From NCBI GenBank assembly GCA_973895155.1, contig OZ316894.1, positions 20,404,451 to 20,468,450 on the forward strand: a stretch of 64,000 nt of DNA. Direction: 5' to 3'. The DNA comes from Marsupella aquatica (lineage: Eukaryota > Plantae > Marchantiophyta). The notes beneath the pieces were generated by a model that ran no database searches, had not been told where the DNA came from, and saw only the letters and a list, made by a program, of their open reading frames with translations. The position numbers were made by a program, and so were the translations under genes. Positions 1 through 64,000 of this stretch are shown in pieces (the first letter of the stretch is position 1; every line of letters begins with the position of its first letter).

Positions 1-2753
1 ACAGATTACCTGCCCTTGACTGAGTCAACTCTCCATCGGCCTGACTGGGTCCACCGTCGGCGTCGGCATCGGCTCGGGAATCGGTTACGGCCTCAGCCTT
101 GGCTACGGTCTCCCCGGCCTGCTCAAGAGGCGGATTTGGGATACCGGCCTCATTACTGAGTAGTTTGGCTTGGGCCGCACCATCCCCACCTGTGATGATA
201 GCGGGATCTATTGCCGTATTCATGCCGGAGGATGGTGCTGGGTCTACCTCCTTGGTCACCACGGCCTGTGGAGTCGGATTACTCCTTGACCCTGAAGGTT
301 TCCGCTTCTTCTTCTTTTCTGGTTCGGCAGCTGGTCCCTTCCCCTTCCCTCTTACTTCCGGCATTGGTGCAGGTGGCGCGGCTTTTTCTTCGGCAAGTAC
401 CACTCCTGGTAACTTGGTTGTCCCAATTGGAGTTGGGTCTGATGAAGACAAGCACTTAAATACTGCGGCTTGTTTCTTCAGCCGCACTGTTTGGTTATCG
501 GCCCGCCACTGAAGATTCTCCATCTTCCTCATGATTTCCTCCAACTCCTCCTGGGTCTCATCCAGGTCCTTGCGCGCCTCCTCTAGTTCCTTCTGGGCTT
601 CCTCCCGTTCTTTCTTCAAGGTAGCCCTCTCCTCCCGGGTTGCTCTTAGCTCCTTGTCGAGCTCTGCAATGATGACAGACTCCATCTGATTCATCTTGGC
701 GTAAGTCTGATCGAGCATCTCGTCATTCTCCCTTAGGTCGGCCTTGAAGCTGGCCGTCAGGGACGCAAGCTCTTGCTGCAGCGCCATAATCCCTTGATAG
801 GATTTTCCTAACTCGGCCTCCTTTTGCTCAAGGGCTCCGCGGATTTTCTCGAGCTCCCCCTTCAACGCCCATTCCTTTGGGTCTCCGCCATGGCCCGGCT
901 GTTGGCTGTTATGTGGGCCTCCTCTGCATTCCTCAGCTCTCGCTTCCACTTCTCCCTCTCTTTGATCGTATCGGCCAACTCTCCCTGCGTCTGAGTTAGT
1001 TTATCCTTGATATTCTGATTATCAGCCTGCGCGGTGTCCAACTGCCCCTACATGATGTTCAGCTCATGCCGTTTAATCCGTAGTTCATCTTGGGCTTTCT
1101 TGGCCGCCCTTAGATCTTCAATCTCGGCTTCCATCCTCCTAAGCCGCCGAATGACCTCGTCCTTCTTTCTTCTCTCTAAAGCCACCGCTTCTTCTAATTG
1201 GTGCTTCTCCAACTGCTCCCTATGGAAAAAGGGTCCTACCTCCAACTCCTCTCCAAAGATGTCGAGCGCAAGTTCCCCACACATCTCACCATACTCCATG
1301 GCTCTATTCTTAGCGTAGGTGGAGTAAGTAGAAGTGATCGGCATCGCCCATCGCGGCCTCTGCTCCCAAGCCGTCTTGCGGATCTCTTCAATCGTGGCTA
1401 GAGGTTTGCTTCCTTTTTCGGCTAGCCGCCTGATGTCCTCCGGCCAATCTCCTCCTGGTAAATCCTTTTCCCTAGCCAGGGCTGCCTCCTCTTCCTGCCT
1501 GATTCGCTCCTGAAATTCCTGCGCCGTCTGTTTTATGCCGTCAAAGCTCGGGGGAGCAACATCTGGTGGGGGAGACTCAGGGCTACTCTGCTGGTTGGGG
1601 TCCCCTCGTACTACCCTTGGAAGTGTGGGGACAAACTGGCCACAGGTCCTTACTCCTGGAACGTGATGCTCCGACCCATAGCCGGAGTTATCATGGCTGC
1701 AGTCCTCCATTGCCTCCTCTACTTCTTGGACGTCCGGCTTCTCCCTCTCCTCTTCGTCGGTAGGAGCTTCAGGCAATTCTGCCTTAGATTCAGAGCTTGA
1801 GACTCCCACATACATTCGAACACCTGGCTTGGATTCCGGCCTGATTCTCTCCTCGTCTCCAACAAAGGGGTTTTCTCTTGTGAGCCGGTGTAGGCCTACC
1901 TCTGGAGTACTGTCCTGCATTGTTGCCGTTGCCATTGTCGTTGCCGATGCCGATCTCTTTTCTTTCTCCAGTAGTTTCAGCAGACTCTGCATGCCTGGTT
2001 GCTGCATCGGCAAGTCCTCCTTCCTTGGCCTAAACACCTGCTCGATCGTAGGGCTAACAGGTGGTTGAGGCTTCTCTGCTACCGGCCTCGGTTCTGGAGC
2101 TTCCTCGGGTGCCCTTACCTGCAGGGGAAGTACTGGGGCAAAAGTCTGACCTCTGGCATACCGGCACAACAGCGGCATGTGATAGCCAAGCCGCGACACG
2201 CTCCCCATGCCGATTACCTGCTGCTCCTCCTTTAAGATCTTCTTCAATTGGTTGAGGAGGTACCCGTTGTAGTCCCGACTTGGGTCTGGCCTCTCTGCCA
2301 GATAGACCTGTGCCTTGCCGATCTCTGCCCTCGGCAAGTTACAATGCATGGTCACCCGCAAGAAGTCGATCATCTCTCCTATGTGCGGGTTGGTGCAGGT
2401 GTTCCAGAAGAAGCCATTCTTCGTTGATGGCCCGGGGAACGACCGGAACTCTTGTCAGGCAAGGTCTTCCTGGTATCAACTTTGGTCTTATTGCCTATCG
2501 GCAAGCTAAACACTTCGGCAATCACTTTGGGAGTAAGATAGAAATCCTTCCCATATATCCTCGTGCAATTGGTCTCGGGTTCCCATGACCCCACGAATTC
2601 TAATAGGTCTGACTCCGGTACCTCCGGCTTTAGCCATGGTAATCTTACAAAGGCCTCTAAGCCGGATCCGGCCATGAAGCCTTGGTACTTCTTGGTCTGC
2701 ATGGCCGTAAAGCATGCATCCTCCTCCCGTGCAAAATGTAGTTGCACCTCCAC
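1..2753 (-). pseudogene. Long retroelement accessory ORF: plant-transposon-protein/PMD-like N-terminal domain, low-complexity linker, coiled coil
   Basis: ORF 2379-2753 (LLEFVGSW...RIYGKDFYLTPKVIAEVFSLP) joins 1048-2373 by a frameshift near 2450. After a TAG at 1048-1050 the frame continues as a heptad-rich coiled coil (ELDKELRATREERATLKKEREEAQKELEEARKDLDETQEELEE), with no stop seen down to the window edge. Family assignment is from motif recall only. Confidence 0.55.
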
Positions 2754-3514
2754 CGGTAGGGTTGCCGCCCAGCCCTTCCAAGTGTCATCCCTGGTTGGAA
2801 TGGCCTTGATGGGATCGACCTCCTCCTCTTCTTTGGTGCCGCCGACCTTGTTCTTTTTGTCGGGGTGGCTTCATCGTTGACGGCTCCCTTCCTCTTCATC
2901 TCTGCTGCCGTGGAGGTTTCTCCTAGCACCGTTGCCTGGGTCCACCTTTCCGTGCTACCCTTTAATTCCCAGTGTATGTCGTTGCAGTTCTTGATGGCGT
3001 CTCGAATGCCGATGATGCTGTCTTTGCAAAACAGAAGATCGTCGAGTTGATTGGAAGTAGGAGTCCACAAGAACTCGTCCTTGATGAGTTCGCCTCCTAA
3101 GAAAGCCGTCTTCTGCAGCTCCCACAATCGAGCGAACTCCTGCCATTCTCGAGCTGCCCTTTCTGATTCCTCGTCCTCGTAAGTCTTGATGTACTCAGTT
3201 GCCTGTTCGAACAGGCATCCCCAGAAATGTGCCGCTTGATTGATGTTGCTCATACCCTCCTTAGGTCGATCGTCGGTATCTACTCTCTCCCCGAGTGCTT
3301 GCCTAAGCAGCTGACAGTAGTTGGCCTCCCGTAGTCGTCTGCCTAGTTCGTGCTCGCAAATGAGCCACCATCTCCTGCAAGCGCTCCTTACCCCTCTCCT
3401 CTTCCGGTCCTTCCTCCCGTTGATCCTTCCTAGCCGCCGACGCTTAACGTGCCCTAACCCTAATCGAGTTTTCACCCCTAGCGTCCTTACCTCCGGCCTC
3501 GGCCCGGGTTCCAT
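2657..3514 (-). CDS. Hypothetical helical accessory ORF of the nested element
   Basis: 285-aa ORF directly upstream of and overlapping the accessory ORF, with a basic NLS-like tail (KRTRSAAPKKRRR). The true start may be internal (MSNINQ, ~3253). No recognisable domain. Confidence 0.4.
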   Translation of the reverse strand: MEPGPRPEVRTLGVKTRLGLGHVKRRRLGRINGRKDRKRRGVRSACRRWWLICEHELGRRLREANYCQLLRQALGERVDTDDRPKEGMSNINQAAHFWGCLFEQATEYIKTYEDEESERAAREWQEFARLWELQKTAFLGGELIKDEFLWTPTSNQLDDLLFCKDSIIGIRDAIKNCNDIHWELKGSTERWTQATVLGETSTAAEMKRKGAVNDEATPTKRTRSAAPKKRRRSIPSRPFQPGMTLGRAGRQPYRWRCNYILHGRRMHALRPCRPRSTKASWPDPA

Positions 3515-3629
3515 AGTCGCCCCTAATTGTTTATATTTTCCTTGTTTTGTCCCTATACTAAGGTGTTTCTAGGGTGCCTTCCTGTTTTACTCACTTAACT
3601 GGCCGAGTGATTCCTGTCTAGGCATCACA

Positions 3630-4270
3630 TCAAGCAGCTCCTGGAACTCTCCTCTAAACTCTGAGCCCTGGTCAGTGAGACATTTTGCACAAGCTCCAAA
3701 GCGACTGAGAACTTGTTGCAGGAATGCCTGGCTGGTGCTACGGGAGGTCTTATCCGGTAATGCCACAAGTTCTATCCACTTGGAGAAATGCTCTATCATG
3801 ATCATGATGTAGAGATTACCCCGAGATGTGAGGGGTAATTCTCCAGCCAAATCACATGACCAACGATAAAACATGGCCTGAATAGGGAGTGGATGAAGTG
3901 TGGGTTGCCGAGATATGAAAGAAGTCCTTACCCTATCACACTGCTCACACCGGGCAATAACATCTCAAACCTGGCCATGCATGCCTCTCCAATGATAATG
4001 AGGGACCAAGAGGCTGTAAGTCCTCTTAACGCCAAAATGACCAAGCTCAGAATGTACCTTACGGATAAGGCCAACCCTCTCATGAATGGGTGAAACCACC
4101 ACTTCCCTATCTGGCAAGCAGCGCACAAGATGATCTCCCTTCCACAAGTAGCGCTTGGACCTTTGCTGAATTCGGTCTCTCTGGGCAGCAGTAACATGGG
4201 TGGGGTACTCCCCATGCTGCAGAAATCTTAGAGTGTCACTGTCCTCCCATATGTCCACCACAGGTTGGTC
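3630..4270 (-). pseudogene. Integrase (HHCC zinc finger plus start of the DDE core), truncated
   Basis: VHSELGHFG...WRGM, then an in-frame TGA at 3965-3967 followed by DVIARCEQC. Core motifs WSCDLAGELP...EHFSKWIE...RFGAC...LTDQGSEF. Ends before the catalytic Glu. Confidence 0.92.
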
Positions 4271-4379
4271 AACAACGTAGCATGGCAACAAAGCAAGATA
4301 GGTAGATGCATGAAATGTAGGCAGGATGGAAACCTGGTCAAAATCCTGCCGTGCATCTGAGGAATCATCAGAGGCAATC

Positions 4380-5760
4380 AAAGGGCTGCGGGACATAGTG
4401 TCAGCATTTTGATGTGTCACACCAGGCCTATGAATTACCTCAAAATCATACTCCTGGAGTATGAGCGCCCAACGAGCAAGCTTGCCAGTAAGCTTGTCGT
4501 TGGTCATCAACCACTTCAAGGGCTGGTGGTCGGTGTAGAGGACAAACCTGGTCCCATAGAGGTAAGGCCTGTAATGTATGACAGCCCACACAACAACAAG
4601 GCATTCACCCTCATACGAAGAATAATGACTCTGCTTGATTGTTGCTCCTGGATGCATAGGCAATGACGTACTCTTTACCTTCCTCATCATGCTGGCCCAG
4701 AATGGCACCAATCCCAAGGGCACTCCAATCTGTGTGTAGCACAAAGACCTTGCTGAAATCAGGTCTTCTCAACACCGGGTATTCTGAGAGCTTCTCCTTC
4801 AAAGTGGCAAATGCTGCCTCAGCATATGTACTCCATGTCCAAGTCACATTCTTTTTCAACAAAGCATACAATGGGTGTGCAATGGTGCTGAAATCTTTGA
4901 TGTAGATCCGGTAGTAATTGCACAACCCAATAAAACTCCTCAAAGTGTGAACATTAGTAGGAGTGGGCATTTCCAAGATGGATACCACCTTGGCCCAGTG
5001 AGCCATGGTTCCATTTGGAAGAATGCGGTGCCCAAGGTATACTATTGATCTGACAGCAAATTCACACTTCTTGGGGCGTATCTTTAGGTTCACCTTCTTA
5101 AGCCTCATGAATAGCTCCTCAAGGTCAAGTAGATGCTGGTCAAATCCTTTGCTGTGGACGAACACATCATCAATGTAGCATTTCAGAAACTCAGCACCTT
5201 GAAGAACTTGGTCCATGACTCTTTGAAAGAATATGGGCGCATTCTTCAAGCCAAATGGCATCACCAACCACTCCCATAGTTGGTTACTGCCATGGAAAGC
5301 TGTTTTCTTGCGGTCCTTTGCAAGCAGCAAAATCTGGTTAAAGCCTTGCCTTAGATCCACAAGAGTGAAGATGTCTGAGTCTCCAATGCTGTCAAATAGC
5401 TCCTCTGGCCGTGGCATGGGGTACCTATCCTAGGGTGTGACCAAGTTCAGTGGCCTGTAGTCCCCACACATGCGCTTCTCTGTCCACAATCCACTGGAAT
5501 CCTTCTTTGCTGGCATCACTGTAGCTGCTACAAAATCTGATGTAGATGGCTGAATAAGACCAGCTTCATAGAGCTCTTGGCACCTCTCATCCACCAGCTG
5601 CCACTCATGCTTACTCAAACGGTGTCTCCGCCTGAAGATAGGTGTTTCATCAGCCAACTCAATGGAGAACTGCATAGTCTTGCACTTACCCAAGTCCTTC
5701 ATAGAGAAAGCAAACACATTCTCATGCTTGAGGAGCAAATTCAGCAGCTGGTCCTTCTGT
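4380..5760 (-). pseudogene. Reverse transcriptase and RNase H
   Basis: RMCGDYRPLN, DLRQGFNQI, KTAF, MPFGLKNAP, YIDD, KKCEF, YLGH, LRSFIGLCNYYR. RNase H: LHTDWS, YSSYEGECL, YTDHQPL, RWALILQEYDF, NADTMSR. In-frame TAG at 5430-5432; frameshift near 4625. Confidence 0.96.
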
Positions 5761-6129
5761 CTTTTACTCAGGTGGTTGCCCATGATGAATGTGTAGTTGG
5801 CAACACTAAGAATAGGACCTGATGTACTCGTGCTTGAAGAGCCAGAAGTGCCAGCCTCTCCACCCAAGCTGCTAGCATGCTGTTGATAAGGTGATGAGGC
5901 CTCTCCAAGGCCTGCTGTATCTGTTGCTCTGGTCTGATCCACATCATGAAACTCAGAAATAATGTCAGCCACATTACAAGGGACCTCCTCCCCCCCAACA
6001 CTTGGACTGAAGCGATGAGTGTTGAATAGAGGTAAGTGCACCTGGTCTGGATGCCATGTAGCAGCACCATGGAGTGGTAGAGGTGGAACTCCAGATGCTG
6101 GATGAATGTACATTTGAAAAAGGATGCAA

Positions 6130-7080
6130 GTGACCAGAAGCCAAGTGAGAGCATTAAGATCCATTACCCTACCAAGTAAAGCATTCCTGACCAGCCTGGT
6201 GATGTGGGTGTGGCCTATAGTACCGGATTGGAAGCCCATAGCCCGTTCTCTCTCCTCAGGACTAGGTTCATCCCAAGTACCGGTAGAATGTCGATAAACC
6301 AGGCCAGGACCATCACCCTGAAAGGCATGTGCACCTGGAAAGGATACAAATGTAGGCCAAGCAGCATGGGGCTGTCCAATGGTATTGGCTGGATACCAAG
6401 GTGCTGGCTCTTGCCGTGTAACTGGTTGGCAAGAACTGTCAGGATCCAAAATCTGGTCCACTGTGAGGTTAGTGTCCCTGGATGTGTGGTGAAGAGCTAA
6501 CTCCAGCAAGGAAGGTTGTGCAAGGTTAGTCCAAAAGTTCCGAAGACGATGTGCATAAGAACCACAGTGCACTGCATCAATGAGAAGGGGTGGTCCCAAG
6601 TAGTGCTGGACCACACTGAAATCCTCTTTGACCTGTGGACGCTGGTCAAACTGAGATGGAGTATTCTCAATGATATAACCAACAGCAGGATAAAGGGATT
6701 GAGCCCAGGTGAGAATCTGAACCAATGCTGTGAAAAGGCCAGAATGAGAATCATGCAATCCAGCACCGTGACCAGCAGCTGAAAACCCTTGGCATTCCCA
6801 ACCAGTTATGATCAAATCAAGGGAGCCAAGAAGGGTTAAGTGTCGGTGCTGGACAAGCTGGATATCTGGAGGGAAGAAAGAAAATGCAGACTTCCATGCA
6901 CTGTGTGGAAATTGCTGGGGAAATCGCTCTGAAAATTCAGGCAAACGGGATTCAGCCACGTGCCTTGCACCTGGATCAATGTCCACATAGATGTACTGCT
7001 TCACCACCATGCCAGACTGTAGGAGAGCTTCCAAGCCTGTAGAAATGCCACCAAAAAGCTCAAGCAATGTAAGGCCATCC
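6130..7080 (-). CDS. DNMT3-like C5-cytosine DNA methyltransferase domain inside pol
   Basis: In ORF 5430-7682, in canonical order: motif I LLELFGGISTG, II YVDID, III DI, IV DLIITGWECQGFS (catalytic Cys), VI YIIENT, VIII IDA...AHRLRNFWTNL, IX EERERAMGF, X RNALLGRVMD. No stop between this domain and the RT N-terminus. Confidence 0.9.
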
Positions 7081-7410
7081 GAAGGAGGAGTCCATGTAAC
7101 TGATGCGCTCAAGATTGGGGCTATCGGTTGTCCATTGTGCTGCCCAAGGTCCTCAAATTTGCGCAATGCAGCCACCAAAGGTCCATGGGCTGCTTGGAGC
7201 CGTAGTACCACCTCTGGTTGATGATCCACGCTGATAGAAAGTGCTGCTATACGTGTAGCAGCATGTGTAGCAGCCACCTCATCATCATCCTCCTCAATCC
7301 AATCCTGCAATGGGTGGTTGACATAGGTAGCTGTGTGCATTGCTTTCAACACACAGTGGTGAGCCATAGGTGTATGGGCACCATGCAAATCAAGGGGAAT
7401 GTAGCCCAAG

Positions 7411-7800
7411 CTAGTGTGAGCCATCAGTATGCCAATCAACTCTGTAGTATGCATGCTCATGCCAGTTGTCAATGGTAAAACCTGGTGGGAACAAAGCCTC
7501 CTGGCCAATGAGCACATCATACATAGTGGCATTGGTAATAAAACATCTGACTGGGAAATGCAGTTCCTGATCTGTACCTCCATTAAAAGTGAGAGTGAGT
7601 AAAGTAGAACTCTCACCCAACACGTCCTCCACAATGCCACTAGCAGTTCGAATGTGCCACCTGGATTGCTGTAAGTGATCAATCAGCAGTCCCATCTTCT
7701 TGGCAAACTGAATGCCCAATATCACTGGTTGAGCGCCTGTGTCTAGCATGACCACCTGAGGAGTGTGACCCTCCAACTTGACCGCTGAATTCTTGTTGTC
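7411..7800 (-). pseudogene. Retropepsin aspartic protease
   Basis: VMLDTGAQPVILG, flap IRTASG, YDVLIGQEAL in ORF 7411-8208. TAG plus a 1-nt frameshift at ~7411 leads into the methyltransferase frame. Confidence 0.9.
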
Positions 7801-8346
7801 AACAATGGCAATGGTGGTGGAAACTAAAGTCCTGTCACTAGGCACCACTTTTGGCAAATGATGAGGTACCTTGTGAAGGGAGTTAGTGTCCACGGTCTGC
7901 CCACTCAACAGCATAGCCAGGAAAGATGGAGTAGCATGACCAGAATCCAGTGTAGCTTTGGTCACACAATCTGCAGCAATACTGTCATCTCTACCACTGG
8001 AAATTGGTACTGGGATAGCCAAACCAGTGGAAGCATGTAATGGAGAAGAAGAAAGTCCAGTATATACATGAGATTGGACCTCCAAAACCGGTGTCACAGG
8101 GGCTAATGAAGAATGCAGTGAGCCCTCTAGCGCTCTGATGACAGCTCTAGCATCCAACTGTAAATCATGGCAACTGAAAAGTGGAGTTGTAAGAATCCTT
8201 TGTGCCATACCGGAGGTGACATGCTCAAGCAGCTCAGGAGAAACAACTCCCTGTCAAATGTCAGCAGCACCTGGTGGTGGAATGGATGTAGCTGCAGCTC
8301 CCTCCCCCCTCGCCAACAAGGTGCGCTCTTCAGCAAGTGTGAGTGG

Positions 8347-10185
8347 CTAAAAAGATTGGGGCAAGACAGCCCGAGCTCCCCTGGCTCTAGTCATAGGACC
8401 GGCAGCAAGACCATCAGCCTGTACAATGCGGCGTGTGGGAGCAATACGAGAGGCAGCACTAGCTTGCTGGTAAGCAAAATAGGAAGGGCAAAATGAATCT
8501 GAAAATTCTGCTGTAAGGCCAGCCTGTGGAGCAGAGGACAGCACACACTCACCCATATGAGCATCAAATGGCAAGCCATAGAAAGAGCGGGGTAGAGGTG
8601 CTGAACTGTTAGTGGTGCCAGAGCCAGGGATGGGTTGCACGTGACCAGCCGGTTGAGAAGGACCAACAGAGGCAGTTGACTTGCCTTTGATGTTGGCAAG
8701 TTGGGCACGTAGGGACTCAACCTCATGAGTCAGAGACTGGAGTTGAGTTGCCTGTGCATTGTGAGCCTCCTTCTGAGCTGGTGGCTTCTGTGGCTGCTTG
8801 GGCAATTTGTTGGCACTGGTTGCTTTGCCACTGGTTGCTTTGCCACTGGAAGGAGGAGCAACTGATGCAGTAGGAGCCCTCCTAGCTGGTGGGGGAGTGG
8901 AAACAGGAGCAGGATGAGTGGCCTGTTGTCGTAGCTGCTTCCTCTCTGGGAATTTGGCAAAACAAACTGCCTCCAAGTGGCCCATTTTCCCGCAAAAATC
9001 ACAGCAACAATATCACATTCATTAGCCTTGTGATTAGGATTGCCACAGTAGTTGCAAGATGGCAGCATGAAAGCAGCATGTGCTGGTTTGGTCTTGGAAG
9101 CATACTGTGGCACACGGGAAGGGGTGGCCATTGTAGGAGCAGCAGCCTGGTACCTGGATCACGGTGGACGCGCAATACTGGCCTCATAATATGCATGGGC
9201 CAACTCAAGTTTCTCAGTAGTGTCATAGACATTGAGCAGGGTGTAGCTGTCTCCAAACTCTGAGAATACTTGCTGCAATACTTGCAAATGGAGAGCTGGT
9301 GTGCCCTCCAATGCGCGAAGATAGCGATGAGCAGCTTCCAGGTCAGTGATGCTCTGGGTGTCCTCCTTCAGCTTGAGAAGCCGGCGATACATCATCTTCA
9401 AGGTTTCATCGCGCTGCCTCACAAAGGTGGCCAACTGCATGATTTTGTCAGCACTCTTGATGGGGAATTCCAATTCAAGAACCTGGAAAACTCAGCCACT
9501 GGATCAGCAAAGGCAGGGGAATCAATGGTGGGAGAAATGCCTGACGTAGCCTGTGCCAAGATAGTGGGAGTAAATAGCGCAATGGTAGGAACTGGAGTAG
9601 GAGGGGAAGTGGCAGGAGCAGCAGCATGGGCTGCAATGGCATTTTGTAATGCCAATTGTGAGGCAGCTGCAATTGCATTGGCATAGGCAAGGTTAGGCAA
9701 TTGTGTGACAGTAAGCAGCCATTGAGAGTGCTGCTCATACACATCCAAAGCCTCATGGTGCACATACCTGGCTAGCTGCTTAAATGCAAAAGCATTTGTG
9801 AAATTGCTGCCGTACTTCAACTCCAATTCGTAAACGACAGTGTAGAAAGTGGATTTGAACTCATGTAAAGAAACAGTGCCTGGCCGCCCACTAAAGCGCT
9901 CAATGCGGCCAAATGAGTGGATAGCATCCATGTTGTATGTCGGTAAAGCTGGAACAACCACCGATGCAAAAGGGGTAAATGGCAAGGAAGTGATAGCAAG
10001 CTTTGGGTTAGTGGTGAAGCGACCGCCAAATTGAGCAAAAGGATTGCGTGGTGTGCTACCTGCGGACGTCGTCGAAATTGCCGAGACTCCAATGAAATTG
10101 GCACCAATGGTCGTGGATCACTCCGTAAATGGTACCTGGGTGTCGGTGGTGATGTGCTGCTACCTCTTGGCTCGTCAGCTGACAT
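8347..10185 (-). pseudogene. Gag (capsid plus two CCHC zinc knuckles), frameshifted
   Basis: ATG at 10185 just after the PBS. IERFSG...EFKS motif, MHR-like RQRDETLKMMYRRL, knuckles CNYCGNPNHKANEC and CDFCGKMGHLEAVC. Split over ORFs 9817-10185, 9419-9985, 9159-9473, 8730-9131 and 8347-8985. Confidence 0.85.
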
Positions 10186-10193
10186 GCTGCATG

Positions 10194-10209
10194 CTCACCC
10201 GGGGTGCCA
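10194..10209 (-). promoter_or_regulatory. Primer binding site, tRNA-Arg-like
   Basis: Minus strand ...TTTCCCA|T|TGGCACCCCGGGTGAG: TGG start 1 nt after a CA end and immediately before the gag ATG. tRNA identity is from recall of Arg 3' ends (..GGGGUGCCA). Confidence 0.65.
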
Positions 10210-10210
10210 A

Positions 10211-12240
10211 TGGGAAAGAAATTGACAAGAAAAAAGAATGGCAGCCCCAAGGCTAAGAAATAAAACCCACAAAGGAAATAGACGGTGCGAGGCAGAAATG
10301 TGTCGAATGTGTAAACACACAGAAAAACCGTCGGCAAAGAAAAGACCCTTAAAAACTCCAATAATACCGGTGTTGTGCTTGCTGGATTGACTGTCTGATG
10401 AATATGCCGGGCCCTCAGCTTTATGTAGATGACACGTGGCGGCAGCAAAGAAATCTGGAAAAATAGGCCCTTAAAAACATAAACCTGGGACCCCCTTAAG
10501 TGTAACATCGGCCCTTTCAAATGTATAAACATGGGGCCCGGTTAAGTGTATACATCGGGCCCCGATGTGGACCCGGGAAGTAGCAAGGAAGACGGAAAAG
10601 AGACCGGGCGCGCGTCGGCAGCAAAATGGTCATAGTGGGGACCGGCCGCGGTGCCCTATGTACATGCCCTCATGTGAGTCGAAAGACTCTTCAATCGTCG
10701 CGCAGCGGAGGAGCGACAAATGAATGGAGAAACAGAAGAAAAACGGCTTTGGCAAGGGCGAAAGGAAAAGACGAGACCCAAGGCGAGGCGAGGAAAAAGA
10801 AAACGGGCCTTTAAGTGCTCGAACCCTGCATAGGGCTTTGCGCACCCTCCCCCTCCTCTAATGCTGCCTAGGGCCTCATGCCTGGCAGGACTGTGACTCC
10901 CGAGAGGAGGGAGTCGAATGTACTCCCCCTCTCCCCCTCTTGTAAATGAAAAATGGGCCTCGTGCCCTCTCCTTGCGCTCCCCCTCCCCTCTTTTAATGT
11001 TGTATTGGGCTTCGTGCCCTCTCCTGGCACCCTCGCTCCCCCTCCTTCTTTAATGCTAACAATGGGCTCCGTGCCCTACAGGGAGACTCCCGAGAGAGGG
11101 AGTCGAATGTACTCCCCCCCTTGAATGCTTTAGAGCTGCCTAGGGCCTCGTGCCCTACTTTCGCTTCAACTCCCCCTCCCCTTGAATGCTTCAGAGCTGC
11201 CTAGGGCCTCGTGCCCTACTTTTGCTTCAACTCCCCCTCCTCCTTCATTCTCCATAGGGCCTCATGCCCTCGGTTCTCGCTCCTTCTCCCCTGTTTTAAT
11301 GCTGCCGAGGATGCTGGCAACGACAGGAAACAAATGAAGGAATGGGCGAGGGAGGAAGAAAAATGTTGAAGGGAGGGCGCGCGGCCCTATGCGCGACCCA
11401 GGGGCAATGATGAGCGCCGCATGTGTATACACAGGCAGGACCGGGAGGCACCTCGCGACGGTAGCTGCGAGGGGAGGCGAAATGAAACAACGGCCGGTGA
11501 GGGAAAAGAAAGAACGGGACCCCAAGGGGTCATGAAAACGTAAAGTGAAGGGAAGGTGGTCGCTCTGCGACCGGAAAACACCAAAAATGGCCCAAAAAAG
11601 GTCGTGGCAGTCAGCAACCGGCAGCCATAGTCGGAAGCAGCAAAGGGTCCCCAGATGCAACCGGAAAGAATCAGGCTCCAATAGGAGCGTTATGTGTATA
11701 CTTATGTTAAGTATACACTTAACACCATATTGAACCCATAATTTCAACCCGTACCTCCATTGTTGCTCAAAGAAATTGCACCGGCTTTGACGGAAATTGT
11801 TTGGACCGACATAGCAGCTGAGAAGCACAATGTCTTTGATCTTCTTCCCTTCACTGCTAACCCGGCGTCAGTTCTTCTTGAATAAAAGGCGTAAGAGAAA
11901 CAATTGTACTGAAATCAAATCGAAAACCGGCAGGATGCCAAGATCGGTCGGGAGCATCTAACGAATCACTATGTGAATCTCGTGTACGGAACCGACGAGC
12001 ACTGTCTGAGCTCTGTCAACAATGATTCAAGAAGAACTGAAAAACCCACAAACAAAGACATGCCCTAAGTAAACAAAGTCCTGGTGTCACACTAACAAGC
12101 GCGTTTTCTTCAAGAACGCCTGGCATTTGCTATAAGAACATGTCGCTAACTCAAGTCGTACACTAGCCCTAACTACATACCTAGCGGGCATGCGAGGGAC
12201 ATGCCGATGTGCATAAGAGGCACTGTCCCTCGGCATGACA
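10211..12240 (-). repeat. Putative 5' LTR (~2.0 kb)
   Basis: Starts TGTCATGCC at 12240, at a sharp switch from CACTA subterminal sequence, and ends CA next to the PBS. The partner LTR is not in the window. Confidence 0.65.
10860..11270. repeat. Internal direct/tandem repeats within the LTR
   Basis: GACTCCCGAGAG..GGGAGTCGAATGTACTCCCCC at ~10895 and ~11085; ~61-bp tandem pair at 11121-11240; recurring GGGCCTCGTGCCCT. Confidence 0.85.
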
Positions 12241-12680
12241 GTTTTACAGAAAACTATATCATATGTTAAGACTAGGGGAGCCATATTAATGGCAAGTGGA
12301 GTTTTTTGGTATCACGAGCCAAGTCATTTTTACAAGAATTTGAGTTGTTTGTAAAGACTAGTTCAAACATTTGTTATGACGGTGGAGTGGAATTTTACAA
12401 AAACTAGTCATATGTTATGACTACTATAGACATCTTTTATGACTAGTGGAGTAATTTGTTTGAACAAGGTGAGTCACTTGTTATGAGTTTTGTTGCAAAA
12501 TTCTAAGTGCACATTGTAATTATTAATGACTTACACAAGAGTCATTCGAATGACTCTCGACCATTTGAGTGGCAAGACAAATGACTTGAGTCTTAGAAAT
12601 GACTCAAGTGAAAGTGAGTCCTAAGTGAGTCATACGCTAGTCCTAAGTGCAGTCACAATTGACCCCGTTTTCTACTAGTG
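12241..12680. mobile_element. CACTA (En/Spm) element right end with subterminal repeats
   Basis: TTTTCTACTAGTG at 12668-12680 is the reverse complement of CACTAGTAGAAAA. It is preceded by many GACTAGT/GAGTCA/TGACT motifs. Confidence 0.75.
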
Positions 12681-12797
12681 GGTGTGGAGGATATTTTGTG
12701 TATGTGTGGGTAGGGTGTAGTGGTGGGAGTCATGTTTTCTCCTCAGCCCCAGCCTGGCTAACCTGCTTTGGGGCCCTGGTTCTACCCTCACTCCCTC

Positions 12798-13139
12798 TGT
12801 TAGGGTTAGCTCTAGTCTTGGGTTAACTGATAGTTACTTAGGCTAAACCACCATTAGGGTGTTAATGGTGATTAGCCCCGACTCTTGCATCTAGCATATA
12901 GAGGGTTTAGGGAAAGCTCTTCTTGGAGACTCATGCTCATTGTTGAGGGGGCTAGCTAGGTGCTAGGTGGAGTACTTATACAAGAGGCTTTGTGTGGCCA
13001 TGGTGGCCAAAGCTTAGTCTTTAAAGGCACTTGCATTCTGTGGACGTAGCCTTGACAAAGGTGAACCATGTATATCTTGTGTTGGTGTGTGCGTGTTTCT
13101 TGGTTCTGCTCTTAGTTGAATCGTGCTGATTTTCCAACA
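12798..13139 (+). mobile_element. Solo LTR (342 bp)
   Basis: TGTT...AACA ends; perfect 5-bp TSD CCCTC (12793-12797, 13140-13144); U5-type motif GTGGACGTAGCC...GGTGAACCATGTA. Confidence 0.85.
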
Positions 13140-14263
13140 CCCTCCTGGTCTGGGTATGTCACTATCGGATCCTTTGGTATTGTCCCCTTGTGGCTACCCT
13201 ACATAAAATTGTATGCTCCCAAGCATACCATCTATCCTGTGTTGGATAGGTCTGCTTCTGGCTTTCAAGGCAAACTGGTAAAACTGGGAGACAAGATCCT
13301 AAAGGATTGCAATCCCATGAAAGGGAGAAAACAAGGATAAATCCCCAAGAAGACCAAAGAGCCAAAACGCCTACCAGTCCGTAACAACAGCAAATAAACT
13401 AAAGCTCTACTATAGGAGAGTGAGGAAGTTAACCCCAACAGTTGTTGGTCATGGCCCATAGGAGTGAATCAGAGTGGCCTCTCTGATTTCAAACATCATT
13501 GTGGCAGTGAACTTTTTCTCTCACCCGCCAAGTTGGTAAATTTCTGCTTGGCTGACCTTCCTGAGTTACTCTTTTTCACTTGACAGCATTGCCGAGCTGG
13601 AAAATATCCACTCAACTAACCTTACTAACTTGCTTTTTCAACTCGGCCGCCTCGGTGAATAGGAAACTTCCAGTCATGCCCAGAGAGACATGACCATGTG
13701 GTAGCTCACTTGAGTAGAGACTGATAGGTATCCGGTTCAACTATTGTGGCTGAATCTTCCCTGTGGGGTTTCACAAATTTCCCCTTAATAAAAAGAAAAC
13801 AAAAAAACTTCCACTAGCAAACAACTGATGTGAGCAACTAAGACCTAATTCAGATGAGTGATAACTAATTGGGGTACACTCCAGGAAAGTGAGTGGGGAA
13901 GCAGAGGGAAAAAACGGGTTCCATGGAGTCATGCCCTCAGGTGGGAAGAGGAGGTGGTCGAGTCGTTCATGAGAATTTGCAAGCCACTGTTCGAGGTCTG
14001 TAACTTAGGTCACGATAGGCATGCGGATCTGATTCGTATCGAATTGGAATTGAAAGCGGACGAATGCTAAATGCCCAGCAGCATTAGCGAAGTAAGGGTT
14101 CATCATTCCACGAAGAGGAATTAGATTAGCACGAAAAGGAGAGAAATAGGAAGCGGTAGCAGGCAGGAAACGGAAGGGGAACAAAAGGGCCGAAGAGCCG
14201 GCAGCGGACGAATTGCTGAAGTTGGTGGAGTGGGAAGTGGATTGAAGTAGAAAATTAGGAAGG

Positions 14264-17198
14264 ATGCCACCGAAAGCAGCGCCTGCCAAGGGAGGAGGTA
14301 AGGAGAAGTCGAAGGCGGATTTGGCCAAGAAGCAGAAGGTGGTAGAAGATAAGACTTTCGGATTGAAGAATAAGAACAAGAGCAAAAATGTGCAGAAGTA
14401 TGTGCAGAGCCTCCACCAATCCGTGCAACCAAAAGTCAGTGCAGCTACTGATCCCAAAGCCGCCGCTAAGGTGAGTAGGATCACTTCATACAATGACCTT
14501 TCCCTGGGGAGTTCATCATCTCGTTGCACTGTTATTATTGTTGCTCTGTGATCTTGGGTGCTTCGGGTGTTCTGAAGTTCTCGATGACTGGCAAGTGGTC
14601 TGAGTTTTGTTCGTGAAAATGTGCAGAAGAAGAAGGAGGAAGAGGCGCAGCGGGATAAAGAGTTGAATGATTTGTTTAAAGTTGCTATCAGCCAGCCGAA
14701 GGTTCCACTTGGTATTGTCCAGGACTGAGATTCTTAGTTAGGGTTTCGATTGGATTTGGCTTTTTTGGCAAAAGGTCTGGAGGCTCGTGAAATTACTGTT
14801 ATGTTTCGATGGATTTGAGAGCTTGAGAGCTTGAGAGCTGTGCCCATCCAGTTTGAGAGGTTCATGCCTAGGATGTGATTGATTACTTCGCATTAAAGTT
14901 TTAGGGTTTAAGTAAACACGGCAAGGGTTTCTGATGAAGCAATATGGGCTTGACCTTTTGGATTTTGTTTCGAGCAGGTGTTGATCCCAAGTCAATTGTG
15001 TGCGAGTTCTTCAGGCGGGGACAGTGTGCGAAGGGATTTAAGTGCAAGTTTTCTCACGATTTGAATGTCGAACGTAAAGGAGAGAAGATCGACCTTTACA
15101 GTGACCAGCGTGATGGAGGTATACATTGGCCTGAAATCTTGCGGCTTTTCTTTGCGTTATTGATGAGCGATGTTGGGGATTAATCTCGATCGGTTTGCTT
15201 GAATCTTCAGAGGAGAATATGGAAGACTGGGACCAGGAAACCTTGGAGAAAGTTGTGGCGTCGAAAGGAGAAGAATACTCGAACAACAAACCTACGGAGA
15301 TTGTATGTTCAGCGTGCATTGTTACCGCTCTTGTGTGTTGAAGTGTTAATAGGTCCGGTATCACTGGTCTTGTTGTTGTAAGTAAGCCGACAAATGTCTT
15401 CTTCTGCACGTTATGATCCGCACTTGTCGGGGTCATGTTCACAATTGAAACTGTGGGAAAATGTGGCCGCGGCTCGTGATATAATTACAACCTGGCCATA
15501 CCTCCGTGATCTTTGACCGTAGATAAATAGACTTCGACGAGAGTTTCAGGACTGGGTCCAGGTCCCTGACTCTTTTTGTGATAGAATGTATTCATGTGAT
15601 ATATCTTTCACTTTAGTTTGGAAAACGTTCAGAGGGTTAACTGATAGGCGTAGTGAAGTTTGCATAGGTAAAGAGTACTGGCGTTCTGCATTTATTACTT
15701 TTGGCTACTTTTGCATGTCTCTTATTTTTGCTTCGAAAGGATTATTTTCCGATACCATTTTGGAATTTGAAGTATCTCGCTCATTCTGATTTGTGTGTTT
15801 TGTCTATCATGTCAGGTTTGTAAGCATTTTCTCGACGCAGTTGAGAAGAAGCAGTATGGTTGGTTCTGGGTTTGTCCAAATGGTGGCAAGGATTGCCACT
15901 ATCGACATGCTTTGCCTCCTGGCTATGTACTTAAGTCTCAGATGAAGGCTTTACTTGAAGAAGAGGGTGAAAAACTCACCATAGAAGAAGAGATTGAAAA
16001 TCAGGTATGCCATGCAACAATGTCTGTACCTTCAACTGGCCATTACATTCTGGGAGCTGTGCGATTGTCTCGTCGAGAGTCACTGTAACCAATACTGTCT
16101 GCTTTAAATTTGATCTTGTTAACTGTAGTATTGGCTAACAGTAGTGCTCGTAAACACTCGAGAAATTATTTCTGAGGCTCTGTTTAATTTCCTGTTTGCC
16201 AGAGACACGCCGTTAAGACATCAACTCCAATCACTGCAGAATTGTTTTCAGATTGGAAGACAAAGAAAACGGAGCAAAGGGAAGCAGAGCTGGCAGCCAA
16301 GAAGGCTGAAAGGGCCAAGGCTGATAGGATGAGGTCAGCCATTCTTTTTTATTATGGAGTCCTGGTCCTGCTTGATTGGTTCAAGTTTACTTTCCTTTTA
16401 AGTGGTTGCTCATGGTTTTAATTTCTCTCTGTTCTATTTCAGTGGAAGGGAGCTGTTTGCGGCAGATGCAAGCTTGTTTGTGGATGATGCGGAAGCTTTT
16501 GATGAGTACGAAAGAGACGAAGAAGAGCAAGAACAAATTCAATCTTCAAGTCAAAACCAGAATGCTCAGGTACATTAATTTATTAGGCTTTCCAGCCGAT
16601 CCGCAGTTTTGGTGATGCTCCTGGTTTAAAAGTCATTATGGTTTTAAAACTCCTTGTTGTGCTGAAACGTTTGTTACAACTAAGTTCAAGAACATATTTT
16701 AACAATCCGAAGACTGAAGGACTAATGGAGCGAACTCTACGTTACAGTCTGCCATGTCTCTGAACGCAAATGTTTGTTTTGCATCTCAGCTGATATATGT
16801 TTATTGTCGGCGGTTGTACAGTTTCTTGATGGTCTTGGGTATCAGTGAATGGTCACATCAGACCTTTATTCTTGCTGTGACGTTGGATGATCTAAACAGA
16901 ATTTATTGGTGCTAGATGTTCGGTTGATTATTCTAATTGATGTGGGTACAAATTCAGTGAGTATCCCTTATCCCTGATGGTCTGCTTCTTGTGAATTCTG
17001 CTGGCAATGCAGCATGCTCCACAAAGTTCGCAGAGTCGGACAGGAAACGAAGCAGGTGCGCCACCAGTTGGTAGAATCTCCGACAAAATTACCGAAGAAG
17101 AGCTGCAACTCCTTGCCGAGGATGACGACGAGTTGGACATCGACGAGTTGGATGAGCTGGAAAAGAGCATTGCCAAAACTTCCTTGGATGACACGTAA
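14264..17198 (+). CDS. CCCH zinc-finger protein, ZC3H15/DFRP1/TMA46 family (plant C3H11-like), 8 exons
   Basis: MPPK...[71 protein letters not shown]. Approximate exons 14264-14470, 14627-14711, 14978-15118, 15211-15302, 15816-16004, 16203-16333, 16443-16569, 17013-17198, with GT-AG introns. Confidence 0.93.
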
Positions 17199-18895
17199 GT
17201 GAGAATGTCTTACTGCATAAATTATGCTGACAGTGGCTTCAATTTTGCCTGAATTTTCTGATGGTTGTTGTCCATGGACCAGTTGGGATGGCTAGCAGTA
17301 TCTCTGGAGGCACCCTGTCTTCGTTGCACAATTCACGTGGCACCACTGGAGCAACGGGTCCAAAGGTCTACACATCACTACCTTCGTGAAGGTACTGGCA
17401 TGTTGGTTCATGTTGCTCCTGTGAAGAAGCTGGTTGAGTCAACTTTGACCTTCCATATGGTTTCCATGGGGCTTTACCAGAGAGATTCTCTTCGATTAGA
17501 TTTAAAGGGATTTTGCAATGGATATTTCTGTTGTGAGGTCCATCCACCTTATTGAGAGAAGCAGTTGTACAGGTGAAAGAGTGAGTGTCCACACACTTAG
17601 CTGAGAGAGTTTGCGATTGTGGGAGCACACGACGTGTAATTCTGTGATAATTTGTTATCACCTTTATTACTTGATCTCATGATGTTCACGATTATGCTGT
17701 CATGTCCGCAGTTTGTTGGCTTCTAGATCAGGTCATTTGTGTTTTGAGCGAATTTTGAGCGAATTTTTGAACGGTCTACCATTTTTGTCATGCTTGACAT
17801 TTTCTCTATTTTGGTTTTTCTTTCTCTTTCACCTGCAAGTATGTGATGAAAATATGTTATGGTATTGTGGGAGCAGATGCCCTGGGTGGTCATCGACAAG
17901 CTCTGGTTATGCCTTTATAGAAACGTTTAAGCCAGACTTTTTCTATGATATTCGAATATTCCTAGCAAGGTCATGAGGACCACTTATGTGTTACGCTTTT
18001 TAAGTAGAACCATGGAATAACAATCGGGTCCTGTTTTGAAGATTGTCGCAAGAAACATCTCAGTTGAGTTGCTGTCTTTTTCAGTTTCTACCATAGTACC
18101 AGATCCCAATGTATGCAGAGAGATTTATACTTCATATAACGTCCTGATATACAGGTCCTATGATTATACACTCACAACATCTATGTTTTGACCATAAAAA
18201 CAAGTAGAGCTCATTCATAAGCCCTTATGCATAGCATCCAATCGTTTCAATTCATCAAATAATCATCAATCATCGTGAGATCATGCACGAAGTGTCTACA
18301 GTTGCATGGTCAACACTCTGCTACAGGGATAACTCATCATTGAGATATGGTCGACATTCTACGGTCATACTGAATCATTCAGTCCCTTCCTCTAGTTATG
18401 CATCTGTATGCTCATCGTCCAGGTGTTAAATCTCGTTGTACATTGCATTGCATGAGAACATAATATTTCTTATCCTTCCCTGCCAGTTGGATATGGCTCA
18501 CAACATATGCTTTTCTTTTTCGCAAAGGATCGATTTTACGGACAGACCATTTGTCTCATCGTCCAGGTGTGAAATCGTACATTACATGTACATTGCATGA
18601 TAGCGTTCTTTAGATCTTTCCAAGTCAGCTGGATCACACTCACAACAAACGCTTTTCTTTTTCGCAAAATGATTAGTTTGCCGAGAGACTGTCTGTCTGG
18701 GTATGTTAGATCGTACATTGAAAACATTAGAAGCACTAAGTAATCTTCGAGACTGTAATCTCGAACTTTGGTTGGTTCTGGGCGGTTTACTCTAGGTAAG
18801 GGTCAATTCACCTGAGCACATAGACCTTCCACTCCTCAGGGGTAAGGTGATCAAATATCCATTCCTAGGGTATTTCAGCTCCTGTCCCGAGTATC

Positions 18896-19350
18896 CCATG
18901 TTTCTGCAGCCACATCCTGACAGGTATGGGGAGACCCACGTTGTTTTAAGGGTGGCTTTACAGGGAGCGGATGGACAGTAGGATGGCCTCGTTGTAATCC
19001 AAGAAAGCCTATCCCATGTTTCTGCAGCCATGTCCTGACAGGTATGGGGAGATCCACGTTGCTTCAAGGGTGGCTTTACAGGGGGTGGATGGACAGTAGG
19101 ATGGCCTCATTGTAATCCAAGAAAGCCTATACCATGTTTCTGCAGCCATGTCCTGACAGGTATGAGGAGATCCACGTTGTTTCAAGGGTGGCTTTACAGG
19201 ATGGCTTTACAGGGAGCGGATGGACAGTAGGATGGCCTCATTGTAATCCAAGAAAGCCTATGCCATGTTTCTGCAGCCATGTCCTGACAGGTATGTGGAG
19301 ATCCACGTTGTTTCAAGGGTGGCTTTACAGGGAGCGGATGGACAGTCGGA
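18896..19350. repeat. Tandem repeat, ~118-bp unit, ~3.8 copies
   Basis: CCATGTTTCTGCAGCCA... recurs at 18896, 19014, 19132 and 19263. The third copy has an internal 13-bp duplication (TGGCTTTACAGG). Confidence 0.95.
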
Positions 19351-20418
19351 TATTTCCCAGACCAAAATTTTAGTGGACTACTTTTAGCCAAAAATCCACC
19401 TTCCAGGCCTGGAATGGTTGTTAGAAGTCTTATACAGTGAAGTCCAGCCATCCACCTTAATGTAATTTTGGGATGGCGTCTTGGTCTAGAATTGGAAATA
19501 CTTGTTTGTCTTATTCTTCTAAAGTCATCGAGAAAATGAATACTCATTCTTGTAAAGGTCCCCTAAGCAAACCTGCTAAATTCTGATGTAATCAAGCAAG
19601 CTGTCTTATAGTACTGAATCCTAAAAGTAGGTGTGTATCCCACGTGGGCATTTGTGTCTCCCACTTGAATCCAAACTTGCCCGAATACCAGGGTGTGTGC
19701 ACACAAAGGGTCCCTGGACCCAGATTTCCATGCTCATCCCTACTCATAAACATAATTTGAAATTCCAATGTTTTCTGATACCAGAGAAGTTATGCCTATG
19801 GTTTCACTCTAGGTGGTAGGTCATGAATGGTGCAAATTCTCGTGCAAAAAATGTATTTGTATAGTCCTCTGTGATAAGTCCTCTGGTCATGCGTCTTGAG
19901 TTCAGGAGTTCACTCTGTGGTAGTGTCTGCCCTGCCAGTTCAATGCACGTCGCTTCTCAGTCCTCTGGAGTGGCATGCTCCCATCCTTTCTACACTTTGA
20001 GAACAAACAGCCGGCAAGGATCAAAATGCGAGGCCTTTGTTAGATGGTGAACCCTCATTGTGAGTCTTCCTCTGTATTTTCATTGAAGGCCATGGCCATA
20101 CCCTCATCCCAAGTGTGGCCCCAAGATTGTCTGATTTAAATCCCTTTGGTACTAGCATGAATCAAGGTCACAACTCCTTCTTTGAAGACAGAGAAGGACA
20201 GTTTACGCTCAGTCACCCAACTGGCTTTGTTTGGTCCCCTCCCATTTTTGGCTTGCCCTCTCTCTGGGAGTCTGGTAGGGTGGATCCTCCTTTTCTCTGG
20301 GTGTGCTCCCTCTCATTTGCCCCCATTAATTTCTTTGTCCCTTGCCTCCTCCTTTTGGGCAGTTGTCTTGTTTGCCCAGGTCTCCCCGTAATCAAGTTTT
20401 GGGGTCATCCCCTTTCCC

Positions 20419-20503
20419 GTTATACGTAGTAGCTACTGCCTAATACCCTAAACCCTAAACCCTCCATGTTTTAGGGTATTAGGGAGTAGCTACTACGTAT
20501 AAC
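20419..20503. repeat. Near-perfect inverted repeat (34-bp arms)
   Basis: 20419-20452 versus 20470-20503 with one mismatch; CCCTAAA telomere-type units at the stem/loop junction. Confidence 0.9.
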
Positions 20504-20829
20504 CCACCATATCTGTCTTCTTGTACTGTGTTGTGGATACCGTCTTTCACCACGGATACTGATTTCTTCCCCATTGGTGAGTTCCATGTGTTTATTGAGA
20601 GAGAGAGAATCTACAAATGCAAACATTCTTGACCAGCTCATTTTATCTTCAACTCCTAGAATTACTTGATCCTTATGTCAACATTCTTGCCGATGTCCAT
20701 AAAATGGAGCAAACAGATTTCGAGGAAAATGGAATGAACAGTGGCACCGTGATTTCATCAAAAAGTGAGCAGCCATTGCATCTACCTTTTCAATTTACAA
20801 TAAGCCTTGCTAGTAATTGGCCTCATGTG

Positions 20830-21172
20830 TGTTAGGTATTTACTCATGGTCTAGGGTTACGACATGTAACCATAGTTAGGCTAACCATAGTTGGAGACGT
20901 GGTTAGGTTAACTAGAATGCACACTATATGCCAAACGGTGTTTGTTTGGATAAGTGGAACTTAGGCTCATTGTTATGGAGTCACTTGAGAGATGAGGAGA
21001 GCTTACACTGTGGAGACTTGGTATGGCCGACGGGCTTAGAGTTCAGTAAAGCTCTTTTGTGTGTTCCCGTGGACGTAGCCTCGAGGAGGTGAATCACGTA
21101 TCTCTTGTGTCGACTATTTGCGCATTGGATGTGTCATGTGCTTACCGTTACGAGTGTCGTCTATGCTCAACA
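20830..21172 (+). mobile_element. Solo LTR (343 bp)
   Basis: TGTT...AACA ends; perfect TSD ATGTG (20825-20829, 21173-21177); CCCGTGGACGTAGCC...GGTGAATCACGTA motif. Confidence 0.87.
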
Positions 21173-21277
21173 ATGTGAAATTGAGATGACAAGAGTATAT
21201 TTTTATGTTGCCTCTACCTACAAAACCTGGAAAATACCTTTTGGGGGAGGAGGCGGTTAGAAGAAAGAGAGGACATA

Positions 21278-21435
21278 GCCACTAAAGATGATTGAATTTA
21301 CAATACTGCCACCGTTTAGTATATAGTTCCCCTAGTTACCTTGGTGAACTTGTCATCCATATTAAAACCCATGGCATTTTATAGATACAAAAAAAAAAAA
21401 GTGGCAGTGTTGTCAATTATAACATCTTTAATGGC
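21278..21435. mobile_element. Degenerate MITE-like foldback
   Basis: Imperfect ~35-bp inverted arms GCCACTAAAGATG..CAATACTGCCAC and GTGGCAGTGTTG..CATCTTTAATGGC. No clear TSD. Confidence 0.5.
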
Positions 21436-23122
21436 AAAGTAATTTAAAGCTAGTTTCCAAAATTCTGCTTCACAACCATTCATATAAAGTGACTGGTCCA
21501 TTTTTGCTTCACATGAATTGAGAGGTCCCTTGTACAATAAATCTCCCAATCCTACATGGACATTGTAATAGTGACCAAAGTTTAGACCACCTCTTGAGGT
21601 GGTATTTTGAAAAGATCTATCAATCTCTTCTCATCTTCTCTTCTCATTCTGTCAGTAGAGTTGTAAATGCAATATCTGACCAGCTTTTGTGGGCAGGAGA
21701 CAGTCTAAATGGACAAGTGGATCAGGTATTGTAAAACACAAGCGATCTCTCATTCTGTTCTCTTTGTGTTGAAGTGAAGTCCTTCACTCTAGATTTGTGT
21801 TATCCTAGTCAAATTTCTGCCCTAAATTGGTGTAATTCAAGTCAAAATTGATGTACTCCTATACATTAACAAATCCTATCTGCTCAACAGTTTGGAATGG
21901 AGATCCCATGTTTTTCTTCAATAAATCTAGAAAATAGCTGGAATCTGAAGCCTGGATGGACTGAGCCTGTGAACCATACAATCCCATGGTCCATGACACC
22001 TTATACAGTGGCACTTGCTCACTTTCTCGCTTCTGAAAGTTTATATCAGTAAGCTTTGACCTTCAATTGATCCTGTGATACACAGTGGAAAAAAGCTGTC
22101 CTTGAGGTCATAGAAAAATGCTTGGAGGGATCTTTCCATCACAGCTTATATTGCCACATTAATTATGAGAGAGCTGTGAATTCCAAAGGTCACTCACTGT
22201 ACACTCTGCCCTGTGTGGATCAGTAAACTTCCACCTTCAATTATATCACAATTCCTCCCTTGAATGGAGTGGAATTGGCTGTCCTTGGATTCATAAGAAG
22301 CAGTTGAAAAGATTTTTCAAACAAGTCTAATATTATCAACTTTCCTAAAAACGGAAAGAGCTACAAGGTTTTGAAGATGACTTATTGTTGACTCATTGTT
22401 TTCTGTCACATTTGACTCTCTGGTGCAAGTTGATGGGTTTTCAAGATTGTAAGCTACTTTCTGTCAAATATCATTCTCCCGTCCAAGAAGATTGTAATCT
22501 ACAATGCGAAGCTGATTTCTGGTGAGAAGTTCAATTACCAAGTATGATTTGGGGTTGAGTTTCATTTGACAATTTCAATATGTGTTGAGTTGGATTATCC
22601 AGTGTGAAGCTGATTGTAAGGGTTGGGGCTGAGTTTCATTTGACCATTTTATTGTGCATTGAGTACAATTACCCAGTAAGGGTTGGGGTGGAGTTTCATT
22701 TGGCCATAGCTGCTTATTACAATACACTAAAACCGCGGCTACCAGTTACAATACACTAGAAAAAAAAGGCGTTATCAGACTCTACAGAAACCATACCTGC
22801 TTCTTAAGACTGGGTATATACTGCTGACAGCACCCAGTAACGTTTGGAGATGCCCCAAAAAAGGCTTTGGAACAAGTGATTACCTGTCACTCAAGTTTTC
22901 GGAAAACCTTCGATTCAGAAGCACTCTCCCACAGACACAATTTGGATCTGCCGAGTGCCAACCTAAGTTTAGACATGCGCTTCCCGTGATTCTAAATAGG
23001 TTGTCTGGCTTCCGTTGCGATGTGCTCAGATTGAATGGGAGTCCGCGACTCGACCGCCCTCAGCAGAAAAGGTATAGTTTCGCTCCAATCCAAACTTATC
23101 GAGCGCTATGTTGGAACTTTCA

Positions 23123-23264
23123 ACACCATGAACCAGCTAGGAATTGAACCCAGGCTCCTCCCGCGTCCAGGTCCCTCGCCATCTCTGGTTCGAGTGCAGT
23201 TCATTTCCAAACACCCCTTGAGCCACACTTGTTGCAAGAGAATTCCTGATCTATGGCTCTGACA
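23123..23264 (-). mobile_element. Candidate tRNA-derived SINE
   Basis: Minus-strand A-box-like TGGCTCAAGGGG and B box GGTTCAATTCC, flanked by a 17-bp direct repeat CTATGTTGGAA(C/G)TTTCA at 23106-23122 and 23265-23281. No poly-A tail. Confidence 0.45.
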
Positions 23265-24559
23265 CTATGTTGGAAGTTTCAGTAAGTGGAATGGAACGAA
23301 GGACCCTCCTGTGTACAGTTCTATTGCTGAGCTACAGCGAGGCCCTTCATGCTTGCATCACCTCTGGTTGCACATTGATAAGGAACCATAAGGAACCATG
23401 ACACAATCTTACAGAACCCGATGATTTCGAATGTTGCGCCAAAATTGCTGGTCGTCGTCACATACCGTAACACAACTGATATGGCATCACAATGTCGGGA
23501 GTTTTCGCTATCGTAGGAACGTTCTTCAGGATTGTTCAGCAGCCAAGTATTTCGCTGGGTGACGAGCATTTTGGACAATTCCCGTGCAGAGTGAACACGC
23601 AATGGTCGTCAAAAGGAAGAGAATCTGACGTCAGCTCCTCTAGGATGGTCGACTAACAGTGATCATGTTGCAGTTTCAAATATTCTACAAAGGAGTATTT
23701 TTAAAAGGGAATTTGTCTTTACCATAAATTCGAATTATATACAATGAACATTATTGTTAGAGCAGATATTTAAATTGACTGTACATTTTCATTTAATGAT
23801 ATTGGTTGATTTTCATTTCCGCATTTTGTGTTGTTGTATTGATTTCTCAGTGGTTGAGTAGACAGGTACGACAGTGGTGAGTATATAGCAGCTTCAGATA
23901 ACTTAGCATTGAGTACACGGCTACGAGAAATTGGTGAAATTGTGGAACCGTTTTTACAATTTAATTGTTGTTCCCTTGCCGAAGATACTATTACGATATA
24001 TTCATGGTGGCCATTTTGGTAATTTCATTATTGCTCCACCATGAGTGAGAATTTCCGAAACTCGTACAGTTGCAAAGTCGCATGATAATTTTATTCTTGT
24101 TCCACCACCGAGTATACAATTTCGAGACAGTGTAATACAAGCTCTACGTCCATATTTGACAACTTCCAGTGATATCATATCTACAGATAACCGAGTGCGC
24201 CCAACTTGGGGAAATTTGGGAGTCACACCGCCACAAACCACAGGCGAAGACACGTATATACACTTCCTAAGCAAGCAAAACGCCAAACGCCACCCCGCAG
24301 CAAATCGGCGACTGTTACATCAATACAGTTCTACCTTCACTTTCAGCTCACTCTCACCTCCTGCACAAGTGATCACGTCGATGGCAGCTCAGTGCTCCAT
24401 AAGTCAAGCTGCAGGTTGGACAACTTGTGATGACGACGCACATCATTTCCGCCACTCGAGAGACATCAAGCGGCAGTCGAGTGAACATCTGAACGCGGTG
24501 GGCAGATTGATCGATCGATCCCGTGTTGCATGCAGAGAAACAGATGATCATACCACTCA

Positions 24560-25381
24560 CTATGCAGTTTTCGGCGTGTCACCCCTGTTCTTAAGCCACA
24601 GATTGAAGTTCAGAATGGTGGCGAAAAGCACCCACGCAAAGTACGGCTTTAGCAAGTTCGCTGCGACGTAGTTCACAGGCTGGAATGCGTTGATAGTGGC
24701 CGCCAGGACAACATCCAGGACCAGGATGTCGACCAGAGCCAGACCGAGATTCTTCCAGCCGAAGAAGAACATCGGCCATAACAAATTCAGAACAAGCTGC
24801 GCGATGTAGAGAGTCAGAGGCATGCCCTGTTTATGGAAGCCTCCCTCAGCCCAGACTAGCCACGACGCGAGTCCCATAAGCGGATACAGCAAGCTCCAGG
24901 CGCCACCGAAGATGGGACCGGGTGGTTCCCACCACGGCTTCTTCAGTTCTAAGAACCATTTCGATGTCGGGGAGTTGAAGAGCGCGTCTACCGACCCCAA
25001 GAGCAGCGGAATGCCCACAAACAGCACCAAGCTTTTCACTCCAGGCCTTGAGATCTGCGATGACACGTAATTCCGCGTCTTCGTCACTGTGTCCTTAGTA
25101 TCGCCCGCGGCCACCTGAGGATCGCGAATCCGCTTCGCAAGCCCCTCTGACGAACTCATCTTTCTCCTCAGTCCGGAGAAATCAGACGACACAGCACCCC
25201 TGCTCAAGAAAACTGCTCCACCCCTCGCGCCAAGATTGCTACTACTGCAGCTCCACTGACCCCTAGCAATCGAAACTACTCCAAGATTGCGACGCCGTTC
25301 TGATGAAGAGCGGGAATTACTACTACACCTGAGAGTCTGATAGCAAGAATTCGGAATCGAGAGGAGAGACGAGGCGGCCAT
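24560..25381 (-). CDS. TSPO: TspO/MBR family translocator protein, intronless, with Ser/Arg-rich transit-peptide-like N-terminus
   Basis: WFLELKKPWWEPPGPIFGGAWSLLYPLMGLASWLVW, QLVLNLLWPMFFFG, LLKPYFAWVLFATILN. Confidence 0.95.
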   Translation of the reverse strand: MAASSLLSIPNSCYQTLRCSSNSRSSSERRRNLGVVSIARGQWSCSSSNLGARGGAVFLSRGAVSSDFSGLRRKMSSSEGLAKRIRDPQVAAGDTKDTVTKTRNYVSSQISRPGVKSLVLFVGIPLLLGSVDALFNSPTSKWFLELKKPWWEPPGPIFGGAWSLLYPLMGLASWLVWAEGGFHKQGMPLTLYIAQLVLNLLWPMFFFGWKNLGLALVDILVLDVVLAATINAFQPVNYVAANLLKPYFAWVLFATILNFNLWLKNRGDTPKTA

Positions 25382-27298
25382 GGGATGAGGAGAGCTTCAA
25401 GTCGAGCAATTATTTAAGTGCGGTGGAGCGGCGAATTGAAATCTTCGTCAGCGACGGACCGTTTTGGTGTCGATGGGGCCGAAAGTTGATCGCCGTTACG
25501 GTCCTTTGCGGCCGGACACGCGGCGGGCTGGACGATCCAGATGTCGTCCATGCGACGCGACCATGGCTGTCATGCTCCCACGATTACATCCGCCGCTCGC
25601 TCGTTCGTCGAGGAAGCGACTCCGCCCTCGCGGCATGGAACCGGCCCCGGTGGCCCGGCTCGATCCCTTCACACGGCTCCGGGATTACGTTCGATTCGAG
25701 CAGCATGACGATCTGAACCGTTCAATCTGAACTGGAAGGGGTTGGAATTTAAAATTGTTGTTAAAAACGAAAATATGTTTATTCCCCAGATAATTTTCTT
25801 CTCGCTTCTCGAGCAATCAATCAATAGCATGGTGATCCACACCGTTCACTTTGAACTGGACGGCTATATTTGAAAAAAGTGTGAGAAATAAATTGATATT
25901 GCTGAGAACGTTTGTTTGGGGCTCCTCGAGCAGTCAAAACCTGCCATGTAGAAGTAGTGTGATGCAGGTTTTATGTGGGTTTAGTGCATGGGTTCGTTAC
26001 AGGCACCACCATGCTGCAGTTCTTATCCATGAATGGATGCGTAGCTTGGACATGTATGATCTTCAGCTGCCACGTGCAGCAACAGAATACCTGGAACCCC
26101 TCAACTGTATGTTCACAGTATATATCCATAATTATATCAGATTCGTCAGGATAAAAAGCGCATGCAAAAGCCACGACGACCAAGAGATTGGAACATAACA
26201 CATTCCTAAAAAACTTTTGTCCTAACAAAGTGCAAAACTTTCCTAAAACAATTCTCCAAAATCTTTGTGCATTATATAGGACACACTTTAATTTGAGGCC
26301 TACTAGGAAAGTATGCTCTATGGTTAGGTATTCACTCTCAGGTCTAGAATATTTTGTTACCGCAGTTAGTCAAGCGGTATTCAGGTGTTTGGTTATGGTC
26401 AGATGTGTAACTATTATTTACACTAACAAAACTTAGTTAGTGGGTGGAACTTTGACTCGTTGTTAAGGAGATAGGAAAAATTTATCCAATGTAGATTTGA
26501 TATAGCAACAGGCTTAGAGATCACTAAAGTTCTCTTCCGTGTTCAAGTGTATGTAACCTTCATAAAACAGTCAAGTGTATGTAACCTTCATAAAACAGTG
26601 AAGAGAGAGATTTTCAATGGTATAGTTAATGCCATTTCCTCAAATAACACGAAGATCAAGGTGAATTTTGCATGCATCAATGTGCCAAAGGCCAATAGAA
26701 AGGTTATGATCCTTACACGTGTATGTTTAGAACTCAGCACTCTCATCAAAAAGGGACATCTTGCAGCAGCAACAAGACAAAAAGAAAGTTTATAGTCCTT
26801 AATTGTGTATATATAGGATTCAGCACATGCATCAAACCAGGGCAGCTTGCAACAAGACGCCTCCTGATTTCATGGGAATGTTGGATCTTAGAAACTTTAA
26901 CTTTATGCACAGTTGATTGTGAAATTCTAAGACCTGGAATCTGCAATTCAAGGTGAGCAAAAAACCAGCAGTGCCTCACTGCAGTGCTTTGCACCAACTC
27001 AATACCCAAGTGAATAACCCTTCACATTATAAAGAGGAAGCCATGGATGTGCCTTTGTGGGGAGCCCCATCCTGGCATAAGCTCAATTGTTGTGGCTTGC
27101 AGGTCCAATGACTTCAGAAATGAGACAAGTGCACCATGCCCAGTGCACCCAAAGACAAAAGACGTCTTCCAAACTCTCATGGACTCTTGAGGTTGTGTCT
27201 TTCAGCTCCTGACCTTAGCATCATTCTATTGCAGTCTTGGAAAACCAGCCAGATGCTGGAAGTGAAGCCTTAAACATGTTCTCCCCCTTCCCCGTGCT

Positions 27299-27493
27299 TT
27301 CAGGCAAAAGTCCAGGCAAAGGAGAGCAGCTCAGTTAGGGGGGGGGTGAAATGGCGGAAAACAAGGTATTGTTAAGAAAAAAAACCAAAATTGTTCAGGC
27401 AAAAGTCCAGGCAAAGGAGAGCAGCTCAGTTAGGGGGGGGGGGGTGAAATGGCGGAAAACAAGGTATTGTTAAGAAAAAAAACCAAAATTGTT
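27299..27493. repeat. Two-copy tandem duplication (~95 bp)
   Basis: TTCAGGCAAAAGTCCAGG...CCAAAATTGTT at 27299 and 27394; the copies differ in poly-G length. Confidence 0.9.
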
Positions 27494-28030
27494 GTTTTGT
27501 GAAAGAAAAACAAGTTTATGTGAAGGAAAGCAACAGTTTTTCGATTCTCTGAGTAAAAAATGTTTCTTATGAGTGATATTGTTTTGTGACTTTTTCCTAT
27601 CTCACTTTTACGTGCTGGAGCAGAGTTCAGCTACACTTGTTGCCCTGAACTTTTGGCCGACAACACAGCGAATCACTAAGGACTTCAAGCTATGTGACAG
27701 CTCCCAATTTGGGATCAAGTGGACATACCATACGAGTTTCGGGCCAACGAGGGACGAGTATGCTGGAGTTGGGATTTTCGAGTGGGAGCGATACTCAAAC
27801 TAGCTTCTACGCTGTGTACGTTCTGGCCACAGTAAGAAGCAACTGGGATTGTTGAACTTATCTGGAGGACAAAACTTTCACGGCCTTCCAAAAACCTTTG
27901 AGTAAACCTTTCCTCAAGGCATCATGTCGCATTTTGAAAATGCACTATGCACTCGTGAAGCTCATGCCGAATTGACAATTTTCTCCACGATCTCAATACT
28001 CTTAAAACTTCCTGGTAGCAAATGAAGCTA

Positions 28031-29130
28031 TTACTCGGCGAGACGGCTATTATTTCTCGTTCCCATGATTTTTAAAACCGGCAATAAGTTGTACCTCCTC
28101 AAAAGCTTGACCCGAGGATCCACTTTCAAGTCCTTTAGTAGAACCTTGTCACCAACATCAAGCGCGTGCTGATATCCACTTCCAAGAAAGGAGGGATTGC
28201 ATTTAAAGGACAAAGATACGGAACTGCCCCCATGACAGTGTTGACATACCCACCTGTCACGCAAATTCACTCATACTCATTACATCAATACACCATCCTG
28301 TAGGCAAAAGTCAAGGCTTCCACGTCTAAAGCAAAGCCCAGTTGAATAATATTTTCAGGCCCGAATGGCAACAAAAGTATGCCAAAATCAAAACATGATT
28401 GGGGTACATCTATCCAGACTGCTGGGGTTGATAATTCAGCGAGATAACGTGGATTCAGAACATTCTACATCCCAACAATGAAGATCCTACCTACTGTCTG
28501 TAAGAGTTCGACTTAACAAGACCTACGGTTTCTTAGAAGGAGATATATCTTGTTAGCTCAGGGACACAAGTCCATGTGGTTGATTCTTGCATGAGAGACA
28601 TTATGATCTATCACACAGGTTTTAATCCTCCCCCAGGAACGCGATTGGAATTTCCACCTTTACTTGTCGTCTGAAAGTGTTTCATGACAGTGACATTCAG
28701 GGAGCTGATCGGTGCAGAATGGTGAATCTGCAGTCACAATCTGCTGGAAAAGGCTGATGCACTAGGACCCCACACTACCAATCAGCACAATGTGGACATG
28801 GAGCACGAAATTAACAAGAGGTTTTTCAGGAGGGGCTACAACACACAACCCGTGCGTGGTAAGACCGTCTCTCTGAAGAGAAGCTGTCCGCCATGCCCAG
28901 GCTTATCACAGATTTCCAACTCGTACGCCCTTGACAGAAAAAAGGTTCGCCCGAGTCTTACCGCGACGTCATCCAGCTACTTCCGCTCGCATGAACTGTG
29001 CTTCTTCTCTGAGATTTTCTCCTGCTCGCAAACAATACTCAGTACCAGCCCTAGTCTCCGCCCCTACTTTGCATGGATTTTGCCAGTCTTTCCGGAGAAA
29101 TGCTCACAGCACCAAGTCCCCTTCCTTCGT
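28031..29130 (-). pseudogene. Organellar ribosomal protein bL25/TL5 (CTC family) pseudogene with introns
   Basis: Three blocks: GKTGKIHAK*..LSIVCEQE..RLGRTFFLSRAYELEI..VLPR (~29110-28850); IHH..LNVTVM / VKVEIPIAFLGED* (~28727-28620); GGYVNTV..YLCPLNAIPPFLEVDIS / LDVGDKVLLKDLKVDPRVKLL (~28253-28031). Stops and frameshifts disrupt all three blocks. Confidence 0.8.
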
Positions 29131-29773
29131 CTCCGCTGACTTCCGCAAACTCGGGGGTCTATCATCTTCCTGATCGACAGCAGCTGCTGAAGAAAATCCT
29201 CGTCTCCATGCAAACTGAATATACATCCGATTGCACTGGAAAAATTCCACATAGTTTTCAACCAGTTTATTGTAGACATGAAAGGACAGTGAAAGCCAAG
29301 CGCGTAGACAAGTAAAGAAGTACACGAGCTACCACGACATCTCAGATCCAGGTATCCCTGTGGTACTTCGATTAAACACGAGCCCGTGTGGTACTCAAAT
29401 GATGGCTCTTTACTACCGTAAATCACACCAGTGGCTGTCGAAGGATTGTAAAGCTTGCAAATATCAATCCCCCATTGTACATCAGAGCAACGAGAACAAT
29501 TGAACTCTATCCTTCAATACATATCAGATAGTGCACAGCATTGAGAGAAAATAGGAAAAGACGAATGTGATCCTGTGTTGATTTATGTACAGAGCTTCAC
29601 AAGGAGATTGCTACATGCACGACAGGGAGAGGGTAAGAGCTCCTGGTCGGGAGTGGTTTTCCAGCCACCAGAACAACCGAAGTCCCATCGGCTTTAGCAT
29701 GAGACATGCACGACCCTTCACAGTTCACTCCAAAAAGAGCTAATGCACCCTCTTAGTAAGAATCTAATTACTG

Positions 29774-31941
29774 TTATACCGCTGCCTTCTCTCCTTCTTT
29801 ACTTTCTTCCACGGGATCCTCCGGTCTATCTCCAAATTTTTTTCCTCCATGGAAATCGACTTCTTCGGTGGGGAGACTTTTCCTGTCTTTCCCTTCCTTT
29901 ACAGTCCAATAATCCCAAACACGGGACTTTGGTGGCTCCTTAACTTCTCCAAAGGGAGCCACAAGGCCAGGCTTTCCATCATCTATGACATGGTCAACTA
30001 GGCCATATTCCTTAGCTTGCCAGGGATTCATGAAGTTATCACGGTCCGTGTCGAAATCAATCTGCCAAATACAGATCAGATAGGTAGGTGCAGATCAGCA
30101 AGAGATCATCATTTCATATGGTAAACAAAAGACACTCAGGTGATAAGTTCAACGTTGAATTTTGATTCTACTGATTCCCATTGACCACTCACTGATGAAT
30201 TCCCCATACACTACACGAAAAAAATCAGAAGGAATTTAGCCAGAAGGTGAAATGAGAAAAACAGAAACTTACATCTCACCACATTACAGCATAGAGGTGG
30301 AGGGATGCTTGCATCCTACATGCAAGAAGTACCCTTACAAACCCCAATTTCATCTTAGCGAATGATCTTGTGCAAACACATTTAAGATAGACATTGGTAC
30401 CTGCTCCTCTGTTTGCCCAGTCAAGCGAGCCATAATTTTGGCTAACTTCTTCTTGTGATACATCATCTCCCTCACTTGCAGCCCTACTTCTATTGCCTGC
30501 CAGTGGGACACAAAACCAAATGTTAGAACGAATACTGTAGCAGTTGAACGAAAAGAAATAGAAATGCCCCAATTTAACCCTCACATAACAGGTTCTCAAT
30601 CTGAGTTTTGACACAGGTTAAATTCAAGTTAAATATCTTCTAATAGACTTCTCAATTGCACTTGGGATACCGGGCCCAAAAATGAAAAGGATGTTGTCAG
30701 ACAGCAGCATATAACCTACCGATCCACCCGCACCACCCAAAGGTTGATGAATCATAACCCGAGCATTTGGCATGCAATATCGTTTTCCTTTGGAGCCAGC
30801 AGCGAGTAAAAATGCTCCCATGGATGCAGCTAAACCAAAGCATGTCGTGGATACGTCTGCCCTGCACAACTTCATGGCATCGTAGATACCCATCCCTGAT
30901 CCCAGTGGCTTTATTCAGTCTCTGAAGCTTGTCGCCAGTTTTAAATTCTAAAGACAAATCTTCGCTGCTCAACTCCACATTCCCAGATTCCAAAATACAA
31001 AAAAATGTAAAATTTAGCCTCCAATTGCTAACACAGAACACGCATGCACTTCATTAAATGAGAAGAAGAAGAAGAAAGGCCCACCGGCAGTAACTGAACC
31101 GCCAGGAGAGTTAATAAACAGCTTTATATCCTTAGTCGGATCTTGAGCATCTAGAAGCAACATCTGACTTATGATAAGATCCGCTCCGTTATCCTCCACC
31201 TGCGTACCATACAACCGGGTCCATATTAACCACCAGGCAACACCTCTCTGCGCCAAACTATCGTATCCTACATCGTTCCGAGCGAAACTATTCATTTATA
31301 TTGTATCAGCTCTCTCACCGTGAATGGTGAGTTTGTCAAAATGCTGAATCCGCTTGAAACAATTCAAATCAACCGAAGACTGTCATCATAATTTTTCAAC
31401 TTCAAAGCTCGGAAAAGTCTCACTCTAAGACTAAGGCTGAATAAAACCCAGCTGAGGCGGCTGTCTGGCATGAGCGAAATCCAAGTGGTCGAGATGCACA
31501 AGACAGGGCAGACAACGCTACCCAGTCTAAGAAAAAACTGAATCACGCAACAAGCCAGTATTCCGGATTGCAACCCACCTGCCCACCTAGGAAGATAACC
31601 CTCTGCTGCAAAAGCATCGTATTGGGGTCCAAATCCTGCAAACGCAGGGTCGCTCCTCGCCCATACCCGCTGCTGATAGGATCCAGAGGCGGAAGGAAAC
31701 TCGCCTGTGCCCCACATGCCCTCCTCCTGCTTAAACTCTCGGACGATAAATCCCTGCAGCTCCTTCGATGTGTGCTTCTGCTTCTTCTAAACCCTACTCC
31801 CAACCTCGACCCCCAAAACCCGCTTGCACGCAATTCCAGGCCGCGTGAATTGCTGCTGGGAGAAGATGATGTGCTCGCCACTCCCTGTAGTAGAGATGTC
31901 GTCGCCATCGTCGCCATCGTCCTCACCTTCAGGACCTCCAT
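29774..31941 (-). CDS. CLPP3: Chloroplast Clp protease proteolytic subunit 3, 5 exons
   Basis: Transit peptide; [31 protein letters not shown] (Ser), MIHQP (His), DTDRDNFM (Asp); ClpP3-type tail [21 protein letters not shown]. Exons ~31941-31579, 31199-31085, 30895-30720, 30496-30401, 30061-29774. Confidence 0.92.
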
Positions 31942-34313
31942 TCCCAAGCAAAGCAAGCGCTCTTCCACCAAATCAAACTGCTGTCCGTCAATCCAGAGAG
32001 CAGCACATGAGTGGAGTGCAGCTTCTTCTCCAGCTCGAACTGCGAGCCGAACCACAAACCACAGTAGACTGTCGACCAGTTTGACGAACCGGATGACGCA
32101 GTTCTCTTTGTCTGTACGTGGTCCAAGGAGGGTATTTTTTCTTTCCTGTTTTATGCACCCTATCCCCCAAACCTAATTACCGTGTTGCGTGGAGACACCG
32201 CGCAGCAACGCAAATAGTTACTTGTTTGCATGGCATTTTTAAAATTTTTGGGTGAATGAGCGGGCATGTTAGAATATGAATATTGAAGGGGCGCACTTGG
32301 CTGGTTGTGAAAAATGATTTTTCTGCTATTTGTAGTGTATTTTGCGCTTTAAGGAGAAAAACCAAAAAACTTGCTGCTCAAATAGTGAGTAAAACTTCTG
32401 AATGTCTTTATCAAGGAAATAAAATCATTTGCAGAAAGAGTGAATATACATGATAGCCAAATGAATGAAAATCATTTACTGTTTGAAAATGCATGGAATT
32501 TGGGACTGAGTATGGTGGGCTGGAGGGCGGTAGGAGAGCTACCGGCTGGAGTGGCCAAAACCTAACCGCAATGCTTCATTAGGGGGTCTCAAATACGGGG
32601 GTGTCATAGGTGTCCAGGAGGTTACCACTGCCCGTGATTTTCAATGGCAACTAAGATTATCTCCAGGGATTTAGGAGTCAAGGACCTCTAACCCCCGCTC
32701 TGACCCCAAAATGTAGCCCATCCTTTGGAGGCCTGGAAAAATCCACATATTGAATTCAGTCACAGGCAGGTTGCTCCCCTTCTTTGAGCTCCTTCTTTGA
32801 GCTCTATGTGTTGTCATACTTAGGTTCAATATCTCAAGTTTGTACAGGATCTTGTGACATTTGGTGGAATCTGTGATATAAATGGGAATAGAGGTAATGA
32901 TAGAGATCTCCCTCCTGGCTGCCACTTCTACCAAATATGGAGGTCAGGGTTGTGAAGATGAAGGCTGGTTGCAGTTTATTTAGGGATGGGGGCCACTGCT
33001 GGGAAGCCATCCTTCCAAAATCAGCCAGGGTAGGTGTGCTTGAATACCCAAGTGTCCTTTTAATAGAAGGTAAATCCCTTGTCCTCAGATAGAGAAGGTT
33101 GGTTCTGGAGCTAGACTTAGATGGACAAAGTAAAAAAAAGCTGGAGCAAAGTAATCTGAAAAGGCTGTACGTAGTAGTGTTATGGGAATATAGTTGAATG
33201 TCTGGTTTGTGTATATTACCTTTCTGCAAGTCCATCTGAACACCTTGTTTGACTATCTGGGCATTTTGTTTTCATTAAGATAAAATACTTTACCAGTATT
33301 TTGCTAGGCGTGCTGGACTTTCCAAGAACTGGGTATTCAATGACTTCGAAGGAATTCTTAAAATTTATCAAGGATTCTTGATTAAGGACTTACAGCCTGT
33401 CGTTCATACCTTGTCTTAACGTGCCTACATCTCAATTCTACTCCAATCTTTTGCTCTCAAATCAGCCATCAGCAAGGTTGTACACTCTTGAGATGTCACT
33501 CAAGTTGCTAAAGGGACCACAAAGATGCCTACTTTAGACACAGACAATTTTTCCTCAACCCAAGTGAATCTCAATTTCATATGATTGACAGAGAAAATGG
33601 AATGAGATGACATAGCTAGGAGGCATGAAGTTTGACACTAACTAAATGGGCTGGTCAAAGGCACTCTATGTGCTCTTTAAAGTATCAGTTATTTTATGCT
33701 AATGATTTTACGGCCAACAAAATACAATGGTGATCATTACATCTGACAATTTAGAGAGTTGTATTTACTGGGCAGAAACCATTGCATGATTATGAGTTTG
33801 TACTTTGTGTCCAATTTGCATAACAGACCTAAGTCTTGTGGTTTGAGAGGTTACATGTATGTAACTTAGAATATCACTGATCTCCAAATATGTATGGAAT
33901 ACTAGCACAAATTCTTGCTGTTCAGTTCATTTTGGGGTGACCTTGAAGAGTTGTGAAATTCGGTTTAAATAACATATTGTGTCCTAAATTCAATAAATTG
34001 CATTTCAAGATCGGCTGGGTAGGCGTCCTTTAGCTTCATTGATGTGTTTGAATTGAGTCCCATCTTTAGTGGAACATCTGAATTTTGGACTCAATCAAGT
34101 TTTCCAACGCAGCATGTTTCTGCAAGAAAAATTACATAATGTCATGAAGCTTGGTTTTGCATTTCTGCGCAAACTAATAGTCGGTGGACTGTGACACCTA
34201 ATTCAAGAGGAGGGGACAGTTTAACAAATTCATACGTTAATTGCTTTCTTTGTTTCTACCAGGCATTTATATGAGGCTCTTGTGACGAGAACGGACAGAA
34301 TAGTAATAGTACA

Positions 34314-37300
34314 ATGCCAATTTATGGCTGGAAACCAGAGTATCAAATACCACCACAAAAGAAGAAGGTATGGGGACCACCCCCTGACATATCGCCTCAT
34401 AAGCACTTGAAGAAGGGGCAGCTGACTAAAAACAAGATCCCACCACAACAAAGAGACCCAACTGAAGATGAGTTACGAATCCTCTATGAGAGAGAAATCT
34501 ACCGACAATTTAACTTGCATGCATCAAAAGAAGAGTTGCAAAAACAGTACAGGCAATTCCAAAATGAAACGGTGTATCCTGGAATTATTAGAGCTTGGCT
34601 TTTAAATTCTTACCAAGGAGATGCAGATAGATTAGGTATGCCTGATGGTGAAGGAAATGCCCGTATGGCCGGTCACGTTTGCTACAAAGGCACATTCAGA
34701 CAAGGGCTGTTGCATGGACAAGGTCATCTACAATGGGGCAATGGTTCCTCATATGAAGGTGATTTCTACTGTAACCGTATACTTGGAAAAGGCTCCTATA
34801 GCTGGGCTGGAGGAGCCAAATACACTGGCGAGGTACCCTTTCGACTTCACCTATTTCACATTGTTATGATGGAGACAATGTATTAATAGCATATATAAGT
34901 TGTGAATTGCAGTGGGGTAGCCTTACCTTCACAACCCCTCCACACTTCTTTAGGGCACACCCAATTTTGAATGTGCCTTAACTGATAGCTAGGTTAATGA
35001 GAACGATTCAGCTCTTATAAATGCCTAAGCATAAGTTGGAACAAATCTCTGAACTCAAAATTATGTTTAGGGAAAATCTGTACTTCACAGCATTAACCTT
35101 ATACCTAGTAAATATCACACTTCGTCATACTGACAGTGTGCACTGTTGTTAGCTAAATTCTAGATATACCTCCACATTGCTTGTGTGTTAGGTTCAATTT
35201 CTAGGTGAAAGTTTTATCTAGATGCACAATTCTTAATAGTGACAATGTCACTATAGAGCTTGGCTAAGTTGAGCACTGTGCTTGGCTGAGTGTGATTGGT
35301 TTTTTTTTGTGAAAGTTGCAGCTATATGATGGAATACCACATGGAATAGGCATTATGGAACAAAATAGAGGACTTAAATATGAAGGCTGTTGGGAGCATG
35401 GGAAGCGGGAAGGAAAGGTTATATTTTGCTTAAGTCTAAATATTTTTTAGTATCAAATAAATTTGAAAATTTGTTTATATCCGCAACATTTATTGCTAAT
35501 ATTGTGCATCAATTTCTAGTGTGACAGACTAGAATGTTATCCTTTCCCTAAAATAAAAGAAGTTTGCCTAGTGCCTTCACTGTGCATCGAAGGTTCTCTA
35601 CGGTATACTTGGAAAACAAAAGGCAGTGTGTTTGCCTTATCATAGGAGCATAAACAAATGATCGATATGCAATTTTTGTTTTAATTTTTGGTCTACAGGG
35701 GAAGATGACTTTTGGCAACATAGCTATCTATGAGGGGAATTGGAAAAATGACCTTCAAGATGGTGAGGGTAAATTGGTGTTTACAACTGGAAGCTCGTAT
35801 CATGGGACTTGGCTTGAAGGGAAGAGGCATGGTCAAGGGCAGACACAAGTGCAACGCATTATACCTAGTAAAAAGCGAGTTTGTAAGGTTGCTGCATACA
35901 GTCACACTCTTGCTTTGAAAGGAAAGCCTGACCCAATATATGCTCATACTTATACTGGAGATTGGATCGGAGGTCTACCTCATGGAAGGTTGAACATTGG
36001 ATCTCTTGAATATTTATAATTGGTACTTGTTTATTTGTCTATCATTGAAGACCATAAATAATGCATTAAAATTATAATCCTAACATACATTTCTTTGTGT
36101 AAGTAAGGCCTAAATTCAGCAAAGAAAAGGCATTTGTTGTTAGATTATTGAGTTGTTCTTAAACTGAGGTAGAACTAGAGTTATTTTCGCAGTGAGTTCT
36201 CAGCATATATTTTCATTAAGTTTACATCATTGTTGTTGATTGTTCATAACTTGACTTGACACAAACATAAACCTTTTTCCCCAAAAAAACTATGAGTAAC
36301 TTAATATGGACAAACTATGCATAAGGGGTCTCCGTTCTTGTTAAAGTGACTTTCCATATTTACTTCTACTAGTGTGAACTAAATTTGGGCTCACAACATT
36401 TAAATGAGTACAACTTGGCCGAGCACATGCATGTAGAAGAGGATGTTTTGTGATTTGCTAAAACTCAAATTGGAATGTTGAAGAGCACAAAAGTGGTCAG
36501 CCTTAGATAAAATCCTGTTACATCATTGATGGATGGCAAGAACTTATTATGAGAATTTAAAGTAATAAAATTACCCATATTATTGGGTTTTCAAATCATG
36601 CAATGGAATCATCATCCACGAAGAGATTGGATGTCTTTCACCAGATGCCCAAGAACAAAACCACAATGATTTGGACTTTAGTAGATTTTAAAATGCTTGA
36701 TATTTCTAGCTTAATCATTGATTTATCATGATAAGTATCACTTCAATTAGCCATAGCACAACAGCTTTGCTTTGTTCTAGTCTTGTGGATATTCAAGAGT
36801 GGCTGTACAAGTCAAGAGAGCCTTGCTTTGTTTTAGTCTTGTGGATATTCAAGACTGGCTACAAGTTAAAAGAGCCTTGCTTTGTTCCTTTTTTCAGAGG
36901 GAAAAGTGAATGGTCTTGGGATAATAAGAAGAAGGACAACAGTATACTCATGAACTCGTATGTTGGTTCATATGAAAATGGCACGAGGCATGGACCGGGT
37001 ACTTTTTCCTATGCATCAGGTGCATTGTTTCAGGTACAACCAAGGTTTTTTTCTCAAGTGAGGACTCACATTGGATTATTAAAACTAAGACCCCCACCAA
37101 CTGAGACAATAGTTGTACTTTCTCCCTTCAGAAATAATGGTTCATTTCCTTTGAGAAACTGCATGGAAGTAATAGTCTCACTCATTAAAATTGCTTGCTA
37201 AGTATGAAAGGCATGGAGAAGAAATTACTATAAAAAGCAGATATTTCCATAAATTTCTTCACAAATAAGTCACTCAACAAAATTGACATATTCAGCTCAA

Positions 37301-40300
37301 GGAGGCCAATTGAACATCTCAATAATTTTGTATTGCACCCTTAGAATGTCAAGATATACAAGACCTTTCTCCAATCCAATCGATCAGAAGTCACTTCACA
37401 TAATTATCCAATGAAAGTAGTAGCACATACTATTCCTAAGAAAACGCCTGACTACTATTTGTGGGACCATTGCAAATTGAACCTTATTTGCATTATTATT
37501 CTCAACTATGCTATTTTTCTAGTATATAATTGATTGTCAATTTTGTATTAACGTGGAGATTCTACATATATATATATATATATTGGTTTTGTGTGTGGAA
37601 TATTTACAGGGCCATTGGAGGAAAAATACTAAAGTTGGTCTAGGAATCCTAGTTTATGAGACTGGAAAGTTGCATTTTGGTGTATTTTCTCATGACCACT
37701 ATGATCCCATTTCAAATCCTGGGTTAGACATCAAAGAGGTGAGTAAATTGTCTATGGATCACAATAGTGTTTGCTGATGGTCTCTCAGCTGTTTATTTTG
37801 TTTCCACAAACTGCATTAAGTTTGTTGTATTTGCTTTTTCTTGATAAATGATAGCATTGCAGCTCATACATTCTTATCTGTTTGAAGCCTCTTGAATCTG
37901 CCTTGGAAATGGCATTGGAGGACATACAAACCTCAAAATGTGGAGTTTGGAGAGCTATCATGCGCCACAAGAATATCATTCAAGTTATTTTTATATTGTA
38001 CTGGTGAACACCTCTTTCATTTAGCCTTGTGTAAACCCTTCAACAACTACTTGAACTAATTCAATTTGTTTGGATAGGTGTAACCTTCATACAAGAACAT
38101 TTACAATGTGCACTTGCAAGGTGTTAAATAGCATCTATTATTTAAATTAATACTTGAATTCCCTTACCTTGTGCTAGGGATCCTGCGCCAATTGCCATTC
38201 CTTAATATACACAAGAGTATTTAGTTATATCACTAATTAAAGAAGATCATGTAACTTGTCTAATATTACCCATTGCAGGTTAATTTAGAAAAAGTGTCCA
38301 TATTGTACAATACATGCAGTTTAAAAGGGAGAAGATTTGAGACAAGGTTATTAGGGTTCCACTCAAGATAACAGTCTAGTGGAAGAGCTCATGAATACCA
38401 CCTTAATTGCACATTGCAAACTTTACCAACCAGGTTCTCCAAGCTTGAAACTACCATGTAATTTGGTACCAGCTCAATAGTGAAGGAAACTCCAAAGTTG
38501 ACAATGACTCCTCAGCTAGAGGACATGAAGCTTGCTGACAACAAAAGACCAAAAGAGAAAGAAAAGTCTTCCAAGAAAGATACAAAAACTGAACAATCTA
38601 AGTCTCCTCCAAAGAATAAGACCTCCAAACAAGAGCCTCAGCAGGATTCATCAAAGAAGAGTGAGCAAACCACTGGCCACAATCCTACACAGTGATTTGC
38701 TGAGAGTCACTAGACAGTCTGCAACGTATTGCAAAGGGTAGATTTTTAAAGTGACATCATATTGATACACCTTTGGATACACTCTGGTAGTAGCAATTTT
38801 TCTATAAGGAAATAAAATGTTAGAGTCTGTGGCTTAAGTACAGAAGAATTGATACAGCTGGGTTTTGTTATTTATTCTAGAATCTGTATAGTTCTGATAT
38901 TCTGTCTGATAGAAATTTTATATTCAAATTGCTTTTATGCGACTAACTTTTTGGTCATAAACAAGCAAATGGTTCTTGCAAACATTTTTACAAGATAGAA
39001 ATCTATTGGTGTATGTACTAGCCAAATTACATCAAAGATTGTCACTGACACCCGGTGGATTGCAAGCCCCGTGAAATATCATATATTTGAGATTTTCAGC
39101 TCATGTACTAGACTTTGCCATTTCGTAAACCAATGATGAAGTTTTTTTTTAAAGCTAATCCAATTTACAAAAACGTGGTTCATATGCTTAATACTACACC
39201 TTCCTACATCAGTTTCCATTCAATATGTACAATAGCAAAATTGTGAATGTTAAATATTTCTGTGCAGGTAAAAAAGACTCAAAAGCCAAAGACGGAAAAG
39301 ATAATAAATCTAAGCCCAAGGAGCTTCTAAAAGATGAAAACATTGTCGATCCAACTAGTAAAGAGGTTGCTACAGTTGTACAACTGGATAGACCAGAGTC
39401 TCCAAGAGCAGTTCAAGGTCGATCACGTGGGATGTCAAATGAACAATTTTGGCGATTACTTCATGATGGCCATGTATTATTCTGATGAACCATCATCTTG
39501 TCTAGGATCAAGATTGATTATAAAAAACTCAAGAAAAGGACCAATATATTCACACTTTTATAGGTGCATTGTGACGAGTTATGCATTGCTAATTCTTAGT
39601 TTCCAAATTTGTCAAAATTACTGATTTGTGAAGTCTCCAGAGCAGAGAAACATATGCATGATGTTTGCAAGTAGGCATACTGTTTGCTTGTTATACATCT
39701 GAATGACTAACTTGAAGATCTTTGCAATAGATGTTGTACCCAGGTCTAGGCTATGGTCAGGTTGATCGCATGCTACCCCAAAACCACCTTTCTTGGGATG
39801 CATTTTCTGACATCCACAGCTATGTATGGTTCAAGAACTCTCTTTGTCTTTAATTATGGAGAAGATGCATGATTGTAGGACTAGAAAATCAACTCTATGT
39901 ACATTGCCAACATTTTCTCTTAACAAAGCTTTGCTGCTCAGTTGAGTTGCATTGGTGTAAGACTTGGATGGTTGAAAGTGTACGTGCTTGCTAATTACAA
40001 ACTGTCTCCTAGATATTTTCCTAATATCTAGGTGATTGTAGCAAAGAAGCTAATGTTGCAGGCATCCTAACAATTATCATGTTACCGTTTGTTTATGCAG
40101 ACTAGACAGCTTATTTTGAGGGAGATGGTATCAGCTTTTATACAAATAGGACTTACAAGATATCAACATGAGGATATTTCTTCAGAAGAGAAGGTAGTCC
40201 ATCTCTGATAATACCACTACCAAGTACTACAAAAACAGAAAACTTCATCAAGTGTTGACTTGAAGATTGCCATTCATGAAGTGATCCCAGAAATCACCTA

Positions 40301-42432
40301 TTGCACTATCTAGAATTAATAGTAGTGTACATCTGGACAAAAACAAAGTATGCAAACGAGTGGGCAGAAAGGAGGCACTACTGAAATTAAAAGGGTTTAC
40401 CTTGGGGGTTTCCCAAGTATGATGGTCACATATCTTATGCGGGAAGCTAAATTCTGAAAGTTCTATCTGAGTAAATGTGAAGAAGATACAGCTATGTTTA
40501 CTGAGTACTACATGATCAATCCTTAACACCTATATGTGTTTGTTAAGTTCACTATGATTGTTTCTATGGTATTTCTAATGATTGGACCCCTTGGGTAAGG
40601 GAACAGTTAATGATTAGACCCCTTGCGTAAGGGAACAGTTGCTGCAAGAAGATGTTACGGAGTGTAATTGTTTTTGGTAGTAGGAATGATGTAGCATTTA
40701 ATCACAATTCGCCTAAATCTCTACTCAATTGTTTCATGTCTCCCAGGTTGAGAAGTTCCTTGCTTCGCATCTTCCAGTACTGAAGTTTGTTGATGATAAT
40801 TCATTATTTGCAAAAGTGGACCTGTTGCGAGTCCAAGGTGTCCTCCAGACCAACAGGATGGCATTGGATAGATTGTTTTGTGAACTTCTTTTGGAATCTG
40901 AGACCCCTGATTACACTATCAAGTTAAAATCCTTGGTTCAATTTGGTCAGGTAGTTTCAAATCTAATAACCATTTACAATTATTAGCAAATCGATTTTAC
41001 ACTAAGCAGCTCCTTGGTCATTTAGTAAGCACTGAGTTTTTACAATCTTGTCCAGTCAGAAATCCTCAAAACTTATCAGATAGAATGGCCTATGTGTGTA
41101 GAAAGCAGATTTATTGTATTAGTTCAATTGTATAAGGAGGAAAAAGGGTACGGATACTCTTCTCAACAAAGGATATGCCATGTACTTGCTTGTCTAATGT
41201 TGTTGAGAAGAGTATCTCAATAATCTTGGTAACAATGCATTGACAAAACTGTGGGGGCGTTGTCTAACTAACCTTGTTCCCTACCTTGTCCCTGAAGTAT
41301 TTTCCTTAATTTGATCAAAGTAGAAGCATATTAATGTAATCTTTGATATATAAGAGCTTGTGTGAATCCACTAGAATAGAAATAACCAGGGAATGAACAG
41401 CCAATAGCACTACATCTAATTGTGTCCCTACAATTTGAAAATATGGCGATCTCATTCCAACTACCATTCAGACAATAAATCCTGATTAAACCAGCTTGCA
41501 CCAATGCAATGACCCTTTAAACAAGTGTATCTTTAAATTGAAGTACGTTTTTTCTTTAAAGTGCAGAACCGAAGACCTGAGTTAGATGTACCAAATGGTG
41601 CATTACTTCATCAAGTTGCACTTGAGGTTTATAGCATTGACATAATTCTTGAGGATGGTAGCAAACTCCTGGACCAAGATATCAATTACAAGGAATATGA
41701 AGTCATTGTTCTTCTTTTTGCAACAATGGTACATACCACACCTTAATGTTAAATTCAAGACATGCACAGTTTAAATCAAAATAAATAAATTATGTTGCAC
41801 ATACAGTGCTTGAATGGATTAAATCCTATAGCCAATTTGTTGCGTTTGGTATGGTTTAAGCATTGGTTAATTGAACATTCCCCTTCACACCTAACATAAG
41901 AAATTACCAAGGAAAGAAATTGGGGTCAGGAGTTTGGAAAGTCTCAATTTCCAAGAACATGAAAATGCAGGGGAAGGATTTGCCTAAAGTCCCAGATGAA
42001 GATGGATTTAGTGCAAATTTGGAAGATAAGCCTAGGAAGACTAGTCCACATGGAAAAAAATCACCAGAAACACAAGAAAAAGCAAAGGGAAGATCGTCCT
42101 CACCAAAAAAGGATCTCAAAGGAAAAGATGAGAAGACTTCACCAAAATCACCAAAGTCGCCCAAGACTCCCAGGGATGATATGTCAAAACCCAAAGGAAA
42201 GGAGAAAAATGAAAAGTTGCAAAAGTTAGGGGAGGTTGACACAAAAGATGAAAAAACAAAAGAAAATGAAGCTAGAGAGAAAGCTAAAGCCGAGTATGAA
42301 GATGCACTTGCAAATCTATTGACCAAATTTATAGTGGATGAGGTTGCAGTCTACAAAGCTCCAAAAGTTGTTAAAGGAGTTGATTCCAAAAGTACAAAGG
42401 GAAAACCTCAAAAACCAGCAGCAAAGAAGTAG
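34314..42432 (+). CDS. Multi-exon MORN-repeat protein, radial spoke head 10B (RSPH10B)-like
   Basis: Multiple Y.G.W/F..G..HG.G repeats in exons at 34314-34832, ~35322-35417, ~35699-35987, ~36898-37032 and ~37610-37738. Later exons (~38470, 39268, 40747, 41568, 41950-42432) are helical or Lys-rich. The exon structure of the 3' half is uncertain. Confidence 0.72.
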
Positions 42433-45400
42433 TGCTTTTTGAGCACATGGATATTGTTATTTAAGGCACTTTGAAAATGAATAGTAAAATGAGGCTGTGA
42501 TTGACTAATATTAGTTTTTGATTTTAATTCCTACCATCACTAATTGCTTGATATTCTACATTAAGAAATGTAAAACTAACTGATTTTGTCCAAACATCTT
42601 GAGCTTACAGCAGAAATCATGATGATCATCATCATCATCCTTGTGATTACTATATGTCCTCTTCGATCACCCCTACATCCCCAAATACAAGTATAGTATA
42701 GTGAAGTCATTTCATGCTCGCATCCAGATCAAGAATTCAATGAGTCATCTGCCCCCTCTTAAGAAAATGCCAAAGTGTGTATTAGTGATTTATAAAATCA
42801 TTATATTTGTGTTTGCATATTCACATTCAAACCAATTTGTTGACATTAACCGTCCCGATCTCAAAGCTTCAATTTCCTCACAGTCTCACTGTCTTGCTAC
42901 ACCGCTAATTGACTAGACCTAGCTGTTGCCAATGCTTGTTTTTATGAGTTGGCAACTTGTTGAGTTTTAATAAACCCTATTGGGGTTTTGCTCTTTGCTT
43001 ATCAATGGGTTTGAATTAGTATTAACCCACTTTAGCTTATTATAAGGAAACCTAAGCATCATTTGTGACAATTGACCCTTCAGACAGGTAGCCTAAAATA
43101 ATAGTCATTTGCAAATTCGGGCAGGTGGCATGACTCAGGTCTATCATGTATTATTACTATATTTGCAAACCTTGCTGCTGCTAAAATTGTTCAACTCAGT
43201 GCACATTGGTGGGACTTGCCGGGATATCAAAGAAAGTACAACAGACAGTTGTACTTACAAGCTGAGACTCATAGGGTGGAATTGGATTCAGTAAAGACGT
43301 TTGTGATTTTTCCTTTTGTATTTTGGAGTGTATTAATTTGCCATACACCTTCCCTTCTTTAGAGGAGGGCATTATGTGAAGTATCACAAAAATAGCAAAG
43401 GTAAAATCCAAATATAGGGTTACCAAATAAAACTAACATAATAACTTGTATCAAAATCACAAGATTTGTTTTTAACTTATTTCATGCCTTTGGACAATTC
43501 AGGCTCTTTCACTTGGATTGTCTATTTAGAGATTCACTTTTTCTTGTTGGTTATCAAAAAATCACTCAAGTGTTTATGTACATTAATCTCCTAGTTACTG
43601 GCATTATGAGAATAATGCCCTCAAAAATTGGCCTACGGCCCTCATTTTTCAAGGCATTATATCTCATAATGCTCTCTAACCAGGACATTATCCTATTCAA
43701 ACTGCTCCCCATGGGAAATCTAGTATTTTAAGTCTAAATCCATATCATCTCAGTTAAAATGCATGATGTCTTAGATCCAATGGAAACTTGGAAATCCTAT
43801 TTGAGCAAAAGGATTGGAATTGAATGACCATGAATTGGAAGATGTGAATTTGTTTCCTTGGCAGTTGTGAACATCAGTGACTCAAATGTCATATCCACTG
43901 AGAGTTACTAGTGCGTTTCTTTGTCTTGAATGATGCTTTCATTAGCCGATACTATTTTTATTACTACTGTGTTTCTAAAAGGGTTGCCCAAAACTGATGG
44001 CCACATCCAGTTAATCAATCCTAGCGAGCAATGAATTTCATGGTACCTACATTCATCCATGCTTTATCAGCCAGTGGTTATGAGTTCCTATCAAGCAAGA
44101 ATTTGACCAACCCATTGTTTTTAACTGGTGCTTGAACTGGTGAGGTCTTTCTTCAATCTTGTCCATTTGCAGCTGACTAGTCAGATTGCATTTGAGATCC
44201 AAGATGGTCTCTGGTTACTCACTTTGCTGGGGCTTGCGGGTAGCGCTGTGACCCACATTTGGGTCATCCCCTGTGTTGGGTTGGTTAGCAGATTTCTTGT
44301 CAAGTGCCGTTTTTTCCTTCTTGCATTTGACTGGAACTGTTGTTGAACATAAGACCTCCTTGTAGAGTGTTGTCAAATAAGTGATGTTTGGTAGAAGTGT
44401 TCTTGAAAATAAAATAGTAAGTGATCTTGAGCATAAGCAAAATAGCCAAGCAATTGGACACTCCGGGGAGCTGGTAGTCAACTTGCAACTGATTTCTAAG
44501 GGCTTGCCAGCTGCTCCAAGCGTGTCTGGTTGAGCATGGAAAGTATGCACAAATAGTACCCTTGGGTTAGGAAAAAGTGTTACTGTAGTCTACCCAGGGA
44601 GATTTCTGCCAAAACATCATTTTGTAAACAGTCCATTAGATAAAGGTATGGGCTTGCATATTGTAGTTTAGATTCATTAGCTTTTCCCTGATTCATAATT
44701 GAATTCGGGGGGGGGGGGGGGGGGGGGGGGCGGGTTGGTCTGAAAGTCATGAAATCTCCAGATTTTTCACCAAATGCAAGCAAAGGAAAATGGGAAAGTT
44801 GCAGGTGAAAACTTTGAACAGAGGTTGCGTTTGTGATAAGTGCAACATTGGCAAGCTTGCACTTATTTTTGGATGTATTGGTTTGTGGACAGTGATATTT
44901 TTTGCAGCGGTGGGCGTAGCACAACAGTGTGGACCACGATCTCTGTGTCACTGTCAATTTCTTGCTTACATTGGTTCTCCGTGACATTGTGCTGTGAGAT
45001 AGTTTTCCCAACATGTAGGGTGCAGTTAGACGCAGCTGACTTTACTGAAGAAATTTTCAGCTTTGTCTATTGACAAACCTTGCTGGCATGGAATGAAGCT
45101 AAAATCTGGTCTCCGGGCTTCAAATCCTCTTTGCTTCATATTTGGTTCAGTTGGCAGCAGGGTCAACCAATTTTTTCCTTTTTTAAATGGGCAATTGGGG
45201 TTCACTTTTATGACAATTCTTTGCAAAGCAAGTGCATTGGGTTATTGTATCAACAAATGCAAGGAGATCGTATGCTCAGCAATATTTCCAACACTTCCAC
45301 TCAACATCATTTTTAGTAAGGGGTAAATGTATCAATAAAGTAGTTCAAGTCTTATCAATAAAACTTGTTAATCTATCAATGAAAGATTTTTAGCCTAATT

Positions 45401-47155
45401 AAAACTAGTTGATGTATCTTAATGGCCTTTGTGGTTTTCCACTTGGTATTTTTCAGGGCATTAGGGGAGCATAATGGCTAGGTCAATATCTACTGTAGAT
45501 CTCCTCGTCAGAAAAAATGAGAATCGTTCAGGCCCCTTTCAGGATAGTAAGATCATGGTTCTGGAGCATTATGGGAACTAATAATCCCGTAAAAGCTCTC
45601 GTTTTTATGAGCATTATATCCCATAAGGTACTCTAAAGAGTACTTTACTGTGTACAAAAGATTTATGGTCTAAAAGTGTGGGTCGTTTCTCTCTGAATAA
45701 GTTGAATATTAGTGACTTAACCCTTAACTTTGAGGAGTCACTGCTGTAACACGATATCATTCTGTCCTGAGATAAATGACAGAAAGCCGGGTACAATTCG
45801 GATATCATCACGCAGACGAGAAACGATGCACTTTGTCACTTGATCATGTAGATGGAGATCAGTATGTGACATGCTTCGGAGAAATTCGGGCGATCGATGC
45901 TCGAGATTGCTGTCTACAAGAAATATCATCAAGCAGAGAGGTATGTCACAAACCAGCTTAATAGATCATTCTTCATGATCAGAGCTGGCAACAAGAAATC
46001 TAGACAAGTGGTCAAGAGGAAACCTGCCATAGATGCTGCTGATTAGTTAGGAATACTAACCAATTGCTCAATCGCTTGAAAGCAAGTGAAGGGACACAAC
46101 TTTTGAAGGCTTCAGTAATGCGGCTCTTCGGCGTGTGTTGACAAATCTTTGTCCCCCGTGCTGATTTAGAGCTGATGGAACTTTCAGCGGGGGAGGAATC
46201 AGAATCAGAGGCCAGTAACTTGCAAGTACCTCTTGACTGGAGTGAAGCTGTCTCAAAACGGTTACTGCTCAAGGTAGACTTTCCGTATTGTGCCCTGAGA
46301 CAATGAGAGTCAATGGCTAAGACATGAGAGACCTGACGGACCTCTTCAATGTCTGTCTATCTCAGTCTCAGGGACAGAACGGAAGGACAATTCCCAGGTT
46401 AGGGTGAGTTAGGGCAAGGATTGGACGAATATCGACCAAAGCAAGATGGCGAAATAGAATGCAGACTCGCTTTCTCAGCTAAGTTCACAGTTGTAGCAGA
46501 GTTAGAGAGCGAAGTCATTCGGAGATCTGCTGTCGACTGCATCTGAATTTAGTTTTCCAGCGTATGTAATTAAACCTCCGGTCCGGTTCAAGTGCTTACC
46601 TGTAAAGGTGCTGCTCAACATGAGTTGGCGATGGTGGACAATCCTACTCGAATGTAATGATTTAATTAAAAATCGCAACCGCAGAAGAACAATTACCACA
46701 TGGCTCCCCGGAAGACGGATTTTTTGGCTACAGCGCTTGTGTTGAAGGTCTTTTGCATGAGTTGTCAATGGCGAGCGATCCATCACGTATCTACCGTCTT
46801 GTGAGGAAATTGTTACCCGCACTAGAAAGTTCGCCGTAAGGATCTTCCTGAGGACCGTAGTTTCTAAATCCCATGCATAAGGCAGACGTTTCACCTTTAT
46901 TTGAAAACGCGGATTTACTCCAGGTGCTCCGAACTGACGGAGAGATAAGCAAGTGTTGCTCGAAATGAAGGGGGAACAAATGAAGGGCCTGGGAGAGGGC
47001 GACCTGATGATCAAAACGTGTGGGCAATGAAGTCATTCCAACGGGCATGTCTTCCGTCCGTGTCTCCGACATTGATTGATTGATTGATCGATTTCGACTC
47101 GAAGTCTGCATTGTCAAGCGGGATAGCGCGCGGACTGCATTTTCTGTGACCTACT

Positions 47156-48421
47156 ATGGCTCACAATTCAAGTCCGGTTCGAAAAGGAGGACAGCATGCG
47201 CCATTTGAAATCATACTTGACGAAGGTTGTTCCATTATTTGCGATGAAGTGCCTGTTAACTGCACAATCAGGGTGCTACCAGTGGACGGGCGCAGTCCGC
47301 CACGCATGAGCCCCGTATCGCAATGGATGGAAGATTACCCTTCTGGTAGTCATTCAGAAGGAGGAGAGGATTGGGGTCCTCCGCCGAGAGATAAATACGG
47401 TAATGTCATAGGATCCCCGATCTCGTCACCTCCGTCTCCAATGAGATCGAGAAGAAGCATCGCGGAGAGCGTGCGGAGGAACATCCAGGAGAACACTGGA
47501 GGAGCCACCAGTAGTGAGGGCATTCACAGGGGATTTGGAGGAGGCGAGTACGACATCTTCGCGTTCAGAAAACCATACTGCAAACACGAGTCTCCGAGTC
47601 CGTCCGCGACACCATCGTTCACATCTGCCTCTTCTTACACCACCTCCTCCAGCCATGAGCCATCACCACCACCCGCAGAGCAGAATGCTAGCACCGACCG
47701 TCTCCTGAACTCGAATCGGCCGCAGATCGCCTTCAAAAGAACCAACATACAGATAGATGGCACCGATTTGCGAGAAATGCACCCCACTTTGGAGCCTCCA
47801 GCCGCCGCCCCTCCTCAACTTCCTCCTCAACCTCCTCCGTCATCGTCTCGCCCCTCACCGGCGTCCCCTTCGAGAGAAACTCGATGCTGCGGCATGGCCG
47901 ATTACAATCCAGCCGACTACAGGTCTACAACGCCCGAGACAAATCGATCAAAAACACCCGAGACAGAGAAACCAAACCCGCCCGAGACAAATCGATCAAA
48001 AACTCCCGAGACAGATCAACCCAAACCGCCAGAGAGAGATCTATCAAAAGCGCCCGAGCGAGACTCTCGACAAGCTGTTTCTGCTTTCGTTTCGTCCACA
48101 GTTGGTGGGAAATGTACGTACCACGATTTGCAGCCGTGCCCCACTCGAGCCGGTTGTCGATGCAGGGAGAACCGCCCGGGGCAGAGCAGTGGCTCGCCGC
48201 CTCCTTCTGGCGGAACGGAGGGAGGGCGCTCTTGCAAGTATCACAACGCTCTCCCCTGCCCTGCGCTCGCCGGCGTTCCCTGCCGGTCCAGCATTATTGA
48301 TTTGGCTTCTGTTGCTGCTGCTGCTGCATCAGAAATTGCCCCTCCTGGTCACCTCCGTTCAGTTGTGGCTCCCGCTGCTCCTGTTGGTCATTTCCGTATC
48401 AGCATGAGGGCATCAGTGTAA
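47156..48421 (+). CDS. Orphan intronless Pro/Ser-rich protein with PET repeats and two Cys/His clusters
   Basis: 421-aa open frame in a GC-rich island; repeats PETNRSKT/PETEKPNP; motifs CTYHDLQPCP..CRC and CKYHNALPCP..PCR. Confidence 0.5.
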   Translation: MAHNSSPVRKGGQHAPFEIILDEGCSIICDEVPVNCTIRVLPVDGRSPPRMSPVSQWMEDYPSGSHSEGGEDWGPPPRDKYGNVIGSPISSPPSPMRSRRSIAESVRRNIQENTGGATSSEGIHRGFGGGEYDIFAFRKPYCKHESPSPSATPSFTSASSYTTSSSHEPSPPPAEQNASTDRLLNSNRPQIAFKRTNIQIDGTDLREMHPTLEPPAAAPPQLPPQPPPSSSRPSPASPSRETRCCGMADYNPADYRSTTPETNRSKTPETEKPNPPETNRSKTPETDQPKPPERDLSKAPERDSRQAVSAFVSSTVGGKCTYHDLQPCPTRAGCRCRENRPGQSSGSPPPSGGTEGGRSCKYHNALPCPALAGVPCRSSIIDLASVAAAAASEIAPPGHLRSVVAPAAPVGHFRISMRASV

Positions 48422-48569
48422 GGACACGCCCATCTTTGGTCTTCGTGAGGTTTCTGTTTGCTTTGTCCTTTTTATGGTCTCTTAGCTTTGGGATGTTGTT
48501 TGCTCTTTTTGTGCGCCGCCCCCCCCCCCTTCCCCTTTTCCCTTTGGCATGGATTTTTCTTTTAATCTC

Positions 48570-49000
48570 CCTTTTACCGGGTCTCCTACTTTGGGATCTT
48601 GTCTTGTGTCTTGTGTTTTTCTTCTTTGACAACGGATATATTTTCTTCTTTTGTTATCTCCCTTTTACTGGTCTCCTACCTTTGGGATCTTGTTTGCTCT
48701 TTTTGCCCCCTATTATTTTCCCATTGGCATAGTCTTACAAATCTCCGTTTAATTGTGTCTCCTACTTTGGGATATCTTTTTGTATTTCTTTGGCAGTGTA
48801 CATGTTTTCTTCGTTTGTTATGTCCCTTTCACTGGTCTCCTACCTTTGGAATATTGTCTGCTCGTTTTGCCCTCTTTTTACCCCCCTTCTGCAATTTGTA
48901 TATGTTTTCTTTGGGAACTTGCCTCCAGTTTTAATCTTTCGGTTGTATTTGTTTTTCTTCCCTTTATTTGGTCTCCTACCTTTGGGACCTTGTCTCTAGG
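48570..49000. repeat. Pyrimidine-rich array of the GTCTCCTAC(C)TTTGG motif
   Basis: Motif at ~48580, 48670, 48757, 48834 and 48970, separated by dissimilar T-rich sequence. Confidence 0.8.
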
Positions 49001-51079
49001 TTCTGGGCCTTTTTGTTCTATATGTTTCCTCGTTTTTATTGTGGATCTTGTCTCCTGTGATATACTTATATGTTCAGTTTAGTCCAGTAGATGTTTGTTT
49101 CGAATACTCTTTGTTTGGTCATAATTGTGTCTTCGTCCTGCTCTTTTTGAGAACGAGTTCCTGGACCAGGCTCCGGTTGTCAATAACAAGGCAAAATGCA
49201 GGAAGACCTGGGAACTGTTGGACCGGGGGAATAAAAGTAGGATAAAGTGATTAGTTGGGGGCTTATCAATCAGATCAGTCAATGCACAGCGGAAGAGCGG
49301 CAACTAACATCTGAAAACTGTGCAGGGGAGAGATACAAAAGAGTGGGGCCGCCAGTCCTGCCCCCAGCCGACCACAAAGCCCAGATGCAAGGTCTCAGAG
49401 TTTGCCGGAAATCTCCCCAGGGCCTCATGGTGCAGACGTGAGTTCTAAAAGCGTGCCTGAGTCGAACTCCAGACCAGGAAGCCCCTCCAGACCAGTAAGC
49501 TTCGGATGCGCAGGAGTGGCCTACCCTCCAAGAACAATTTCTCCTCCTCCTAAGAGCCCAAGATCAAGAACTCCATCGAGACGAAATCAAAAGTGGAAAG
49601 GTGAATTCATGTTGTCAACAGGCAACAAGATCCCCAAATTGTACTGACTTGGTTCCATAGTAGTCATCCGATCCATTTTCTAACAATGCCTCCGGTTCAA
49701 TCAAGTCGTTTCTGCTTCATTTGAATTTTCGAACCTTGCAATTCTACCTTCAGTGAGGGGTCCCGCTAGCCCGAAAATTTCATGTTTTTACACCACTGAG
49801 CACGTTCGATGACATGGCTAACCATGACAGTTTGCTCCCTGCAGGAGTTTGTCTTTAGCAGCATGAGAAGAACATGCCAACAGTATCAACAATTCTGCGG
49901 GCACAATAGAGGACAGAAGTGTCCATCTGTTTGTGTTTACGGTCAGAAAAAGGGACTCTTCTTGGTCTGGAACTGGTGAACAGTGGTATCCAATTTCGAA
50001 GCAATGGATTGCACATAGAGAGGGATGTGGTCATGTGTCCCGCTGTCCGCAGAAACTCAATGGAAGAGAATGCAAAACACGAGAGATTTAGTTCTAAGTT
50101 TTCTATAATTATGCGGAATACTACATCTAGGAGGCAGAGCATGAGTTTCCCCGTTTAGAAAGCATCAGATGACCAAGAAAGGTATTTGGGCTATCAAGCT
50201 CGAGATCTGCGCTGGGCATGGCATATTGATGTGCACTGTAACCAAGCCTCCTGAGTTCCACTGGGATGGGAGTGGATTTCTAATGACCATGGAGCCATAA
50301 GGCTTGCACCCAATAAAGTACTAAAAATTTGATTCTACTGGAAATTGTCGTTCTAATACAATTTGCATCGGCCACCAAGGCTGTGCATCCGATCATCTCA
50401 ACTTGACAGTAGTGGAAACAAGGAGGTTTTACCAATAACTTGCCAAGAAGGAAAGTAACTATCACGTACGACTTAAAGATGATTGTAGTGGGATAGTGAA
50501 GTCAACAAGGACATTACAAGGCCACAGATTGAACATTTGATTCCCAAATCGAGAGGCGGTCAAATTGAGAAAATAGCTGCCTTTAGATCATAGTTTCGAT
50601 GTAAAGTGATTGTCACGCATCAGATGACAATCCCAGGTGTTCTTATATACATCACCGTTGCAGCCAAGATTAGTTTGTTGCCAGCAAAGTCCAAGCTAAT
50701 GGAGTTTCGAGTGATTCACCCCCTTCAGTGGTACACTCTGCTCAGGGGTCAGGATAAGATTACTCTAGACTGATCATGCAAACAGTTTACCAAGCACGAG
50801 AACGATACATTGAGTGATTGAAACATCAACTACAGCAACAGCCCAAGCAGACTGAATAGGCCGCTGACGAATGCACACCTCTAAGTGCAAAGAAAATTCT
50901 GACCTGAATTTAAGTGCACTGCTTGTTTGTACCGATAAAGTTCCAGACATCTTTACACTTATACTATCTTCCTCCCACACCCAGCCTTAGCTGCCACACA
51001 TAAACGTTCATTAACCTTAAGTGAGTTTTCGGACCGGCTGTAGACGACAGACCTTTGAAGAGGAACCTGATGACTGCAT

Positions 51080-53273
51080 TTAAGAATTATGTATAATCTC
51101 GCTCACCTGCTCTATCGGCAGATCAGGTATATGCAGAACTTGTACGTGACTTCTTCCAGCCAGTCTAGTCAGAGCGTAGAAAAGTTCTGCTTTGCTTCGT
51201 CGGGTTAGTACTTTCATTCCGCCAGTAGGTATATCAGTGTTGCTATTGGAAACTTGAATGTGCTGAATTCTGGATATGAGAGCAAATCGCTCCACATTAC
51301 TGTTATTGCAGTGGAAATATTTGGTGAGGAGCTTTCACAAAATCTCAATTAAAACCGTGATAGTCACCACTATGATACTACGAGGCAGGGATATCAATCA
51401 CTGCCTCATTGTCTTGCATGACTGCGTTAATGAAACTGCTATTCACGTTTCTTAGTAGGCACAATTCAACTTTTTGAACTGCTCCAGCGAATGAGTGAAA
51501 GAGCCTGCCTCCATATCTTCCACCGCTTGTTCCTCAGATGGGAATAAGATATCAGTTCTCTGCATAAATAGAGACTGGGATAGGTCGATTAATTTGACAG
51601 CCATCAGATTAAATGCCTCCTATCTATTAGTATAGCACAGTATATGGGTGTTGTGTGAGTCATAACGAGCTTAACCAAAACCAACGAGTTCAATGGCATC
51701 GCAGAAAGAGCAGCTTATTTGGAGCCTACTTCCACGAAATGCATGTAGCGTAACCTGCATGAAGACCGGACCCTGCAGCCTGATTAAGTTTCGGGAAGAA
51801 TGACCATTTTCTCAAATCTTTCACATACCTGATTCGCTAATGAGGAACCATTATCTTCAAATTCTTCACCAAACATCTTGTCTGCCGAAATCATAGACAA
51901 GCCCAATCTGCAGTAATGCAAGTACCCCATTAACTTTTTCAATACAAGAATGAATTCCAAATCTAACTCCAATCTACATTGCCAAGGATCCGCACCTGGC
52001 TTGAAACAATGGTGGAATAAGAAGAGCTAGAGACAGATCGATTACTTTCAAACCTAAAGTTTTCTTCAGCAGGTCTCCCTGCCTTGATTGAATCTCAGAC
52101 CCAACTTCTGGCCTACGCTACGACCTTAATGCAAGACGAATGACTATTACACCAACTACTATTAAGAACTTCAGAACCCGTTTCTACAGAGTTGAGAGAA
52201 GACATATTGTGAAGCCAAACACGATTGGACTAGCAAGTAAAGTCGTTTGGTACCTCAGGAGGGACGGGAGGATTGCGAGCGTACTTCGAGCCTCCAGGAG
52301 CCCAAGGCACTGCACATTTGCACCGAAGGGAAATTAATTCCTTTCTAGACCTTTACTTTGATGCGGATTCTATACATAAGAATTGAACGGACAGAATTGA
52401 TACAAGGCAGTGTCTGCAGAGACCAGAAGAGCGCAGAAAGTACCTGTGTAGGGGTCTGGGTGAGTCAGTTTAGCAAGCTTGGCCTCTCCCTGCTCTAGTA
52501 ACCGGTCTATCCTTCGCCAATCCACCTGCCCCACAATTTCCAGGATTCGGTGGAACACAGGAGTCATGTCGTGTCCTTGGCACAAAGTTGACAAACATGG
52601 TAGGACAGACTTGTCCACGGATTCTCAACTACTTGACCTAGGTCATCCAAACAAACTTGGGACAGGCAACCGAATTGAAGCCAATTCATTTTACAAGCCT
52701 CAACAGTCCATTTGCGAAACATGGTGTCCTAAAGAGAAACTTTCCCTATCCAAGTGAATTGTTCCTATCCAAGTGAATGTAGCGCGAAGTTATCGCCTCT
52801 AATTCCCTGATGTAACGAATTACACAAAACAAGCCAGAGATTTGCTTTATACCTCATCTTTGTTAGCTTCGAACGCTGCTCTCGTCTTGTCTGCCTGAAA
52901 ATCGAACCGAGCCACATCCATTAAAACCTCCCGAGTCAACAATGCATCACACTCCATGACCGAGGTTACGGACACGCCAAATCAGGCGGGAGCAGCATAT
53001 GCAAATTAGGTCAACGATGTCACCAGACAACAAACAGTGCGGGGCTAAACGTGATCGATCTGCCAGTGATTCGGACGGTAAGCACATCATGAGAAGGAAA
53101 GTGCAGCTAGAAATCGCAGTAAGGACATGAAATGATCCACCGACCTCAACATAGAAGAGGTCTCGATGCACGGCCCAGCTCAGAATTGTCTTCAGAGAGC
53201 GTCTGTAGAGCAATCGCGCTCGCTCCTTCTGCACCGCCTGCTTCGCCAATAGTGCTGGCGGTAACGAGCTCAT
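51080..53273 (-). CDS. NDUFB9: Complex I subunit B22 (LYR family)
   Basis: QKERARLLYRRSLKTILSWAVHRDLFY / R..FEANKD / IDRLL..GEA.L....HPDPY / VPWAPGGSKYARNPP. Exons 53273-53145, 52894-52853, 52525-52444, 52309-52254; a last exon at 51106-51080 (VSEIIHNS*) is tentative. Confidence 0.92.
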
Positions 53274-53692
53274 CTTTGCACCGTCGCAATGTTCCTCCTT
53301 CTCTTCCTCCTCTTCCTTCGAAATCAATCTGCAAACCAGCCAAGCTCGAGAGGAAGGGTCTGTCTTTACAGTGTTATGATGTTTTCCTCTCGATCCACAT
53401 TTTGAGCCAGGATGTTAGACTCCTACCGTTCGGCAGCTTACATATTAGTGTATCGTACATTGAGTGCTATGGTCGTACTGCTTTTGAACAGACACCAGGT
53501 ATGAGCTACAGTAACTGCGGTCAAATATTCACCGACTTGGTTTGGGGCTCAGGCCTTCTTATTTGCCATTGCTTTTGTTCTCCTTAGGAACTTTCAATTT
53601 GGAAGAGGTTGCAAGAAGAACTGATGTTCCTATAAACTAGCCCAACTACCCCGTTCCTTGAAGATGAATAGGGGGGAGGGCAATAAAAATGC

Positions 53693-54017
53693 TGTAGAGG
53701 TTAACTCAGTCTTGGGTTGAACTATGGTTAGTATGTTAACTGGGGTTAGAGTAAACCCTAGTTGAAAAGTTGGTCCTTATCTCTTCAACTTCTATGTGAT
53801 GTGAGAACACACAAGAGAATTCTCAAGAGAGAACACAGTGATATATAGCAAGAGATGAGAGCTTGAAGAGATGAGAGCTATGGTGATGCTTGAGTACACA
53901 CATAACCGTTAATAAAGCTTTGTATTTCCGTGGACGTAGCCAAGCTTGAGGCGAACCACGTAACTATTGAGCACGTGTATGTTTGGAGTGTTCTTCCTAA
54001 TCTGATTTCTCCCCACA
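53693..54017 (+). mobile_element. Solo LTR (~325 bp)
   Basis: TGT...ACA ends; TSD AATGC/TATGC (1 mismatch); AATAAA followed by CCGTGGACGTAGCC...GGCGAACCACGTA. Confidence 0.7.
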
Positions 54018-54354
54018 TATGCCACCAAAATATATTCTTTCTTCACATTTTTTAAGGTTAATGAATTGATAAAAAAATTATCATGCATATCATCATTTTA
54101 ATAATCATTCGGAATAAATCATACACTTTTCTATGTATATATTTCTTTCTATGCACATACGTTATAGTGGGGCCATAGAGCTAATTTCTTAATATAAATA
54201 AAAAGTATGACAGAAAGCATCAATGATTATCATTTTACATCCATGATTATCATTTGACATAAATCATAATCATGAGTTTTCACATCCACATGATGAGCCA
54301 TGGAGTTATGGTCTAAGATTTTAGTCTAAAAGCCTAGACCCCAACTCTAACTTG

Positions 54355-55073
54355 TAGTTGGTGCTTTATAAGTAAGATGTTACTCCAGGAACGATGTTAC
54401 TCCAGGAACGAGTGTACGCACTCCACAAGAACAAAGTGAGTGAAACAAGTGAGAAAAGATAGCAAAGGCTGGAGACCTAATAAGGGGGAGAAAACAAGAG
54501 AAAAACCGGAAAGTACTCAAATTATTCACTGTGGTGGGAACTTTGGGGACAAAAGTCTCACAGGTCTCATCAAGCCTACGTTTGTTCCCTAGCCCAAATA
54601 AACCTCCTGGTAAGGGCCCAAGTTCCGAATCAGCTGGGCAAGAGCAGGGGTTTATTTGGCTTATTGACTTCTTTTATTGAAAGCCACGAGAGCTATTTAT
54701 TTGCAATCAACCATGGCGAAAACGTGCAGCACAGGAAAGGGACAACCCAAGACACAGAACAATCCAGGGCATCTATCTGATGGAGGGCAGAAATTGCTAG
54801 CAGGATGCATGTTGCGAGAACTTTTCTCCTTGTTAGCAGGAACGTGTCAATGGGCCAAACAATTGGGCCCCACTAAGTTAATCGGGCCTCACTAAGTTTG
54901 CAGAGAGACTAAGAAAGTTTTTAGAATACTAGTACCCTTCAAATACTTTTTAGAAACTTTTTGTCCGAAGACGTACCAAATCATGTACCAAAGTTTTAGA
55001 ATGCTGGGGACCACCCACCAAGGAAATCTGTGAGGGGTACTTTTGACCTAGGGTTTAGGGTCTCCGGCTGTCA
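54355..55073 (-). mobile_element. Possible solo LTR or LTR fragment
   Basis: Minus strand begins TGACAGCCGGAGACCCTAAACCCTAGG at 55073. Left boundary and TSD (ACTTG/AATTG) are uncertain. Confidence 0.3.
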
Positions 55074-55104
55074 AATTGTTGAATGTATTGGGAGTATATT
55101 GTAG

Positions 55105-55420
55105 TTTTGTGTACAAAGGTGGACTTGCATGTCGTGTTTTAATTACAGCCTCCCAAGGGCAGTTCCTGTTGTTTTGTGTACAAAGGTGGACTTGCATGTC
55201 ATATGTATTAATTAGAGCCTACCATGGGAAATTCTTCTAAAAAGCACATGCAACCACATCAGCATGCAACCACATCACTATTGGTCATTCCCTGTACCAA
55301 GACAGAATCTAAACAATCAAGATGGGTGGTCTTGCATTGAAATTGTGTGGTCATTCCCTGTACAAAGACAGAATGTAAACAATCAAGATATGGGTGGTCT
55401 TGCATTGTAATTGTGTGTTT
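55105..55420. repeat. Cluster of short two-copy tandem duplications (~66-67 bp)
   Basis: TTGTGTACAAAGGTGGACTTGCATGTC twice; GGTCATTCCCTGTAC...GGTGGTCTTGCATTG twice. Confidence 0.8.
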
Positions 55421-56424
55421 GCTCCTGGCAAGTGACTGACCAGTCCAATGAAAGTCAAAAAGTAAAATGATAATGCTCCTCTCTCTCTGTTGATATGAGT
55501 TGAGATCGATGTTGATGTGTAAGAGGTTTCCATATATACATAAATTCTCCACTGAGGAGTCTTTTATATCATAACAACCATCAAATTTACAATAGATTGC
55601 TCCACCTAAGCCATCATGCTTGGAGTGACTTGTCAATGAATGGGAAAACCTCCAAAGTGGACGAATTCACTAATTTACTTGTTCATACAATTGAGCCCTC
55701 CATAAATATAAATATAAATATATAAATAAATAAATAAATAAATAAATATATATATATATATCAATGTTACACAGGCATCTATTAATATTTCATATTTCAT
55801 AAATATAACGTAGATGTCAACTGACATTCTCCCATCCGACTCTTACTTTACTTTACACTTAACGGTTACTGAACTAGAGTGTCAACACACTCAATTAAAA
55901 ATTATCTAATCGGATGTACTCCTGTCAATACAACTGGAGCTGTAAAAGCAAGTCGAAAATGGGTTTGAGTAGGTCTCTATTCATTCACCAACTTTGGTAG
56001 GTAATGAATCAAATTGCAGGTCCCATGGCTGATCGTCTTGCTGACGTGTCTACGTCGCGTAGTACAGGGCGGTGACTATAGCTGACATGTATGGTGTAAC
56101 TTAAAAGGCTGGTTGATACAGCGCTATTGAATGCTCCCCATTGTTTAATTACAAAAAAATGATCGTACTCTTTGGGGGCAATGGCCCGAAGAATGGGACA
56201 GATGATGATCGCCATGGCAATGTTTGTGTTTAAAACCCATGTCGATCACCTTACTATCAAAGACTGAGTTGTACGAATCCATAAATCTCCTCTTCCAAGT
56301 GTGAATTGTCGCCGGGAAGAATCAGTTCTCAAAAAATCTGTCTTGTTTCGTCAATACAGAAATGTAACTCTGCTCCTGTTGAATGCGCCAGGAGAGACGT
56401 GAAGCTCAGGCCCCTGGATGGATA

Positions 56425-58375
56425 TCAATTCTTGACGACCTCGATTAGATCCAGGCCAGAGAAGTTGAGGAAGCTCACTCGTGAAAACCCGGCCTCGGAA
56501 ACCAGTTCTTTCCACTCCTCAGCTGTTCTCTCCTTCCCTTCTCCGCAGTAGGAGAGCATCCCGAGGTTGGCGGCGTGCGCGACTCTGGATTGGGCGCTGC
56601 GGTCTGCAGTAGAGCGCAGGACGTTCTCGCGAATGATCACCTTCCCGTTCGCTGGCGTTGCTTCGTAGCACTTCATCAAGATTTGGACACACTTCTCATC
56701 ATTCCAGTCATGCAGGACTTGCTGCAGGCACAACAACGTGAAAAGGAGTCATTCTTCTCGTTGTGAGCCGATTCAGGCTTTGATGCCTACCTACATCTTT
56801 ATCCATCTACGCATTTGGAAACTGGCCAAAGGCCAGAGGTTAGAAAGGAAAAGTTCCTAATCATTTTGCTGGAAAGTTGTCTCTCTACGTTCATCTGATA
56901 GCATTCTTGATTAACTAACATGTGTGGAGCAGTGTTATCCGGGGGCTTGGTCTGAGATTGACTGAGAAGCGTTACCTCCATAAGGATTGCATCTGCTTGC
57001 GGAATACGCTTAAACATATCTCCAGCTACGTGCTTCACACCTGCGGAGGAAGAAGTGACCAAGGGGGAAAAGCAAATTGTTAACTGGTGTATGGTAGCAA
57101 TCTCAAAAAAGGATTGATCTGACCAGCTGGAAGGCCGAGCCCACGTTCAAGAGATGCTTGTGGGTTAGCGAAGACTGAGGGTTAGTACGATAATGTACTC
57201 GATTCGAAGTATTTAAAAAAAAGCTTAAACTCGTAACACTCGAGCACAATGGTATCTATGCAAAGGCCCCGGGCCTTCTGTACTCTCACTCTCAAATTTG
57301 TCCAAGCTCGCTATGCTACTCCAGTAGAATACTGAAAAGGAAGATTCGACGGAAGCTGCCTGAACTAAAGCAGTTGCCCACAGAGCATGAACTTGGCATC
57401 TACGGATGTGTCTAACTACAGTACTTTGTACTGCTGACGTATGTCTTACGACACTAATATCGAACCTGATCGTCTTATTTTCACGAGCTTCATCCTAATC
57501 GAAAACTATCCAAAGTTGTCAAGGAAATTGTTGTTGTCAAATATTTAATTATGTCACAGGGACCGAAAGAAAAGAAGCAAGGGCGTAAACGTTGCATCGG
57601 ACGGGATGAATTACGCACCAGGAATGGCAGGTGCAGTGGCAATAACGTGAGTTAGGTCGAAGTTGATTCCTTGGATATGTGGATGCCTACCAACAATACT
57701 GGCGAGAGCTTGTCCCCTGCATCCTCCAACATCGACGAGACTTCTAATGTCGTAAAAGCCCGCGTAGTGGTTTGCAATCGTCCAATTCATGGTCTTCGCT
57801 CTGCACGTCAAGGCGTCATTGAACACCTTGTTGAATCCGGGACTGATGCCTGTGTAGCGGAACAGGTCAGTGCCATTGGTCTCTTCGAATGGGTCGATTC
57901 CGTCGAGAACAGCGGAATGGAGGTGCATGAAGCAGTTGACCATCTCCCTCCTCATCTTCATGAGCATCATTGGGACCAAGTTGAAGTCGTTCGCCGTGAC
58001 CAGCCACTGTGACAAATGAGTGAGGCCGAATCTGGACTCCATCTTCCCCGTCGATTCCGAGCGGACAAAGGACTCGGCGAACACGTCACTGAGGACTAGA
58101 ATTCTGAGGATGCGACCGACTTGGTCCTCAGCATTCGCATTCTTACGAGGCAGCTGCTCGACAATTTTCTCAAGCGATAGGCTACCGTTGGGCCCGGCCT
58201 TGGCAATAATGTCAGGGATACGCAGAATCAGAGCAGCATTAAGGGCTAACGGAGTCATGTGCATATATGCCAGCTCCATGATCTCGTAGAACCCTTCCGT
58301 TGGAGGGCCACTTTTGCTTTTCTTCAGAAATTGTTGAGTAGGGGCACCTGTGCGTTCTGCCATGATCACACCCAT
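56425..58375 (-). CDS. Plant class II (COMT-like) SAM-dependent O-methyltransferase, 3 exons
   Basis: Dimerisation domain (ALNAALILRIPDII, RILRIL), LVDVGGCRG, GINFDLTHV, HVAGDMF, VLHDWNDEKC, GKERTAEEW..AGF. Exons ~58375-57619, 57040-56976, 56721-56425. Confidence 0.93.
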
Positions 58376-60991
58376 AACTGCTCTCTCTATCAATTAGGAT
58401 CGGAGAATTAGCGATATTTTCCACAACACTTGAAAGCTGTGTTTCTCTCAAGAAGTATGAAGTACTGCACGGCAACAGAACACAACTGTTTCGGTGCTCT
58501 TCGGAAAGCTCTGGAGATAAAAACTGAAATTCGGCTTACACTTATTGAACTCTAACGGAAGAGTCAAAGATTGAGATTTATCTCCTGCACAAAGGTCTTC
58601 CACTTTTTTCCCTTGATAGGATTGGGAAGTACTTCTCTGTTCGAGAACAAGTTGCTAAAGCCAATCCAGGTTCAAAAGAGTACTTTCAGTACCGGACTCC
58701 TGACACGATTTGATTTCTAGCTAAAGAGCTCTGCGATGCAAATTGGATTGATCGAACATGACCTGTTTCTCGCCTTTATATACTGGCGAGGCAGGTGGAC
58801 TGGATACCCACTCCATAGGTCAGAATAACTGATGTCAATAGCTTTTGACCAACTAGTTTTAGGGGTGCGCACTGCGCAGCTCCTACAGTGAATAAGGAAG
58901 CCTTGAAATCTCGAATCGCTCGCATGCAACTAACATCGAAATTTGAAGCGTTGAAAGGTGTCATACAACTTGGACAGATCACTGAGACACGGGGAGCTAG
59001 GAGCTCTAAATTTATCGGGACCTCTAGCGATCGAATCTCGACCTGTCAACGTTTGAAAGGTTTTGGTCTTGAGACAGACGCTGAAATCCTTTCCAAGAGC
59101 CGCCCACAAACTAGGGAGGTACACCTGATGGCGATCTCTAACAGCTGATCTAGTGAGCCACTTGCAATTAATGGCTGTAAGAGTCTTCTCTACCCAAGAC
59201 GGTACAGTTTGGTTAATATCGAAGATAGACGGCGGAAGACTTGTGCTGTAAGTTCCGTTGATCCGAGAACACTAACGTCGGCTTTTCCTTGCTTCGGTTC
59301 CTATCTTACAACATGAACGAGAAAAACAACTTTCGTGATGCAACTGCAGAGCTTACTCGATGGTTCTTGGGACTTCCTAGCAGCCTGTGCCTGTAGCGCC
59401 GCCCCAATCTCTCTTGGATTGTCAATGTTTGGACTAGCTTCACAGTCGTCCTGGGGTCTACAGTCCTTGGACTCTCTGATACAGATCTTGGACTGTGAGC
59501 CTGGTCAACCGCCAGGTTTCGCGGAGGAAGGATGACCAAATTAAAGGTGCTCCTACAGTAGCCGACTTTGAGCGGATTATTGTGCCGTGCTGGCTCAAGC
59601 CAGTGAGCGACGATGACGGAAATTGGAGCCGTCAATGTATGACAGGGCAGCTAATGTACATTCATCGGGACTCTAAATTTCATACGCCGGCCCCAACTCC
59701 CGATCCATACTCGTGATTACTGTCAATTTTTATCTCGTCTCGTAAGCAGCCAAGTGCATCGTTCCCGTTAAGGCGGGGCTTCTCCCGTCAAGAATCGACG
59801 CGTACAGTCTCGTCGCAAGGAAATCTAGAAAGTGCGGGCAGCGCAATTGCGCTTTACCGTTTTGCTCCTGGTTTGTGAAGGTTTCGTTTAAGGAAGACTA
59901 ATCATCTTCAAATTGATTAAGCTGGCGATCAATTTGTGCTCCGACTACACAATATCGGGCAGGCTTACATCATCACAGCAGCTACACATAATCATAAAAA
60001 TCAAATAAGTTAAAAGTTCAGTACATCCATGCTGTTCAGTGAGTGGAATCCAGTGAAATATTTCAAGGCAAAACCCAGTCCAGTACTTCAGTACATCTGT
60101 TGCATCCAGCGGAAATAGCTTACTACCTCCCACGAATGTTAAAACAAACTACACAGAAACAAGGTGAACCGTTACTTTACTGCAAAGTGAGACCGAAACC
60201 TTGAATTCTATTGAAAAGTTGGATTCGGCAGGGAAGCGCATTGAAGGTGGTCAATCTAGCTGCACTAGCCCGCAAGAATCGGAATCCCCACTTGTGCCAA
60301 TGAGGAAGCTCGCTTTCACTTCAAGTTATCAACAAGTTTGGGAGCTCAATGTTGTGACTAGAGTTCTCGTAAGTCTTCGCCCACCTTTCCAGTGTCTTTC
60401 TCAGCCGTCTGTTCATTCATGCTCCCTGCGTACATTTTTCAGCTTAATGCCGAATGCGGGAGAGCCAGAAAGTTCGTGAGATGGGTCTGGTCCGTTTCGC
60501 GTGCTCTGCTTCCAATAAGAAGGGAACCGTACACGCGCAGTGTGGCATGTATTCTGACGTACGTCCCTCCATGGCTCCGTGTGTGGAAAGTAGGAAACCC
60601 TCTGTTAGTTTGAGATTGTACCCCCTTCGCATTTGTCTCATATCTCTCAGCCCCTTCCTGGCTTGGTAAGTTGGTAGGTCCCCAGGAGATGCGGCAGGTA
60701 GGGTCCATAAACATTTTTGTTTAATTAATCCTTACGAAGATGCGGCAGTACCTTCCTCGGAATATTGAGCGGGGGTGTTTCATAATTCCCGGTTCGAAAT
60801 CCGGAATGCAAGCGTTTGGAACAAATTTTCATGGTTTGTTTCCTTTTGCACAGACAACTTATCAAATATGCAGATTGCAGAGAGTACTCTCTTCGTGCCA
60901 AGCGCGTTCGATGTCTGCGGGAATGAAGGCAACCTGGCAGTTACTTTGCAGTCCTGTAAGTTGATGAGTTCTGAGTTTAGTACCACTAATA

Positions 60992-62340
60992 CAGTTAATT
61001 CTGGATAAATGCACTCTCCATAAACGTTTACCCTGGATTATTGCATGTCATCTTGTTCTTCTCTTTTTTTACATGAGATAAGCGGTTTTTAAGCATTTTT
61101 TCTAAGCGCACATAGGGCTAAAATCATTCCCCTAAACGACAACTTTCTAAGCGCTTACCCTGGATAAATGATTGAATGCGTTTATATGTAAATGCATAAA
61201 CTCCAGAAATGTCATTTACCGATAAAGGCTTGCCCATTATTAGTAGAGTAGATAATGCACTTAAGGAGAGTGGGCAAAGGATTAGGGCCCCGATTAGGGC
61301 AGGGATCAAGGCACGAGGCTGACTACTGGGTCCATAGAGCATGTGAACACGGCTGCGCACTGTAGCTCATGGTACTGTAGCTCGTGAGTCATTGGGATTG
61401 TCAGGTGGAATCAACATGGAGGAAAGGAAGGTGACTACAGTGACTCACAAGCAGAAGCGAGAAATGTGTCGCCACAAGCAAAAGCATCCAGAGCTCACAA
61501 ACAAAGCTCTAGTTGAATGGGCTTCAGAAACATTTGGCGCTAAGGTACATCAAACTACTATTGGTAGAATCTTGAAGAAATCTTTCTCATTGCTTGCCAA
61601 TGTGACTGCAAATGAAGTCAAACGAAATCGTAGTGCACTTTGCCCAGATCTGGAAGAAAGCCCGTATCGTTGGTTCCTCACTGCCCATTAAGCTCGAGTG
61701 ACAATTTCTGAGGATTTGATTGTTGAGAAAGCTAAGGGATTGCAAGCCCGACTCTCGGAAAAGGTACCGGCTGTCAAGGATTGCAAGTTTAGCTCAGGTT
61801 GGTTGCATGGATTCAAAAAACGGCACAACATTCAGCTACGTGTCATGCATGGTGAAGCTGACTCTTGTCAAGTGACCGAGGATACATGGGATCAAGTCGC
61901 AGCTCTCAAGGCTACATTGCAAGCCTACGAACCCTGTGATGTTTTTAACATGGATGAAACAAGGCTATTTTTCAGATTGCAACCGAACAAGTCCTTGCGA
62001 GACAAAGCAGTCAAAGCACAGAAGAAAGACAAGACACGGATCACGGTGGGATTGTGTGCGAACATGGATGGCAGCATGAAGCTCCCTCCTCTGGTCATTA
62101 ACAAGGCTGCAATGCCCCGAGCTTTCTCCCAGCGCAAGATCAAGCTACCAAACAACTTGGGCATTATGTGGTATAGCAATTCAAAAGCGTGGATGAAGGG
62201 CAACATTTTTCAGGATTGGGTGCTTTGATTCGATAGCCGGTTGAAATCTTTGGGCCGAAAGAAGGTGGTCTTGCTGCTGGACAATGCACCTGGACATCTT
62301 CTAGCTCCAATTGCCAGCAAGCTGTGTAGTATCACACTAG
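60992..62340 (+). mobile_element. pogo/Tigger (CENP-B-like) DNA transposon, 3'-truncated; transposase pseudogene ~61417-62340
   Basis: TA|CAGTTAATTCTGGATAA TIR-like start at 60992. HTH domains (KALVEWA..F...TIGRILK; FSSGWLHGFKKRH), FNMDET, RITVGLCAN.DGS.KLP, AWM, LLLDNAPGH. In-frame stops at 61689 (TAA) and 62226 (TGA). No third catalytic Asp region or right TIR found. Confidence 0.9.
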
Positions 62341-64000
62341 GGACATAAATAAACATTTAAGATCCAAAACTCGATATTCGTTCCCATGGAAGAACATGTA
62401 AGGAATGATTTTCTATGATTTAGCACTTATGAATGAATAAGGTAACAAAAACACAAAGGTTGAGCCTTTTACTATGGTTGCTCAGCAAGGCATAGTTTAA
62501 AATGTCTGCTTGACATTGTAAATAAAATTAACAAATGAAAACAATTAATAAAACACAATGAAAAAATCTTGAGGTATGGTGAGGGAGTTAGAAAACAACC
62601 AAGGTGACTCCTCAACATAACTTCATTTGATATGATTTAGGTGGTATATCCGCAAGAACATTTCTGGAAAGGATTACGGTACTAGGATGATTACTAAAAT
62701 GCTGTCAACATGTCTCAACTTTTCCTTCCAAGGTACTGAGTGGAGACTAGTAATCAATCACTTCTGTATCCAATCGGTACTTTGTGTCACAAATAAGAGA
62801 CACTATCATAATCAAATTTGAAGCCATAAGTAATTGGTAAGTAACAATCTCTGCATCCCGTGCACAAGCAATGTCACGTCAAAAACTATGCATCAAGAAC
62901 TAAGGAATATGTAAAACATCACCAGCAAGGAATCTATTTCCACATACTCAAAAGATTTAACAATCACAATAATTTTACTTCAAGGGTCCAAACTTCTCAT
63001 TCATTTAGACTTGAAGGGAGAAGAATTTCTTTGTATTAAGTACTCATATGCAATGGAGTGCTTGCTACAAACGGAGGTAACAAAGTTGCAATCTTGCAAC
63101 TGAGCGCTCATGAAATTTCTTCACACTAAAAGTGACATAAATTCAACTAAATATAGGGTGGCAGGAACTAAAGAGGAAAAGAGATAATGAAAGAACATGC
63201 CCTTTCATATCTTAAGGGTCATAAACTAAAGTAAAAAGTATGAAAATATGCTATAAGAGTACTCAAGGTTCACTAGAATATTGTTGGAATGAAAAACTAA
63301 CCAAAAGTTATCCCTAGTGTAAACTGGAGTAAAAGTGTTTTTTGCACTTTTGTGGTAAATAGTGAGTTTATCGGAATTTTAATTTCTAACATAAAAGTCA
63401 AAATGGAGTGAAACTTTACTAGGTGGAAGATTTATATACATGCTACATGCTGGAAAAATTTTAGACTTTTATGAGGTGTCTAAGTGCCTTAATAAAATCG
63501 GTGAAAAGTGCTGTCGGATATAAAATATACTCTTCCGGAAAAATTTCTAAGTGTTGGAGGCGCCGTTGCGCCTTTGGAGCACTAGCGCCGTTGCGCTTTT
63601 GCGCACTCACGCTTTTTACAAAACTAAAAATGTCATATATTCTAAACTACATGTCGGTTTAAGTCGATACTTTCAGGGGAGGGTCTGCTACATAAGGACT
63701 ACCTCCTGGAAAAGTATGGGACTTTTCTAACTACTTGAGCTATTTAACTAAAATTGCAGAGATTGACTGATCTTAACTATTGTCGTAGGAGAACTAATCT
63801 TGTTGGAGTAGTGCTGTCTGGTCCGGTTGTTGAAAACTCCTGAATGTCTCGGTTTGAATCGCCTCTCGAAGGAAATCCATAGCCTGTGTATCATGTCGAG
63901 CAAATGGAAGAGATCTGATTTGTCGTTCAGCATTTAGAATGGGGAGTAGTCTTCTGTGAAACATAGTGTTCACCTTGCTAGCTTGCATATAGATGCCAAC

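Follow-up and report, generated by a model that had tools for sequence, protein, structure and literature searches.

The window, i.e., the whole stretch of 64,000 nucleotides of Marsupella aquatica DNA that was analysed, almost certainly contains the decayed remains of a Ty3/gypsy retrotransposon that belongs to the KnitGypsy-Dnmt3 kind. Its pol region carries a DNMT3-type C5 cytosine methyltransferase (MTase) domain, which is not permuted as in DRM and forms part of the polyprotein. This assignment is supported by the profile ranking, the predicted fold, and the unbroken gag-PR-DNMT-RT-RH-IN open reading frames (ORFs) of relatives. The location of the MTase between the protease (PR) and the reverse transcriptase (RT) is a family trait across green algae and bryophytes, and the KnitGypsy-Dnmt3 design, published for algae, extends to land plants (mosses and liverworts). 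Cytosine methylation is the main weapon of the host against transposons. Why transposons carry a methylation enzyme themselves has been a question since 2018, with dinoflagellates and Klebsormidium as the known carriers, and the copies in Marchantia polymorpha bring this question to a model plant for which methylation mutants and knock-downs exist.

All parts of the element lie on the (-) strand and follow the domain order PR-RT-RH-IN of the Ty3/gypsy type. The left end is formed by a 5′ terminal repeat, A (11882..12240), which begins with TG and whose start motif matches the A starts in relatives. Beyond 12240, the summed contig depth drops from ~1e5 to ~1e2 (X1, X2, X4), and the loose ends at this position are mixed flanks with an agreement of 0.42–0.49. 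Directly after repeat A lies the primer-binding-site position (11868..11883), to which the predicted transcript start and self-primer (12025..12040) is perfectly complementary, suggesting Tf1-like self-priming. The long 5′ untranslated region (9932..11867) holds short tandem repeats (families D7 and D11), and no gag-related ORF was found in it. The gag region (7860..9931) is frameshifted and broken by stops, with 54–70% identity over three frames in a tblastn search with P0122. The aspartic protease (7414..7803; gag-asp_proteas 5.2e-7; 77% identity to P0006 of Calypogeia fissa) is read from an ORF at 7411-8253 in a frame different from that of the MTase; the window copy therefore has a frameshift near 7411. 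Downstream of the MTase (6102..7109) follow the reverse transcriptase (5010..5807; RVT_1 1e-26) with one in-frame stop, the RNase H (4450..4860; RT_RNaseH / RT_RNaseH_2) with a frameshift near 4625, and the zinc finger and core of the integrase (3630..4320; Integrase_H2C2 5e-7, rve 9e-13). The integrase is cut at 3630 by a different repeat (1..3629), which begins with TG and contains ORF remnants without Pfam assignment. The integrase C-terminus, the PHD finger and the B-A-B repeats are absent from the window. A reading of the ORFs and alignments gives 4 frameshifts and 5 in-frame stops, and, judged by its sequence, the copy is dead.

The preliminary description had reported a stop-free frame at 5430-7682 carrying the MTase motifs in order. 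This frame of 750 aa is present in the ORF list of the window and the motifs are ordered as described, but its first ~90 codons (7682-7411) read the protease region out of frame. The MTase frame does run into the RT N-terminus, up to 5433, where a single in-frame TAG (5430-5432) precedes the RT core; relatives carry a sense codon at this position, and P0121 aligns with the window in a single frame over 7010-4620. The protease lies upstream of the MTase as claimed, but not immediately adjacent to it, for spacers of ~100 aa flank the domain on both sides. The spacer on the protease side (7110..7409) has two helices predicted with low confidence (pLDDT 30–76).

The MTase domain itself comprises 336 uninterrupted residues and includes the catalytic Cys, Glu and Arg-x-Arg. 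Motifs I (7058-7035), II (6986-6972), III (6866-6855), IV (6818-6780), VI (6677-6657), VIII (6581-6522), IX (6254-6231), and X (6188-6168) appear in canonical order. A Pfam scan of the 750-aa frame returned DNA_methylase alone (4.9e-5; 23.3 bits, above the cutoff of 22), without DUF3444 and with the RT downstream, which rejects a host plant DNMT3 gene. The best PDB-wide phmmer match of the single sequence is DNMT3A (6e-6), which is also the best match of a 20-sequence profile (9e-25). In the profile ranking, DNMT3A (1e-24) precedes DRM (1e-11 to 1e-8) and HhaI (1e-7). A plant DRM was rejected, as DRM aligns with only part of the profile and the motifs of the window are not circularly permuted. 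The predicted structure of the domain (pLDDT 95.2) matches DNMT3A in Foldseek (E 2e-19, TM 0.72/0.84) and DNMT3B in VIA-align (Z 29.2, rmsd 2.5, 277 aligned). DNMT3B and DNMT3A (Z 29 and 28) are followed by M.MpeI as the next family (Z 24.9) and by DNMT2 proteins (Z 21–22.5). The DNMT3 resemblance proposed earlier is thus borne out by the HMM and structural checks. A peculiarity of motif IV is Glu in place of Pro before the catalytic Cys, which is shared by 115 of 201 near-full relatives.

Relatives show that the arrangement is not restricted to this copy. Among 301 DNMT-positive proteins, 27 have PR-DNMT or DNMT-RT neighbours, 132 have the RH-DNMT-IN order, and 142 lack a neighbour domain; the 132:27 ratio is biased because the profile used contained RNase H and integrase columns. 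Carriers of PR-DNMT or DNMT-RT occur in Calypogeia fissa, Marchantia polymorpha (annotated as Mp4g09160 and as three MARPO models), Closterium, and Klebsormidium nitens, and Sphagnum magellanicum has the PR-DNMT side only, in a spliced gene model. The window is about equally distant from the Calypogeia- and Sphagnum-named proteins. In K. nitens, KFL_013780020 (CCHC-PR-DNMT) and KFL_013780010 (RT-RH-IN) have adjacent tags and both contigs measure 7497 bp; these proteins appear to represent the published KnitGypsy-Dnmt3 element. The fetched loci, 38 in number and corresponding to 24 distinct insertions with identical domain junctions, have RT after the domain in 32 cases and PR before it in 30. 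Single unbroken gag-PR-DNMT-RT-RH-IN ORFs are found in P0353, P0418, and P0446, which agrees with the earlier claim that the MTase is part of the polyprotein. Klebsormidium-type ORFs end 3–5 residues past the DNMT domain (5/5), and the Marchantia ORF ends ~75 residues past it, so the DNMT-RT fusion is not universal. In a chlorophyte sister group, the DNMT domain lies between RNase H and integrase. A comparison of the pre-DNMT spacers of both domain orders did not show homology (best E 0.034; hhalign probability 0.07), and viral contigs searched for relatives gave 3 pattern matches, 0 of which were confirmed.

The domain is kept under constraint. Over the 201 near-full relative domains, the catalytic Cys and Glu are each retained in 200 and the two Arg in 199 and 195, and the target-recognition segment is widely variable. 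The median dN/dS between window and loci is 0.145 for DNMT (over the 20 unsaturated of 21 chosen loci, with dS near saturation), 0.063 for RT, and 0.42 for the spacer; among loci, PR reaches 0.42. The MTase is accordingly under purifying selection, with a Ka/Ks below 0.2, the threshold taken for the KnitGypsy-Dnmt3 kind. Distances of DNMT and RT are correlated (rho 0.64, n=29, after 6 near-duplicates were dropped), also within the order with the domain between PR and RT, order A, alone (rho 0.58, n=9, p 0.003). A rival in which a dead element received a methyltransferase gene or retrocopy just once, named in the preliminary description as a refutation and for which no supporting point was found, has a negligible probability: it is ruled out by the junctions shared among the 24 insertions, the unbroken ORFs, and the dN/dS of ~0.15.

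Two origins of the domain had been offered, inheritance from algae and a fresh capture of host DNMT3. Of these, an origin shared with or inherited from the algal retroelement lineage is the favoured one. In the RT tree, the Klebsormidium RTs form the sister group of the clade (SH-aLRT 93), a placement repeated in a second tree; all trees are quick searches. A capture of land-plant host DNMT3 by bryophyte elements, independent of the algal ones, is compatible with the DNMT backbone of order A, which differs between the quick trees that lack host DNMT3 sequences, with the Klebsormidium DNMT outside the chlorophyte clade in one and inside it in another. Such a capture is nevertheless very unlikely, given this RT relationship and the same position and A-B-A-B repeats in the Klebsormidium element. 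Moreover, the window domain matches algal retroelement domains at 1e-49 to 1e-65 (pairwise blastp) and DNMT3A at 6e-6, E-values that are not directly comparable, and DUF3444 was annotated neither among the 120 of 178 matches listed nor in a set of 49 matches. The identity between window and K. nitens is 35% for DNMT and 52% for RT.

The terminal repeats of the family depart from ordinary paired LTRs. The A-ORFs-B-A-B layout is present with all four repeats in four loci (L013, L019, L021, and L029), and B-A-B follows at 13 of the 19 PPT/B1 sites found in loci (9 distinct insertions). The 3′ end of the window copy is missing, and the same layout is indicated for its family indirectly, by loose ends at both edges of the window A that correspond to the end and the start of B. 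Relatives have TG..CA ends, with 4-bp target duplications exact in 3 of 4 cases and with one mismatch in the fourth; for the family of the window copy, both traits are likewise indicated indirectly. Of the 5 relatives scanned, 4 have a pair of the self-priming type placed as in the window, and none was found in the nested repeat at 1..3629. A separated inverted pair of at least 16 nt arose in 0 of 200 shuffles, a count of separated arms only; with palindromes included, 6 of 300 shuffles reach 16 nt. The 201-nt fold is overall unremarkable (z -1.49).

From these features and by analogy, the MTase of active copies probably accompanies the particle and methylates new cDNA of the element. In this scheme, gag-pol would be packaged and then cut by the element protease, and self-primed reverse transcription would yield a [BA]-ORFs-[BA] cDNA. 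After its ends had been joined, the DDE integrase would open it at the CA-NN-TG junction inside. With this extrachromosomal DNA marked by the MTase, new copies would arrive already methylated. The analogy comes from SymbioDIRS-Dnmt3, whose domains methylated CG de novo in yeast according to the relevant passages of PMC5890265. Points against this role are the Glu of motif IV, the KnitGypsy domain, which gave no methylation in yeast, a result deemed inconclusive by its authors in the same passages, and the CpG composition. The CpG o/e is 0.25 in the coding part of the window, 0.58 in host DNA, 0.69 in the nested repeat, and 0.99 in repeat A. The element is not below its flanks in 11 related loci (0.32–0.40 against 0.18–0.54); therefore, composition does not point specifically to self-methylation.

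An MTase acting at or after integration, i.e., staying with the integration complex and methylating the insertion site or fresh insert under PHD guidance, is a less probable alternative. The C-terminal PHD finger of 24 of the 38 loci (Pfam PHD 4.7e-11 in P0171) and the 132 proteins in which the chlorophyte domain directly precedes the integrase would fit it. However, a link to the integrase is not required, because the domain lies between PR and RT here and ends the gag-PR ORF in Klebsormidium-type elements. Doubtful, too, is a domain kept for nucleic-acid binding, or for methylation of RNA or RNA:DNA hybrids instead of double-stranded cDNA. The inactivity of the KnitGypsy domain in yeast, the change of Pro to Glu, and the variable target-recognition segment speak for it, but the near-invariant Cys, Glu, and both Arg and the ranking of DNMT3B/3A above DNMT2 in the fold comparison speak against it. 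With cDNA methylation as the preferred role, a wider reading can be put forward tentatively. The family may be an ancient green-lineage LTR clade missed by paired-LTR finders, combining self-primed reverse transcription, an end-joined circle, and the opening of this circle at an internal CA-NN-TG junction by DDE integrase with an active DNMT3-like enzyme that methylates the circle. Land plants would then possess a second, transposon-borne de novo methyltransferase, and the domain would have changed its place in pol a single time (preceding RT in streptophytes and integrase in chlorophytes).

In the published literature searched, with most subscription papers outside the search, the bryophyte carriers and the chlorophyte RH-DNMT-IN-PHD form were undescribed. 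According to an opinion paper of 2019, 'land plants, such as tracheophytes' lack methylase-encoding transposons, a loss on which it built a hypothesis (PMC6338049). The bryophyte carriers contradict this general statement, with a scope of bryophytes and not tracheophytes. One figure legend mentions split repeats combined with a DDE integrase, without explaining them (PMC5890265). With such a layout, the lineage would be hidden from pipelines requiring paired TG..CA LTRs (criteria as set out in the relevant part of PMC6317226).

The comparison with known systems delimits the family. DIRS-order elements of the PAT/Ngaro type have split direct repeats in the A-ORFs-B-A-B layout. The present family differs from them in having a protease, an rve integrase, TG..CA ends, and 4-bp duplications, and scans of the coding parts of window and relatives gave an rve integrase instead of a tyrosine recombinase; the DIRS order was thus rejected. 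Elements of this order with split direct repeats are on record (see the account in PMC8557442). Troyka, with CG..CG ends and 3-bp duplications (PMC12440569), was rejected on the TG..CA ends and 4-bp duplications of relatives. Tf1/Sushi and Tcn1 share the predicted RNA 5′ end complementary to the primer-binding position (sections on priming in PMC6317226) but are chromoviruses, and the present family has a PHD instead of a chromodomain, split repeats, and a DNMT domain. A chromovirus was rejected because relatives end in a PHD finger; the C-terminus of the window copy itself is missing. EpiLTRs of Cymbomonas and Euglena also carry a retrotransposon C5 methyltransferase, but, as far as the description in bioRxiv 10.64898/2026.05.21.726589 goes, they are chromoviruses that carry a DAM domain and a domain sister to DNMT4, and Pfam scans of relatives found neither DAM nor chromodomain in this family. 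Host DNMT3 proteins (PpDNMT3a/b, MpDNMT3b) share with the window domain a catalytic domain of the DNMT3 type and the canonical order of motifs (passages in PMC6453930 and bioRxiv 2021.02.12.428880). They differ from it in that the window domain is intronless, embedded in pol, and without the C-terminal DUF3444 that accompanies DNMT3 in plants (PMC6453930). SymbioDIRS-Dnmt3 and SymbioLINE-Dnmt likewise encode a retrotransposon-borne C5 methyltransferase, but within DIRS and LINE elements (as presented in PMC5890265), in contrast to the DDE integrase, and the PHD of relatives, found here. The closest likeness is KnitGypsy-Dnmt3 of Klebsormidium nitens, whose repeats are arranged as in DIRS (de Mendoza et al. 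2018, text on this element in PMC5890265). It shares the Gypsy domain set, a Dnmt3-related domain that is intronless, non-permuted, and part of the polyprotein, the purifying selection, and the DIRS-like repeats. Klebsormidium-type ORFs stop just past DNMT, whereas the window joins DNMT and RT in one frame, and its host, going by the closest relatives, is a land plant.

The frame at 5430–7682 that the preliminary description called stop-free lies on the minus strand. It stays open over 750 codons and carries the C5 methyltransferase motifs in canonical order from 7058 to 6168. These are followed by the N-terminus of the reverse transcriptase (RT), the TAG reported earlier (5430–5432) and the RT core. 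The methyltransferase domain (DNMT, 6102–7109) was said to run straight into RT, which holds for the frame but not for the distance, as spacers of about 100 residues lie on both sides of the domain. Likewise, the protease (PR) is present upstream but in another frame, beyond a frameshift near 7411, which leaves roughly the initial 90 codons of the open frame off-frame. Using tblastn with less damaged relatives, gag was placed from 9931, followed by PR, spacer, DNMT, RT, RNase H (RH) and integrase (IN) to 3630. Reading of the alignments gave four frameshifts and five in-frame stops in this copy. The DNMT domain is uninterrupted in the window and in none of the 38 related loci.

The proposed resemblance to DNMT3 is borne out at several levels. 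The domain passes the Pfam DNA_methylase cutoff of 22 bits narrowly, at 23.3, and the top PDB sequence match of its 336 residues is DNMT3A (6e-6). A 20-sequence profile ranks DNMT3A (1e-24) and DNMT3B (2e-22) before DRM (1e-11 to 1e-8, in partial-profile matches) and HhaI (1e-7). The AlphaFold model (pLDDT 95.2) matches DNMT3A in Foldseek (E 2e-19, TM 0.72/0.84) and DNMT3B in VIA-align (Z 29.2, rmsd 2.5, 277 aligned). The residue preceding the motif IV cysteine is a glutamate.

Relatives were gathered by searches (178 and 49) and by a profile search (150), and DNMT was detected in 301 of 416 proteins examined. It adjoins PR or RT in 27 of them and lies between RH and IN in 132, a ratio biased by the profile used in the search, while 142 have no neighbouring domain. 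The window's order occurs in Calypogeia, Marchantia polymorpha, Closterium and Klebsormidium nitens, and on the protease side only in Sphagnum magellanicum. That the methyltransferase is part of the polyprotein is supported by three proteins (P0353, P0418, P0446) in which PR-DNMT-RT-RH-IN forms a single unbroken ORF. The 38 loci represent 24 distinct insertions, with PR upstream of DNMT in 30, RT downstream in 32 and a terminal PHD finger in 24; they are blind to DNMT-less copies because DNMT served as bait. Similarly, the upstream content of many RT-clade proteins is invisible because their sequences begin ~100 residues before RT. Of 201 near-full domains, 200 retain the catalytic cysteine and 200 the catalytic glutamate; the two arginines of motif VIII are present in 199 and 195. 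The dN/dS comparison of the window with the loci gave medians, from 21 hand-picked loci of the 38 and with dS near saturation, of 0.145 for DNMT, 0.094 for PR, 0.063 for RT, 0.088 for RH, 0.062 for IN and 0.42 for the spacer. DNMT and RT distances are correlated (rho 0.64, n = 29, six near-duplicates removed). The DNMT3-like domain of the polyprotein is demonstrably conserved, selected and catalytically complete.

Some family members differ in architecture. Klebsormidium-type ORFs (P0376, P0161, P0449, P0451, P0416) end 3–5 residues past DNMT, and Marchantia models (P0124, P0125, P0127, P0145) ~75 residues past it. Such ends may represent a programmed break, raising gag-PR-DNMT over RT-IN. Internal deletions fuse DNMT to the integrase C-terminus in L036 and L037, and L032 (8125–12409) holds two family copies, tail-to-tail.

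The 5′ end of the element is at 12240, where summed contig depth, which is not copy number and serves here for boundary placement and comparison of bins, falls about thousandfold and loose ends carry mixed flanks (sequencing runs X1, X2, X4). In these runs, depth over the DNMT bins is comparable in magnitude to that over the RT, PR and gag bins. The integrase is interrupted by a second repeat (1–3629, minus strand) of higher summed depth. This repeat has a TG start motif similar to the start of terminal repeat A, and long coiled-coil-rich ORF remnants with no Pfam assignment. CpG o/e varies along the element: 0.99 for repeat A (11882–12240), 0.74 for the 5′ UTR and 0.25 for the coding part (3630–9931). 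The neighbouring genes are plant-like: a CCCH zinc-finger-like gene (from 14246, by reading), intronless TspO (24560–25381), spliced ClpP (about 29770–31790), a MORN-repeat gene (from 34275) and an O-methyltransferase gene (about 56425–58393); a pogo/Tc5-like DDE remnant lies at 61347–62228. The window RT nests among Calypogeia fissa and Sphagnum-like sequences (81–84% identity, SH-aLRT 99); together with the plant-like neighbouring genes, this makes a bryophyte the most probable host.

Self-comparison of the loci revealed terminal repeats in the layout A-ORFs-B-A-B (A1, B1, A2, B2). A G-rich purine tract precedes B1. Of 19 B1|A2 sites located, 15 have CA and TG separated by two bases at the junction, and 13 continue into a second B. 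Where both outer ends are present, in four loci, the element runs TG..CA and has a 4-bp duplication (three exact, one with a single mismatch). No full B repeat lay upstream of A1 in any of the four loci checked; L029 holds a 24-bp match. In the window's family, loose ends past both A edges match the end and the start of the relatives' B. The window also contains a perfect 16-nt inverted pair (12040–12025 and 11883–11868; 0 of 200 shuffles), and a pair at the same position, differing from the window's on both arms, is present in four of five relatives scanned. The A2|B2 junctions (L005–L035) differ by a few bases between insertions, a pattern expected if end-joining forms the junction afresh, though decay is another possible cause.

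Insertion through abutted ends is known from IS3-family elements. Here, the termini fit a route in which self-primed synthesis would yield [BA]-ORFs-[BA], its ends would be joined, and integrase would cut at the internal abutted ends, leaving A-ORFs-B-A-B. DNMT would be packaged, freed by the protease and the first to meet the cDNA. Its simplest job would be methylation of this extrachromosomal molecule, a role that de Mendoza et al. put forward for DIRS elements (PMC5890265, available sections). Against this role, the Klebsormidium domain gave no methylation in yeast, a result that its authors call inconclusive (same sections), and CpG depletion in the related loci is not specific to the element. 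Action of DNMT at the insertion site is an unlikely alternative, and a role on a substrate other than double-stranded DNA is less probable still. Regarding origin, a separate capture of a host DNMT3 is very improbable. A one-off insertion of a methyltransferase can practically be dismissed, as its junctions are shared by 24 distinct insertions and by the unbroken ORFs.

The observation is real and belongs to a known, barely studied kind. KnitGypsy-Dnmt3 of K. nitens has a Dnmt3 domain within a Gypsy polyprotein and DIRS-like repeats (PMC5890265, in the sections available), and KFL_013780020 with KFL_013780010 shows the window's domain order. Methylase-encoding transposons were said to be absent from land plants (PMC6338049). 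The accessible portions of PMC12344493 and a 2026 preprint (bioRxiv 10.64898/2026.05.21.726589) mention 'streptophytes' and name no land plant; their supplementary trees may include bryophyte sequences. Further literature for comparison, available as excerpts, comprises PMC6453930, PMC10952607, PMC11982613, PMC6317226, PMC12885004, PMC9940879, PMC8557442, PMC12440569 and bioRxiv 2021.02.12.428880. The literature search found no published description of bryophyte carriers or of the chlorophyte RH-DNMT-IN form. This latter order, usually with PHD, is seen in P0126–P0169 and P0289–P0414, with members from Haematococcus, Scenedesmus, Monoraphidium and Cymbomonas. The chlorophyte group is a clade in quick trees (RT 100, DNMT 99). 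The known kind now reaches land plants and is linked to a sister group in chlorophytes that carries the domain at another position.
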